DNA of 64,000 nucleotides, taken from the NCBI RefSeq assembly GCF_006345805.1, contig NC_043026.1, forward strand, positions 12,627,579 to 12,691,578, in the 5' to 3' direction. Source of the stretch: Octopus sinensis (lineage: Eukaryota). Positions within the stretch are counted from its first letter, which is position 1. The number at the start of each line of letters is the position of its first letter. Of the stretch, positions 1 through 64,000 are shown one piece after another. Under the pieces are notes generated by a model. It did no database searches. It had not been told where the DNA came from and worked only from the letters and a program-made list of their open reading frames with translations. The translations under genes were made by a program, and so were the position numbers.

Positions 1-82
1 GGAGTACAACGGACATCAATTAACGAGTTCGTTATAATTGCTTAATCGGTTATTCCCTGATTCCGTGTGAGGAACGGTAAGT
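1..82 (+). promoter_or_regulatory. First exon and splice donor of type-A ZNF gene A1 (exon ends ACG at 74-76, GTAAGT at 77-82)
   Basis: Block is homologous to those at 13835-13990, 14780-14935, 27690-27850 and 33300-33445. Each lies upstream of a type-A ZNF in matching orientation and ends in a canonical donor. Confidence 0.7.
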
Positions 83-483
83 CGGCGAAGATTTACTTGA
101 ATAATATTAAATCTGTAATTACGTTTGTAAATAATAGAATTGTTATTACGTGGAACCCTTTCTACGATCCAGTAATTCTATTCAAGGGAAATCACATAAT
201 TTATGGTGAAACGATATAAAAGCGGGATAAGTTATTTTATGTACCAGGGTATTATCGCTTTTACTGCCCAAAATGCTAAATTCTTGTTAATCGGGCACTA
301 TGAGTCTATGTATAAAATATCTGTCTGTCTGTGAATGGTGAAGTCGTGAGCGGAAACTGTCATGAAGCCGGAAAATTGAACTTTCTCTTTCTTTGTCGTT
401 CATCGAGAGTTAATGTCTGGTTTCCGTAGATTCTGGCCAGATATATGAGGAGCGTAAGCATACACGTTCGGGCTAGAATTTCT

Positions 484-914
484 GGATCTTTTCGGTTTGA
501 ACGGCAGTTTTTTCTAGCGGTATCATACGAAATTGTCACCCATAATTATGACCCTAGTATCGATCTATTGCATTTTAATCTGTTTTAGGGTTAGGGTTAG
601 TTGGGGTGAGGGGAAGGGTATCTTTTTTTCTTCACAAATGTAAATAAACCCAATCTGTTTCTTAAACGAGGGACATATTCATACGGCACAGAATGTTTTT
701 GTTTTTTTTTACCTCAATAGACGTCATTGATTGCTTGAAATTTCAGAAATTGAAGAAAAAAACCCAACAAATATCTTACAAACTATAGAATTTTCTCAAT
801 AAAGCCAAGAGAAAAAGTTGTTTTATAAACACATTCTACCAGTGTACGAAGTTTAAAAGTGTTTAGTTACGTGGAAAGTATTTTAAAAAACTGCCGGTCA
901 AACGGAAAAGATCC
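484..914. mobile_element. ~430-bp MITE with ~30-bp TIRs GGATCTTTTC(C/G)GTTTGA(A/C)CGGCAGTTTTTT and an internal TTAGGG-like tract
   Basis: Inverted termini are visible directly. Related copies at 9007-9418, 14081-14484 and ~25945-26416. Confidence 0.85.
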
Positions 915-987
915 GAATATTGTAATATGTGTAAAACAACTTGCTCTAAACGAATATGACAAAAAAAAAATGCACATAGTGAATTTC

Positions 988-1915
988 CAAAAGCTGATGA
1001 TTGGGCACTAAGTGTGGTGGAACCGATTTTCAAGGGGAAGTTGTGGGGCATATAGGGGGGTGAAGTTATTGGAGCATGCAATGAAGATTGTGGAAAGGGT
1101 GTTGGAGAGGAGAATTTGGAAGGAGGTGGATGTGGACATGATGCAATTTGGTTTTATGCCAGGAAAGAGGACAATAGTTAATTAATTTTTTGGCTCAAAA
1201 AGCAAGGCCATGTAGTTACGTACAGGGTGGTGTTCATGTAAAGAATTCAGGTCACTTGTGGTCAAGGGAGACTTTGAACTGAGGGGTCGTCGGCATCTTC
1301 ACCATCTCGTCCGGCAGCTTATTCCACGGATCCGCAACCCAGACAGAGAAAGCCCCTCTCCTTCGATTGAGATGAAATCGTCACAGATAGAGCTTTTCGG
1401 AGTGACCCGAAAATAGATGCAGTGTTCATTGTAAGAGGAATGCCGATATAAGAAGGTGTTGCATATGTGCATCGTTGATCAGGAGAAGGCATTGATAGGG
1501 TTCCAAGGAAGGTGATTAACTGGGCATTGAGGAAGAGAGGTGTACAAGAGTTAATAGAGAGAGTAGTGATGAGTTTGTACGAAGGGGTAAAGACCAGAGT
1601 TAGAATTGGATCAGGGCTGTCAGAGGCATTTGCAGTGAAAGTTGGTGTGCACCGGGGATCTGAATTGTCACCATTGTTGTTTGAAACTGTGGTTGATGTG
1701 GTGTTGGTGGGTGCAAGAGAGGGATTGATAATGGAGATACTGTGTGTGGATGACCTGGTTCTGATGAGTGAGACAATAAAGGGATTGAGGGAGAAGTTTT
1801 GGAAATAGAAGGAAGCGTTTGAAAGCAAGGGTTTGAAGGTAAACTTTAGGAAGACAAAGGTGATGGGGAGCGGGGTGGAAAGAGAAGTGTTAGTAAGGTG
1901 GATCCATGTGCAGTA
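988..1915 (+). mobile_element. Degenerate RTE-clade LINE reverse transcriptase fragment, interrupted at 1178-1411
   Basis: Peptides LLEHAMKIVERVLE..MQFGFMPG and DRVPRKVINWALRK..GVHRGSELSPLLF..VDDLVL are RT motifs. Stops and frameshifts present. Confidence 0.9.
1178..1411 (-). mobile_element. 5'-truncated CR1-clade LINE 3' end nested in the RTE fragment, TSD AATAG
   Basis: Matches the 4239-4669 element. AATAG at 1173-1177 and 1412-1416. The RT frame (GKRTI/DAVFIVR) rejoins across it. Confidence 0.8.
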
Positions 1916-2052
1916 TGTCTTTAAAATCCCATTGGTATTCCACAACCAACATAGTGGTGATGTTGGCTTTAGTACTGATCTATTGTTTTGAATCTCTCTT
2001 TTTCGAAATGACCTCTTACATCTGACACTGTTGTTTCTCTCTTTTATTTCAG

Positions 2053-2331
2053 AGACTATCACTGGACATTGGCACCAAAGCATTGTTTCCATCAGAGAAC
2101 ATCGTCAATATTCATCACTTTTTGAAAACTGAAAGAAAATGTTATACAGAACAGATTGAAGAACTCCAAAGAATTCCAGTGAAATATTTCTTCTCGGCTG
2201 AGATTGATAGAAACATTTCTCTTGTGAAATTTTTGAAATGTCTACAAGACTATTTTGTACTGAAATTAAACTTGGATAATTTTAAAAGGAATCTCAGAGT
2301 ATTTTCAGACACCAAGAAGGATTACAGTTGA
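2053..2331 (+). other. Type-A leader upstream ORF, 92 codons open from the splice acceptor (RLSLDIGTKALFPSEN...KKDYS*)
   Basis: Acceptor TTTTATTTCAG at 2042-2052. The frame is open from the first exon base. The same 279-bp ORF is at 7470-7748 and 12885-13163. Confidence 0.5.
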
Positions 2332-2480
2332 TGGAAAGAAAGCAGTAGCAATATTTATTAGGAATAATCTGTAGGACAAGAACAAAAACTGTGTCCACAT
2401 GTGTTGTGGTGATTGAAGTAAGATAAGGGACAAACGGATTATATAGGATTAGTTGAAGAGGACATTTTTATTCTGAAGAG

Positions 2481-3512
2481 ATGTCACAAGAGAAACCACA
2501 ATCAGCTTTTCAGTGTGATATCTGTGAAAAGATTTTCACTCAGAAATGTAATTTGACCACTCACAGGCGTATTCATACAGGAGAGAAGCCATTTCAGTGT
2601 GATATCTGTGGTAAATCATTCCCTCGAAATAGCCATTTAGCTGTTCACAGACATATTCATACAGGGGAGAAGCCATATCACTGTGATGTTTGTGGCAAAA
2701 CATTCTCTCAGGTAACTGCCTTAACTGTACACAAACGTATTCATACAGGGGAGAAGCCATATCATTGTGATATCTGTGGTAAATCATTCTCTTATAGTAG
2801 TGATTTAACTGTACACAAACGAATTCATACAGGAGAGAAGCCATATCATTGTGAGGTCTGTGGTAAATCATTCTCTGGAAGTAGTTATCTAACAGTACAT
2901 AAACGTATTCATGCAAGAGAAAAGCCATTTCACTGCGATATTTGTGGTAAATCATTCTCTTTTAATAATGGCTTCATTAATCATAGTCGTATTCATTCAG
3001 GAGAAAAACCCTTTCGCTGTGATATCTGTGGCAGATCGTTCTCCCTGAGTAGCAGCTTAACTACTCACAAACGTATTCACACAGGAGAGAGGCCATTTCA
3101 CTGTGAAATCTGTGGTAAATCATTCTCTGCAAACAGTACCTTCATTACACACAAGCGTATTCATACAGGAGAGAAACCCTATCAGTGTGATGTCTGTGAT
3201 AAATCATTCCCTTACAATACTAGCTTAATTGATCACAAACGAACTCATACAGGGGAAAAACCATTTCACTGTGATATCTGTGGTAAATCATTCTCCTACA
3301 GACATGTCTTGATTAATCATAAACGTACTCATACAGGAGAGAAGCCATTTCGATGTGATATCTGTGGTAGCTCATTCTCTCAAAGTTTCCAAATAATTCA
3401 TCATAAACGTATTCACACAGGAGAGAAGCCATTTCACTGTGATTTCTGTGGTAAATCATTCTCTCAAAACTCAAACTTAACTAAACATATGGCTATCCAT
3501 ACAAAAGTGTGA
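2481..3512 (+). CDS. C2H2 zinc-finger protein A1, 343 aa, 12 tandem fingers, 9-aa N-terminus, no effector domain
   Basis: 12 Cx2Cx12Hx3H repeats with TGEKP-type linkers and an ATG start. Confidence 0.95.
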
Positions 3513-3784
3513 CTATGTTAGCATGAAAATTCATTGCAACACTTTAACATCTTTTCTCAAATAAATCACAATTTAGTCCTGTGGTCTTAACAGTAATTTG
3601 TAAAGCCTTCACTCTGATCATACTTATCATGGTTCTTTTTCCGACCACATTCTCTATTTCTAGCCCTTTTGAAAGCCTTTACAACATACAGAGTTGTGAT
3701 GTTCTGTTTATATCCAGTTTTATTCCAGTTTATACTGTCAAAATTGGTTCTAGAAGTCTTTGCTTTATATAACCATAAATAGAA

Positions 3785-4175
3785 ATCATCATCATCATCA
3801 TTATTTAACGTCCGCTTTCTTTTGCTGGCATGGGTTGGACGATTTGACTGAGGACTGCCTGCACCAGGATCCAATCTGATCTGGCAGGGTTTCTACGGCT
3901 GGATGCCCTTCCTAATGCCAACCACTCCAAAAGTGTAGTGGGTGCTTTTACGTGCCACCAACACGAGGACCAGTTTGGTGGTACTGGCAACGGCCACGCC
4001 CAAATGGCGCTTTTTACGTGCCACCTACACAGGAGCCAGTCCAGCGGCACTGGCGACGACCTCGCACGAATGTCTCACATGCCACCAGCACAAGTGCTAG
4101 TAAGGCGACGTGGAATGGTGTGTTTAACGTGCCATCGGCACAAAGGCCAGCTTTATAACCGTAAATGTATTCGCA
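3785..4175 (-). mobile_element. RTE LINE 3' UTR and tail fragment, (GAT)n tail with several GTGCC-GGCAC units
   Basis: Homologous to 60900-61772. Confidence 0.8.
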
Positions 4176-4238
4176 CGTGACTGAAAATGTAGCAGCACTC
4201 AGCATTAGACTGAGTATCTTCCCTTTGTCCTCCTCAGT

Positions 4239-4669
4239 AGTTAGTTAGTTAGTTAATTTGGCTCAAAAGCAAATAGCAAGGCCATGTAGGGGGACATGGA
4301 GTTATGTACAGGGTGTTCATGTAAAAAGAGTTCAGGCCACTTGAGGTCAAGGGAGGCTTTCAACCGAGCGGTTGTCGGTATCTTCACTATCTCGTCTGGC
4401 AGCTTATTCCACGGATCCGCAACCCGGACGGAGAAAGCCCCTCTCCTTCGATTGAGATGAAATCGTCGCAGATAGAGCTTTTCGGAATGACCCCGCAGCC
4501 GACGCTCTGGAGCAGGAGTGAAGAACAGCTCTTTCGAGAGGTTACACTTTCCGCTTATGATGCTGTGGGCGAGAATGAGATCACCACGGCGGCGGCGTTT
4601 ATCAAGAGAACAAAGGTCGAGCGTCCTCAGCCTTTCTTCATAGGACAAATTTTTGAGACCAAGAACCAT
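4239..4669 (-). mobile_element. CR1-clade LINE ORF2 C-terminus with (AACT)n tail
   Basis: LSYEERLRTLDLCSLDKRRRRGDLI...RGHSEKL...FSVRVADPWNKLP is the typical CR1 ORF2 C-terminal signature, followed by a tandem tail. Confidence 0.9.
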
Positions 4670-4674
4670 GCAGG

Positions 4675-5225
4675 TAGCCAGCTTCTGGACTCTTTCGAGA
4701 TGCTTAACTCCAGTTAAGGAGGATCTTGGTTTCTCTCCAGTTGAACTGCTTTATGGTGCTCCTTTGTCTTTGCCAGGAGAGATGCTTGTCCCTGTCGATT
4801 TGGATTCACAGGACCCTAATCTTTGTCAATCTTTTGCGTTCCTGCTTTCAAGTATTACCTCTCGTGAACACTCAACATCAAGCAATCAAATCCTCCGTCC
4901 CGAAGAATAGTACATTGTGGACTCATGTTTTTAAACGCAATGACTCTATGAGAAGTCCTCTCACTCCCCCTATTCAGAACCTTATCGTGTCCTCTCTTAT
5001 AATGATAGATATTTCACCATTGACATTAAGGGTTCCGGATAGACAGTCTCAGTTGACTGACTTGAGTGGGCATTCAGACACTGATACGCCTGAACCTCAC
5101 ATTACCCATTCCTACGCAGCACAACGCAACACAAATGCACCATTGCACTCACTGCAAGTTCAATCACACGACAATCCACAGTGGTTGCCGTGTCCATTGC
5201 CCCAGAAAGCTGTGCAAAACTAAGA
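4675..5225 (+). mobile_element. Degenerate Gypsy LTR-retrotransposon integrase C-terminal fragment
   Basis: KEDLGFSPVELLYGAPLSLPGE and HVFKRNDSMRSPLTPP resemble the Ty3/Gypsy integrase end. Frameshifted. Confidence 0.7.
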
Positions 5226-5232
5226 TACGAGG

Positions 5233-5291
5233 ACATAAACACACCAACATCGGTTGTCAAGCAATGCTAGGGGGACAAACACAGACACACA

Positions 5292-5328
<37 letters not shown>

Positions 5329-5481
5329 GACAGGCTTCTTTCAGCGTCCGTCTACCAAATCCACTCACAAGGCTTAGGTCGGCCCGAGGCCATAGTAGAA
5401 GACACCCAAGGTGCCACACAGTGAAACTGAACCCGGAACCATGTGGTTCATAAGCAAGCTACTTACCACACAGCCACTCCT
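5233..5481 (-). mobile_element. SINE family a, partial copy
   Basis: Head GGAGTGGCTGTGTGGTAAG..GGTTCAGT and internal (TA)n, as in the other copies. Confidence 0.85.
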
Positions 5482-5739
5482 ACTGAAAGCTACAAAATAT
5501 GACTGTCGCAGAACGTTGATCAATTTATGACAACCACTTGGAATTTTGTTAAATTTTCATTAATTTATTTGCAAAAAAAACAGGTATAACACCCTGGCAA
5601 CGCCAGGATGCATTCCTATTAAAATATATAAATATTTGACGTTTTTTGTTTGTTTTCTTATATTATTTTCTTAAGTAGCAGAGAAAAGAGGTAAGAGGGG
5701 GGATGTATACTTTTATAATATATTACACTTATACATATA

Positions 5740-6130
5740 TATTGGGTCATCCCATTAATAATGCAGTTTTTTTATACTTCTTTATTTTCAAAATTAAGAT
5801 AAACAAAGTTCTTTCTTAATTGAAAATATATTCTCTTTCACTTTCTACAATGCTCTTCCATCTATCTGATAGAATTGCTGGGCCCCGTCTTCCAAAATTC
5901 ACTTGTCCCTGACGAAAAAATACTCCTCCATTAACGTTCTGACATTGTTTACAGAATTCATGTCTTCTCTGTGAAATAAACCATAATTAGCAATGTCTGG
6001 TGAATATGGTAGTTGGGGCATCGTTTCTTATTAAAACTGCTCCAGCCATTGCAATATATCATACGCACTCTGTGTGGCCAAGCATCATCCTGATGGAAGA
6101 AAACCTTTCGTCTTGAAACCAAAGATGGTC
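5740..6130 (-). mobile_element. Degenerate mariner transposase C-terminal fragment with TIR
   Basis: Minus-strand HQDDAWPH and PYSPDIA motifs (mariner HDNARPH and YSPDL). Terminus TATTGGGTCATCCCA at 5740. Confidence 0.7.
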
Positions 6131-6528
6131 ATTTATCTTCCAATACTGGCAGCGAATACTGAAGGTGTTTGTTTGTTCGTTTGTTGAGTGAAGTGGTCTT
6201 CGTCCCAGTGTAGTGGGAGAAGTCCAAACATGGTCCTTTGCTATTCATAAGACCCGCAGAAGAGAAAGCAGGTCAACCCCTAACACCGAGACCATCAGCG
6301 GATGGATGAAAGCGCATCCAGGCTAAGCGGTTGTGTAGGAAGTCGGGTTACAGAAGCTGCTCACAGTAGATCTCCTTTGTTATCATTTGGTTTGGGTTTC
6401 AAACTTCAAAGTGGACTAAACCTTTCATATCCCAGCAAACAGATAACAACATGATATGGCTACTCTCCAGTACAAGAATGTTTGTGTGCAGTTACTTGTC
6501 TTCTTCGAGGGAATATTAACCACAGATG

Positions 6529-7320
6529 TTAGTTAAATGGCTTCTCTCCTCTATGAATACGTTTGTGTCTAGTTAAGTTAGAGCTTGCAGAGAATGTTTT
6601 GCCACAGATATCACAGTGATATGGCTTCTCCCCTGTGTGAATACGTTTGTGTACAGTTAAGCTGGATATCTGTGAGAACGATTTGTCACAGATATCACAC
6701 TGAAATGGTGTCTCGCCTGTGTGAATACGTTCATGAACAGTTAAGTCAGTTCCCCGAGAGAATGATTTGTCACAAATATCACAGTGAAATGGCTTCTCCC
6801 CTGTATGAATACGCTTGTGTTCAGTTAAGCCGGATAATTGAGAGAATGATTTGCCACAGATATCACAGTGAAATGGCTTCTCCCTTGTATGAATACGTCT
6901 GTGTACAGTTAAGGCAGTTATCTGAGAGAATGAATTACCACAAATATCACATTGAAATGGCTTCTCCCCTGTATGACTACGTTTGTGTGCAGTTAAGACA
7001 TTCCCATGAGAGAAGGATTTACCACAAATATTACAGTGAAATGGCTTCTCTCCTGTGTGATTACGTTTGTGAACTGTTAAGCTATACACTCGTGAGAATG
7101 ATTCGCCACAGACATCACAGTGATATGGCTTCTCTCCTGTGTGAATACGTTTGTGTGCAGTGAAGCCAGATAATTGAGTGAATGATTTGCCACAAATATC
7201 ACAATGATATGGCTTCTCGCCTGTATGAATACGCCTGTGAGTATTTAGATTACATTTCTGAGTGAAAGTCTTTTTACAGATATCACATTGAAAAGCTGAT
7301 TGTGGTTTCTCTTGTGACAT
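6529..7320 (-). CDS. C2H2 zinc-finger protein A2, 263 aa, 9 fingers, stop falls in a decayed 10th finger
   Basis: 9 intact fingers. Finger-like degenerate sequence continues past the stop to about 6430. Confidence 0.9.
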   Translation of the reverse strand: MSQEKPQSAFQCDICKKTFTQKCNLNTHRRIHTGEKPYHCDICGKSFTQLSGFTAHKRIHTGEKPYHCDVCGESFSRVYSLTVHKRNHTGEKPFHCNICGKSFSHGNVLTAHKRSHTGEKPFQCDICGNSFSQITALTVHRRIHTREKPFHCDICGKSFSQLSGLTEHKRIHTGEKPFHCDICDKSFSRGTDLTVHERIHTGETPFQCDICDKSFSQISSLTVHKRIHTGEKPYHCDICGKTFSASSNLTRHKRIHRGEKPFN

Positions 7321-7469
7321 CTCTTCAGAATAAAAATGTCCTCTTCAACTAATCCTATATAATCCGTTTGTCCCTTATCTTACTTCAATCACCACAACAC
7401 ATGTGGATACAGTTTTTGTTCTTGTCTTACAGATTATTCCTAATAAATATTGCTACTGCTTTCTTTCCA

Positions 7470-7748
7470 TCAACTGTAATCCTTCTTGATGTCTGAAAAT
7501 ACTCTGAGATTCCTTTTAAAATTATCCAAGTTTAATTTCAGTACAAAATAATCTTGTAGACATTCCAAATATTTCACAAGAGAAATGTTTCTATCAATCT
7601 CAGCCGAGAAGAAATATTTCAATGGAATTCTTTGGAGTTCTTCAATCTGTTCTGTACAACATTTTCTTTTAGTTTTCAAAAAGTGATGAATATTGACGAT
7701 GTTCTCTGATGGAAACAATGCTTTGGTGCCAATGTCATGTGATAGTCT
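7470..7748 (-). other. Type-A leader uORF of A2 (92 codons from the acceptor)
   Basis: Same length and frame as 2053-2331. Confidence 0.5.
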
Positions 7749-7916
7749 CTGAAATAAAAGAGAGAAACAACAGTGTCAGATGTAAGAGGTCATTTCGAAA
7801 AAGAGAGATTCAAAACAATAGATCAGTACTAAAGCCAACATCACCACTATGTTGGTTTTAGAATACCAATGGGATTTTAAAGACTGTGCCTCTCAAAACA
7901 TGTATATGTACATATA

Positions 7917-8061
7917 TATAAGGTTGTCCCAAAAGTTCGTAGAAAGTCTTGGAAAATAATGGTCTTTATATTGAGGAATAATTTTTGCTGTTTTTGTTAG
8001 TACTTGGCGAGTTAAAATTCAATTTTTGCAAGTGTTTACGAACTTTTGGGACAACCTAATA
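7917..8061. mobile_element. Mariner-derived MITE of ~145 bp
   Basis: TIRs AGGTTGTCCCAAAAGTTCGTA / TACGAACTTTTGGGACAACCT in TA context. The interior retains the transposase end VLENNGLYIEE*. Confidence 0.85.
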
Positions 8062-9006
8062 TGAGTGGGTGTGGGTGTAAATATATATATATATGTATAT
8101 ACTGGTGGGCCTCCCAGGTCAAACATATTCATAAGGCACATATTGACATATATCGTAATGTCCATTTTCCTTATAATAAAAGTTGCTAAAAGGTATTTCA
8201 ATATTGCATAAAATAATTAACATTTATTTACAATATTTCACCAAATTTCGCTTCTTCTTCTTCTTCTTCTCTTCTTCCTCCTTCACCATCATCATCATCA
8301 TCATTGCTTAACACCTGCTTTGCATGCTGTCAGGTAGCACTGGCATCGACAATACTCGAATGGTGCTTTTTACATGTCCCAATCGTGGCCGTTTGCCAGA
8401 TTCGTCTGGCACCTGTGCCAGTGGCACGTAAAAAGCACCCACTACACTCTCAGAGTGGTTGGCGTTAGGAAGGGCATCCAGCTGTAGAAACACTGCCAGA
8501 TCAGACTGGGCCTGGTGCAGCCTTCTTGGCTTCCCAGACCCCAGTGGAACTGTCCAACCCATGCTAGCATGGAAAGCGGATGCTAAACGATGATGATGAT
8601 CTGCTTGGGAGCCGGTCAGGCAGCACTGGCATTGACTACACTTGTGTGGTATATTTTACGTGCCACCAGCATTGGCACTGGCACCAACCACGCTTGAATG
8701 GAGCTTTTTATGTTCCACGGTTGCCAGTCAAGTGGTACTGGCATCGGTCACAAGAATATTTCAGCACAGAATATTCCCTGACAACTGAAGAGTACTCTTA
8801 AATAGGCCAGTTATGTAACACTGGCATAGGCCAATTGACTTGCCAGGTATTCTTAAGCACAACATGTCTCCAAAGGTCTTGGTCACTTGTCATTGCCTCT
8901 GTGAGCTCCAACTTTCAAAGTTCATGCTTCAACACCTCATCCCAGGTCTACCTCTTTCACAGGTTGCCTCCACTGTTAGGGTTTCACACTTCTTCACACA
9001 GCTGTC

Positions 9007-9490
9007 GGTTTGAACAGCAGTTTTTTCTAGCGGTGTCATATGAAATTGTCACCCATAATTATGACCCTAGTATCGATCTATTGCATTTCAATCTGTTTTA
9101 GGGTTAGGGTTAGTTGGGGTGAGGGGAAGGGTATCTTTTTTTGTTCACAGATGTAAATAAACCCAATCTGTTTCTGAAACGAGGGACATATTCATACGGC
9201 ATAGAATGTTTTCACCTCAATAGACGTCAGTGATTGGTTGAAATTTCAGAAATTGAAGAAAAAAGCAACAACAAATATCTTACAAACTATAGAATTTTCT
9301 CAATAAAGCCAAGAGAAAAAGATGTTTTATAAACACATTCTACCAGTATACGAAGTTTTAAAATTTTTTAGTTACCTAGAAATTATGTTAAAAACTGCCG
9401 TTCAAGCCGAAAAGATCCAAATATTGTAATATGTGTAAAACAACTTGCTCTAAACGAATATGACAAAAAAAAAATGCACATAGTGAATTT
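9007..9490. mobile_element. Left-truncated GGATC-TIR MITE plus a 73-bp extension nearly identical to 915-987
   Basis: Direct sequence comparison. Confidence 0.8.
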
Positions 9491-9896
9491 CATCCATGTG
9501 TAACACATGACCATACCAGCACAGCCGTCTCTCTTGCATACCACATCTGATGTTTCTTATGTCCAACTTTTCTCTCAGGGTACTTACACTCTGTTGTATA
9601 TGCACAATGACATTACACATCCAACGGTGCATACTAGCTTCATTTCTTTCAATCCTACACATCTCACTGCCGTGTAGCATGGCTGTTTGCACACATGCGT
9701 CATACACTTTACCTTTCACTCTGAGCGACAGGCCTTTGTTACTAGCCTATGTAGGAACTCTCTGAACTTTGCCCAGGCTATTCTTATTCCAGTAGCTATA
9801 CTCTCAGAGCATCCACCCACACTACTGACTTTCTCAGTCCACCTGTGCATACCTTCCTTCTTGGGACACATAACTCTACTTGTGAAGACCTGTTGA

Positions 9897-10340
9897 GGCA
9901 AGTGAAAATCAAAGAATCAAATCAAAATCGAAATCGATCAACATCAATGGAATTTGTAGTTTGTGGCACATAAGAGAACCATCCGAACCTGGCCGTAGCC
10001 AGCACCGCATCGACTGGCCTCCGTGCTGGTGGCACGTAACAAACACCATCCGATTGTGGCCGTGCCAGCCTCGCCTGGCTCCCGTGCCGGTGGCACGTAA
10101 AATGCACCATCTGATTGTGGCCGTTCGCCAGCCTCGTCTGGCACCTGTGTCGGTGGCACATAAAAAGCACCCACCACACTCACGGAGTGGTTGGTGTGAG
10201 GAAGTGCATCCAGCTGTAGAAACACCGCCAGATCTGACTGGAGCCTGGTGCAGTCTTCGGGCTTCCCAGACCCCAGTTGAACTGTCCAACCCATGCTAGC
10301 ATGGAAAGTGGACATCAAACGATGATGATGATGATGACGA
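9897..10340 (+). mobile_element. RTE 3' UTR and tail copy with about four hairpin units and (GAT)n
   Basis: Homologous to 60900-61772. Confidence 0.8.
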
Positions 10341-11112
10341 TGTAACAGAAGCGATCAACTACTTCTAGTTTTCCCTCCTGAAATGTGATGGAATCTGTTT
10401 TCTGCACATTTTCAGTGTCTATTGCACCTATGCATCTGCCACACACAAAAGCTATCTTCCCATCGGGCATTTGATGCAGCATTAGGAATTGCGGTTGTGC
10501 TGTGTCGACCTTTTGCCTCACAGACATTTGGTTTCTGCCTTTGGGACTATTGTCATCAGTTTATCTGGACAGATATTATTTTAGGGAACTATCAGCAGAT
10601 AGGGCCATAAAATACTCTGCTATCGGCTGTCCAGGGAATTTGGTGCCTGGAAAGACAATAAGAAACATATGGAAAGAAGAATTTCTTCACAGCCTGAGTG
10701 AGTGTTTATTTTTATAACTTGCAGTTTGAGCTGTGCTTATCTCTAACTGTTTGTTTTTGTGGTGGTAGTCATAACAGTTGTAGTGGAGGTGTTTCTTTGG
10801 TTGTAGAGTTAGTGGTAATGGCATTGGCATTAGTTGTGGTGCTGGTCTTCACAACAAATTCCAATATTGTTGGGTTCTACACCATGAGAAACACATTATT
10901 AGAACATTTTACGCCAAAATATCAGTTTTCCCTAAAGTTATAAACAAAGAAATCAGGTGGGGCCCTCTTGTGTAGGTATGTCCTATCTGTGAAAAGCATT
11001 ACACTGAATGAAACAACACGTGGATACGCTTATGCTAGAAATAAGTGCCAATGCACCACTAACTGCCCACCACTTACGATTTTGCGAAATAAGTGCATAA
11101 TTATCTACAGAA

Positions 11113-11312
11113 TCTTTTACTTGTTTCAGTCATTTGACTGCGGCCATGCTGGAGCACCGCCTTTAGGCGAGCAAATCGACCCCGGGACTTATTCTTTGTA
11201 AGCCCAGTACTTGTTCTATCGGTCTCTTATGCCGAACCGCTAAGTGACGAGGACGTAAACACACCAGCATCGGATGTCAAGCAATGCTAGGGGGACAAAC
11301 ACAGGCACACAA

Positions 11313-11345
<33 letters not shown>

Positions 11346-11517
11346 CATATATACGACAGGCTTCTTTCAGTATCCGTCTACCAAATCTACTCACAAGGCT
11401 TTGGTCGGCCTGGGGCTATAGTAGAAGACACTTGCCCAAGATGCCAAGCAGTGGGACTGAACCCGGAACCATGTGGTTGGTTAGCAAGCTACTTACCACA
11501 CAGCCACTCCTGCGCCT
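11113..11517 (-). mobile_element. SINE family a, full length (~400 bp, tRNA-like head, internal (TA)n/(TG)n)
   Basis: A-box-like GGCTGTGTGGTAAG and B-box-like GGTTCAGTCCC. About 15 copies in the window. Confidence 0.9.
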
Positions 11518-11654
11518 GTCAAAATTAATTGAAAAGACATGAAAAACTTTAATTATTATGAATTTCCTTTAGTGTTTCAGGGGTCAACACACAACGATAT
11601 AGAAGATTGATAGACATATATGACAAGGGGCCAGGAGATATGGGGATCCGTTGT

Positions 11655-11829
11655 GGCGATCCTTCGGTATAGGTACCATAATTACCGGAAGTGGCTTTGT
11701 TTACATTTCTGAAAATAACAGAAACCCTTTTCTCCCCACCTAACCCTACCCCCCCCCCCAATATATAAAAAAAACAACCCTTTCTTGAAATGTATCCGGT
11801 ACTTCAGGTACCTATACCGAAGTTACGCC
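11655..11829. mobile_element. ~175-bp MITE with TIR GGCG(AT/TA)(C/A)CTTCGGTATAGGTAC
   Basis: Inverted termini are visible. Same family as the array at 33570-34490 and the partial copy at 38709. Confidence 0.75.
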
Positions 11830-12086
11830 CACTTCCCTTTTTCTCTTGGCTTTATTGAGAGAGATTGTGACCCAATGGACCATGGCAGGTACATATAGTA
11901 AATATAATAAAGCAGAGACCTGGCAGAATTGTTAGCACGCCGGGTGAAATGCGTAGCCGTATTTCGTCTGCCGCTACGCTCTGAGTTCAAATTCCACCAA
12001 GGTCGACTTTGCCTTTCATCCTTTCGGGGTCGATTAAATAATTACCAGTTGGTTAAGAGATGCAATGAATTTTGAGAATGACAGAG

Positions 12087-12782
12087 TCAGACTTTTGTAT
12101 GAATAGACAAATGGTTAGTTAAGCTACACTTTTGAGAGAATGATTTGTCACAAATATTACAGCGAAATGGCTTCTCCCCCGTATGAATACGTTTGTGTTT
12201 AGTCAAGTGATAGCTTTGCGAGAATGATTTACCACAGAAGTCACAGTGATATGGTTTCTCTCCTGTATGAGTACGTTTGTGTTTAGTCAAGTGATAGCTT
12301 TGAAAGAACGAATTACCACAAATGTCACAGTCAAATGACTTCTCTCCTGTATGAATACGTTTATGTACGGCCAAATTACTACTTGCAGTGAATGAATTAC
12401 CACAGATATCACAGCGAAATGGCTTTTCCCCTGTATGAACACGCTTGTGCACTGTTAAGGCAGTTCCCTGAGAGAATGATTGACCACAGATGTCACAGCT
12501 GTAAGGCTTCTCCCCTGTGTGAACGCGTTTGTGTACAGTTAAGGCAATTGCTTGAGAGAATGATTTTCCACAGACATCACAATGAAATGGCTTCTCTCCT
12601 GTATGAATACGTTTGTGTACAGTTAAGGCAATTAACTGATTGAATGATTTACCACAAATATCACAGTGAAATGGCTTCTCTCCTGTATGAATACGCCTGT
12701 GAGTAGTTAGACTACATTTCTGATTGAAAGTCTGTTTACAGATATCACACTGAAAAGCTGATTGTGGTTTCTCTTGTGACAT
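12087..12782 (-). CDS. C2H2 zinc-finger protein A3, 231 aa, 8 fingers
   Basis: Intact [12 protein letters not shown]...HLSIHTKV. Confidence 0.95.
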   Translation of the reverse strand: MSQEKPQSAFQCDICKQTFNQKCSLTTHRRIHTGEKPFHCDICGKSFNQLIALTVHKRIHTGEKPFHCDVCGKSFSQAIALTVHKRVHTGEKPYSCDICGQSFSQGTALTVHKRVHTGEKPFRCDICGNSFTASSNLAVHKRIHTGEKSFDCDICGNSFFQSYHLTKHKRTHTGEKPYHCDFCGKSFSQSYHLTKHKRIHTGEKPFRCNICDKSFSQKCSLTNHLSIHTKV

Positions 12783-12884
12783 CTCTTGAGCATAAAATTA
12801 TATTCTTCAACTCCCTTATATAATCAGTTTGTCCCTTATCTTACTTCAATCACCACAAAACATATTGCTACTGTTCTCTTTCCA

Positions 12885-13163
12885 TCAACTGTAATCCTTC
12901 TTGATGTCTGAAAATACTCTGAGATTCCTTTGAAAATTATCCAAGTTTAATTTCAGTAGAAAATAATCTTGTAGACATTCCAAACATTTCACAAGAGAAA
13001 TGTTGCTATCAATCTCAGTTGAGAAGAAATATTTCACTGGAATTCTTTGGAGTTCTTCAATCTGTTCTGTATAACATTTTCTTTCAGTTTTCAAAAAGTG
13101 ATGAATATTGACGATGTTCTCTGATGGAAACAATGCTTTGATGCCAATGTCATGTGATAGTCT
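12885..13163 (-). other. Type-A leader uORF of A3. With exon 1 (ATG CGA CGA ACG, 13852-13841) it gives a 96-aa AUG-initiated ORF
   Basis: Phase-0 junction between donor 13840 and acceptor 13164. Confidence 0.5.
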
Positions 13164-13282
13164 CTGAAATAAAAGAGAGAAACAACAGTGTCAGATACAA
13201 GAGGAGATTTCGAAAAAGACAGATTCAAAACAGTGGCTCACTACTAACACCAACATCACCACTATGTAGGTTATGGAATACC

Positions 13283-13502
13283 TATTTCTTTACTACCCTC
13301 AAGGGGCTAAACATAGAGAGGACAAACAAGGACAGACAAACGGATTAAGTCGATTACATCGACCCCAGTGCGTAACTGGTACTTAATTTATCGACCCCGA
13401 AAGGATGAAAGGCAAAGTCAACCTCGGCGGAATTGGAACTCAGAACGTAACGACAGACGAAATACCACTAAGCATTTCGCCCGGCGCGCTAACGTTTCTG
13501 CC
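13283..13502 (-). mobile_element. SINE family b in intron 1 of A3
   Basis: GGCAGAAACGTTAGC head, GCCTTTCATCCTTTCGGGGTCGATAAA core, AAGAAATA tail. Confidence 0.9.
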
Positions 13503-13834
13503 TTATGTATACATACCTATAGCGCTAGTGTCAGAACAACACGAATTTGACATTTAGGGCAGTAAAAGCGATAATAACTGGTATATAAATTAGTCTGCCT
13601 CGTTATATCGTTTCAGATTGCGTCTTTTCGAAAATATCAGTATTTCACTTTGGACGTATTATCCCGTGGTTAAAAGTCAGTAAAACTACGACTGGCAGAA
13701 GCAAACATCTTTCGTTCTCAAATTGTTGTTTTTACTTCTATAGAATCATTGAATCGCTGAAGGGTTCCACATAATAACAATTCTATTATTTACACACATT
13801 ATTGCAGATTTATTGTTTAAATAAATCTTTATAA

Positions 13835-13990
13835 ACTCACCGTTCGTCGCATGGAATCGGTCAGTGCCCCGATCAGAGTTTAGACCGAAGTCGCTCAGGG
13901 CTGAACGTTGTAGTCGTCATGAAGTTGTTCCCCTTGATATGTTATGTATTTCCTTCATTCCCCGCGAGAGGGAGAAACACGTTTGCTAAT
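13835..13990 (-). promoter_or_regulatory. Core promoter, first exon and donor (GTGAGT) of A3
   Basis: Conserved block GTTTCTCCCTCT...GGAAATACA...GGGGAACAACTT shared with the other type-A loci. Confidence 0.7.
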
Positions 13991-14080
13991 TAAAACTTGT
14001 TAAAAACACTAATTAAAAGTGAAAAAGTTTCTTAAAAAATAGCACGTAAACGAAAAATCATATAAATACGTGTAAATATG

Positions 14081-14484
14081 GGATCTTTTCCGTTTGACCG
14101 GCAGTTTTTTAAAATAATTTCCACGTAACTAAACACTTTTAAAACTTCGTATACTGGTAGAATGTGTCAAAATAAAACATCTTTTTCTCTTGGCTTTATT
14201 GAGAAAATTCTATAGTTTGTAAAATATTTGTTGTTTCTTTCTTCAATTTCTGCAATTTCAACCAATCAATGACGTCTATTGAGGTAAAAAACATCCTGTG
14301 TCGTATGAATATGTCCCTCGTTTAAGAATCAGATTGGGTTTATTTACATTTGTGGACAAAAAAATACCCTTCCCCTCACCCTAAAACAGATTGAAATGCA
14401 ATAGATCGATACTAGGGTCGTAATTATGGGTGACAATTTCATATGACACCGCTAGAAAAACTGCCGTTCAAACCGAAAAGATCC
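14081..14484. mobile_element. GGATC-TIR MITE between the divergent A3 and A4 promoters
   Basis: Both TIRs are intact. Orientation is opposite to 484-914. Confidence 0.85.
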
Positions 14485-14779
14485 ATAAGAAATAAGTGGA
14501 AATTTTACCGGTGTGTGTGTTAAATAATAAGGCACAAAAAGAAAATGACTCTCCCCAGACACAACAGAATATTCTTCTACACACGAACTCATATAAACCA
14601 AATCCAAAAACGAAATATTCGTAAGATTATAGGTTTGTATATAAACCATGGTTTATAATAAGAAAAATTGCAACAGGATTTTTCCATATAAATAATTTCG
14701 TATTTACACTATTTATGTAATTTTTCGTATTATATAGCTTTTCATTATTAATTAGTGCTTTTGATAAATTTTAATTAGC

Positions 14780-14933
14780 AACCCTGTTTCTCCCTCTCGC
14801 GGGGAACGAAGGAAATACATGAGATATAAAGGGGAACAACTTCATAGCGAGTACGTCATTTAACGACTTCGATTATAATTGCTAATCGGGCACCGACCGA
14901 CTGATTGATTGCATGTGACGACGAATGGTAAGT
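14780..14933 (+). promoter_or_regulatory. Core promoter (TATAAA at ~14826), first exon ending in ATG (14925-14927) and donor of A4
   Basis: Conserved type-A block followed by GTAAGT. Confidence 0.7.
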
Positions 14934-15868
14934 CGACAAAGATTTACTTGAATAATAATAATAAATGTGTGTAAATGATAGAATTCTTATTATGTGAACC
15001 CGTCAACGATAAGTAATTCTATACAAAATACATAACAACATCAGAACAAAGATATTTTTTCTTGCAAAAGTCGTCGTTTTTCTGTCTTTTACCGACAGGA
15101 CTATAATTCCGAACTGGAATTTTGATCGGTTATTTTCGAAAAGACGCAATTCGTTGTTGGGGCTAATGCAGTTTCGCACCTCTCCTTGTGGAATGCAATT
15201 TTCTGAAAAAAAAAAAATTTTTTTTCGGATTCCTACGTTTTAGGTATCGGATATTACGAATGTACAAAAAAAAAAAATTTATTTCACCCTCCCCCAATTT
15301 AAATTTTCGATTTTGTTTACTTTAAAGAGATCGTAGCGAATTGACGAACATATGCAAATCGAAATGAAATACAGCCAAAAACATTAAAGTGAAAAGGATT
15401 AGCGTTTTATTTGTGTTTGCCTTAAATAATCGTAAATAATAATTTAATGTAAATCGAATACGCACCCTTTTATGAGAAACAAACATTAATGTTCAATAAT
15501 TAATGTTAGAAACTTTAATAAGGGGCTCAAATTTCAGCCCCTCAATTTTAAATTTTGAACTTTTTCATCCATTTATTTATCTATTTATCTATTCTTTTCA
15601 GTTTATTCCTAAAATATATTTGTCAACTAAATGTGGCGGTCCATAAGAAGACGGTGTTACTGTTGTTTTTAGCCCCAAGAAGACATTCACATCTATCAAT
15701 CTCTTTATACACATATCTATATATATGCTTTCCATGCTAGCATGGGCTGGACGGTTTGACAGTGGGCTGGCGAACCAGATGGCTGCATCAGGCTCCAGTC
15801 TTGATCTGGAAGAGTTTTTGCAGCTGGATGCCCTTCCTAACGCCAACCACTCAAAGAGTGTATAATAT

Positions 15869-16300
15869 ATTTCATTTCATTTCATTTGAGTTTGAGTCCA
15901 TGCTCAGGCCAAGTCGAAGACTCCACCCTCAAAGTCTGGTGTGGTTGCCAGGTTGTATTCTCTGTTTAATTTTGACATGTGTGGGAGCGAGTTTGAGTCA
16001 GTTTGTGCTCGTTGTGTATATCCTGGGAGATGGGGTTCATCTCTAATGGTGCTTAAGTATCTATCCAGCTGCAATTTGAATGATTCCACACTGCATCCTG
16101 ATAGATTTCTGACATGTACCGGAATGGAGTTGAATAGTTGTGCTCCTCGAACCAACAGACTTGACTCTCGCAGGGTTTTTGCTGCCTGGCCAGCCTTTTT
16201 GTTGATTGGTGGTAGCTGGCAGCGTCTTCCGTGGCGCAGTGAGTGGTAGGTTTTGATACCAAAGTTTGGCACCTTTTGCTCTATCATTTTCCAAATGTAT
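15869..16300 (-). mobile_element. CR1-clade LINE ORF2 C-terminus with (AAATG)n tail (second family)
   Basis: VRGAQLFNSIPVHVRN...FKLQLDRYLSTIRDEP...GY...SNSL is a CR1-like C-terminal motif, followed by a tandem tail. Confidence 0.8.
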
Positions 16301-16896
16301 ATAATTCGGTATCGTTCAAATCTTCTTTCTATATATATATATATATATATATTTATTTATTTATTTATATTTACACCGACACATACATATGTACACACAC
16401 ATGTTTTGAGAGGCTCAATCTTTAAAATCCCATTGGTATTCCACAACCAACATAGTGGTGATGTTGGCTTTAGTACTGATCTATTGTTTTTAATCTCTCT
16501 TTTTCGAAATGCCCTCTTATATCTGACACTGTTGTTTCTCTCTTTTATTTCAGAGACTATCACTGGACATTGGCACCAAAGCATTGTTTCCATCAGAGAA
16601 CATCGTCAATATTCATCACCTTTTCAAGACTGAAAGAAAATGTTGTACAGAACAGATTGAAGAACTCCAAAGAATTCCAGTGAAATATTTCTTCTCAACT
16701 GAGATTGGTAGCAACATTTCTCTTCAGATAACAAAAAGGATTACAGTTGATGAAAACAGAGCAGTAGAAATATTTACTAGGAACAAGCTGTCGGGGAATA
16801 ACAAAAACTGTATCCACGTGTGTTGTGGTGATTGAAGTAAGATAAGGGACAAACATTATTAAAAATAATTGAAGAATATATGTTTATTCTGAAGAG

Positions 16897-17757
16897 ATGT
16901 CACAAGAGAAACCACAATTATATCATTGTGACATCTGTAAAAAGACTTTCAGTCATAAATGTAATCTAACCACTCACAGGCGTATTCATACAGGAGAGAA
17001 GCCATTTCACTGTGATAGCTGTGGTAAATCATTCTCTACAAGCAGCTATTTAACTACTCATAATCGTATTCATACAGGAGAGAAGCCATTTCATTGTAAT
17101 ATCTGTGGCAAATTATTCACTGCACGCAATGACTTAACTAAACACAGACGCATTCATACAGGAGAGAAGCCATTTTTCTGTGATATCTGTGGGAGATCAT
17201 TCTCCAGAAATAGCAGTTTAACAACTCACAAACGTATTCACACAGGGAAGAAGCCGTTTCACTGTGATGTTTGTGGTAAATCATTCGCTGCGAACAATAG
17301 GTTAACAAAACACAAGTTTCTTCATACAGGAGAAAAGCCCTTTCACTGTAATATCTGTGATAAATTATTCACTACAAGTACTGATTTAACTCAACACGTA
17401 CGTATCCATACAGGAGAGAAGCCCTTTCACTGTAATATCTGTGGTAAATTTCTCAGTACAAGCAGTTCTTTGACAGAACACATACGAATTCATACAGGGG
17501 AGAAGCCCTTTCGCTGTAATATCTGTGGTAAAAAATTCTCCGCAAGCAGTTCTTTAACTAAGCACAGACACATTCATACAGGGAAGAAGCCGTTTTGCTG
17601 TGATATCTGTGGTAAATCATTCTCTTACTATAGTATCTTAACTGTTCATGAACGTATTCACACAGGGGAGAAGCCATATCACTGTGATATCTGCGGTGAA
17701 TCATTCTCTCTAAACAAAAGTTTAACTAGACATATATCTGTTCATAAAAAAGTGTGA
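16897..17757 (+). CDS. C2H2 zinc-finger protein A4, 286 aa, 10 fingers
   Basis: Intact ORF. Its leader exon starts at 16554 and carries an internal deletion relative to the other type-A copies. Confidence 0.95.
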   Translation: MSQEKPQLYHCDICKKTFSHKCNLTTHRRIHTGEKPFHCDSCGKSFSTSSYLTTHNRIHTGEKPFHCNICGKLFTARNDLTKHRRIHTGEKPFFCDICGRSFSRNSSLTTHKRIHTGKKPFHCDVCGKSFAANNRLTKHKFLHTGEKPFHCNICDKLFTTSTDLTQHVRIHTGEKPFHCNICGKFLSTSSSLTEHIRIHTGEKPFRCNICGKKFSASSSLTKHRHIHTGKKPFCCDICGKSFSYYSILTVHERIHTGEKPYHCDICGESFSLNKSLTRHISVHKKV

Positions 17758-17883
17758 TTATGTCATAATCAAAATTCTTTGCATCTCTTAACAACCAATT
17801 ATTAGGGGCAGCAGAATGGTTGGCCCAATTTCAGGGGTTAATAAAAAACGAACACATGAAGATGTATGAAAAAACTTTGTATT

Positions 17884-18245
17884 TCTTATTTCTTTATTGC
17901 CCACAAGGGGCTAAATATAGAGGGGACAAACAAAGGGATTAAGTCGATTACATTGACCCCAGTGTGTAACTGGTACTTAATTTATCAACTCAGAACATAG
18001 CGGCAGACGAAATACCTATTTCTATTTCTTTACTACCCACAAGGGGCTAAATACAGAGGGGACAAGCAAGGACAGACAAACGGATCAAGTCGATTATATC
18101 GACCCCAGTGCGTAACTGGTACTTAATTTATCGACTCCGAAGGGATAAAAGGCAAAATCGACCTTGGTGGAATTTGAACTCAGAACGTAACGGCAGACGA
18201 AATATAGCTAAGTGTTTCGCCCGGCGTGCTAACGATTCTGCCAGC
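17884..18245 (-). mobile_element. SINE family b tandem pair
   Basis: Two head-to-tail copies joined at GAAATACC|TATTTC. Confidence 0.85.
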
Positions 18246-18366
18246 TTTGTATTTCTATGAAGTTCATTGACTCACAGTGGCATTTAATGTAACCTTGAAA
18301 TCAGGGCAGCCTTCCTGCGGCACCCTATATCTAACATGTTTTCCTGATAAATCACTAGGTACTCCT

Positions 18367-18720
18367 GTGGTTAGGGCAGCGGACTCGCGGTTTCGATTCC
18401 CAGACCGGGCGTTGTGAGTGTTTATTGAGCGAAAACACCTAAAAGCTCCACGAGGCTCCGGCAGGGGATGGTGGTGATCCCTGCTGTACTCTTTCACCAC
18501 AACTTTCTCTCACTCTTACTTCCTGTTTCTGTTGTACCTGTACTTCAAAGGGCCGGCCTTGTCACTCTCTGTGTCACGCTGAATATCCCCAAGAACTACG
18601 TTAAGGGTACACGTGTCTGTGGAGTGCTCAGCCACTTACACGTTAATTTCACGAGCAGGCTGTTCCGTTGATTCGGATCAACTGGAACCCTCGTCGTCGT
18701 AACCGACGGAGTGCTTCCAT
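18367..18720 (+). mobile_element. SINE family c, long-tail form (other copies 21818-22201 minus, 46124-46493 plus)
   Basis: tRNA-like head GTGGTTAGGGCAGCGGACTCGCGG..TTCGATTCCC, tail ending GACGGAGTGCTTCC. Confidence 0.9.
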
Positions 18721-18952
18721 CCAATCTGTGAAGCCTTTACTTTAATCATACTCCTCATGGTTCTATTTTTGAGGTACTGTTTTCTGATCACATTCTCTGT
18801 TTGTAGTCTCTTAAAACAGACACAGATATGGTCTGTTTATATCCAGTTTTAGTCTAGTTTATATTGTCAAAAATGATTCTTAAAGGCTTTGTCTTATGAA
18901 ACCATGAATAAAATTATCTTGTAAGCCATGAATTTATTCACATTCTCTCTCA

Positions 18953-19335
18953 TTTACTTGTTTCAGTCATTTGACTGCGGCCATGCTGGAGCACCGCCTT
19001 TAGTCGAGCAAATCAACCCCGGGACTTATTCTTTTGTAAGCCCAGTACTTATTCTATCGGTCTCTTTTGCCGAACCGCTAAGTAACGGGGACGTAAACAC
19101 ACCAGCATCGGTTGTCAAGCAATGCTAGGGGGACAAACACAGACACACAAACATATATTTATACATATATACGACGGGCTTCTTTCAGTTTCCGTCTACC
19201 AAGTCCACTCACAAGGCATTGGTCGGCCTGGGGCTATAGCAGAAGACACTTGCCCAAGATGCCACGCAGTGGGACTGAACCCGGAACCATGTGGTTGGTT
19301 AGCAAGCTACTCACCACACAGCCACTCCTGCGCCT
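18953..19335 (-). mobile_element. SINE family a
   Basis: Full-length match to the family. Confidence 0.9.
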
Positions 19336-19411
19336 ATGTGACTAAAGATGTAGCATCATAGAAGAGCATACACCCAACTCTCTCCATATATATATATGTG
19401 TGTGTGTGTGT

Positions 19412-19710
19412 GGAGGTGCAATGGCCCAGTGGTTAGGGCAGCGGACTTGCGGTCATAGAATCACGGTTTCGGTTCCCAGACTGGGCGTTGTGAGTGTTTA
19501 TTGAGTGAAAACACCTAAAGCTCCATGAGGCTCCGGTAGGGGATGGTGGTGATCCCTGCTGTACTCTTTCACCACAACTTTCTCTCTTTCTTCTGTCGGT
19601 CTGCTCGCTTAGCCAACGGGGTGGCGTCATTTAAAGGCTAAAAAAACAAAGCGAAGCACATTGTGACCAGCGATGTGTAGCAACATCAGATAGCCTGGTC
19701 GGTCACATGA
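19412..19710 (+). mobile_element. SINE family c, alternative-tail form (also 46827-47136 minus and tail-only 47618-47730)
   Basis: Same head as 18367 but a different 3' half ending GATAGCCTGGTCGGTCAC. Confidence 0.85.
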
Positions 19711-19896
19711 TATATATATATATATATGGAATCCACAACTGGGGAGATAGCTTAGCACTGAGGTTTTTTTTATAAAATCTTCCTTTCAGAATATTTATTA
19801 GTAGGCTGCGTAATAAAGGAATTTGATTTTCAATCACACAGTTTGCAGTTCAATCCCATTCCATAGCACAGTGAAAAGTGTCATCTTGTATACCTG

Positions 19897-20581
19897 TATA
19901 ATAGAGAAACAATTCTTAACCCTTTTGATACCAACCCGGCGGAAACCATCTCTGGCTCTGAGTACAAATGTCTTGTTTTCATAAGTTTTGAATTAAAATC
20001 TTCCACCAGACCTTAGTCACAATTTGTGTTCCTAACACTAGCTTAATGATAACTAGGTTATTTTACTAAATTGTTTGTTATATTTAAAGGAATTGAAAGA
20101 AACACAGAGCATCTCAGCAGAAATATGGTAACAAAAGGGTTAAAATATATAATAGAGAAACAATTCTTAACCCTTTTGATACCAACCCGGCGGAAACCAC
20201 CTCTGGCTCTGAGTACAAATGTCTTGTTTTCATAAGTTTTGAATTAAAATCTTCCACCAAACCTTAGTCACAACTTATGTTCCTAACACTAGCTTAATGA
20301 TAACTAAGTTATTTTACTAAATTGTTTGTTATATTTAAAGGAATTGAAAGAAACACAGAGCATCTCAGCAGAAATATGGTAACAAAAGGGTTAAGATATA
20401 TAATAGAGAAATAATTCTTAACCCTTTTGATACCAACCTGGCGGAAACTGGCTCTTTACTACAAATGTCTTGTTTTCATTAGTTTTTAATTAAAATCTTC
20501 CACCAAACCTTAGTCACAATTTATGTTCCTAACACTAGCTTAATGATAACTAAGTTATTTTACTAAATTCTTTGTTATATT
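19897..20581. repeat. Tandem array (period 251 bp, ~2.7 units) of a 220-bp piggyBac-like MITE plus a 23-bp spacer
   Basis: Units are TTAA-CCCTTTTGATACC...GGTAACAAAAGGG-TTAA, starting at 19920, 20171 and 20422. Confidence 0.85.
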
Positions 20582-20589
20582 TTTTCACA

Positions 20590-20790
20590 GCTTCCAAAAT
20601 CATTTGGTCAGAAAAAGCATAAATTCTGTAGATGAGATCAGAACAGGGGTGGAGGAGTATTTTTCGTCTGGGACAAGTGAATTTTGGAAGAGGGGGCCCA
20701 GCAATTCTACAAGATATATGGAAGAGCATTGTAGAAAATGAAGGGGAACCTTTTTTATTTTAATTTTGGAAAATAAAAGTATACATATCC
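20590..20790 (+). mobile_element. Mariner transposase C-terminal remnant
   Basis: EIRTGVEEYFSS..EFWKRG..WKSIVENEGE resembles the mariner C-terminus and matches 5740-5950. Confidence 0.65.
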
Positions 20791-20801
20791 ATATCATTTA
20801 C

Positions 20802-23123
20802 AGGCGCAGGAGTGGCTGTGTGGTAAGTAGCTTGCTAACCAACCACATGGTTCCGGGTTCAGTCCCACTGCGTGGCATCTTGGGCAAGTGTCTTCTACTA
20901 TAGCCTTGGTCCGACCAAAGCCTTGTGAGTGGATTTGGTAGATGGAAACTGAAAGAAGCCCATCATATATTTGTATGTATATATATATATATAAATGCAT
21001 GTGTATATATGTTTGTGTGTCTGTGTTTGTCCCCCCCCCCCAGCATCGCTTGACAACCGATGCTGGTGTATTTACGTCCCCGTTACTTAGCAGTTCGGCA
21101 AAAGAGACTGATAGAATAAGTACTGGGCTTACACAAGAATAAGTCCCGGGGTCGATTTGCTCGACTAAAGGCGGTGCTCCAGCATGGCCGCAGTCAAATG
21201 ACTGAAACAAGTAAAAGAGTAAAGAGGATGACCCTTTGTATATCTATCACTGTGATGTATTATAAAAGTTTACATCCTCCTCTCATCTCTTTTCTCTACT
21301 ACTAAAGAAAAAAATATAAGAAAACAAACAAAAAAATGTCAAATGTTTATATAGTTTAATAGCAATGCATCCTGGCGTTGCCAGGGTGTTATACTAAGTT
21401 TTTTTTTTTTAAATAAATTAATGAAAATTTAACAAAACTTCAAGTGGTTGTCAGCAATTGAACAAGGTTCTGTTACAGTCATATTTTGTAGCTTTTATTG
21501 TTTATCCATATAAATCGTTTACACATGAACATTCATCATTTTATTATTGGAAAACCTCAGTTATATCGGACAAAGGCCCCGGTCGTCCTTCTTTGGAGCA
21601 AGCACTCAAGTCCCTGCAGAGTGCAACATTTCAGCTTGAATACAACAAAAGGGTTTTTGGCATCTTTCATCCATTACTTGGAAAGTTTTGGTTGAATGAG
21701 TTGACTACAGGAATTTTTTTTTTTTAAACTTGCTATTTATTCTATCAGGTTATGGGGGACATAAACACACCGATACCGGCTGTCAAATGGTGTAGAGAAT
21801 AATTACAAACACATACATGGAAGCACTCCGTCGGTTACGACGACGAGGGTTCTGGTTGATCCGAATCAACGGAACAGCCTGCTCGTGAAATTAATGTGTA
21901 AGTGGCTGAGCACTCCACAGACACGTGTACCCTTAACGTAGTTCTTGGGGATATTCAGCATGACACAGAGAGTGACAAGGCCGGCCCTTTGAAATACAGG
22001 TACAACAGAAACAGGAAGTAAGAGTGAGAGAAAGTTGTGGTGAAAGAGTACAGCAGGGATCACCACCATCCCCTGCTGGAGCCTCGTGGAGCTTTTAGGT
22101 GTTTTCGCTCAATAAACACTCACAACGCCCGGTCTGGGAATCGAAACCGCGATCCTACGACCGCGAGTCTGCTGCCCTAACCACTGGGCTATTGCGTCTC
22201 CACAAACACATACATAGATCTACACACACACATGTATTTATACAATGGGTTCCTTTCAAGGTGGCGAACTGGCAGAAACGTTAGCACGCCGGGCGTCATG
22301 CGTGGGGTTCCATGGTTTGAGATGCCTCGAGGGTGGTAGAAGAAGCCAATTACTGACTCGAGTCAACATGCTGTCAGACACTAACCAAGGGATCAATTGG
22401 CTTAGGTCAAGACAAAACTAGACACCGACCAAGAAATCAATGATGTATATTTGATTATAGTAAAATGAAATTAATAAATATCAATGGGCGCAGGAGTGGC
22501 TGTGTGGTAAGTAGCTTGCTAACCAACCACATGGTTCCGGCTTCAGTCTCACTGCGTTGCAGCTTGGGCAAGTGTCTTCTACTATAGCCTCGGGCCGACC
22601 AAAGCCTTGTGAGTGGATTTGGTAGATGGAAACTGAAAGAAGCCCGTCGTATATATATATGCGTTTGTGTGTCTGTGTTTGTCCCCCTAGCATTGCTTGA
22701 TAACCGATGCTGGTTTGTTTATGTCCCCGTTACTTAGCGGTTCGGCAAAAAGAGACCAATAGAATAAGTACTGGGCTTACAAAAAAAGAATAAGACCCGG
22801 GGTCGAGTTGCTTGATTAAAGGCGGTGCTCCAGCATGGCTGCAGTCAAATGACTGAAACAAGTAAAAGAGTGTTAAACGGCTGTCAGCTAAGCCTTGTGG
22901 TGTTTTAGTCTGTCCTGCCATGTTGGACATTGTCTTCCCTCCAGGATCAATAAAATATATACCTTTTCACCAGCTGTGTGGTAAGTAGCTTGTTTACCAA
23001 CCACATGGTCCAGGGTTCAGTCCCACTGCATTGCACCTTGGGCAAGTGTCTTCTGCTATAGCCCCGGGCCAACCAATGCCTTGTGAGTGGATTTGGTAGA
23101 CGGAAATTGAAAGAAGCCCATCG

Positions 23124-23154
<31 letters not shown>

Positions 23155-23343
23155 TTGTCCCCCTAGCATTGTTTGACAACCGATGCTGGTGTGTTTATGT
23201 CCCCGTAACTTAGCGGTTCAGCAAGATAGGCCGATAGAATAAGTACTAGGCTTACAAAAAATAAGTCCTGGGGTCGATTCCCTCGACTAAAGGTGGTGTT
23301 CCAGCATGGCCGCAGTCAAATAGCTGAAACAAGTAAATGAGAG
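20802..23343 (+). mobile_element. Cluster of SINE-a copies (20802-21225, 22487-22871, 22973-23343) with an intervening SINE-c and a Helitron-like end (21356-21495)
   Basis: Direct similarity to family members. Confidence 0.85.
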
Positions 23344-23809
23344 GGTGAATGTTGCCACAAGTACAAGTACTCCTCCTCCTCCTCCCCTCAATATTTTATC
23401 TACACCGAAAGGACGAAATGGAAGGTTAACTTTGGCAGGATTTGAACTCGGGATGTAAAGAACGGAAAGGAATACCGTTCAGTCCAACATACGAATGATT
23501 GTATCAGCCGAGGGTTAGCTGATTAATTGGACCCCAGTACATGACTGGGACTTTGTTTTATCAATCACAACCAGCCAAAAGGTGTGGGACAGGCAGAACC
23601 AGTACAGCATCCAACAAAATACCACTAACACTGTCTTCTTTCAAATACAGTGTCGGTTCAAATCCCACTGACGTCAACATTGCCCTTGATCCTTCCCTGG
23701 GGCCAACAGCAATATATAGTGGTGATCCTTAAATTTACAATATCACTTCTCCTTTCATAGAAGCGAAGCAACTTCAGTCAAACACATCCATGAATTACCA
23801 TGTTTTAAC

Positions 23810-23990
23810 GTTAAACGATGATGATGATGGTAGTGGTGGTGATGGTGATGGTGATGATGGTGGTGGTGATGGTGATGATGATGGTGGTAGAGATGATGAT
23901 GATGGTGGTGATTATGATAATGATGGTGATGATGATGGTGGTGATGACGATGATGGTGGTGATGGTGATGATGATGTAGTAGTAGTCATA
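23810..23990. repeat. (GAT/GGT)n low-complexity tract, probably an expanded RTE tail
   Basis: Preceded by GTTAAACGATG, the RTE 3' terminus. Confidence 0.75.
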
Positions 23991-24256
23991 GTAACATAAG
24001 ACAAAGATTTCAAAAATAAAACTGGATGCAATTAGATTACCAGATCCCTGTATGTTGTAAGAGGATGCTAAAAGGGCAGCAAAGAGATAAAGGGGCCAGA
24101 AAACAGAACCCCACAGAAATAAACATGATAAGTATGATTTACGTCAAAGATTCATGGATTACTATAAAACCCACAGAACTGACCCATGATTTCTTAGGGG
24201 AAATGACACAAAAACACTGATTGTAGTTGTGAGACGTGATGAATTTTAGCAACGAT

Positions 24257-24511
24257 AGTCAGACTTTTATGTGGATAGACACATGTTTAGTTAAGCTACT
24301 GTTTTCAGAGAAAGATTTACCACAGATATCACAGTGATATGAGTCAGACTTTTATGTGGATAGACACATGTTTAGTTAAGCTACTGTTTTCAGAGAAAGA
24401 TTTACCACAGATATCACAGTGATACGAGTCAGACTTTTATGTGGATAGACACATGTTTAGTTAAGCTACTGTTTTCAGAGAAAGATTTACCACAGATATC
24501 ACAGTGATACG
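24257..24511 (-). repeat. Three tandem 85-bp copies of the terminal zinc finger including its stop codon
   Basis: Units start at 24257, 24342 and 24427 (gene copy at 24512). Each reads [26 protein letters not shown] on the minus strand. Confidence 0.9.
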
Positions 24512-24513
24512 AG

Positions 24514-25293
24514 TCAGACTTTTATGTGGATAGACACATGTTTAGTTAAGCTACTGTTTTCAGAGAATGATTTACCACAGACATGACAATGATATGGCTT
24601 TTCTCCTGTATGAATACGCTTGTGTGAAATTACATGGTTACTCCGAGAGAATGTTTTACCACAGATATCACAGTGATATGGCTTTTCTCCTGTATGAGTA
24701 CGTTTGTGACCAGTTAAGTTGCTATTTCGAGAGAATGATTTACCACAGATATCACAATGATATGGCTTCTCCCCTGTATGAATACGTTTGTGTGTTGTTA
24801 AGTGCATTGCAACAGAAAAAGATCTACCACAGATATCACAGCGAAATGTATTCTCTCCTGTGTGAATACGTCTGTGTACGGTTAAATAACTGCGTCGAGA
24901 GAATGATTTATTGCAGATATCACAGTGATATGGCTTCACCCCAGTATGAATAAGTTTGTGAGTTGTTAAGTGACTAACTTGTGAGAATGATCTGCCACAG
25001 ATGTCACAGGGAAATGGTTTCTCTCCTGTATGAATACGTACATGATCGGTTAATCTGCAACTTCGGGAGAATGATTGTCCACAGACATCACAGTGAAATG
25101 GCCTCTCTCCTGTGTGAATACGTTTGTGATTAATGAAGATATTATTGTAAGAGAATGATTTGCCACAGATATCACAGTGATACGGCTTCTCGCCTGTATG
25201 TATACGTCTGTGAGTATTTAGATTACGTTTCTCAGTGAAAGTCTTTTTACAGATATCACATTGAAAAGCTGATTGTGGTTTCTCTTGTGACAT
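24514..25293 (-). CDS. C2H2 zinc-finger protein A5, 259 aa, 9 fingers
   Basis: Intact ORF. Leader exon starts at 25722 and its uORF has a premature TAA. Confidence 0.95.
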
Positions 25294-27014
25294 CTCTTCA
25301 GAATAAAAATGTATTCTTCAACTAATCCTATATAATCCGTTTGTCCCTTATCTTACTTCAATCACCACAACAAATGTGGATACAGTTTTTGTTCTTGTCT
25401 TACAGATTATTCCTAATAAATATTGCCACAGTTTTCTTTCCATCAACTGTAATCCTTCTTGATGTCTGAAAATACTCTGAGATTCCTTTCAATAATTATC
25501 CAAGTTTAATTTCAGTACAAAATAATCTTGTAGACATTCCAAATATTTCACAAGAGAAATGTTTCTATCAATCTCAGTTGAGAAGAAATATTTCACTGGA
25601 ATTCTCTGGAGTTCTTAAATCTGTTCTGTACAACATTTTCTTTCAGTCTTTAAAAAGTGATGAATATCAATGATGTTCTCTGATGGAAACAATGCTTTGG
25701 TGCCAATGTCCAGTGATAGTCTCTGAAATATAAAAGAGAAACAACCGTGTAAATTATAGAGGAGATTTTGACATTGGAGTTAAAACAGTGAGTCATGACA
25801 AACACCAATACAACAGTGTTGGATTTGGAAAAACTAATATCATTTTAGAGACTGTCCCTATTGAAGCATCTCTATGTATATAGGCGCAGGAGTGGCTGTG
25901 TGACAAGTAGCTTGTTTACCAACCACATGGTTCCGGGTTCAGTCCCCCACCCCTAAATCTAAAATAGATCGATACTAGGGTTATAATTATGGGTGACAAT
26001 TTCATACGACACCACTATGGAAAATGGGATTTTTTTCTAGCGGTGTCAAATGAAAATGTCACCATAATTATGGCCCTAGTATCGATCCATTGCATTTCAA
26101 TCTATTCTAGAGTTAGGGGTGGGGGGAAGGGTATCTTTTTTTCTTCACAAATGTAAATAAACCCAATCTGTTTCTTCAAGGAGGGACATATTCATTATGC
26201 ACAGAATGTTATTTACGTCAATGGAGGTAATTGATTGGTTAAAATTGCCGAAATGCAAGAAATTTCAGACGAAATATCTTACAACCTATAGAATTTTCTC
26301 AATAAAGCCAAGAGAAAATGATGTTTTATAAACACATTCTACCAGTATACGAAGTTTAAAACTTTTTAGTTACCTAGAAATTATGTTACAAAGTGCCGGT
26401 CAAAAGGAAAAGATCCTCGACATTTCATCAAATTATTTACTAATCAATTTCCACTGTTACAAAGCCTTCCCTATTTGTTCTTACCTGCTTCATTTGTGTT
26501 AGTAAAATCCGTAAATTTCCACACACATGGAAACACACTCGCACGCACAGACGTACGCCCATTAGCTTCGTCTACACCTAATTATATATACACTTTAGAT
26601 GAGTTGTAGTGCACCTGAGCACTGTACACAATTATTATTATTATTATTATTATTCCACGCCAAAGAGAACAAGGGCGCACACAGCAGTGTTTAACAGTTA
26701 GTAGGACTTTGAAATCCTGTTTGAAAATGTTTCACGGAGATTAACGAAAACCGTGATAACCCCGAGACAGGGCGAAATATCGCCCGCTTTCCGCTGGTCT
26801 GGAAACAAACAGAAGTATTGTAACATACATTGAGAAAAGGAAAAGAAATAACCGAAGTCCAACTGTTAGGAAAATAACAAAAACGAAAGAGAAATTATAG
26901 ATGCATTTGTAGCACTTTATTAACAGAACGATTTGAGTTGAAGACCCTAAATGCTAACACACTCTGCTACCCAAAATAATTTATCCGTTTTACCATCTCG
27001 TGTGTAACAATTGA

Positions 27015-27456
27015 GGGCGATCTTTCATCTCTAGTAGACCTTTCCGTCGATTTCCGTAAAAAAATTTTTTTTTTTTTACATATGGGCTTGCGGGAACTTT
27101 TGAAGTAATATACATACATATACACACACATACATACATATACACATACACCGACTAAAAAAATTCTGTTATCTCTTTCTTTCACACATTACTCTGTCTC
27201 TTCACACACACTAACAGAAGCACTTCACTTACACAACATACTGTCTGTCTCCCACACCCCATCAAACACACACACACATGTACATCAATGCTTGCCATGC
27301 ACGGTAACTTCAAAAGAACTTCCCTCGTCATACAATCGCTTTCTCTTAGTCTCTTTCGCTCTCATTACTTCAAAAGTTCCCGCAAGCCCATATGTAAAAA
27401 AAAAAATTTTTTTACGGAAATCGACGGAAAGGTCTACTAGAGACGAAAGATTGCCC
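27015..27456. mobile_element. 442-bp MITE with ~95-bp TIRs and 6-bp TSD AATTGA, in intron 1 of A5
   Basis: Arms 27015-27109 and 27364-27456 are near-perfect inverted repeats. AATTGA at 27009-27014 and 27457-27462. Confidence 0.85.
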
Positions 27457-27691
27457 AATTGAGTATATCTTTTCGAAAATAAGAGACCAACATTTCAGTT
27501 TTGAAGTATTTTCCTGTCGGTAAAAGACAGCGAAACGGCGACTTTTGCAGGAGGAAATTTTTTGGGGGTTCCAATGTTGTTATGTGTTTTCCCTTGTATA
27601 GAATTACTGTATCGTTGTATGGTTCACATAACAATTCTATTATTTACAAACGTAATTACAGATTTAATATTATTCAATTAAATCTCTGTCG

Positions 27692-27850
27692 ACTTACCGT
27701 TCGTCGTCACACGGAATCAGTCAGTGCCCGATTAAGCAATTATAGCGAACTCGTTAAATGATGCACGGTGTACTCCGTATTAAGTTGTTCCCCTTTATAT
27801 CTCGTGTATTTCCTCAATTCTCCGATAGAGGGAGAAACAGGGTTGCTAAT
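27692..27850 (-). promoter_or_regulatory. Core promoter, first exon (ends ACG) and donor of A5
   Basis: Conserved type-A block including GAGATATAAAGGGGAACAACTT. Confidence 0.7.
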
Positions 27851-27925
27851 CAAAACTTATCAAAAAAACCACTAAGTGAAAAATATATAAAAAAAATAAC
27901 AGCTAAGCAAGAGAATAAAATCATA

Positions 27926-28335
27926 TACTCTTTACTCTTTTACTTGTTTCAGTCATTTGATTGCGGCCATGCTGGAGCACCGCCTTTTAGTCGAGCAAAT
28001 CGACCCTGGGACTTATTCTTTGTAAGCTCAGTACTTATTCTATCGGTCTCTTTTGCCGAACCGCTAAGTAATGGGGACCTAAACACACCAGCATCGGTTG
28101 TCAAGCAATGCTAGGGGGACAAACACAGACACACAAACATATACACGCACACATATATATATACATATATACGACAGGCTTCTTTCAGTTTCCGTCTACC
28201 AAATCCACTCACAAGGCATTGGTCGGCCTGGGGCTATAGCAGAAGACACTTGCCCAAGATGCCACGCAGTGGGACTGAACCCGGAACCATGTGGTTGGTT
28301 AGCAAGCTACTTACCCCACGGCCACTCCTGCACCT
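27926..28335 (-). mobile_element. SINE family a immediately upstream of the A5 promoter
   Basis: Full-length match to the family. Confidence 0.9.
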
Positions 28336-28739
28336 ATATAAGTACACATAGATATGAAATTGTTTATGGTAAAAATTGCAGTTCTAATTAAACTAAAATG
28401 AAATTAAAATAATTCCTTGAATTTTTACTCCACAGTTTGGAAGATTTAGAAGCAGCAGTTACCTATGATTTCTAATCGTTGATGGGTGAAATTAATTTTA
28501 ACCATTCACCCTGTAAGAGCTTTCAGTTGTCCCCTATTCTCTGTATTCCACTCCTCTTTGCCAAATGCTTCAATTACAATTTCTCTAAATCCCTGACTTC
28601 ATTGAATCTTTAAGCTTCCCTATGGTCCTTTTCAAAGCAAGGTGAATAATTATGAAGCATTAGATTTGACAGAGTAACCTGAATGTTAAATCGCTAACCT
28701 CATCTTTTATCCTGTGTGAATTTGCTTGTCTCTCTTTAA

Positions 28740-29454
28740 CCCTTAACTGTTCAGATTATTCTATCAAACATAATGCTTATTGATTCCCATTGATTTGAAT
28801 TAATCATGCATTATCTCATATCTTCAAGATCTTGATGGTGTAATTACTTAATGTAGAATAGCATTGTAGGGTAGGTGTGAGGGCCTGGATCTGGTCAGTT
28901 TGAACATAAAACAGATTAAATATTTCCTAGTTTAACCCTTTCGTTACCGTATTTCTGCTGAGATGCTCTGTGTTTCTTTCAATTCCTTTAAATATAACAA
29001 ACAATTTAGTAAAATAACTTGGTTATCATTAAACTAGTGTTGGGAACATAAATTGTGACTAAGGTTTGGTGGAAGATTTTAATTCAAAACTTATGGAAAC
29101 AAGACATTTGTACTCAGAGCCAGAGACGGTTTCAGTTGGGTTGGTATCAAAAGGGTTAAGAATTGTTTCTCTATTATATATTTTAACCCTTTTGTTACCA
29201 TATTTCTGCTGAGATGCTCTGTGTTTCATTCAATTAATTTTAAATATAACAAAGAATTTAGTAAAATAACTTAGTTATATCAATTAAGCTAGTGTTAGGA
29301 ATATAAATTGTGACTTAAGGTTTGGTGGAAGATTTTAATTCAAAACTTATGAAAACAAGAGATTTGTACTCCAGAGCCAGAGCTGGTTTCAGTCGGGTTG
29401 GTAACGAAATGGTTAAGAATTGTTTCTCTATTATATATTTTAAATACTAAAGGG
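28740..29454. mobile_element. piggyBac-like MITE (TTAA-CCC...AAAGGG-TTAA) with two nested 251-bp MITE-plus-spacer units at 28936-29443
   Basis: TTAA at 28736 and 29455. Nested units are reverse complements of the 19920 units and carry the same spacer. Confidence 0.8.
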
Positions 29455-29492
29455 TTAAGTTACTATTTGTGATAAATTATTTCCCACAAATG

Positions 29493-30782
29493 TCACAGCA
29501 ATAAAGATTTTTCTCCAACATGTTTTTTCTTGTGACTTATTAACGAACGCCTATACACAAAATTTTTCCCACATGTTCCACAACGGAAAGGTTTCTCTTC
29601 AGAGTGGATTCCCATGTGTCTTGTAACGGCACCATTACTGACAAACAACTTCCCGCAAATCTCACAACGATACGGTTTCTCCCCTGTGTGACTTCGTTTG
29701 TGATTGACAAGACGGGAATTATAAAGGAAAGCTTTCCCACAAATCTCACAGTGAAACAGTTTTTCCCCGCTGTGTCCCCTTTTATGACCATTTAAAGAAC
29801 TGTTGGTAATAAATGACTTCCCACAGGTCTCACAGTGATACGGTTTCTCTCCCGTATGGACCCTAATATGTGCGGTTAACACACTCTTCGACACAAAAGA
29901 CCTCAGACATACTTCACATTTATACAACTTTTCCCCCGTGTGACTTCGTCTATGAACCACAAGAAGTGATTTATTAATGAAGGGTTTACCACAAATCTCA
30001 CAACAATAGGGTTTTTCCCCCGTGTGGGTCCGGTTATGTCTTGTTAAGTCACTGTTGGAAAGAAAAGTTTTCCCACACGTCCCACAGCGATAAGGTTTCT
30101 CTCCCGTGTGGATTCGATGGTGAGCTGTTAAGTTACTCTTAGACACAAAATGCTTCCCACACAATTCACACTGGAAGGGTTTGTCCCCTGTATGTATACT
30201 TGTGTGTATGTTTAACTGACCCCTACACAGAAAGGACTTCCCACATATTTCACAATGATGGGGTCTTACCCCAGTGTGGACCCTTTTATGTATTCGTAAT
30301 TTTCTTTGGCTAACAAAATACTTCCCACAAATTTCACAATGAAATGGTTTCTCTTTACTGTGTATTTCTTTGTGTTTGAAGACTTTACGTTCTGAAGAGA
30401 ATGTCTTATTACAAACCTCACAGGGATATTCAACAGCATTTTCCTCTTTGGCTTTTTCATCTTAGTCCATCTCTTTAATTGTGTCTATACTATTTAAGGC
30501 GGCGAGCTGGCAGAAACGTTAGCACGCCAGGCGAAATGCTTAGCGGTATTTCGTCTGCCGTTACGTTCTGGGTTCAAATTCCGCCGAGGTCGACTTTGCC
30601 TTTCATCCTTTCGGGGTCAATAAATTAAGTACCAGTTACGCACTGGGATCGATGTAATCGACTTAATCCCTTTGTCTGTCCTTGTTTGTCCCCTCTGTGT
30701 TTAGCCCCTTGTGGGTAGTAAAGAAATATATATTATTAAAAGCATTTGTGTTACAAGCATCCAAGTGATCAACATTGTCCAT
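29493..30782 (-). pseudogene. Type-B ZNF gene B1 (MDNVDHLDACNT...), 11 fingers, N-terminus broken by a SINE and an in-frame TAA
   Basis: Homologous to the 36018-37583 N-terminus. SINE-b at 30495-30728, TAA at 30464-30462, then a 322-codon open frame. Confidence 0.8.
30495..30728 (+). mobile_element. SINE family b inserted in the B1 coding region, TSD TATA(C/T)TATT
   Basis: 9-bp duplication at 30486-30494 and 30729-30737 with one mismatch. Confidence 0.9.
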
Positions 30783-30848
30783 ATTAATTCTTGAGGAATT
30801 CTTAGAAGAGTTAATCTATTATGGATTTACAGGTTTCTGTTTACATCT

Positions 30849-31806
30849 CTAGAAGAATATTCCGCCAATGATCATTTTACGATTTGTCCGCTGATCCTGT
30901 AAAAAATCGTGTTCTCCCTGGGGTACTTTTTTGTCACTACTACAACAGCAGTTTTCAAAGGAGCTGCACTTGCAACAGGAAATGTCAAATAAATTTTTTG
31001 TTGCATTGTTTTTAAACGCATTACACTTTGTTTGAAACGATGGCACATTTTTCCTATTTTTCACAGATTTTAGTAATCCTTGGTACTTTAGATAAAAGTT
31101 TAAGATTTTCGGTTTAACTGACTGAATCGTAACACAAGGGATGGATGCCTTTCGCCAAAGATGAATGATCTTTTCTGCTACAATCTTCACAATTTGTTTA
31201 ATTGACGGATCTTTCTTAATTACACTTTTTTCTTTTTCTCGTTCAAATAAAACACACTTTAATACGTCCTTGTAAGTTGGCAAAACCTGCTCTCTAAGAT
31301 CACACGGAGTACCAAATATTGGACATTCATAACGCATTATCGGCTTATGTGTCATCACTGAATTTAGCACGATCATTAATTCTAATACAATGGCCTAAAG
31401 TCAAGGTACAAAGCAGAAAACTTCACACACGTACTACATACGTCCACATGCAATGACCACCGCAGCGGCACTGAGGAGAAGTTTACACTCCCGTTCTATT
31501 TATAGTCAATGAAGAACCTGAAGATATTAATCAATTGTATTGAAACTTGGTCTGCAACCTTTTAATGATGCTACAATCACTGTTTTGCATTCTGCTATGT
31601 AGAAATATGTATTCGTTATGACTTACAATCCACGGAATCCAAAATTCGACCCAAAATATCAGTTTTTAAAATTTTCAGTTGTGTTGCGGGGACAGAAAAA
31701 ATATTTAACTGAAAAGTTTTTTATACACCTTTATAGACCCTAATTCGCCACAAAATATCGATTCTTGGTTGCCAATTTCGAAAGTTGCATTTTTTGCTCT
31801 ACCCTA
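30849..31806 (-). mobile_element. 5' portion of a DNA transposon (probably hATm-like hAT) with a truncated 175-aa transposase N-terminus (31376-30849)
   Basis: Terminus TAGGGT at 31806. Motifs LPTYKDVL, LWRKASIP, LFDISCCKC, KVP..E..FL.DQRT.RKM.IG are recalled from hATm-type transposases. Not database-verified. Confidence 0.65.
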
Positions 31807-31902
31807 ATGTATACATCTGAGATTATTTAGATTATCTTTCTCAGTGAAAGTCTTTTTACAGATATCACACTGAAAAGCTGATTGTGGTTTCTCTTGTGAC
31901 AT
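31804..31902 (-). pseudogene. Type-A ZNF remnant A6, [32 protein letters not shown], stop supplied by the transposon terminus
   Basis: Leader exon (from ~32332) and first finger are ~95% like A5. The array is cut at 31807. Confidence 0.85.
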
Positions 31903-32760
31903 CTCTTCAGAATAAAAATGTCCTCTTCAACTAATCCTATATAATCCGTTTGTCCCTTATCTTACTTCAATCACCACAACACATGTGGACACAGTTTTTG
32001 TTCTTGTCTTACAGATTATTCCTAATAAATATTGCCACAGTTTTCTTTCCATCAACTGTAGTCCTTATTGGTGTCTGAAAATACTCTGAGATTCCTTTGA
32101 AAATTATCCAAGTTTAATTTCAGTAGAAAATAATCTTGTGGACATTCCAAACATTTCACAAGAGAAATGTTTCTATCAATCTCAGTTGAGAAGAAATATT
32201 TCACTGGAATTCTTTGGAGTTCTTAAATCTGTTCTGCACAACATTTTCTTTCAGACTTTAAAAGGTGATGAATATCGACGATGTTCTCTGATGGAAACAA
32301 TGCTTTGGTGCCAATGTCCAGTGATAGTCTCTGAAATAAAAGAGAGAAACAACAGTGTCAGATATAAGAGGAGATTTCGAAAAAGAGAGTTTAAAAACGA
32401 TATTTAAATACAGTAAAATTTAAAGTCCTTTTTCGTTTACTTTAGAGGTGACGAATTAGATAAATGCGCCCGCATTTTTCATTGTAATACAACAATGGTC
32501 TGTGTGTCACCACATCTCAATCACATCAAACACACACACACACACACACACACGTGTGTGTGTGCATAAACTTATTATTTTGCTTTCTCAGTCATTGAAC
32601 TGCAACCATGCGGGTCACCATGTGTATATGTATGTTTGTGTGCATACACACACACAGAGCAACACACGATGCACATGTACGTACGCATGTATGTACGTAC
32701 GTATGCATGTATGTATGAATGTGTATGCGTGTATTTATGTGTGTATATGCATATGTATAT

Positions 32761-33097
32761 ACTCTTTTACTTGTTTCAGTAATTTGACTGCGGCCATGCT
32801 GGAGCACCACCTTTAGTCGAGCAAATCGACCCCGGGACTTGTTCTTTGTAAGCCCAGTACTTATTCTATCGGTCTCTTATGCCGAACGTAAACACACCAG
32901 CATCGGTTGTCAAGCAATGCTAGGGGAACAAACAGAGGCACGCAAACACACACACACACATATATATACATATATACGACATGCTTCTTTCAGTTTCTGC
33001 TATAGCAGAAGACACTTGCCCAAGATGCCACGCAGCGGGACTGAACCCGGAACCATGTGGTTGGTTAGCAAGCTACTTACCACACAGCCACTCCTGC
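32761..33097 (-). mobile_element. SINE family a with internal deletions, in intron 1 of A6
   Basis: Family match. Confidence 0.85.
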
Positions 33098-33303
33098 CAC
33101 ATAAATGTATAGAATATACAAACGTGGTATGTAAATAAACGGCGTAAATTAACGAAGGTATAAACCTGACGACGTAAATACACGAAGTTGACGTCAGATT
33201 TTTCTACTTTCACTTCTGACAGCTAATACCATGACAGTGCCAACAATTCTATTATTTGCACACATTGTTACAGATTTAATATTATTCACGTAAATCTCTG
33301 TCA

Positions 33304-33445
33304 ACTTACCGTTCGTTCGTTACATGGAATCGGTCGGTGCCCGATTAGCAATTATATGCAACTCATTAAGTGATGTCCGTTGTATATGAAGTTGTTTCCC
33401 CTTTATTTTATGTATTTCCGCAATTCTCCGAGAGAGGGAGAAACA
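33304..33445 (-). promoter_or_regulatory. Core promoter, first exon (ends ACG) and donor of A6
   Basis: Conserved type-A block. Confidence 0.65.
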
Positions 33446-33535
33446 GGTTTGCTAATTAAAACTTGTTAAAAGCACTAATTAAAAGTGAAAAGTATGATAT
33501 TTAAAAATAGCAACTAAATGAAAAAAATCAAAAAA

Positions 33536-34545
<1,010 letters not shown>

Positions 34546-34672
34546 TTATTTCAAGAATTTCAGTTCAAACAAAACTCATTCCTTTTATTGCTACTCCACA
34601 ATATTTTATAAGGTTTCAGAACAGCTCCGTCAAAACATTTAAGATTCATTCATTTTTATTATTTATTTCTAT

Positions 34673-35061
34673 ACTAGCAGTATCGCCCGGCGTTGCTCGG
34701 GTTTGTAAAGGAAATAACTATATAAACATTTTTAGAGAGTTATAGCCAAAAAGTAGCAAAAAAGTGCATTAAAAATGGAAGAAAAATGATGGTAAATCTT
34801 TTTAAAGATCGTTGACTCATCGCAGACATTTTTAGAGAGTTACTTCCCTTTAAAAAAATGCATTAAAATGGAAAAAAAATGGTAAATTATTTTTTAAATC
34901 GTAGACTCATCGTAGACGCGCGCTAATACCCAGAAGGGCTCGATATGAATCACGACTATAAGATACCCGAATTTGGTTAAACTGCACCGCAAAATGTGGG
35001 AGTAGTTAGGAATCTAGATCAGAGTAGACAGACACACAACTTCACTTTTATATATAAAGAT
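34673..35061 (+). mobile_element. Helitron-like non-autonomous element (related 5' end at 39076)
   Basis: Starts ACTAGCAGTATCGCCCGGCGTTGCTCGGG (hairpin), ends ACAGACACACAACTTCACTTTTATATAT. No TIR or TSD seen. Confidence 0.5.
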
Positions 35062-35383
35062 ATATATAGAGATAAAAGGGATTGTTGCGTACATTTCGGC
35101 GATTCTTCTGATTCCAAGAGGTGAAGGTGCACAGCCTCTCTAGAAATTGGTTTAAGAAATACGTAATGATCAGTCGGTTTTGTAAACAAAAAAATAATTG
35201 ATGTTACGGCGATCTTGAAAACGAAAGATCGCCGATGTTATTTGAATTCTGTTTGTTTAGGCATGATTTTCCATGTTGCGGGGAACTTTTTTAATTACAG
35301 TAATCCATCGCCATACCACGGTTTATTATTTAAGCTTACAACGATTGCTCTGTGGTGTTGTTTTGCATCTATAATAAAATTCT

Positions 35384-35722
35384 GGAGTGGCTGTGTGGTA
35401 AGTAGCTTGCTTACTAACCACACAGTTCCGGGTTCAGTCCCACTGCGTGGCACCTTGGGCAAGTGTCTTCTACTATAGCCTCGGGCCGACCAATGCCTTG
35501 TGAGTGGATTTGGTAGACGGAAACTGAAAGAAGCTCGTCGTATATATATACATATATATAGGCGCAGGAGTGGCTGTGTGGTAAGTAGCTTGCTTACCAA
35601 CCACATGGTTCCGGGTTCAGTCCCACTGCGTGGCACCTTGGGCAAGAGTCTTCTACTATAGCCTCGGGCCGACCAATGCCTTGTGAGTGGATTTGGTAGA
35701 CGGAAACTGAAAGAAGCCTGTC

Positions 35723-35770
<48 letters not shown>

Positions 35771-35965
35771 TTGTGTTTGTTCCCCTAGCATTGCTTGACA
35801 ACCGATGCTGGTGTGTTTACGTCCCCGTCACTTAGCGGTTCAGCAAAAAGAGACCGATAGAATAAGTACTGGGCTTACAAAGAATAAGTCTTGGGGTCAA
35901 TTTGCTCGACTAAAGGTGGTGCTCCAGCATGGCCACAGTCACATGACTGAAACAAGTAAAAGAGT
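35384..35965 (+). mobile_element. SINE family a, 5'-half copy followed by a full copy
   Basis: Second head at 35561. Confidence 0.9.
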
Positions 35966-36017
35966 ATATATATATAGATAAATATATACAAATTATCCTT
36001 GGGGTGCTCGGTTGCTT

Positions 36018-37583
36018 CTATCCGGTGTGTGTAAGGTTATGTCTCTTCAAAAGACTTCCAGTGATGAAGCATTTCCCACAGATTTCACAGTGATATGGCT
36101 TTTCTCCGGTGTGACTTCGTAGATGGGTAACAAGGCTGGAACTAACAGAATAGGATTTGCCACATATGTCACAATGAAATGGCTTCTCTCCAGTGTGGCT
36201 ACGATTGTGAATTACAAGACTGGAATTTGTGAAGAAAGATTTCCCACAAGTTCCGCAATGAAACGATCTTTCTCCGCTGTGACAACGTTTGTGACTAATA
36301 AGATGAGATGTAATAGCAAAAGATTTCCCACAGACTTCACAAAGATACGGTTTCTCACCCGTGTGTATGGTTTTGTGCCTGTTCAAATTACTGGTATCAA
36401 GAAAGGATTTGCCGCAGATTTCGCAGTGGAATGGTTTCTCACCAGTATGAGTACATCTGTGGATATTGAGCTTAGAATTCAGAGTGAAGGCCTTCCCACA
36501 GATTTCACAGTGGAATGGTTTCTCACCAGTATGACTACGTACATGAATAAGAAGATGATAATTTCGAGTGAAAGTTTTCTCGCATATCTTACATTGGAAG
36601 TTTTTCTGTCCACTATGTACCCCTTGGTGTCGTTTTAAGTGACCGCTGGTGATAAAGCAGTTCCCACAAGTCTCGCAATGGTATGGTTTCTCTCCCGTAT
36701 GAACCCGTTTGTGTATGGTCAAATCACTGTTACAAACAAAACATTTCCCACACACTTCACAGTCAAACAGCTTTTCCCCCCTGTGTATTCTTTGGTGACG
36801 TACAAGATTAGAATTATCCGAGAACGATTCTCCACAGGTATCACAACGGTAAGGCTTCTCCCCACTGTGGACTCTCCTATGTTTGTTTAGATCTCTTTTA
36901 GAGGCAAAAGTTTTCCCACAGATTTCACATTCGAACGGTTTTTCTCCCGTGTGTATTTTCCGGTGAGCTACGAGGTTAGAATTGTCCGAGAATGATTTCC
37001 CACAAACTTCACAAGGATAAGGCTTTTCTCCCGTGTGGATTCGTTTGTGTCTGTTTAAATCATTTTTAAAGATAAAACATTTACCACAGATTTCACATTC
37101 AAACGGTTTTACTCCAGCGTGTATTTTCCGGTGAGCAACAAGATTAGAATTATCGGAGAAGGATTTCCCGCAGATTTCACAGTGATATGGTTTCTCCCCA
37201 GTATGTATCCGTTTGTGTCTTTCTAAATCACAATTAGAGACGAAATATTTTTCGCACACCTCACAATGATAGGGTCTCTCTCCAGCATGAAGCTTTTTAT
37301 GTATTGTTAAATTACTACGATTAACAAAAGGTTTCCCGCATATTTCACAGTGGAAGGGTTCCGCAATTTTGTGTATTTCTTTGTGTGTGAAGACTTCATG
37401 TTCTGTAAAGAAAGTTTTTCTACAAATATCACATTCATATTCAACAATATTTCCTTGTAACGATCTTTCCTTAGTAAATGTTTCGCCAAGTACAGGTTTT
37501 TCATCTCTTTCTATTTGTGTAACTGTATCTATATTGCTAAAAACAGTTGTTTTACAAGTGTCCAAGTGATTCACGTTCTCCAT
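36018..37583 (-). CDS. Type-B C2H2 zinc-finger protein B2, 521 aa, 17 fingers (possibly 565 aa with an upstream coding exon 37801-37718)
   Basis: Intact ORF with a 48-aa unique N-terminus and CEICGK-type fingers. Confidence 0.95.
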   Translation of the reverse strand: MENVNHLDTCKTTVFSNIDTVTQIERDEKPVLGETFTKERSLQGNIVEYECDICRKTFFTEHEVFTHKEIHKIAEPFHCEICGKPFVNRSNLTIHKKLHAGERPYHCEVCEKYFVSNCDLERHKRIHTGEKPYHCEICGKSFSDNSNLVAHRKIHAGVKPFECEICGKCFIFKNDLNRHKRIHTGEKPYPCEVCGKSFSDNSNLVAHRKIHTGEKPFECEICGKTFASKRDLNKHRRVHSGEKPYRCDTCGESFSDNSNLVRHQRIHRGEKLFDCEVCGKCFVCNSDLTIHKRVHTGEKPYHCETCGNCFITSGHLKRHQGVHSGQKNFQCKICEKTFTRNYHLLIHVRSHTGEKPFHCEICGKAFTLNSKLNIHRCTHTGEKPFHCEICGKSFLDTSNLNRHKTIHTGEKPYLCEVCGKSFAITSHLISHKRCHSGERSFHCGTCGKSFFTNSSLVIHNRSHTGEKPFHCDICGKSYSVSSSLVTHLRSHTGEKPYHCEICGKCFITGSLLKRHNLTHTG

Positions 37584-38149
37584 ATTAATTCTTGAAGAAT
37601 TCTTCGAAAGCTGACGAAAGTCTGAGGTGATCTAAAACAGTCCAGTTTGCCTCGGGTATTACAGATCTCTGTTTACATGTGTGGAACGGATGTAATGTAA
37701 ATATACTTTCTACTTACCAGTAGAATGTTTGGTATAGGGTCCAAATGAAAAGTGAAGAAATGTGAGGAATATCCATTGATTTGTCTTCGATTAAAAGGCA
37801 TTTCCCCCTGTCCTGTAAAATGGGGGAAAACCAATTAACGAAGTAAAGCTGTGATCAAATGAAATATTTAATCATGAAGGCGAGGGAACAATCGACCCTC
37901 AAACCTGTAGGTTGCCCTGTCTTATCCTCAAATACCAACGATCTCCTTGACATGAGATAATTACTAGATATGATATAATTAGAGTCAGCTCGTGAAATTG
38001 ATGAAACCAAGTGCGTGGTATAATTAACAATTGTCTCCCCCTGTTTGAAAACACCGGTGTCATAAGAGAAAAGTCCTTGATGTAATTTAAAACATTGAAA
38101 AAACATCTTAGGTGACAATTTCACGGCCTCCTGAGATACGCATATGTTT

Positions 38150-38707
38150 CTTTATTACCCACAAGGGGCTAAACACAGAGGGGACAAACAAGGATAGACA
38201 AACGAATTTAAGTCGATTACATCGACCCCAATGCGTAACTGGTACTTAATTTATCGACCCCGAAAGGATGAAAGACAAAGTCGACCTCGGCGGAATTTGA
38301 ACTCACAACGTAACGGCAGACGAAATCCCTATTTCTTTATCACTCACAAGGGGCTAAACACAGAGGGGACAAACAAGGACAGAAAAACGAATTTAAGTCG
38401 ATTACATCGACCCCAATGCGTAACTGGTACTTAATTTATCGACCCCGAAAGGATGAAAGGCAAAGTCGACCTCGGCGGAATTTGAACTCACAACGTAACG
38501 GCAGACGAAATCCCCATTTCTTTATTACTTACAAGGGGCTAAACACAGAGGGGACAAACAAGGACAGACAAACTAATTTAAGTCGATTAAATCGACGCCA
38601 GTGCGTAACTGGTACTTAATTTATCGACCCCGAAAGGATGAAAGACAAAGTCGACCTCGGCGGAATTTGAACTCACAACGTAGCAGCAGACGAAATACGG
38701 CTACGCA
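38150..38707 (-). mobile_element. SINE family b head-to-tail trimer (period ~185 bp)
   Basis: Three 5'-truncated copies joined at GAAATCCC|(T/C)ATTTC. Confidence 0.9.
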
Positions 38708-38794
38708 TGGCGATCCTTCGGTATAGGTACACACGTGACTTTGTTTACATTTCTGAAGATAACAGAAAACCCTTTTGTCCCACCCCCTGACGTT

Positions 38795-39060
38795 GATACT
38801 TTGTTCTCATTGGCTGATATGAAAAGCGGACGTGACGTCATCAGACAAAGCGAGAACCTGCTTGATTAGTGTGAGACACTTTAAAAGGAAGAGAAATTAG
38901 TGGAAAACGAAGCCTGTTCGATTGTTGCTTCTTCTGTGGTGAACAGAAAGCCATTGCCTGTTTATTTGAGTAGTAAATAGGTTCTGTCAATTCTCTTCTT
39001 CTTCGTCGACGTCATGACACAACGTGGGAGAGGCAGAAGGAGTTACTATCCATGGTAAGA
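38795..39060. promoter_or_regulatory. Candidate shared promoter of B2 (-) and C1 (+), with plus-strand exon end CCATG|GTAAGA at 39054/39055
   Basis: CCAAT (reverse, ~38809), CRE palindrome TGACGTCA at 38833-38840, CpG-rich relative to flanks, lies between divergent genes. Confidence 0.45.
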
Positions 39061-39631
39061 CCAAAATATTGAAATACTAGCAGAATCGCCCGGCCTTGCT
39101 CGGGTTTCTTTCGACCCTTTAGAATTGGAATTTTTGAAAAGTAAAAATTTTGCATTATGTAGCTTGTTATTCTCTTTAAGTGAACATTTTTCTGGTTGAA
39201 ATACACCGAAAAATGTCGAAACAGTAGTAAATAAATCGTAAAAAATAGGAATTTTCATAGAAAAAAAGCACCTTTTTGATGTAAATAATTTCTGGTGTTA
39301 ACGTGGTTCGATTTGAATTTTTTCTTCTACAGAAGGAAGAGCAAGCCTTCTTCTATCATACTCTCAATTTTGGTCAACTTGCACCGCAGGGTTTCGGAGG
39401 AGATAGTGTTAGTTGAAGGCTACCACACATACACACACACAGACAACTTCAGCTTTATTTCGCTCAACACTCATTTCCGCCCGCAATTACTTGTGTCACT
39501 TTTCTGTGAGTCTACTTCCACCACAAAATCTCCGTATTTTTATATGTGGCTTACAAAAAAAAAGTTTCGAAAGAAATGTTAAAAATTAAGAAATAGGGGT
39601 GGGTGGGGATTTAAGAGTTTGAGAGTGAGAT

Positions 39632-40375
39632 CTCTCTTTTACTTGTTTCAGTCATTTGACTGCGGCCATGCTGGAGTACCGCCTTTAATCGAGCAACTCG
39701 ACCCCGGGACTTATTCTTTTTTGTAAGCCCAGTACTTATTCTATCGGTCTCTTTTTGCCGAACCGCTAAGTAACGGGGACGTAAACACACCAGCATCGGT
39801 TGTCAAGCAATGCTAGGGAGACAAACACATACACACATATACATATATACGACGGGCTTCTTTCAGTTTCCGTCTACCAAATCCACTCACAAGGCATTGG
39901 TCGGCCTTGATCGTATTTTCCTGTACTGAAAACATAGGAATCTACAAAGATTTTGAAAAAAAAAAGCATCCGAAATGTGTGCTATGCATGTGCTTTACTT
40001 TTGCTGAAAATGCATTGAGTTGTTCCCATTATCATCATCATCGTTTAACGTCCGTTTTCCATGCTAGCATGGGTTGGAAGGTTCAACTGGGGTCTGGAAA
40101 GGCAGGAGGCTGCACCAGTCTCCAATCTGATCTGGCAATGTTTCCTAACGCCAACCAATCCGTGAGTGTAGTGGGTGCTTTGTACGTGCCACTGGCACAG
40201 GTGTCAGACGAGGCTGGCAAACGGCCACAATTGGATGGTGCATTTTACATGCCACCAGCACGGGGGCCAGACGAGGCTGGCAACGGCCATGATCGGATGG
40301 TGCATTTTACGTGCCACCAGCACTGGTATCACAGCTACAATTTCCATTGATGTTGATTGATTTCGATTTTCATTT
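39632..40375 (-). mobile_element. Truncated SINE-a (39632-39907) and RTE tail with about three hairpin units (40030-40375)
   Basis: Family matches. Confidence 0.8.
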
Positions 40376-41131
40376 TCATTTTTTCCCATGTGCGTATACA
40401 AGCAATGTATCGTGTGGGGTCAGTGTGACCAACAGCCACTGGACAGTCAATAACGGCGTGATTGCTTTCCAGTGTCTGAATAACACCTGAAATCATTCTC
40501 TTCAGATTTCCGCCCGTCCAGCTGGGCCGAAGTGGTCATCTGTATTCTTCTACTGCCAGCTTCTAAAGGGCAGAGGAATGCAGCCCCAGTCTGCTGCTAC
40601 ACTGGGCCAAAATATTTCAACTACCCAGCTACAGATTAACAGAGTAAGTACATGACCTAAGAAACAAAGTACTAGTGTTGGTTTTTGCATCTAAACCCTG
40701 CCATACTGTATTCCAGCATGGCCACAGCCCAGTACCTGAAACAAGTAAAAGATAATATATATCTTTCACATAATCATAATTAGAACCTGTACAATCTTCC
40801 ACTCTGTAATCTCATTTTCTGTAATGTCTACTGTTTCTCTCTTATTTCAGATTACTGGATAACATTGGATTAAAGGATTTATCATTTTTGAAAGATTAAA
40901 CAAAGCTGTGACACAGAACAAAGAGATCCCTGTTTATAGAAAGAAGGTAAATTTTGTGTGAAATATTTCTTGCGACTGCAGCAATATTTCTTCTTCAATG
41001 AGGATTTTGCATTCCTATTAACCTTGGATTACAAAAGAGCTGGCAGCTTCTGCAGATATTGACCAAGATAAGAAATTTTATAGGAATGAAGTGTGTAAAC
41101 ATCTGCATATTGTGGTGAGAAAATATAAATT

Positions 41132-42483
41132 ATGGAAAGTGAATTGCGTGAGGACAATGTGAAATGTAAAATGCTGACGGAAAGTCTTGACTTTATTGAG
41201 GAGGTGCCAAAAGATAGAGGAAAAACATCTCACAACTGTGATATCTGTAAAAAGTCATTTACTCGGAAAGAAAGCCTCACGATTCACAGACGTATTCATA
41301 CAGGAGAGAAACCATACCACTGTGATATCTGTGGAAAATCATTCTCTCAAAGTCACCACTTAACTAAACACAAGCGTGTTCATACAGGGGAGAAACCATA
41401 TCGCTGTGACATTTGTGGTCAGTCATTCTCTGTTGGAAGTACCCTGACTAAACACAAACACATTCACACTGGTGAGAAGCCATTTCATTGTGATGTGTGT
41501 GGTCACGCATTCTCTATACAAAATAATTTAACAAAACACAAACACATTCATACAAGAGAGAGGCCTTATCAGTGTGATTTCTGCTGTAAATCATTCTCTA
41601 AAATTTCTATGTTAACTAAACACAAGCGAATTCATACTGGAGGGAAACCGTATCAGTGTGATTTCTGTGGAAAATCATTCTCTAAAAATTCTACCTTAAC
41701 TAAACACAGGCGTATTCATACTCGAGAGAGACCTTATCGGTGTATTACCTGTGGTCAATCATTTTCCTCAGGAAGTTCCTTAACTAAGCACAAACGTGTT
41801 CACACTGGAGAGAACCATTCCATTGTGATTTATGTGACAGGTCATTCTCTGGACGATTTTCCTTAACCACACACCGACGCATTCATACAGGGGAGAGACC
41901 TTATCGGTGTGATATCTGTGGTAAATCATTCTGTCGAAATGACCACTTGACTGCACACAGGCGAATTCATACTGGAGAGAGACCGTATCAGTGTGATATC
42001 TGTGGCCAGTCTTTTTCTGTACGGAGTTCCTTAAATAAACACAAACGCACTCACACAGGGGAGAGGCCTTATCAATGTGCCATCTGTGGTCGGTTATTCT
42101 CTGAAGGAAGTTCCTTAACTAAGCACAAGCGCATTCACACTGGGGAGAAACCATTTTGTTGTGACATCTGTGGACTCTCATTCTCTTCAGGATTTCTTTT
42201 GACTACACACAAACGCACTCACACGGGAGAGAAACCTTTTCGGTGTGACACGTGTGGTAAATCATTCTCTCGAAATCAACACTTAACGAGACACAAACGA
42301 GTTCACACAGGTGAGAAGCCGATTCATTGTGATATCTGTGGCCAGTCATTTTCTGTTGGAAGTAGTTTAACTAACCACAAACGAATCCATACGGGAGAGA
42401 GACCTTATCGGTGTGACACATGTGGGAAATCATTCTCTCGAAATGATTGCTTAAATGAACACAAACGCATTCATAAAAGATAA
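41132..42483 (+). CDS. Type-C ZNF C1, 15 fingers (450 aa if one missing base at ~41812 is restored)
   Basis: A single -1 in the linker (GAGAACCA vs GAGAAACCA) joins ORFs 41132-41866 and 41947-42483. Confidence 0.75.
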
Positions 42484-43549
42484 AAAGCATTTCACTTTGG
42501 TAAATCATTCTCTGATAATGATTTTTGACTGAAACAAATGCATTCAAGGAGTGGAGGAACCGTATCACTGTGATATTTGTGGTAAATCATTCTCTCAAAA
42601 CACAATTACACTTAATTGCATTCAAACTGGAGAGGAATCATATCAGTGTGTTAATCTGTGGCCAGTTGTTCTTTGATGGAAGTACATCAACTAAACACCT
42701 CGGCATTCATATAGAGAGGTTGATTCCATTCTTTATCATGGTCTTAAGAATGGAATCAACCTTTCTGTCTGTATATCTACCTTCTTTATAATGTTGGCAA
42801 ACGAAATGGAGATAAGAATATGTATTGTCTGTTTGATGGAAGACTTCTATAAATGGCTGAAGATTGCTCAACATTTTAAAACTGATGTAATTACTCACAG
42901 TGTTTAATAAAATGAAGTAGCATGAAACGATTGTACCAAATTACCTAAGATATTCTTGTTGCTTATTTTGATTATAATCACCCCATAGATTTATATGGAT
43001 AATACCGTACAAAATTCTGGTGCCTCTGACTTAAGTACCATATTCATTTGAATCTAAATTTTGCTGAACCTATATATATATATATTGAAGGCTAGACCCT
43101 TCAATGCTGTGCTCCAGTATGGCCACAGTCCAGTACCTGAAACAAGTGAAAGATGAAAAAAATATCTTCCCATAGTCATGAATATAACATGTAAAATCTT
43201 CCACTGTGTAGTCTCTGTTGTTTTATCAAGTATCCTCTGTAATTTCTGTTGTTTCTCTCTTATTTCAGATTACGGGATAACATTGGATTAAAGGATTTAT
43301 CATTATTGAAAGATTAAACAAAGCTGTGACACAGAACAAAGAGATCCCTGTTTATAGAAAGAAGGTAAATTTTGTGTGAAATATTTCTTGCGACTGCAGC
43401 AATATTTCTTCTTCAATGAGGATTTTGCATTCCTATTAACCTTGGATTACAAAAGAGCTGGCAGCTTCTGCAGATATTGACCAAGATAAGAAATTTTATA
43501 GGAATGAAGTGTGTAAACATCTGCATATTGTGGTGAGAAAATATAAATT

Positions 43550-44841
43550 ATGGAAAGTGAATTGCGTGAGGACAATGTGAAATGTAAAATGCTGACGGAA
43601 AGTCTTGACTTTATTGAGGAGGTGCCAAAAGATAGAGGAAAAACATCTCACAACTGTGATATCTGTAAAAAGTCATTTACTCGGAGAGAAAGCCTCACGG
43701 TTCACAAACGTAGTCATACAGGAGAGAAACCATATCGCTGTGATATCTGTGGAAAATCATTCTCTCAAAGTTACCACTTAACTAAACACAAGCGCATTCA
43801 TACGGGAGTTAAACCATATCACTGTGATATCTGTGGTAAATCATTCTGTCAAAGCATTCATTTAACTAAACACAAGCGTATTCACACAGGGGAAAAACCA
43901 TATCACTGTGATATCTGTGGTAAATCATTCTCTGTAAGTAGTGAGTTAACTAGACACAAACGAATCCATACAGGAGAGAAACCTTATCAATGTGATATCT
44001 GTGGTAAATCATTCTCTAAAAATTTTGTCTTAACTAATCACAAACGCATTCATACAGGAGAGAAACCGTACCAGTGTGGTATCTGTGGTCAATCATTTTC
44101 TGCAGGAGGTTCCTTACATAAGCACAAGCGCATTCATACAGGGGAGAAACCATATCGCTGTGATATCTGTGGGAAATCATTCTCTCAAAATGATAAATTA
44201 ACTAACCACAGGCGCGTTCATACAGGAGAGAAACCTTATGAGTGTGATATCTGTGGTAAATTATTCTCTCAAAATTCTGCCTTGACTGAACACAAACGCA
44301 TTCATACAGGAGAGAAACCATATCAGTGTGAAATCTGTGGCCAGTCTTTCGCTGCAGGAGGGTCTTTACATAAGCACAAACGCATTCACACAGGGAGAAA
44401 CCTTACCAATGTGATATCTGTGGTGAATCATTCTCCATAAATGATCAATTAACTAAACACAAACACATTCACACAGGAGAGGAGCCATTTCAGTGTGATG
44501 TATGTGGTCAGTCGTACTCTACTGCAGGTTCCTTGAGTACACACAAACGTATCCATACAGGTGAGAAGCCTTTTCGTTGTGATATCTGTGGTAAATCGTT
44601 CTGTCAAAATCAACAGGTAATTTCACATAAACGGGTTCACACAGGTGAGAGGCCCTACCACTGCGATATCTGTGGCCAGTCGTTTTCTGAAAGTAGTAGC
44701 TTAACTAAACACAAACGCATTCATACGGGAGAGAGACCTTATCGGTGTGACACCTGTGGTAAATCATTCTCTCGAAACGATCACTTAAATAAACACAAAT
44801 GCATTCATAGAAGAGAATCGTTGTCTGATAACCATTTCTGA
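43550..44841 (+). CDS. Type-C ZNF C2, 14 fingers (430 aa if one missing G at ~44395 is restored)
   Basis: A single -1 in the linker (ACAGGGAGAAA vs ACAGGGGAGAAA) joins ORFs 43550-44440 and 44533-44841. Confidence 0.75.
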
Positions 44842-45616
44842 ATGAAACACAAATCTTTTCAAACAGTGGAGGAAACATATCACTGATATCTGTTGTAAAT
44901 TGTTTTCCCAAAACTCAACTTAATTAATACAGGTGTGCATTCATACAGGTGAGAAACCATATCATTTTGATAACTTTGGTCAACTATTTAATCAAATGGC
45001 TAATTTGATTTAAAATAAAGATATTTATACAAGGAATGTTCTATACTTACGAGACATGGACCTGCATATCTGGATTCTGTTAATTTCATAACATTCCGTT
45101 ACATTTTCTTTTATTGCCAGTCCATATGTTCTTGTTTCATTTTGGCTGCTATTTCTAGCGGGGCAAATTGTAAATATTTCACTCTTTCTTTTGAATTTCC
45201 ATTTTTTATTTAAATAAAAAAAAATCCCTTTTGTTTGCATCATTTGCGTTCTTAAATTCTTTTTCTTTCTTTTTTTTTTTAATAGCAATAAACGTCTTGA
45301 CACAACAAAGAAGATTTCACAGGGTCTCTTATTAACTCTATACATGACTAAAAGCATAGCTACACTAATGCCTGTCTTTCCATGCTGGCATGGGTTGGAC
45401 AGTTCAACCGGGGTCTGGGAAGCCAGAAGGCTGCACCGGGATTCAATTTGATCTGGCAAAGTTTCTACGGCTGGATGCCCTTCCTTACGCCAACCACACC
45501 GTGAGTGTCGTGGGTGCTTTTTACGTGCCACCGGCACAGGTGCCAGACGAGGCTAGCATGATGATGATGATGATATATATGTATATATATGTTCATTTAA
45601 GAAACCTCATCATATA

Positions 45617-48086
45617 GGCGCAGGAGTGGCTGTGTGGTAAGTTGCTTGTTTACCAACCACATGGTTCCGGGTTCAGTCCCACTGTGTTGCACCTTGGGCA
45701 AGTGTTCTACTATAGCCTCGGGCCGACCAAAGCCTTCTGAGTGGATTTGGTAGACGGAAACTGAAAAGAAGCCCGTCGTATATATGTATATGTATATATG
45801 CATTTGTGTGTCTGTTTGTCCCCCCAACATCCGATGCTGGTGTGTTTACGTCCCCATTACTTAGCGGTTCGGCAAAAAGAGACCGATAGAATAAGTACTG
45901 GGCTTACAAAAGAATAAGTCCCAGGGTCGAGTTGCTCGATTAAAGGTGGTGCTCCAGCATGGCCGCAGTCAAATGACTGAAACAAGTAAAAGAGTATAAC
46001 CATGTTGCCAGCTTTAAGACAATCCAATGTTTGGATGGTCCTTTTTACATACCACTGACACGGAGAGAGAGTCAGGCAGCATGGTGCTTATTGCATGCCA
46101 CCAGCAACATATATATGTATATAGGAGGCGCAATGGCCCAGTGGTTAGGGCAGCGGACTCGCGGTTTCGATTCCCAGACCGGGCGTTGTGAGTGTTTATT
46201 GAGCGAAAACACCTAAAAGCTCCACGAGGCTCTGGCAGGGGATGGTGGTGATCCCTTCTGTACTCTTTCGCCACAACTTTCTCTCTCACTCTTACTTCCT
46301 GTTTCTGTTGTACCTGTATTTCAAAGGGCCGGCCTTGTCACTCTCTGTGTCACGCTGAATATCCCCGAGAACTACGTTAAGGGTACACGTGTCTGTGGAG
46401 TGCTCAGCCACTTACACGTTAATTTCATGAGCAGGCAGTTCCGTTGATCGGATCAACCGGAACCCTCGTCGTCGTAACTGACGGAGTGCTTCCTCTCTCT
46501 AATATATGTATATATCTATAGGTGTGTGTGTGTGTGTGCGTGTTACCCCTCCACAAAATATCCCAAATTTTATTTAATTTGTTTTGCGGGAAGGACTGTT
46601 TCAACGGAGTCGTGTCTTGGCCTTACCTTCAAAACGCGGATTAGACAAAACAGGGGCAACTGAAGAAGGGGAATATTCCTTGTGTTGTATGTCTTCTACT
46701 CTGTTTTTTTGTTGTTTGAAAAAAATCCGTTTACATGTTTTTGTTTCTCATTCTGTTCTACATTTTTTTTGTGTCCTGTACCCATATATGCATGTGTATA
46801 TACATATAGATGTAGGTATGCACATATCACCGTGACCTACCAGGCTATCGGATGTTGCTACACATCGCTGGTCACAATGCATTTTGCATTGTTTTAGCCT
46901 TTAATGACGCATAATGAGCCACCACCGCTGGCTAAGCGAGCAGGCCAACAGAAGAAAGAGTGAGAGAAAGTTGTGGCGAAAGAGTAGAGCAGGGATCGCC
47001 ACCACCCCCTGCCGGAGCCTCGTGGAGCTTTAGGTGTTTTCGCTCAATAAACACTCACAGCGCCCGGTCTGGGAATCGAAACCGCGATCCTACGACCGCG
47101 CATCCGCTGCCCTAACCACTGGGCCATTGCGCCTCCACAGGTATGCACATATATGTATGTATATATGCATATGTTGTATTTATTATATATATACTCTTTT
47201 ACTTGTTTCAGTCATTTGACTGCGGCCATGCTGGAGCACCGCCTTTAGTCGAGCAAATCGACCCAGGGACTTATTCTTTGTAAGCCCAGTGCTTATTCTA
47301 TCGGTCTCTTTTGCTGAACCGCTAAGTGATGGGGATGTAAACACACCAGCATCGGTTGTCAAGCAATGCTAGGGGGACAAACACAGACAAACAAACATAT
47401 ACATGCACATACATATAATATATATATACGTATATACGACAGGCTTCTTTCAGTTTCCGTCTACCAAATCCACTCACAAGGCATTGGTCGGCCTGGGGCT
47501 ATAGCAGAAGACACTTGCCCAAGATGCCACGCAGTGGGACTGAACCCGGAACCATGTGGTTGGTAAGCAAGCTACTTACCACACAGCCACTCCTGTGCCT
47601 CATATATATAATATCAATCACCGTGACCAACCAGGCTATCAGATGTTGCTACACATCACTGGTTACAATACGCTTCACGTTGTTTTAGCCTACAAATGAT
47701 GCCACCTCGCTGGCTAAGCGAGCAGGCCAATATATATATATATTTATTGAAAAGACCCTTGTCCTCACGTCCTGCTTTTGTTGTTATCCTTACCATTATT
47801 GTTTTTACGTATTTTGGTATTTTTATTCGTGTAACATCGTCCGTTTTTCCGTCCCTGTGTTGTATACATTCGAGGCTTTCTTCCAAGGAATGTAATGCGC
47901 TTGGCTTAGATTTCCCTTGGGGGCTGCCCACATCGGAGCAATCTCAAGATTAATCAGCCGAAATTGCGAAGATGATCCGGTTCTTGACTGATGATTGAGG
48001 GCTTCGAATGTCCCGTCCGTGTTTTTTTGTGTCGTCTTCTAAATGTTTCACGTTCTTGTCCCAGTTTGTATATTTTTTTTTACTTT

Positions 48087-48121
<35 letters not shown>

Positions 48122-49000
48122 TTGTTATGTTTTTTGATAACATGATAAGTTAGATAGAATGATGTATATATCATTCAACCATGGTGGTGGTTGAATATAT
48201 TCTTAAGTCCACCATTCCGTCAATCACAGCAGCTTCCAGGCTTCACCACTAATTCAGTTCTCAACTAAATTGCCAACTGTGAACAGTCTTAGCACCAGCT
48301 TATTTCACTCTTTCTCACAGAACCCTAGGGCTCTGGGGAACCCTGGTTGAGAAACGCTGACATAGGAGGATAAAAAAAACCCCAACATATTTCAAGGCCA
48401 GATGAAACGAATCAACCCCACTGCCTTGTGTGTTCCAAAGTTCTCTGTTCTCTGTATCAGAAATGGCCTGGTTCTCTCTCAGCTACAATGGTGAGTGTTG
48501 CAGTTGATTCGATCAATGGAACAACCTGTTTGTGAAACTAACTGGCTGTTCCATTTATCGAATCAACAGCAACACTCTGTTTATTCTTTTACTCTTTTAC
48601 TTGTTTCAGTCATTTTGACTGTGGCCATGCTGGAGCACCGCCTTTAAACAAGCAACTCGACCCCGGGACTTATTCTTTTTGTAAGCCCAGTACTTATTCT
48701 ATCGGTCTCTTTTGCCGAACCGCTAAGTAACAGGGACGTAAACACACCAGCATCGGTTGTCAAGCAATGCTAGGGGGACAAACACAGACAAACAAACATA
48801 TACACGCACATACATATTATATATATATACGTATATACGACAGGCTTCTTTCAGTTTCCGTCTACAAATCCACTCACAAGGCATTGGTCGGCCCAGGGCT
48901 ATAGCAGAAGGCACTTGCCCAAGATGCCACGCAGTGGGACTGAACCCGGAACCATGTGGTTGGTTAGCAAGCTACTTACCACACAGCCACTCCTGCGCCT
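45617..49000. mobile_element. SINE-rich spacer: SINE-a at 45617-45995 (+), 47192-47600 (-), 48583-49000 (-); SINE-c at 46124-46493 (+), 46827-47136 (-)
   Basis: Family matches. Confidence 0.85.
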
Positions 49001-49713
49001 TTGTAGTTTCAAAATGCCTTATTGTACGACTATGAGATGTATTATTATTGTCATGATTTTATCTTATTACAATCAACAACAAACACATTTCGTCAATATA
49101 AAAGTCTTTATTAGATTAAAAATAACATTATCAAATACTTTGTTTTCTTCCAAACACGCCAGTAGGGAGCGAAAGAGCAAGGAACGCAGAGTGCTGACAA
49201 GAAGAAAGGATAAAGATATCAGTGATATCTTCTGTAGGAATATTTTCTGTTCAATTAATTTAGCCTTTGATTCAATGATTTATCACACCCTGTCACAACA
49301 TGGCTTCCCTGCAAGGTGAATCTGTTATGTTTGGTTGAGGTACATCCTGTAGAGAATGGCTAACCACAGGTAAGATCTCTCACCTGTAAGTATACACCTG
49401 TGTCCAGTTAAGTGGTGATTTTAAGAGAATAGTTACCACAAATATCACACTGATATGGTTTCTCTCCTCAATGAATGCACTTGTGTGTAGTTAACTGGTG
49501 TTTGTGAGAGAATGATTTATCACAAATATAAGGGTGGCGTCAGGAGGGCATCCAGCCGTAGAAGCATTGCCAGGTCAGACTGGGCCTGGTGCAGCTTTCT
49601 GGCTTCCCAGACCCCAGTTGAACCGTCCAACCATGCTAGCATGGAAAGCGGACGATAACTGATGATGATAAGTGATATGCTTTCTCTCCTGTTTGAATAC
49701 CTTTGTGTTTGGT

Positions 49714-50855
<1,142 letters not shown>

Positions 50856-51861
50856 AATCTATATTTTCTCACCACAATATGCAGATGTTTACACACTTCA
50901 TTCCTATAAAATTTCTTATCTTGGTCAATATCTGCAGAAGCTGCCAGCTCTTTTGTAATCCAGGTTAATAGGAATGCAAAATCCTCATTGAAGAAGAAAT
51001 ATTGCTGCAGTCGCAAGAAATATTTCACACAAAATTTACCTTCTTTCTATAACAGGGATCTCTTTGTTCTGTGTCACAGCTCTGTTTAATCTTTCAAAAT
51101 GATAAATCCTTTAATCAATGTTATCCCGTAATCTGAAATAAGAGAGAAACTGCAGAAATTAGAGGATACTTCATAAAACAACAGAGATTACACAGATTTT
51201 ACATGTTATATTCATGATTCATCCTCATCATCATAGGTTAATGTTGGCTTTCCATGCAAGCATGAGTGAGACAGCTTCACAAGAGCCAGCCAGGCAGAAG
51301 CCTGCACCAGACTTCTGTAACTGTTTTGGCAAGATTTTTACTGCTGGATGCCCCTCCTAACACCAACCCTCAGCAGCAGAGTGGTCTTAGTGCTTTTTAC
51401 AAGAACAGGCATGTTCAGTTTGGCAAGGGTTTTGCAGCTGGGTGCCTTCCAAACACCAAGCGCTTTACAGTGTGGAATGGGTGCTTTTAGTGCACTAACC
51501 GGGTCACCAAGTACTTGCAAGAAAAAAGGAATTTCAAGGGGGAGGGGACATTGTAGGAGATGATCGTATGTCAGATGATGAAAGGTTAAAGGGAGACAGG
51601 GGGACAGAAAGTCTTGCTGTAGAGGAAGTACAAGGTTACCTGGCTGCAGGGAGAGATATCAGGAATGAGGACAGAACAGGTGTGCTGCCGCAAAGGAAAT
51701 ACATGTTTACCCAACCTGAGGGAAGTGCGGGAAAAAGAGAGAGAGAGAGAGAGTGGGAGAGAGCAGGATGGAGATGGTGGCAAAGTGCCAGGCATACTCA
51801 CAAGGGACAGGGATCAGAATATGAATGGGATGGTTGAATATAGGAAGTGAGAGAGATATAT

Positions 51862-52461
51862 ATTTCTTTACTACCACAAGGGTCTAAACATAGAAGGGAC
51901 AAACAAGGACAGACAAAGGGATTAAGTCGATTACATCGACCCCAGTGCGTAACTGGTACTTATTTAATTGACCTGACATACATAACAGTCAAATACCTAT
52001 CACCCCCTCCACACCCTGACACAGAGAGAGATATACTTCTTTACTACCCACAAGGGGCTAAACACAGAGGGGACAAACAAGGACAGACAATGGGATTAAG
52101 TCGATTATATCGACCCCAGTGCGTAACTGGTACTTATTTAATCGACCTGACATACATAACAGTCAAATACCTATCACCCCTCCACCCCCTGACACAGAGA
52201 TATACTTCTTTACTACCCACAAGGGGCTAAACACAGAGGGGACAAACAAGGACAGACAAGGGATTAAGTCGATTATATCGACCCCAGTGCGTAACTGGTA
52301 CTTATTTAATCGACCTGACATACATAACAGTCAAATACCTATCACCCCTCCACACCCTGACACAGAGTTATACTTCTTTACTACCCAAAAGGGGCTAAAC
52401 ACAGAGGGGACAAACAAGGACAGACAAAGGGATTAAGTCGATTATATCGACCCAGTGCGTA
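51862..52461. repeat. ~170-bp tandem repeat (3.5 units) built from the SINE-b 3' half plus unique sequence
   Basis: Units start near 51862, 52036, 52205 and 52373. Confidence 0.9.
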
Positions 52462-52875
52462 AATTCCATTCCAAAATATATTTTAGTTAAGTCTCTTGCT
52501 AGTTTCAGGGAAGTTACGACCAAAGAAATTAAGAGACTTGTACATGCATAATACATATCGGTACTACTAGCAAAGACCGGACCCGGTGCGCGAGGTTGCG
52601 CGTCCGCGCAAGCTAGTCGTAAATAGTCGATCCTACAACGACTTGAGCGTATGCAAATGAGTTGACTTTCATATAATTGAGTATCCAGGGATTCCTAGAA
52701 GCAGAATAAGAGGTCTGCCTACTGTGTATATAGATAAATATGTATTTATATCTTACCTGTTACGATATAACAAATCAGTATTTGGTGTGGAAATAGATTT
52801 GATTTCACCAAAACTCGGTCAAAAGGAGAGCAAACGAATTATTTCTCTTCTTTGCCATCGACACAAAGCTTGCAG

Positions 52876-52888
52876 CGGAAGCGGAAGT
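52876..52888. promoter_or_regulatory. Tandem ETS-type sites CGGAAGCGGAAGT between divergent C3 (-) and D1 (+)
   Basis: Motif is visible, and tandem CGGAAG sites are typical of bidirectional promoters. Position fits. Confidence 0.4.
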
Positions 52889-53885
52889 CCATATCGTCAG
52901 GGAAAGAATTGCAGTTCTACCAAGACTAGAAATTGTTACCATTTCGCTTTGAGAAACGAATTTTCATAATTATTATGGATTACCAAGTGATTAATGGTTG
53001 TGTGATTTATTCTTTACGGGGAAATTATCAACAGCTTCTACACGTGCTTCTAATTAAGACCGAATCTAATTATATCAGATGTAGTAACCTCGTGTTCAGG
53101 TGAACGTTGATCTCTATGAATAACACGAAGCGACTTACATGATTTGTGATTTAATATTTCTCTTGATCACAGCTTTAATTGGTTGATCCCTATTTTACAG
53201 GAAGGAAAGGGGGCAAAAAGCTTTGAATCGAGGAACTTTGCTCGCCCTTCTTCATATTTCATTTGTACCTTAGGTCGAAAGCACGAATGTTTGTATGCCC
53301 CTTTGTAGCAATATTGTGCGCATTTCTACTATCCATGGTGGGAAAAACAAAGTGGATTTCAAGAAAGGATCCTGGTCAGATCAACAAGTATTCTAATGGT
53401 AAGTGAAAAAATATATCTACATAGCATTTGTTGTACACTGTTAACGGAGGTGGGTGATATCTAAGACAAGAAACTGAACCATAGGAGGTTTAGTCTATAT
53501 CTACAGAAATTTGTCAGCTTTTAAGTATTCCTGAAGACAAGCAGAAGACCTCCCTCACAACGGCTTTCCTTTTGGTAAACGATATTTCCCCTTTTGACAC
53601 CCGATTTGTGTAATTTTCTTGAGTCCTTTAATCGTTTAATAATGTATATTTTGCCAGTAAATTTTAGGGCATAACTACAGAAATGCGGGATCCTTTCGGT
53701 TGGGGAGTTACCAAAATTGAAAATTGCAAAAATGTTTATATCATTGTTTGTGCCCCTAAACACATATTTTCAAGGAGTTCTCAAAAATGAAGCCCCCAAA
53801 AATCAAATATTATTCCCCGCCTAACCTGAACTCATCATATATATATATATAGATAGATAGATAGAGATATGTATATATGTGCGTG

Positions 53886-54641
53886 CATGAGTAATGTTAC
53901 CACAATGTTAAAGAGTAGTTGTAGTTTACAAATCTTACATTTCACCCAATGTTATATGATGTCATTTGTTAATTAATAAAGAATATTGTTGTAACATTTC
54001 TCTTTTGATCCTCTCCTCTCTATCTAATTCTGTTTCTTTATATTTCAGATTTACGGATGACATTGGCATCAAAGAAATTTTCTTTTATAATGAATACAAT
54101 TTCAACATTTTTCATCTTTAAAGTCTTGAGGAAAAGTTTACACAGAACGCATCTAAGCCTATTTCTATAAATCTTAGGTAGAAATTCAATGAAATGTTTG
54201 CTCTGAACTGAGATTAATAGCAACATTTTTCTATTTCATTAGCTGATGCTTTGCATTCTCTTAATCTCATGAGTAATGTTACACCAATGTTAAAGAGTAG
54301 TTGTAGTTTACAAATTCTTACATTTCACCCAATGTTATATGATGTCATTTGTTAATTAATAAAGAAATATTGTAACATTTCTCTTTTGATCTCTCCTCTC
54401 TATCTAATTCTGTTTCTTTATATTTCAGTTTATGGATGACAATGGCATCAAAGAAATTTCTTTTATAATGAATACATCTTTCAACATTTTTTCATCTTTT
54501 AAAGTCTTGAGGAAAAGTTTACACAGAACGCATCTAAGCCTATTTCTATAAATCTTAGGTAGAAATTCAATGAAATGTTTGCTCTGAACTGAGATTAATA
54601 GCAACATTTTTCTATTTCATTAGCTGATGCTTTGCATTCTC
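53886..54641 (+). repeat. Direct tandem duplication (period 382 bp) of the type-D intron end, acceptor and leader exon start
   Basis: CATGAGTAATGTTAC at 53886 and 54268. Confidence 0.85.
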
Positions 54642-54829
54642 GTTACTCTTTGATGACTTTCTAAATTTATAGCATCTTTAGATATCAGTGAAGTTTGCAG
54701 TGGAAATGTTTGTAGGAATAAACTATAAAAAGAAGGATAAAGATAGGAGTAAAAGTTTAATGTGGTGAGAAAGGCCAAGGATTGGATCTATTTTGATTCC
54801 TCAGAGAAATGCTGAAAAATATGCGAAAA

Positions 54830-56442
<1,613 letters not shown>

Positions 56443-57049
56443 CTGTATTATTTATCAAATGTCTTTGCAGCACACAGCAACCGACATTTTAAAACCCTTT
56501 CTCCTTGTGGGCATTGTCAGTAACTGATGAACCCTTGGTAACATTCATAATCATCAGGGTTCCTTTTTGAGGTATTGTTCATGATGCCAACCCTTTTTGT
56601 AAGCACTTACCTGGGATACACATAGTTTTGCTGGGCACAGATATTTGTTAGAATTGTGTGTAGAAAATAATTTGTATAACCATAAATATTGCCACTTTAG
56701 GAAGCACTAGATTAGACAATTGTGAGGAGTGGAAACAGTGATGTGCAGATATATATAGTTGTGTGTGTAGCAGGATGTAGCAGACACGAGAGGCCCATTG
56801 ATATTAAAGCTGAAATCTAAAAGAGGAGAAACGTGTGAGGCAGTGCAGCATCATGAGAGCAGATGGTGGAGAAATCCAGGTGAACATCTTTAGAGTAACT
56901 GGGTTTTTAGGAAGACACAATTTCTTGCATACTGAAAATATATCCTCCATGAAGAAGATTGTGAAATCGTGTGGAGGTGACGTGGTTAAATAAATATGTC
57001 TTCAACACTGAAACTTGCTCACTTGGTTTTTATATGTACCTAAATATGT

Positions 57050-57350
57050 ATGTTTGATTGCTTCTCGTTTATTAATTGCATCCAAGGTCTTTGTTGATGC
57101 TGGGCTTTGATCTTTGTTTGCTTGTTTATTTCAGCTTGCTTCTTATTCCTCTGTGTCAATTGCTTCTGATGAAGCAATTAGATGAACAAAGCTGCTCTTC
57201 TTTGTGTTTCTCTAGGCTGTGGGTTCGTTTAGTATCTCAGATAAAAAGTTGAATACATCGTTAGAGCACATCCAACCCTACGCTTAATAAATCTTTCTGG
57301 TTTTGTGTCGAGATATTGAAAAGCTGTGGGCCCTGGAAACCCTAAACCGT
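57050..57350 (-). mobile_element. Possible Penelope-like GIY-YIG C-terminal remnant
   Basis: Minus-strand RSKPSINKDLG resembles the I..P.LN.D.G end of Penelope endonucleases. Short and degenerate. Confidence 0.35.
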
Positions 57351-57719
57351 TGCAGTATTGGATTCTTACTCAAGATGGAAAGTCCAAGGTGTTTGGTACG
57401 ATGCAGTGGCGTTCAGTCCAGGTGTTACTATAGGTTTCATTACCAAATTTAGGGGGGTAGACCATAAAAGCTGTATATATTATATACAGCGGCTTCTTAC
57501 AGTTTCCGTCATCCAAATCCACTCACAAGGCTTCGGCTGGCCAGAGGCTATAGTAGAAGAAACTTTCCAAAGTTGCCAAGCAGTGGAACTGAACCGGGGA
57601 ACCATGTGATTGATAAGCAAGCTACTTACTACACAATTTTTTTATTAAATGCTTGAAATTGTGTAGATTACAATTATATAGGAATTTGTTTGGGGTAAAC
57701 ACTACCTGGAGTAGGGGTG

Positions 57720-58090
57720 GGCAATTCACAGACTTTGTGAAAACGTATGAGGAAATAAAGATGTGTGAATTAGCCAAAACTCCTGTCCCCTCATCCTGAA
57801 AATGTTTCTCACAAGTGGTAGAAATAGACCAGATGGTCTTGTCATCTGTGCCTGGGTTAGAGGTAAGGTGCCTCATTTGGGATGCCACACTCTGCTACTC
57901 CTTTGCTCCTTCTCACATCCTGGATGCTGCAGTTAATGGCAGGGTCACTGCTTCCGTAGCCAAATGGAAGAAAACCCTGAGGTATCGGGACGTGACAGTG
58001 AACTATCTCTTCCACCTTGTGGTGTTTGAGACATTCAGAGGGACTAGGCCATTATCCATGAAGTTCTTGTCAACACTGGCAGGTGATGCC
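57720..58090 (+). mobile_element. Degenerate restriction-like endonuclease domain of a CRE-type non-LTR retrotransposon
   Basis: Across one frameshift: RPDGLVICAWVRGK / CLIWDATLCYSFAPSH..A..KKTLRY...FHLVVFETF. This matches the RPDG..W..G..L.WD.T and K..KY..F.P...ET RLE pattern. Confidence 0.65.
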
Positions 58091-58215
58091 CGTGTGGGTG
58101 CATGGTTTTTCTTAACACCTGAGCCTCGCTGTCACCTGTAGTAATAATGTGAGGATGCTGGATTGCTTCAGTAGGTTCTATCAAACCTTGTGGGGTGCAA
58201 CCAGCTGCTGTGATA

Positions 58216-58800
58216 AAAGAAATACCTTCAAATATGCTGCAAATCCCTTATTTTGGTTTGGAAAAGTGGGAGGACACCCCATCTTGGAATCGTTGGAAAT
58301 TTATTTTTTTCATTGAATGAATTCCTCTGACCTAATATGCTACAAAACCTTTTTGGGGTCCGAAAAACGGGATGGAGGGAGCTGGAAGCCTTGGAATGTT
58401 CGCCCCAATCGCCATTGATCTTTTTATCCACAAAGTTTTCAGTAAGGAAAAAAATTGGATTTTTTGCGTGGAATCAGTACCCTGACCTCCTAATATGCTG
58501 CAAATCCCTTATTGTAGTTAACAAAAAATTGGGGGACTTCCCACTTTTTTCATGCAGGTGAAAAGATTAGTGGGGTTATGGGCAATATTTCTGAGGCTTC
58601 CACCTCACCCCACCCCGTTTACGGACCCCAAAAAGAGTTTTGTAGCATATTAGGTCACAGGAATTCATTCAAGAAAAAAAACCCCACAAAATATCCAATG
58701 ATTCCGAAATGGGAAGGGGTGACCCTATCCTCTTGTTTTTCAAACCAATATAAGGGACGTGAAGCATCTTATTAGGTCAGGGTACTTGATTCCACCCCAA
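58216..58800. repeat. Imperfect inverted repeat (arms ~58216-58390 and ~58595-58770)
   Basis: TTGAATGAATTCCT(C/G)TGACCTAATATGCTACAAAAC..TTTTTGGGGTCCG is present in both orientations. Confidence 0.7.
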
Positions 58801-59063
58801 AAATCCAAGTTTTGTCTTTTTTCTCTTAGTGAAAATCATGCGGTTGTTAATATTGGAATTGAATGGGAAAAGCAGGCTCTTCATCCAGCTCCCCTTATTC
58901 TCCTCACCATTCCCATCACAGCCTGCATCACCTCCTGAACCCCACCCGACTCTCACTTTGGGCAGCTTCTATTTTATAATTTTATGCATGCGTGAAACAT
59001 TAATAGAAGAAAACACTTTCATTTCATTTCTTATTATGGGTCAGGGGAGGAGGTGGGGTTTTT

Positions 59064-61772
59064 TGAATGGGAGGAGGAGAGCCTTCCAAATGTTGACCCA
59101 GTAGAGGGACCAGCTACCCGAATAGACAGCTCCCTTGTAGTTAAGGCAATTAAGGATATGAAACCAGGTAAAGCCCCAGGCCCATCAGGAATCACTGCTG
59201 AGATGCTTAAAACAGCTGGCTATGTGGGCTATGGCCTAGTCACCTGCATTGTAAACCAGGTAGTTCTTAATGGAGTCATACCCATTGACTGGCGTAGCAG
59301 CACCATAGTCAACTGCTACAAGGGTAAAGGTGATGCTCTAGATAGAAATAACTACAGGGGTATTAAACTGTTGGATCAGGTGATGAAGGTCACAGAGAGG
59401 GTCATAACCCTTCTCATTAGGGAGAGAATTTGCTTAGATGAGATGCAGTTCGGTTTTGTGCCAAGTAGAAGCACCACCACTAATGCTATATTCCTGGTCC
59501 GACAACTGCAGGAGAAGTACCTAGCTAAAGATAAACCCCTCTACATAGCTTTTGTGGACTTGGAGAAAGCCTTTGACAGGGTTCCTCGATCCCTTATCTG
59601 GTGGTCGATGCGGAAACTGGAGATTGACGAATGGCTAATAAGGGCTGTACAGGCTCTATACAGAGAGGCTGTCAGCAAGGTTAGGATTGGCAAAGAATAT
59701 AGTGAAGAACTCCGGGTAGAAGTAGGTGTACACCAAGGCTCCACCCTCAGTCCCCTTTTATTCATCATAGTCCTCCAGGCAATAACAGAGGAATTCAAAA
59801 CAGGATGCCCCTGGGAGCTCCTCTATGCTGATGACCTGGCCCTCATAGCAGAATCACTACCGGAACTAGAAAAGAAATTTCGAGTGTGGAAGCAAGGGTT
59901 AGAATCAAAGGGCCTTAGAGTAAATGTAGCAAAGTCCAAAGTTATAGTAAGCAGAAAGGCGAACTCATCACACACTCCCTCGGGCAGGTGGCCCTGCTCG
60001 ATCTGAAGGAAAGGTATAAGTAGAAACTCCATAAGATGCACCCAATGTAAGCTATGGACGCATAAGAGGTGCAGCAACATCAAAGGGAAATTAACTGATA
60101 AGATAGCTTTCATGTGCGGCAGATGCACAGGGACAGTAGACATCACAGACACTCAGAAAACAGATTCCATCACACTCCAGGGAGAGAAACGAGAAGTAGT
60201 TGATAGTTTCCGCTACCTGGGTGACCAAGTTAGTAGTGGCGGTGGATACTCAGAGAGTATCACCACTAGAATACGAATAGCCTGGGCAAAGTTCAGAGAG
60301 CTCCTACCCCTACTGGCGACAAAGGGTCTCTCACTCAGAGCGAAAGGTAGATTGTATGATGCATGTGTGCGAACTGCCATGCTTCACGGTAGTGAAACAT
60401 GGGCTGTGACTGCAGGGGATATGCGTAGACTTGAAAGAAATGAAGCTAGCATGATCTGCTGGATGTGTAATGTCAGTGTGCATGCACGACAGAGTGTAAG
60501 CACCCTGAGAGAAATGCTGGACATAAGAAGCATCAGATGTGGTGTGCAAGAGCGACGCTTGCGATGGTATGGTAATGTGCTGCGGATGGATGAGGAGAGA
60601 TGTGTGAAGAAGTTCCACTCCCAAACAGTTGAAGGTAACAGGGGGAGAGGTAGACCCAGGAAGACATGGGATGAGGTAGTCAAGCATGACCTCAGAGCGC
60701 TGGGCCTCACTGAGGCAATGGCGAAGGACCGAGACCTCTGGAGATATGCTGTGACTGCAAAGACCCGGGCTGCTTCCTGCGCCAGTTCCACATAGCCCCT
60801 GCTCATTGAACGTACACTGGATCCCAGAATGTCCGGCTATGCTTGAGGAGACCCGTTGAGTCAAGCACATGAACATGAACATTGAAATAAATATCAATGG
60901 AAATAGTAGTTGCGATACCTGTTCCGGTGGCACATAAAAAGCATCATCCAAACGTGGCCGTAGCCAGCACCGCCTCGACTGGCTTCTGTGCCGGTGGCAC
61001 ATAAAAAGCACCATCCGAATGTGGCCGTAGCCAGCACCTCCTCGACTGGCTTTTGTGCCGGTGGCACATAAAATGCAACATCCGAACGTGGCCGTAGCCA
61101 GCACCGTCTCGACCGGCTTCTGTGCCGGTGGCACATAAAAAGCACCATCCGAATGTGGCCGTAGCCAGCACCTCCTCGACTGGCTTTTGTGCCGGTGGCA
61201 CATAAAATGCACCATCCGAACGTGGCCGTAGCCTGCACCGCCTCGACTGGCGTAAAAAGCACCATCCCAACGTGGCCGATGCTAGCACTGCCTTGACTGG
61301 CTTCTGTGCCGGTGGCACATAAAAAGTAACATCAAAACGTGGCCGTAGCCAGCACCGCCTCGAGTGGTTTCTGTGCCGGTGGCACATAAAAACACCATCC
61401 CAACGTGGCCGTAGCCAGCACCGCCTCGAATGGCTTCTGTGCCGGTGGAACATAAAAAGCACCATCCGAACGTGGCTGTTGCCAGCGCCGCCTTGGCTGG
61501 CTTCCGTGCCGGTGGCACGTTAAAAGCTCCAACTGATCGTGGCCAATGCCGGACCCCACCCCCTGGCACCTGTGCGGGTGGCATGTAAAAAGCACCCACT
61601 ACACTTGCGGAGTGGTTGGCATTAGGAAGGGCATCCAGCTGTAGAAACTATGCCAGATCAGACTGGAGCCGGGTGCAGCCCCTAGCTTCCCAGACCCCGG
61701 TCGAACCGTCCAACCCGTGCCGGCGCGGAAAACGGACGTTAAACGATGATGATGATGGTGATGATGATGATG
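59064..61772 (+). mobile_element. 5'-truncated RTE LINE: RT ORF 59064-60795 (one premature TGA at 60004-60006), 3' UTR with 67-bp array, (GAT)n tail, ~80-bp TSD
   Basis: RT motifs (GKAPGPSG, YRGIKLL, QFGF, FVDLEKAFDRV, GVHQGSTLSPLLF, YADDL). Flanks 58984-59063 and 61773-61852 are duplicated. Confidence 0.95.
60924..61590 (+). repeat. 67-bp tandem array (~11 units), each with a TGTGCC-GGT-GGCACA palindrome
   Basis: Unit starts at 60924, 60991, 61058, 61125, 61192, (deleted unit), 61309, 61376, 61442, 61509, 61575. Confidence 0.9.
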
Positions 61773-62659
61773 ATGCACGCAGGAAACATTAATAGAAGAA
61801 AACACTTTCATTTCATATCTTGTTATGGGTCAGGGGAGGAGGTGGGGTTTTTGTTTTTATTTTGTATAGTTTGAAAAATTAGAATTTACAGTTTTTTTGA
61901 TTTTTTTTTCAAAATCGTAATCTCCTTATTTTTCTACAAATTTCACCAGAAAAATTTTGTTCTTAGTAGAAAATTTAAGAAATTGCGTGGGAAGATTAAA
62001 AATTTTTTAATGCAGATTGTTTTTGCAGATTTGGAATCTCCGCACTCGATATCGTGGGTTCCTGTAAAAACAAAACCCAAAAAACATCGGAAAGAGGGTG
62101 CGGTCCATTGTCTTTCCCCACGCCGTAAACGGAACTCTTCCCCCTTTATTTCAGGGAAAAGTAAAAGAACGAAGGAAAGGGATATGGGACTGAAATTTTA
62201 ATGTTGGGATTGTTGAAAAAATCTTTTCCAGAATCGAAGTTTCCATGGCCTAAAAACATGAGATTCCGGAGAAAAAGAAAACAAAAAAGGAATTTGAAAG
62301 CCGGGAAGGGCTCCGTTTCGATCTTTGCTATAGTTGAGGGTCGATGGTGGAAAAAGTTTGGCGACCCCTGATAAAGGCGTAGGGAACAGCACCAGCTGTG
62401 TTTCTAATCATATGTCCGTTTAATGAACAAACATACGGTTATATGCATTCTAATGCTAAGATGTAATGATGTCAGAAATATTTGGCTGCTATTTTTAGCA
62501 GGTTCAATGACCATGCGCAGACACTCTTGTTGAGACGTAATTACTATTTAGCTGGATGAGGTTTTTATCATTTACCTTGGCTGAGATGCAATTAAAGGTG
62601 TGAATTAATATAATTTTAACGTCTCTTCGTGTTATATTGGGGACTTTTAATATATGTCA

Positions 62660-64000
62660 CCGGTGTCGTTCAACCGCGGGAATAATTATCAACAGCTTCT
62701 ACACGTGCTTCTAATTAAGACTAATCTAATTATATCAGATGTAGTAATACCTCGTGTTCAGGTGAACGTTGATCTCTATGAATAACACGAAGCGACTTAC
62801 ATGATTTGTGATTTAATATTTCTCTTGATCACAGCTTTAGTTGGTTGATCCCTATTTTACAGGAAAGGGGGCAAAAAGCTTTGAATCGAGGAACTTTGCT
62901 CGCCCTTCTTCATATTTCATTTGGACCTTAGATCGAAAGCACGAATTGTTTGTATGCCCCTTTGTAGCAAATATTGTGCGCATTTCTACGATCCATGGTG
63001 GGAAAAACAAACTGGATTTCAAGAAAGGATCCTGGTCAGATCAACAAGTATTCTAATGGTAAGTGAAAAAATATATCTACATAGCATTTGTTGTACACTT
63101 GTTAACGGAGGTGTGTGATATCTAAGACAAGAAACTGAACCATAGGAGGTTAGTCTATATCTACAGACATTTGTCAGCTTTTTAAGTATTCCTGAAGACA
63201 AGCAGGAAGACCTCCCTCACAACGGCTTTCCTTTTGGTAAACGATATTTCCCCTTTTGACACCCGATTTGTGTAATTTTCTTTTGAGTCCTTTAATCGTT
63301 TAATAATGTATATTTTGCCAGTAAATTTAGGGCATAACTACAGAAATGCGGGATCCTTTCGGTTTGGGGAGTTACCAAAATTGAAATTGCAAAAATGTTT
63401 ATATCATTGTTCTGTGACCCTAACCGTATCTTGGTACTAGTCTTGGAGACTGGACCCGGTGCGCGCAGACGCGCATCCGCGCTTGCGAGTCGTAGGTTGT
63501 CGATTCTACAGCGACTTGCGTATGCAAATGAGCTGATTGGCGCAACACTGCAAAAACTAACTTAATAGCGAGCCCCTACTGGAGCTTAAGAAATATTTTT
63601 CAACGATATACGGTGTATATTAATTCACATTGTTCTGTGACCCTAACCACATCTTTTCAGGGAGTTCTCAAAAATAAAGCCCCCAAAAATCAAAATATTA
63701 TTCCCTTCCAAACCTGAACTCATCATATATAAATTTATATATATATATGTGTATATAGATAGATATAGATATGTATATATGTGCATGCATGAGTAATGTT
63801 ACACAATGTTAAAGAGTAGTTGTAGTTTACAAATTCTTACATTTCACCCAATGTTATATGATGTCATTTGTTAATTAATAAAGAAATATTGTAACATTTC
63901 TCTTTTGATCTCTCCTCTCTATCTAATTCTGTTTCTTTATTATTTCAGATTTACGGATGACATTGGCATCAAAGAAATTTTCTTTTATAATGAATACAAT
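62660..64000 (+). other. Second type-D locus D2, 5' region only (duplicate of ~52995-54090). The array would lie beyond the window
   Basis: Near-identical to the D1 upstream block, including donor ATG|GTAAGT (63058/63059) and acceptor at 63948. Confidence 0.8.

Follow-up and report, generated by a model that had tools for sequence, protein, structure and literature searches.

A long open reading frame in the 5′ leader of tandem Octopus zinc-finger genes is probably a decaying leftover rather than a second protein

The type-A zinc-finger (ZNF) genes of Octopus sinensis carry, upstream of the ZNF coding sequence, a spliced open frame of 92 codons. An earlier note on this DNA had read this frame as the first cistron of a seemingly bicistronic mRNA, which would either encode a small helical protein or control translation with ACG or ATG as the setting. 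Here we analyse the frame in a window of 64,000 nucleotides of chromosome CM016888.1, which contains a tandem C2H2-ZNF cluster. Comparison of the copies suggests that the frame is probably a decaying leftover ORF in a non-coding 5′-UTR exon, transient and neutrally evolving, and not a second protein. The 428-nt exon 2 would be a non-coding 5′-UTR exon common to a young tandem Octopus C2H2-ZNF family, and in the common ancestor of the type-A copies 92 codons would have been free of stops, whether through chance or because the sequence had once been coding. Tandem duplication would then have multiplied the copies and gene conversion overwritten them time and again, while the frame decayed at the neutral rate, with about half of the copies still open merely through their youth. 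The ACG or ATG at the end of exon 1 would be no more than the exonic half of a splice donor common to the copies, in phase with the frame by accident. We infer that the frame yields no stable protein product of importance to the animal.

Six paralogous copies of the type-A leader exon (A1–A6) are present in the window, each behind a conserved acceptor (TGTTTCTCTCTTTTATTTCAG), which occurs six times upstream of ZNFs against a chance expectation of 0.02. In A1, the 3′ part of exon 1 (1–76, + strand), which continues upstream of the window, ends in the codon ACG (74–76), with an in-frame TGA two codons upstream, and is followed by the donor GTAAGT (77–82). Intron 1 (77–2052) contains a reverse-transcriptase fragment. 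The leader exon (2053–2480), of the typical 428-nt length, opens in phase 0 with the long ORF (2053–2331), composed of 92 codons (2053–2328) and a TGA (2329–2331). The stop runs into an ATG (TGATG), 150 nt ahead of the ZNF ATG at 2481. The intervening spacer (2332–2480) has stops in all frames and includes a 32-nt block (2404–2435) that is invariant in all copies; a GTAAGA motif, a possible donor, lies at 2418. The ZNF ORF (2481–3512) encodes 343 aa with 12 C2H2 fingers. The long ORF lies in sequence of 33% GC and contains no in-frame ATG; an example of a tryptic peptide encoded by it is ALFPSENIVNIHHFLK.

The remaining copies show the same arrangement in various states of repair. The A2 leader exon (7321–7748, − strand) has an intact long ORF (7748–7473) ahead of its ZNF ORF (7320–6529), and no recognisable exon 1 or promoter was found for it in the window. 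The A3 leader exon (12783–13163, −) also has an intact long ORF (13163–12888), with a 46-nt deletion in the spacer, and precedes the ZNF ORF 12782–12087. In A4 (16554–16896, +), an 82-nt deletion shifts the frame into a different 94-codon ORF ahead of the ZNF ORF 16897–17757. In A5 (25294–25722, −), two lesions interrupt the long ORF, a GAA>TAA change in codon 36 and an insertion of 1 nt, while the ZNF ORF (25293–24514) is intact. A6 (31903–32330, −) is broken by the same TAA, and its ZNF ORF is cut after finger 1 (31902–31804). Promoter and exon-1 blocks homologous to those of A1 are present at four other loci, with 72–85% identity, and each of the five exon-1 ends found reads ACG or ATG directly before GT. 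The codon ACG precedes GTAAGT at 74–76 (+), at 27700–27698 (−, A5) and at 33312–33310 (−, A6), and precedes GTGAGT at 13843–13841 (−, A3), where the exon end (13841–13852) reads ATG CGA CGA ACG in frame with the long ORF, giving 96 aa. The codon ATG precedes GTAAGT at 14925–14927 (+, A4), with ATG TGA just upstream.

The earlier note's description of this layout is borne out by the sequence: the exon-1 ends lie where it placed them, the frame is exactly 92 codons long in A1, A2 and A3, the in-frame ATG of A3 is present (13852–13841), the stop overlaps an ATG about 150 nt before the ZNF, A4 carries a deletion, and A5 and A6 share a stop. The 1-nt frameshifting insertion in A5, the missing exon 1 of A2 and the truncated A6 ZNF are additions to it. 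The note's remark that these ZNFs have a short segment before finger 1 and no effector domain likewise holds, as 9 aa precede finger 1 and the Pfam matches are to C2H2 families only.

Gene models of the sister species Octopus vulgaris show the same order and junction. There, the same spliced ORFs are called as genes of their own, for 'hypothetical proteins', located 100–150 nt upstream of the ZNF genes, and three of them are catalogued as proteins (CAI9742668.1, CAI9742669.1 and CAI9742672.1). The model P0001 encodes 96 aa (MRRT followed by the 92 residues) and is identical to A3 at the exon-1 end, while P0003 begins at the ATG matching that of A4, so that its first coding exon consists of ATG alone. 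The O. vulgaris annotation rests on transcript data processed with PASA, TransDecoder and EVM (PMC10700109, which names the Iso-Seq sets PRJNA718058, PRJNA791920 and PRJNA547720 and the RNA-seq set E-MTAB-3957). The comparison was with these models, not with reads, and supports the exon 1–exon 2 splice junction indirectly. As regards the bicistronic reading, its architecture is supported, namely an ORF across this junction and upstream of the ZNF ORF, as in the O. vulgaris models, but the separate protein is not.

The ancestral frame is longer than its composition predicts. Of 20,000 dinucleotide shuffles of the leader, 18 (0.09%) stayed free of stops for 92 or more codons counted from the start of the exon, and 177 (0.9%) did so in any frame. 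The six type-A copies descend from one ancestor and count as one observation for such statistics, and of the 93 runs in the window that remain open over 92 codons or more, most are not genes. Composition alone is thus unlikely to account for the length of the ancestral frame, and something made it long.

One proposal, which concerns origin only, is that the frame descends from an exon that was formerly coding, whether the lost N-terminus of an ancestral ZNF or a captured piece of another gene or transposon, that became 5′-UTR when translation moved to the downstream ATG, and is neutral today. Besides the length, which is improbable in random sequence, it draws on the 35–55 aa N-terminal tails that precede finger 1 in the type-B and type-C ZNFs of the window, compared with 9 aa in type A, and on a Gnomon model in Octopus bimaculoides that connects the frame to upstream coding exons. 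Yet the frame has no similarity to any searched protein, domain or transposon product, the ZNF and leader frames differ, and stops lie in all frames between them. The type-B leader exons B1 (40851–41131, +), B2 (43269–43549, +) and B3 (51132–50856, −), which belong to neighbouring ZNFs, bear further on this point. They are homologous to the type-A leader, with the same acceptor and collinear blocks at 57% identity, but have stops in all three frames and differ by indels that are not multiples of 3, which makes a non-coding ancestor at least as parsimonious. We consider a coding origin unlikely.

Two further candidates were rejected. A fusion of leader and fingers by read-through or a hidden intron is contradicted by the different frames, by stops that recur within nine codons past the TGA, and by the weakness and wrong phase of the candidate donors within the ORF. 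A 257-aa minus-strand ORF (1319–2092) was weighed as a possible antisense gene, but this overlaps the A1 copy only, crosses a transposon fragment and is not part of the repeat unit.

Whether the frame has been maintained was assessed in 11 leader copies from the two species, A1–A6 of O. sinensis and A2–A6 of O. vulgaris; two very close species and paralogs that exchange sequence give such comparisons limited power. The reading frame is not preserved across paralogs and orthologs. Three independent disabling lesions (the 82-nt deletion, GAA>TAA and the 1-nt insertion) leave six of the copies broken (A4 and A6 in both species, A5 in O. sinensis and A2 in O. vulgaris) and five intact, and neither of the indels in the frame region has a length that is a multiple of 3. 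O. sinensis alone has a broken A5 and O. vulgaris alone a broken A2, although both genes keep an intact ZNF ORF in each species. The copies lie 7–11 substitutions from the consensus, and seven of the nine distinct copies are free of new stops, against about 5.9 expected from substitutions alone. The codon that is TAA in O. sinensis A5 and A6 is TCA in O. vulgaris A5, which could be a re-opening of the frame. Between the species, the leaders differ by 2.9% (A2) and 5.8% (A5) and the corresponding ZNF ORFs by 0.4% and 1.5%; this excess divergence of the leaders, together with the mosaic distribution of the lesions among copies, points to gene conversion.

The substitution pattern agrees with neutral drift of the frame. 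Across its 276 nt, 41 variable-site events comprise 12 synonymous, 28 nonsynonymous and one stop, compared with a neutral expectation of 9.9, 29.2 and 1.9 (P=0.28), and the two alternative frames give the same picture. Events are spread over the codon positions as 15:10:16. Crude ω comes to 0.77 over all copies and to 1.09 when only the intact ones are counted. A value of 0.3 is rejected (P=0.003 for all copies, 0.002 for intact copies), while 0.5 is not (P=0.13 and 0.06, respectively), and pairwise NG86 ω among intact copies ranges from 0.67 to 2.85. As a control, the ZNF ORFs of the same genes differ between species by 12 synonymous changes over 742 sites and eight nonsynonymous changes over 2375 sites (ω about 0.2). 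Purifying selection on the encoded peptide, with ω clearly below 1, is not observed. Within the leader, the spacer is about twice as variable as the ORF. Conservation is not confined to the frame: about 135 nt of intron ahead of the acceptor are as similar as the exon among A1, A2 and A4, the spacer contains the longest invariant run, and in A3 and A4 both synonymous and nonsynonymous divergence are lower than spacer divergence.

These results bear most directly on the small-protein reading, according to which the frame encodes a real, young and fast-evolving, Octopus-specific helical protein, started from ACG or ATG at the exon junction, passing through a phase of birth and death under little or no constraint, retained by some paralogs and lost by others, and acting as the detached partner of ZNFs that lack an effector. 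Its attractions are the excess length, the intact copies, the three catalogued O. vulgaris ORFs, the possible re-opening in A5 and an AlphaFold2 model whose secondary structure is all-helical. The mean pLDDT of that model is 47, however, and the frame has no matches in Pfam or the PDB. A HMMER profile search turned up nothing beyond three ORFs from Octopus, a partial O. bimaculoides model and a spurious match to a repeat protein, and 1.84 billion representatives yielded no homolog from any other genus. The sole O. bimaculoides match, XP_014789997.1, follows the frame for 34 residues and then ends. In addition, ω of about 0.8–1.1, the breakage of the frame ahead of intact, conserved ZNF ORFs in a manner that differs between sister species, the lack of an AUG in most copies and the closed type-B homolog all speak against a protein, and we regard one as very unlikely. 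The earlier note had named dN/dS and frame preservation as tests of its proposal; the former comes out at about 1 and the latter reveals frequent lesions, so the detached effector partner does not find support here.

Other searches returned little for these genes. Exact look-ups of the queried proteins found no transcript-type (Logan) contig carrying them; the A1 and A3 ZNF proteins were each found in one genomic contig, and the A2 ZNF protein had no record. For O. bimaculoides orthologs of the ZNFs, a 60-aa N-terminal query matched only unrelated short ZNFs, and matches to the full A3 ZNF were dominated by generic vertebrate ZNFs. A literature search found nothing on uORFs in cephalopod zinc-finger genes.

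A different question is whether the leader influences translation irrespective of the peptide. It spans about 420–505 nt, contains three to seven out-of-frame AUG uORFs and ends at a main AUG of mediocre context, and as a whole it probably lowers ZNF translation through the general effect of upstream AUGs. A more specific proposal is that the junction codon, ACG (weak) or ATG (strong, in A3 and A4), initiates a long uORF that ends 65–150 nt before the ZNF AUG and diverts ribosomes, such that start strength would set the ZNF output of each paralog and the sequence of the peptide would be irrelevant. A3 and A4 alone offer an AUG, 12 nt ahead of the donor in A3 and as the last exon-1 codon in A4; A1, A5 and A6 have ACG, A2 lacks such an exon 1, and the frame has no internal Met. 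At the junction itself, ACG is the sole option at four of the five exon-1 ends. The proposal accommodates a long ORF lying wholly upstream of the main AUG, on one transcription unit according to the sister-species models, and it predicts the neutral ω. It also fits the retention of some ORF from the junction in every copy (36–96 codons), and start states that vary by paralog (ACG, ATG or ATG CGA CGA ACG) and are kept between species in A3 and A4. However, any exon end yields some in-phase codon, and since 10 of the 64 codons are either ATG or one of its nine near-cognates, the ACG or ATG is weak evidence, the more so as the five exon-1 ends are paralogs of one another. The context of the ACG is mostly poor: position −3 is C in A3, A5 and A6, and position +4 is A in every case. 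The AUG uORFs already present in the leader would dominate scanning, uORF length varies over its range without visible consequence, and the long uORF is absent from the type-B leaders. We find such start-dependent control somewhat unlikely as an account of the long frame. A structured-RNA or IRES reading was rejected, since shuffled sequences fold at least as well as the leader (z = +1.77) and no Rfam family is present in the window.

The decaying-leftover explanation places the octopus leader beside several known systems. Like the uORF-rich leaders of eukaryotes, including those of clustered KRAB-ZNF-type genes, it places a spliced non-coding first exon and a leader exon, with a number of upstream AUGs and a single long frame, ahead of the main ORF. 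In uORF-rich leaders, upstream frames are poorly conserved as peptides; the octopus frame differs in being unusually long (92 codons) and mostly without an AUG. It also resembles the 'proto-gene' ORFs of de novo birth and death, in its restriction to one lineage, ω near 1, varying presence among close relatives, absence of homologs and low-confidence fold, but it lies in the leader of a functional gene instead of intergenic sequence, and is copied by tandem duplication and gene conversion. As in functional bicistronic animal mRNAs such as SNURF-SNRPN and that of the MIEF1 upstream microprotein, a single mRNA would carry two ORFs that do not overlap, with fewer than 100 aa encoded by the upstream one. 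The upstream ORFs of those mRNAs are AUG-started and under purifying selection, whereas an AUG is missing from most copies of the octopus frame and purifying selection on it was not observed.

KRAB, SCAN, ZAD and FiNZ (the last in cyprinid fish; PMC10547256) represent short N-terminal-side sequences in lineage-specific tandem ZNF expansions. Each of these effector domains shares one reading frame with the fingers to which it is fused, and is conserved in hundreds of paralogs, whereas the octopus frame is separate, closed in sister subfamilies and neutral. A fusion of this kind is contradicted by the different frame, the 150-nt all-stop spacer and the lack of a plausible in-phase donor/acceptor pair, and neither a domain profile nor family-wide conservation was found (Pfam, PDB and HMMER; type-B closed).

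A working second cistron, if true, would supply the missing effector for the approximately 1,800 octopus ZNFs without a KRAB-like domain, but the evidence points the opposite way. The locus instead illustrates how a long 5′-leader ORF may persist in tandem duplicates by youth and gene conversion alone, and how 'hypothetical proteins' arise from such ORFs in annotation pipelines that work from transcripts, as with the three O. vulgaris entries. Such ORFs can be flagged by comparing paralogs and sister species. In practical terms, the finding is a warning for octopus gene catalogues, and the natural ACG, ATG and stop variants of the type-A leaders could serve to study uORF control of ZNF translation.

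The window is a tandem array of C2H2 zinc-finger (ZNF) genes interspersed with transposon fragments, and the protein of its first type-A copy, A1 (2481-3512), is encoded on chromosome record CM016888.1 of the O. sinensis assembly GCA_006345805.1. Type-A genes share the N-terminus MSQEKPQ..., with 9 residues preceding finger 1, and have Pfam matches to C2H2 families only, in line with the few leading residues and missing effector domain described in the earlier note. The six type-A copies (A1-A6) carry paralogous leader exons (exon 2) at 2053-2480 (A1) and 16554-16896 (A4) on the plus strand, and at 7748-7321 (A2), 13163-12783 (A3), 25722-25294 (A5) and 32330-31903 (A6) on the minus strand. Each is directly preceded by the acceptor motif TGTTTCTCTCTTTTATTTCAG, which has 7 matches in the window (0.02 expected), six of them at type-A leaders. 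Exon-1-like blocks end in ACG with a GT(A/G)AGT donor at 74-76 (A1, plus strand), 13843-13841 (A3), 27700-27698 (A5) and 33312-33310 (A6; these three on the minus strand), and in ATG with a GTAAGT donor at 14925-14927 (A4, plus strand). In A1, A2 and A3, phase 0 from the acceptor runs through exactly 92 codons without a stop; this long frame terminates in TGATG, leaving 150 nt to the ZNF ATG, and in A3 the sequence ATG CGA CGA ACG is in frame with it. The exon-1 ends, the 92-codon frame and the in-frame ATG of A3 had been described accurately in the earlier note.

Two points absent from the earlier note concern A2 and A6. A recognisable exon 1 or promoter block for A2 was found neither in O. 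sinensis nor in O. vulgaris (minus strand, window 7749-12086), and the A3 promoter may drive A2 through onward splicing. A 724-aa O. sinensis GenBank gene model covers both A2 and A3. A6 is a dead copy in both species, its ZNF ORF ending after finger 1 (32 aa; window 31902-29493, minus strand; O. vulgaris locus L003, 4468-6877). Beyond the stub lie a non-ZNF ORF of 175 aa without a Pfam match (31376-30849) and, at 30164-29493, an unrelated ZNF array. Repeats in the window include a short (TTAGGG)-like run (586-600), a reverse-transcriptase fragment within A1 intron 1 (~1000-1900), tandem repeats of ~220 nt ahead of A6 exon 1 (33742-34250), a LINE-type reverse-transcriptase ORF (Pfam RVT_1, 59053-60795), and GC-rich short interspersed repeats that are the source of many spurious long ORFs (3790-4140, 9909-10318 and 60331-61599).

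Searching the 92-aa translation against 5.8 billion proteins gave 3 matches, all O. vulgaris "hypothetical predicted proteins", so that the long-frame ORFs are already deposited for that species; a literature search did not find a paper describing them. The syntenic cluster is carried by O. vulgaris loci L002-L004 (OX597841.1), with ZNFs of 343, 263, 231, 286 and 259 aa in an order identical to that in O. sinensis. The annotation there treats each small ORF as a two-exon gene of its own, 100-150 nt upstream of a ZNF gene. One model (P0001) consists of ATG CGA CGA ACG plus the 92 codons, and in another (P0003) the first coding exon is ATG alone, spliced to an A4-type exon. In the third (P0002), another upstream exon (26 codons, GT-rich; L003 10001-10078) is in phase with the A5 leader acceptor, forming a 118-aa ORF, which is evidence for alternative first exons among these genes. 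The annotation was built from Iso-Seq and RNA-seq data via StringTie, PASA, TransDecoder and EVM (PMC10700109). Because a 3-nt first coding exon is the outcome of ORF calling on a spliced transcript, the models indirectly support use of the donor and acceptor proposed in the earlier note.

Coding constraint was compared among 11 leader copies (6 from O. sinensis and 5 from O. vulgaris). Of 41 variable-site events in the 276-nt frame, 12 are synonymous, 28 are nonsynonymous and 1 creates a stop; the expectation under neutrality (kappa 2) is 9.9, 29.2 and 1.9, respectively (P=0.28). The picture is unchanged when the same sites are read in the two other frames, and events per codon position (15:10:16) show no excess at the third position. 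Taken over all copies, crude omega comes to 0.77; for the four distinct intact copies alone, it comes to 1.09. A value of 0.3 is rejected in both sets (P=0.003 and P=0.002, respectively), and one of 0.5 is not. Pairwise NG86 values are scattered from 0.2 to 2.9 (0.67-2.85 among intact copies). As a control with the same code, the A2-A5 ZNF ORFs differ between species by 12 synonymous and 8 nonsynonymous changes (omega ~0.2). Judged from these alignments, the present substitution pattern of the long frame appears neutral, whatever its origin, and a dN/dS of about 1 bears out the concern over neutrality raised in the earlier note itself.

Three independent frame-breaking events disable 6 of the 11 copies. 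The deletion in A4, noted earlier, measures 82 nt and occurs in both species; the GAA>TAA change is present in O. sinensis A5 and A6, as noted; and a 1-nt insertion, which in A5 had escaped the earlier note, shifts the frame in O. sinensis A5 and O. vulgaris A2 and A6. At A2, the frame is thus open in O. sinensis only, the O. vulgaris copy being shifted, and A5 shows the opposite, yet the A2 and A5 ZNF ORFs are intact and near-identical in both species. Both indels in the frame (2/2) are not multiples of three. Copies lie 7-11 substitutions away from the consensus, and a random substitution creates a stop in 4.7% of cases, so that ~5.9 of the 9 distinct copies are expected to escape new stops by substitution alone, and 7 do; the count of open copies matches the prediction of neutral decay in a young repeat. 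The separate small helical protein, or detached effector partner, proposed earlier therefore finds no support, since the long frame differs from a conserved micropeptide cistron both in constraint (omega 0.77-1.09) and in frame preservation (6/11 broken).

Among paralogs, identity is 92-97% in the block that starts ~135 nt inside the intron and extends through the long frame, compared with 72-85% for promoter and exon-1 blocks and about 75-85% for finger arrays. This similarity extends over intron and exon alike, with synonymous and nonsynonymous divergence lowered together, and the 1-nt insertion and TAA have a mosaic distribution among copies at matching positions (window versus L002/L003). 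Between species, the leaders of A3 and A4 show no difference; those of A2 and A5 differ by 2.9% and 5.8%, and their ZNF ORFs by 0.4% and 1.5%. Since the intron is included, the lesions are mosaic and leaders diverge more than ZNF ORFs, these patterns point to gene conversion, after the two species separated, among the leaders of A1, A2, A5 and A6, rather than peptide selection. The longest run invariant in all 9 distinct copies (32 nt, TTGTGGTGATTGAAGTAAGATAAGGGACAAAC, 2404-2435) lies in the spacer between long frame and ZNF ATG, next to the 30 nt that are the most variable leader part. It contains 5'-splice-site-like motifs (GAA + GTAAGA), and type-B leaders (near 41105-41116) retain TTGTGGTGAGAA at the matching place; the block might serve as an alternative donor or bind U1.

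Type-B ZNFs nearby have their ATG at 41132 and 43550, with an additional dead copy whose leader lies at 51132-50856. Their leader exon has the same kind of acceptor and blocks collinear with the type-A leader (57% identity); its indels have lengths not divisible by three, and all of its frames contain stops. As type-B leaders are homologous yet closed, the leader exon predates the type-A family and the open frame is not common to type B. A frame shift of 1 nt divides each of two type-B finger arrays (41132-42483, 43550-44841) into two ORFs, near 41815 with GAGAACC instead of GAGAAACC; the shift either truncates the array for real or reflects a homopolymer error in the long-read assembly. The third copy (49800-50855, minus strand) is multiply broken.

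Against 1.84 billion representative proteins, a profile search matched only two entries besides the O. vulgaris ORFs, a spurious repeat protein and XP_014789997.1 of O. bimaculoides (132 aa), whose last 34 residues match the frame start (24/32 identical) before the model ends. Pfam and PDB sequence searches with the translation gave no match, and its AlphaFold2 model consists of long helices with a mean pLDDT of 47. A ZNF effector domain is fused to the fingers, has a profile match and is family-wide; the long frame differs on all three, being unfused, without a profile match and absent from sister subfamilies. That it encodes a very young ACG-initiated partner protein is, in our estimate, highly improbable.

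When the leader is shuffled by dinucleotides, a stop-free stretch of 92 or more codons arises from the exon start in 18/20000 trials and in any frame in 177/20000, so the ancestral frame is atypical of random sequence. All copies are paralogs, so it counts as one event. Octopus has about 1,800 ZNF genes, and therefore very many leaders in which a long open frame could arise; the window alone contains 93 stop-free runs of at least 92 codons. The long frame may be a chance ORF or a relic of a once-coding exon.

The locus behaves as an ordinary uORF-rich 5' leader carrying a transient ORF. The long frame contains no Met; in the ACG context, position -3 is G in A1 and C in A3, A5 and A6, and +4 after splicing is A in all copies. 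In each leader, 3-7 AUGs open short ORFs that are out of frame; three of these AUGs keep a constant distance from the main ATG (-342, -243 and -150). Leader RNA structure shows no excess folding over shuffles. In A4, the ATG at the junction opens a 94-codon uORF. From general knowledge of scanning, the type-A leader should lower ZNF translation, and the A4 ZNF should be more repressed than that of A1.
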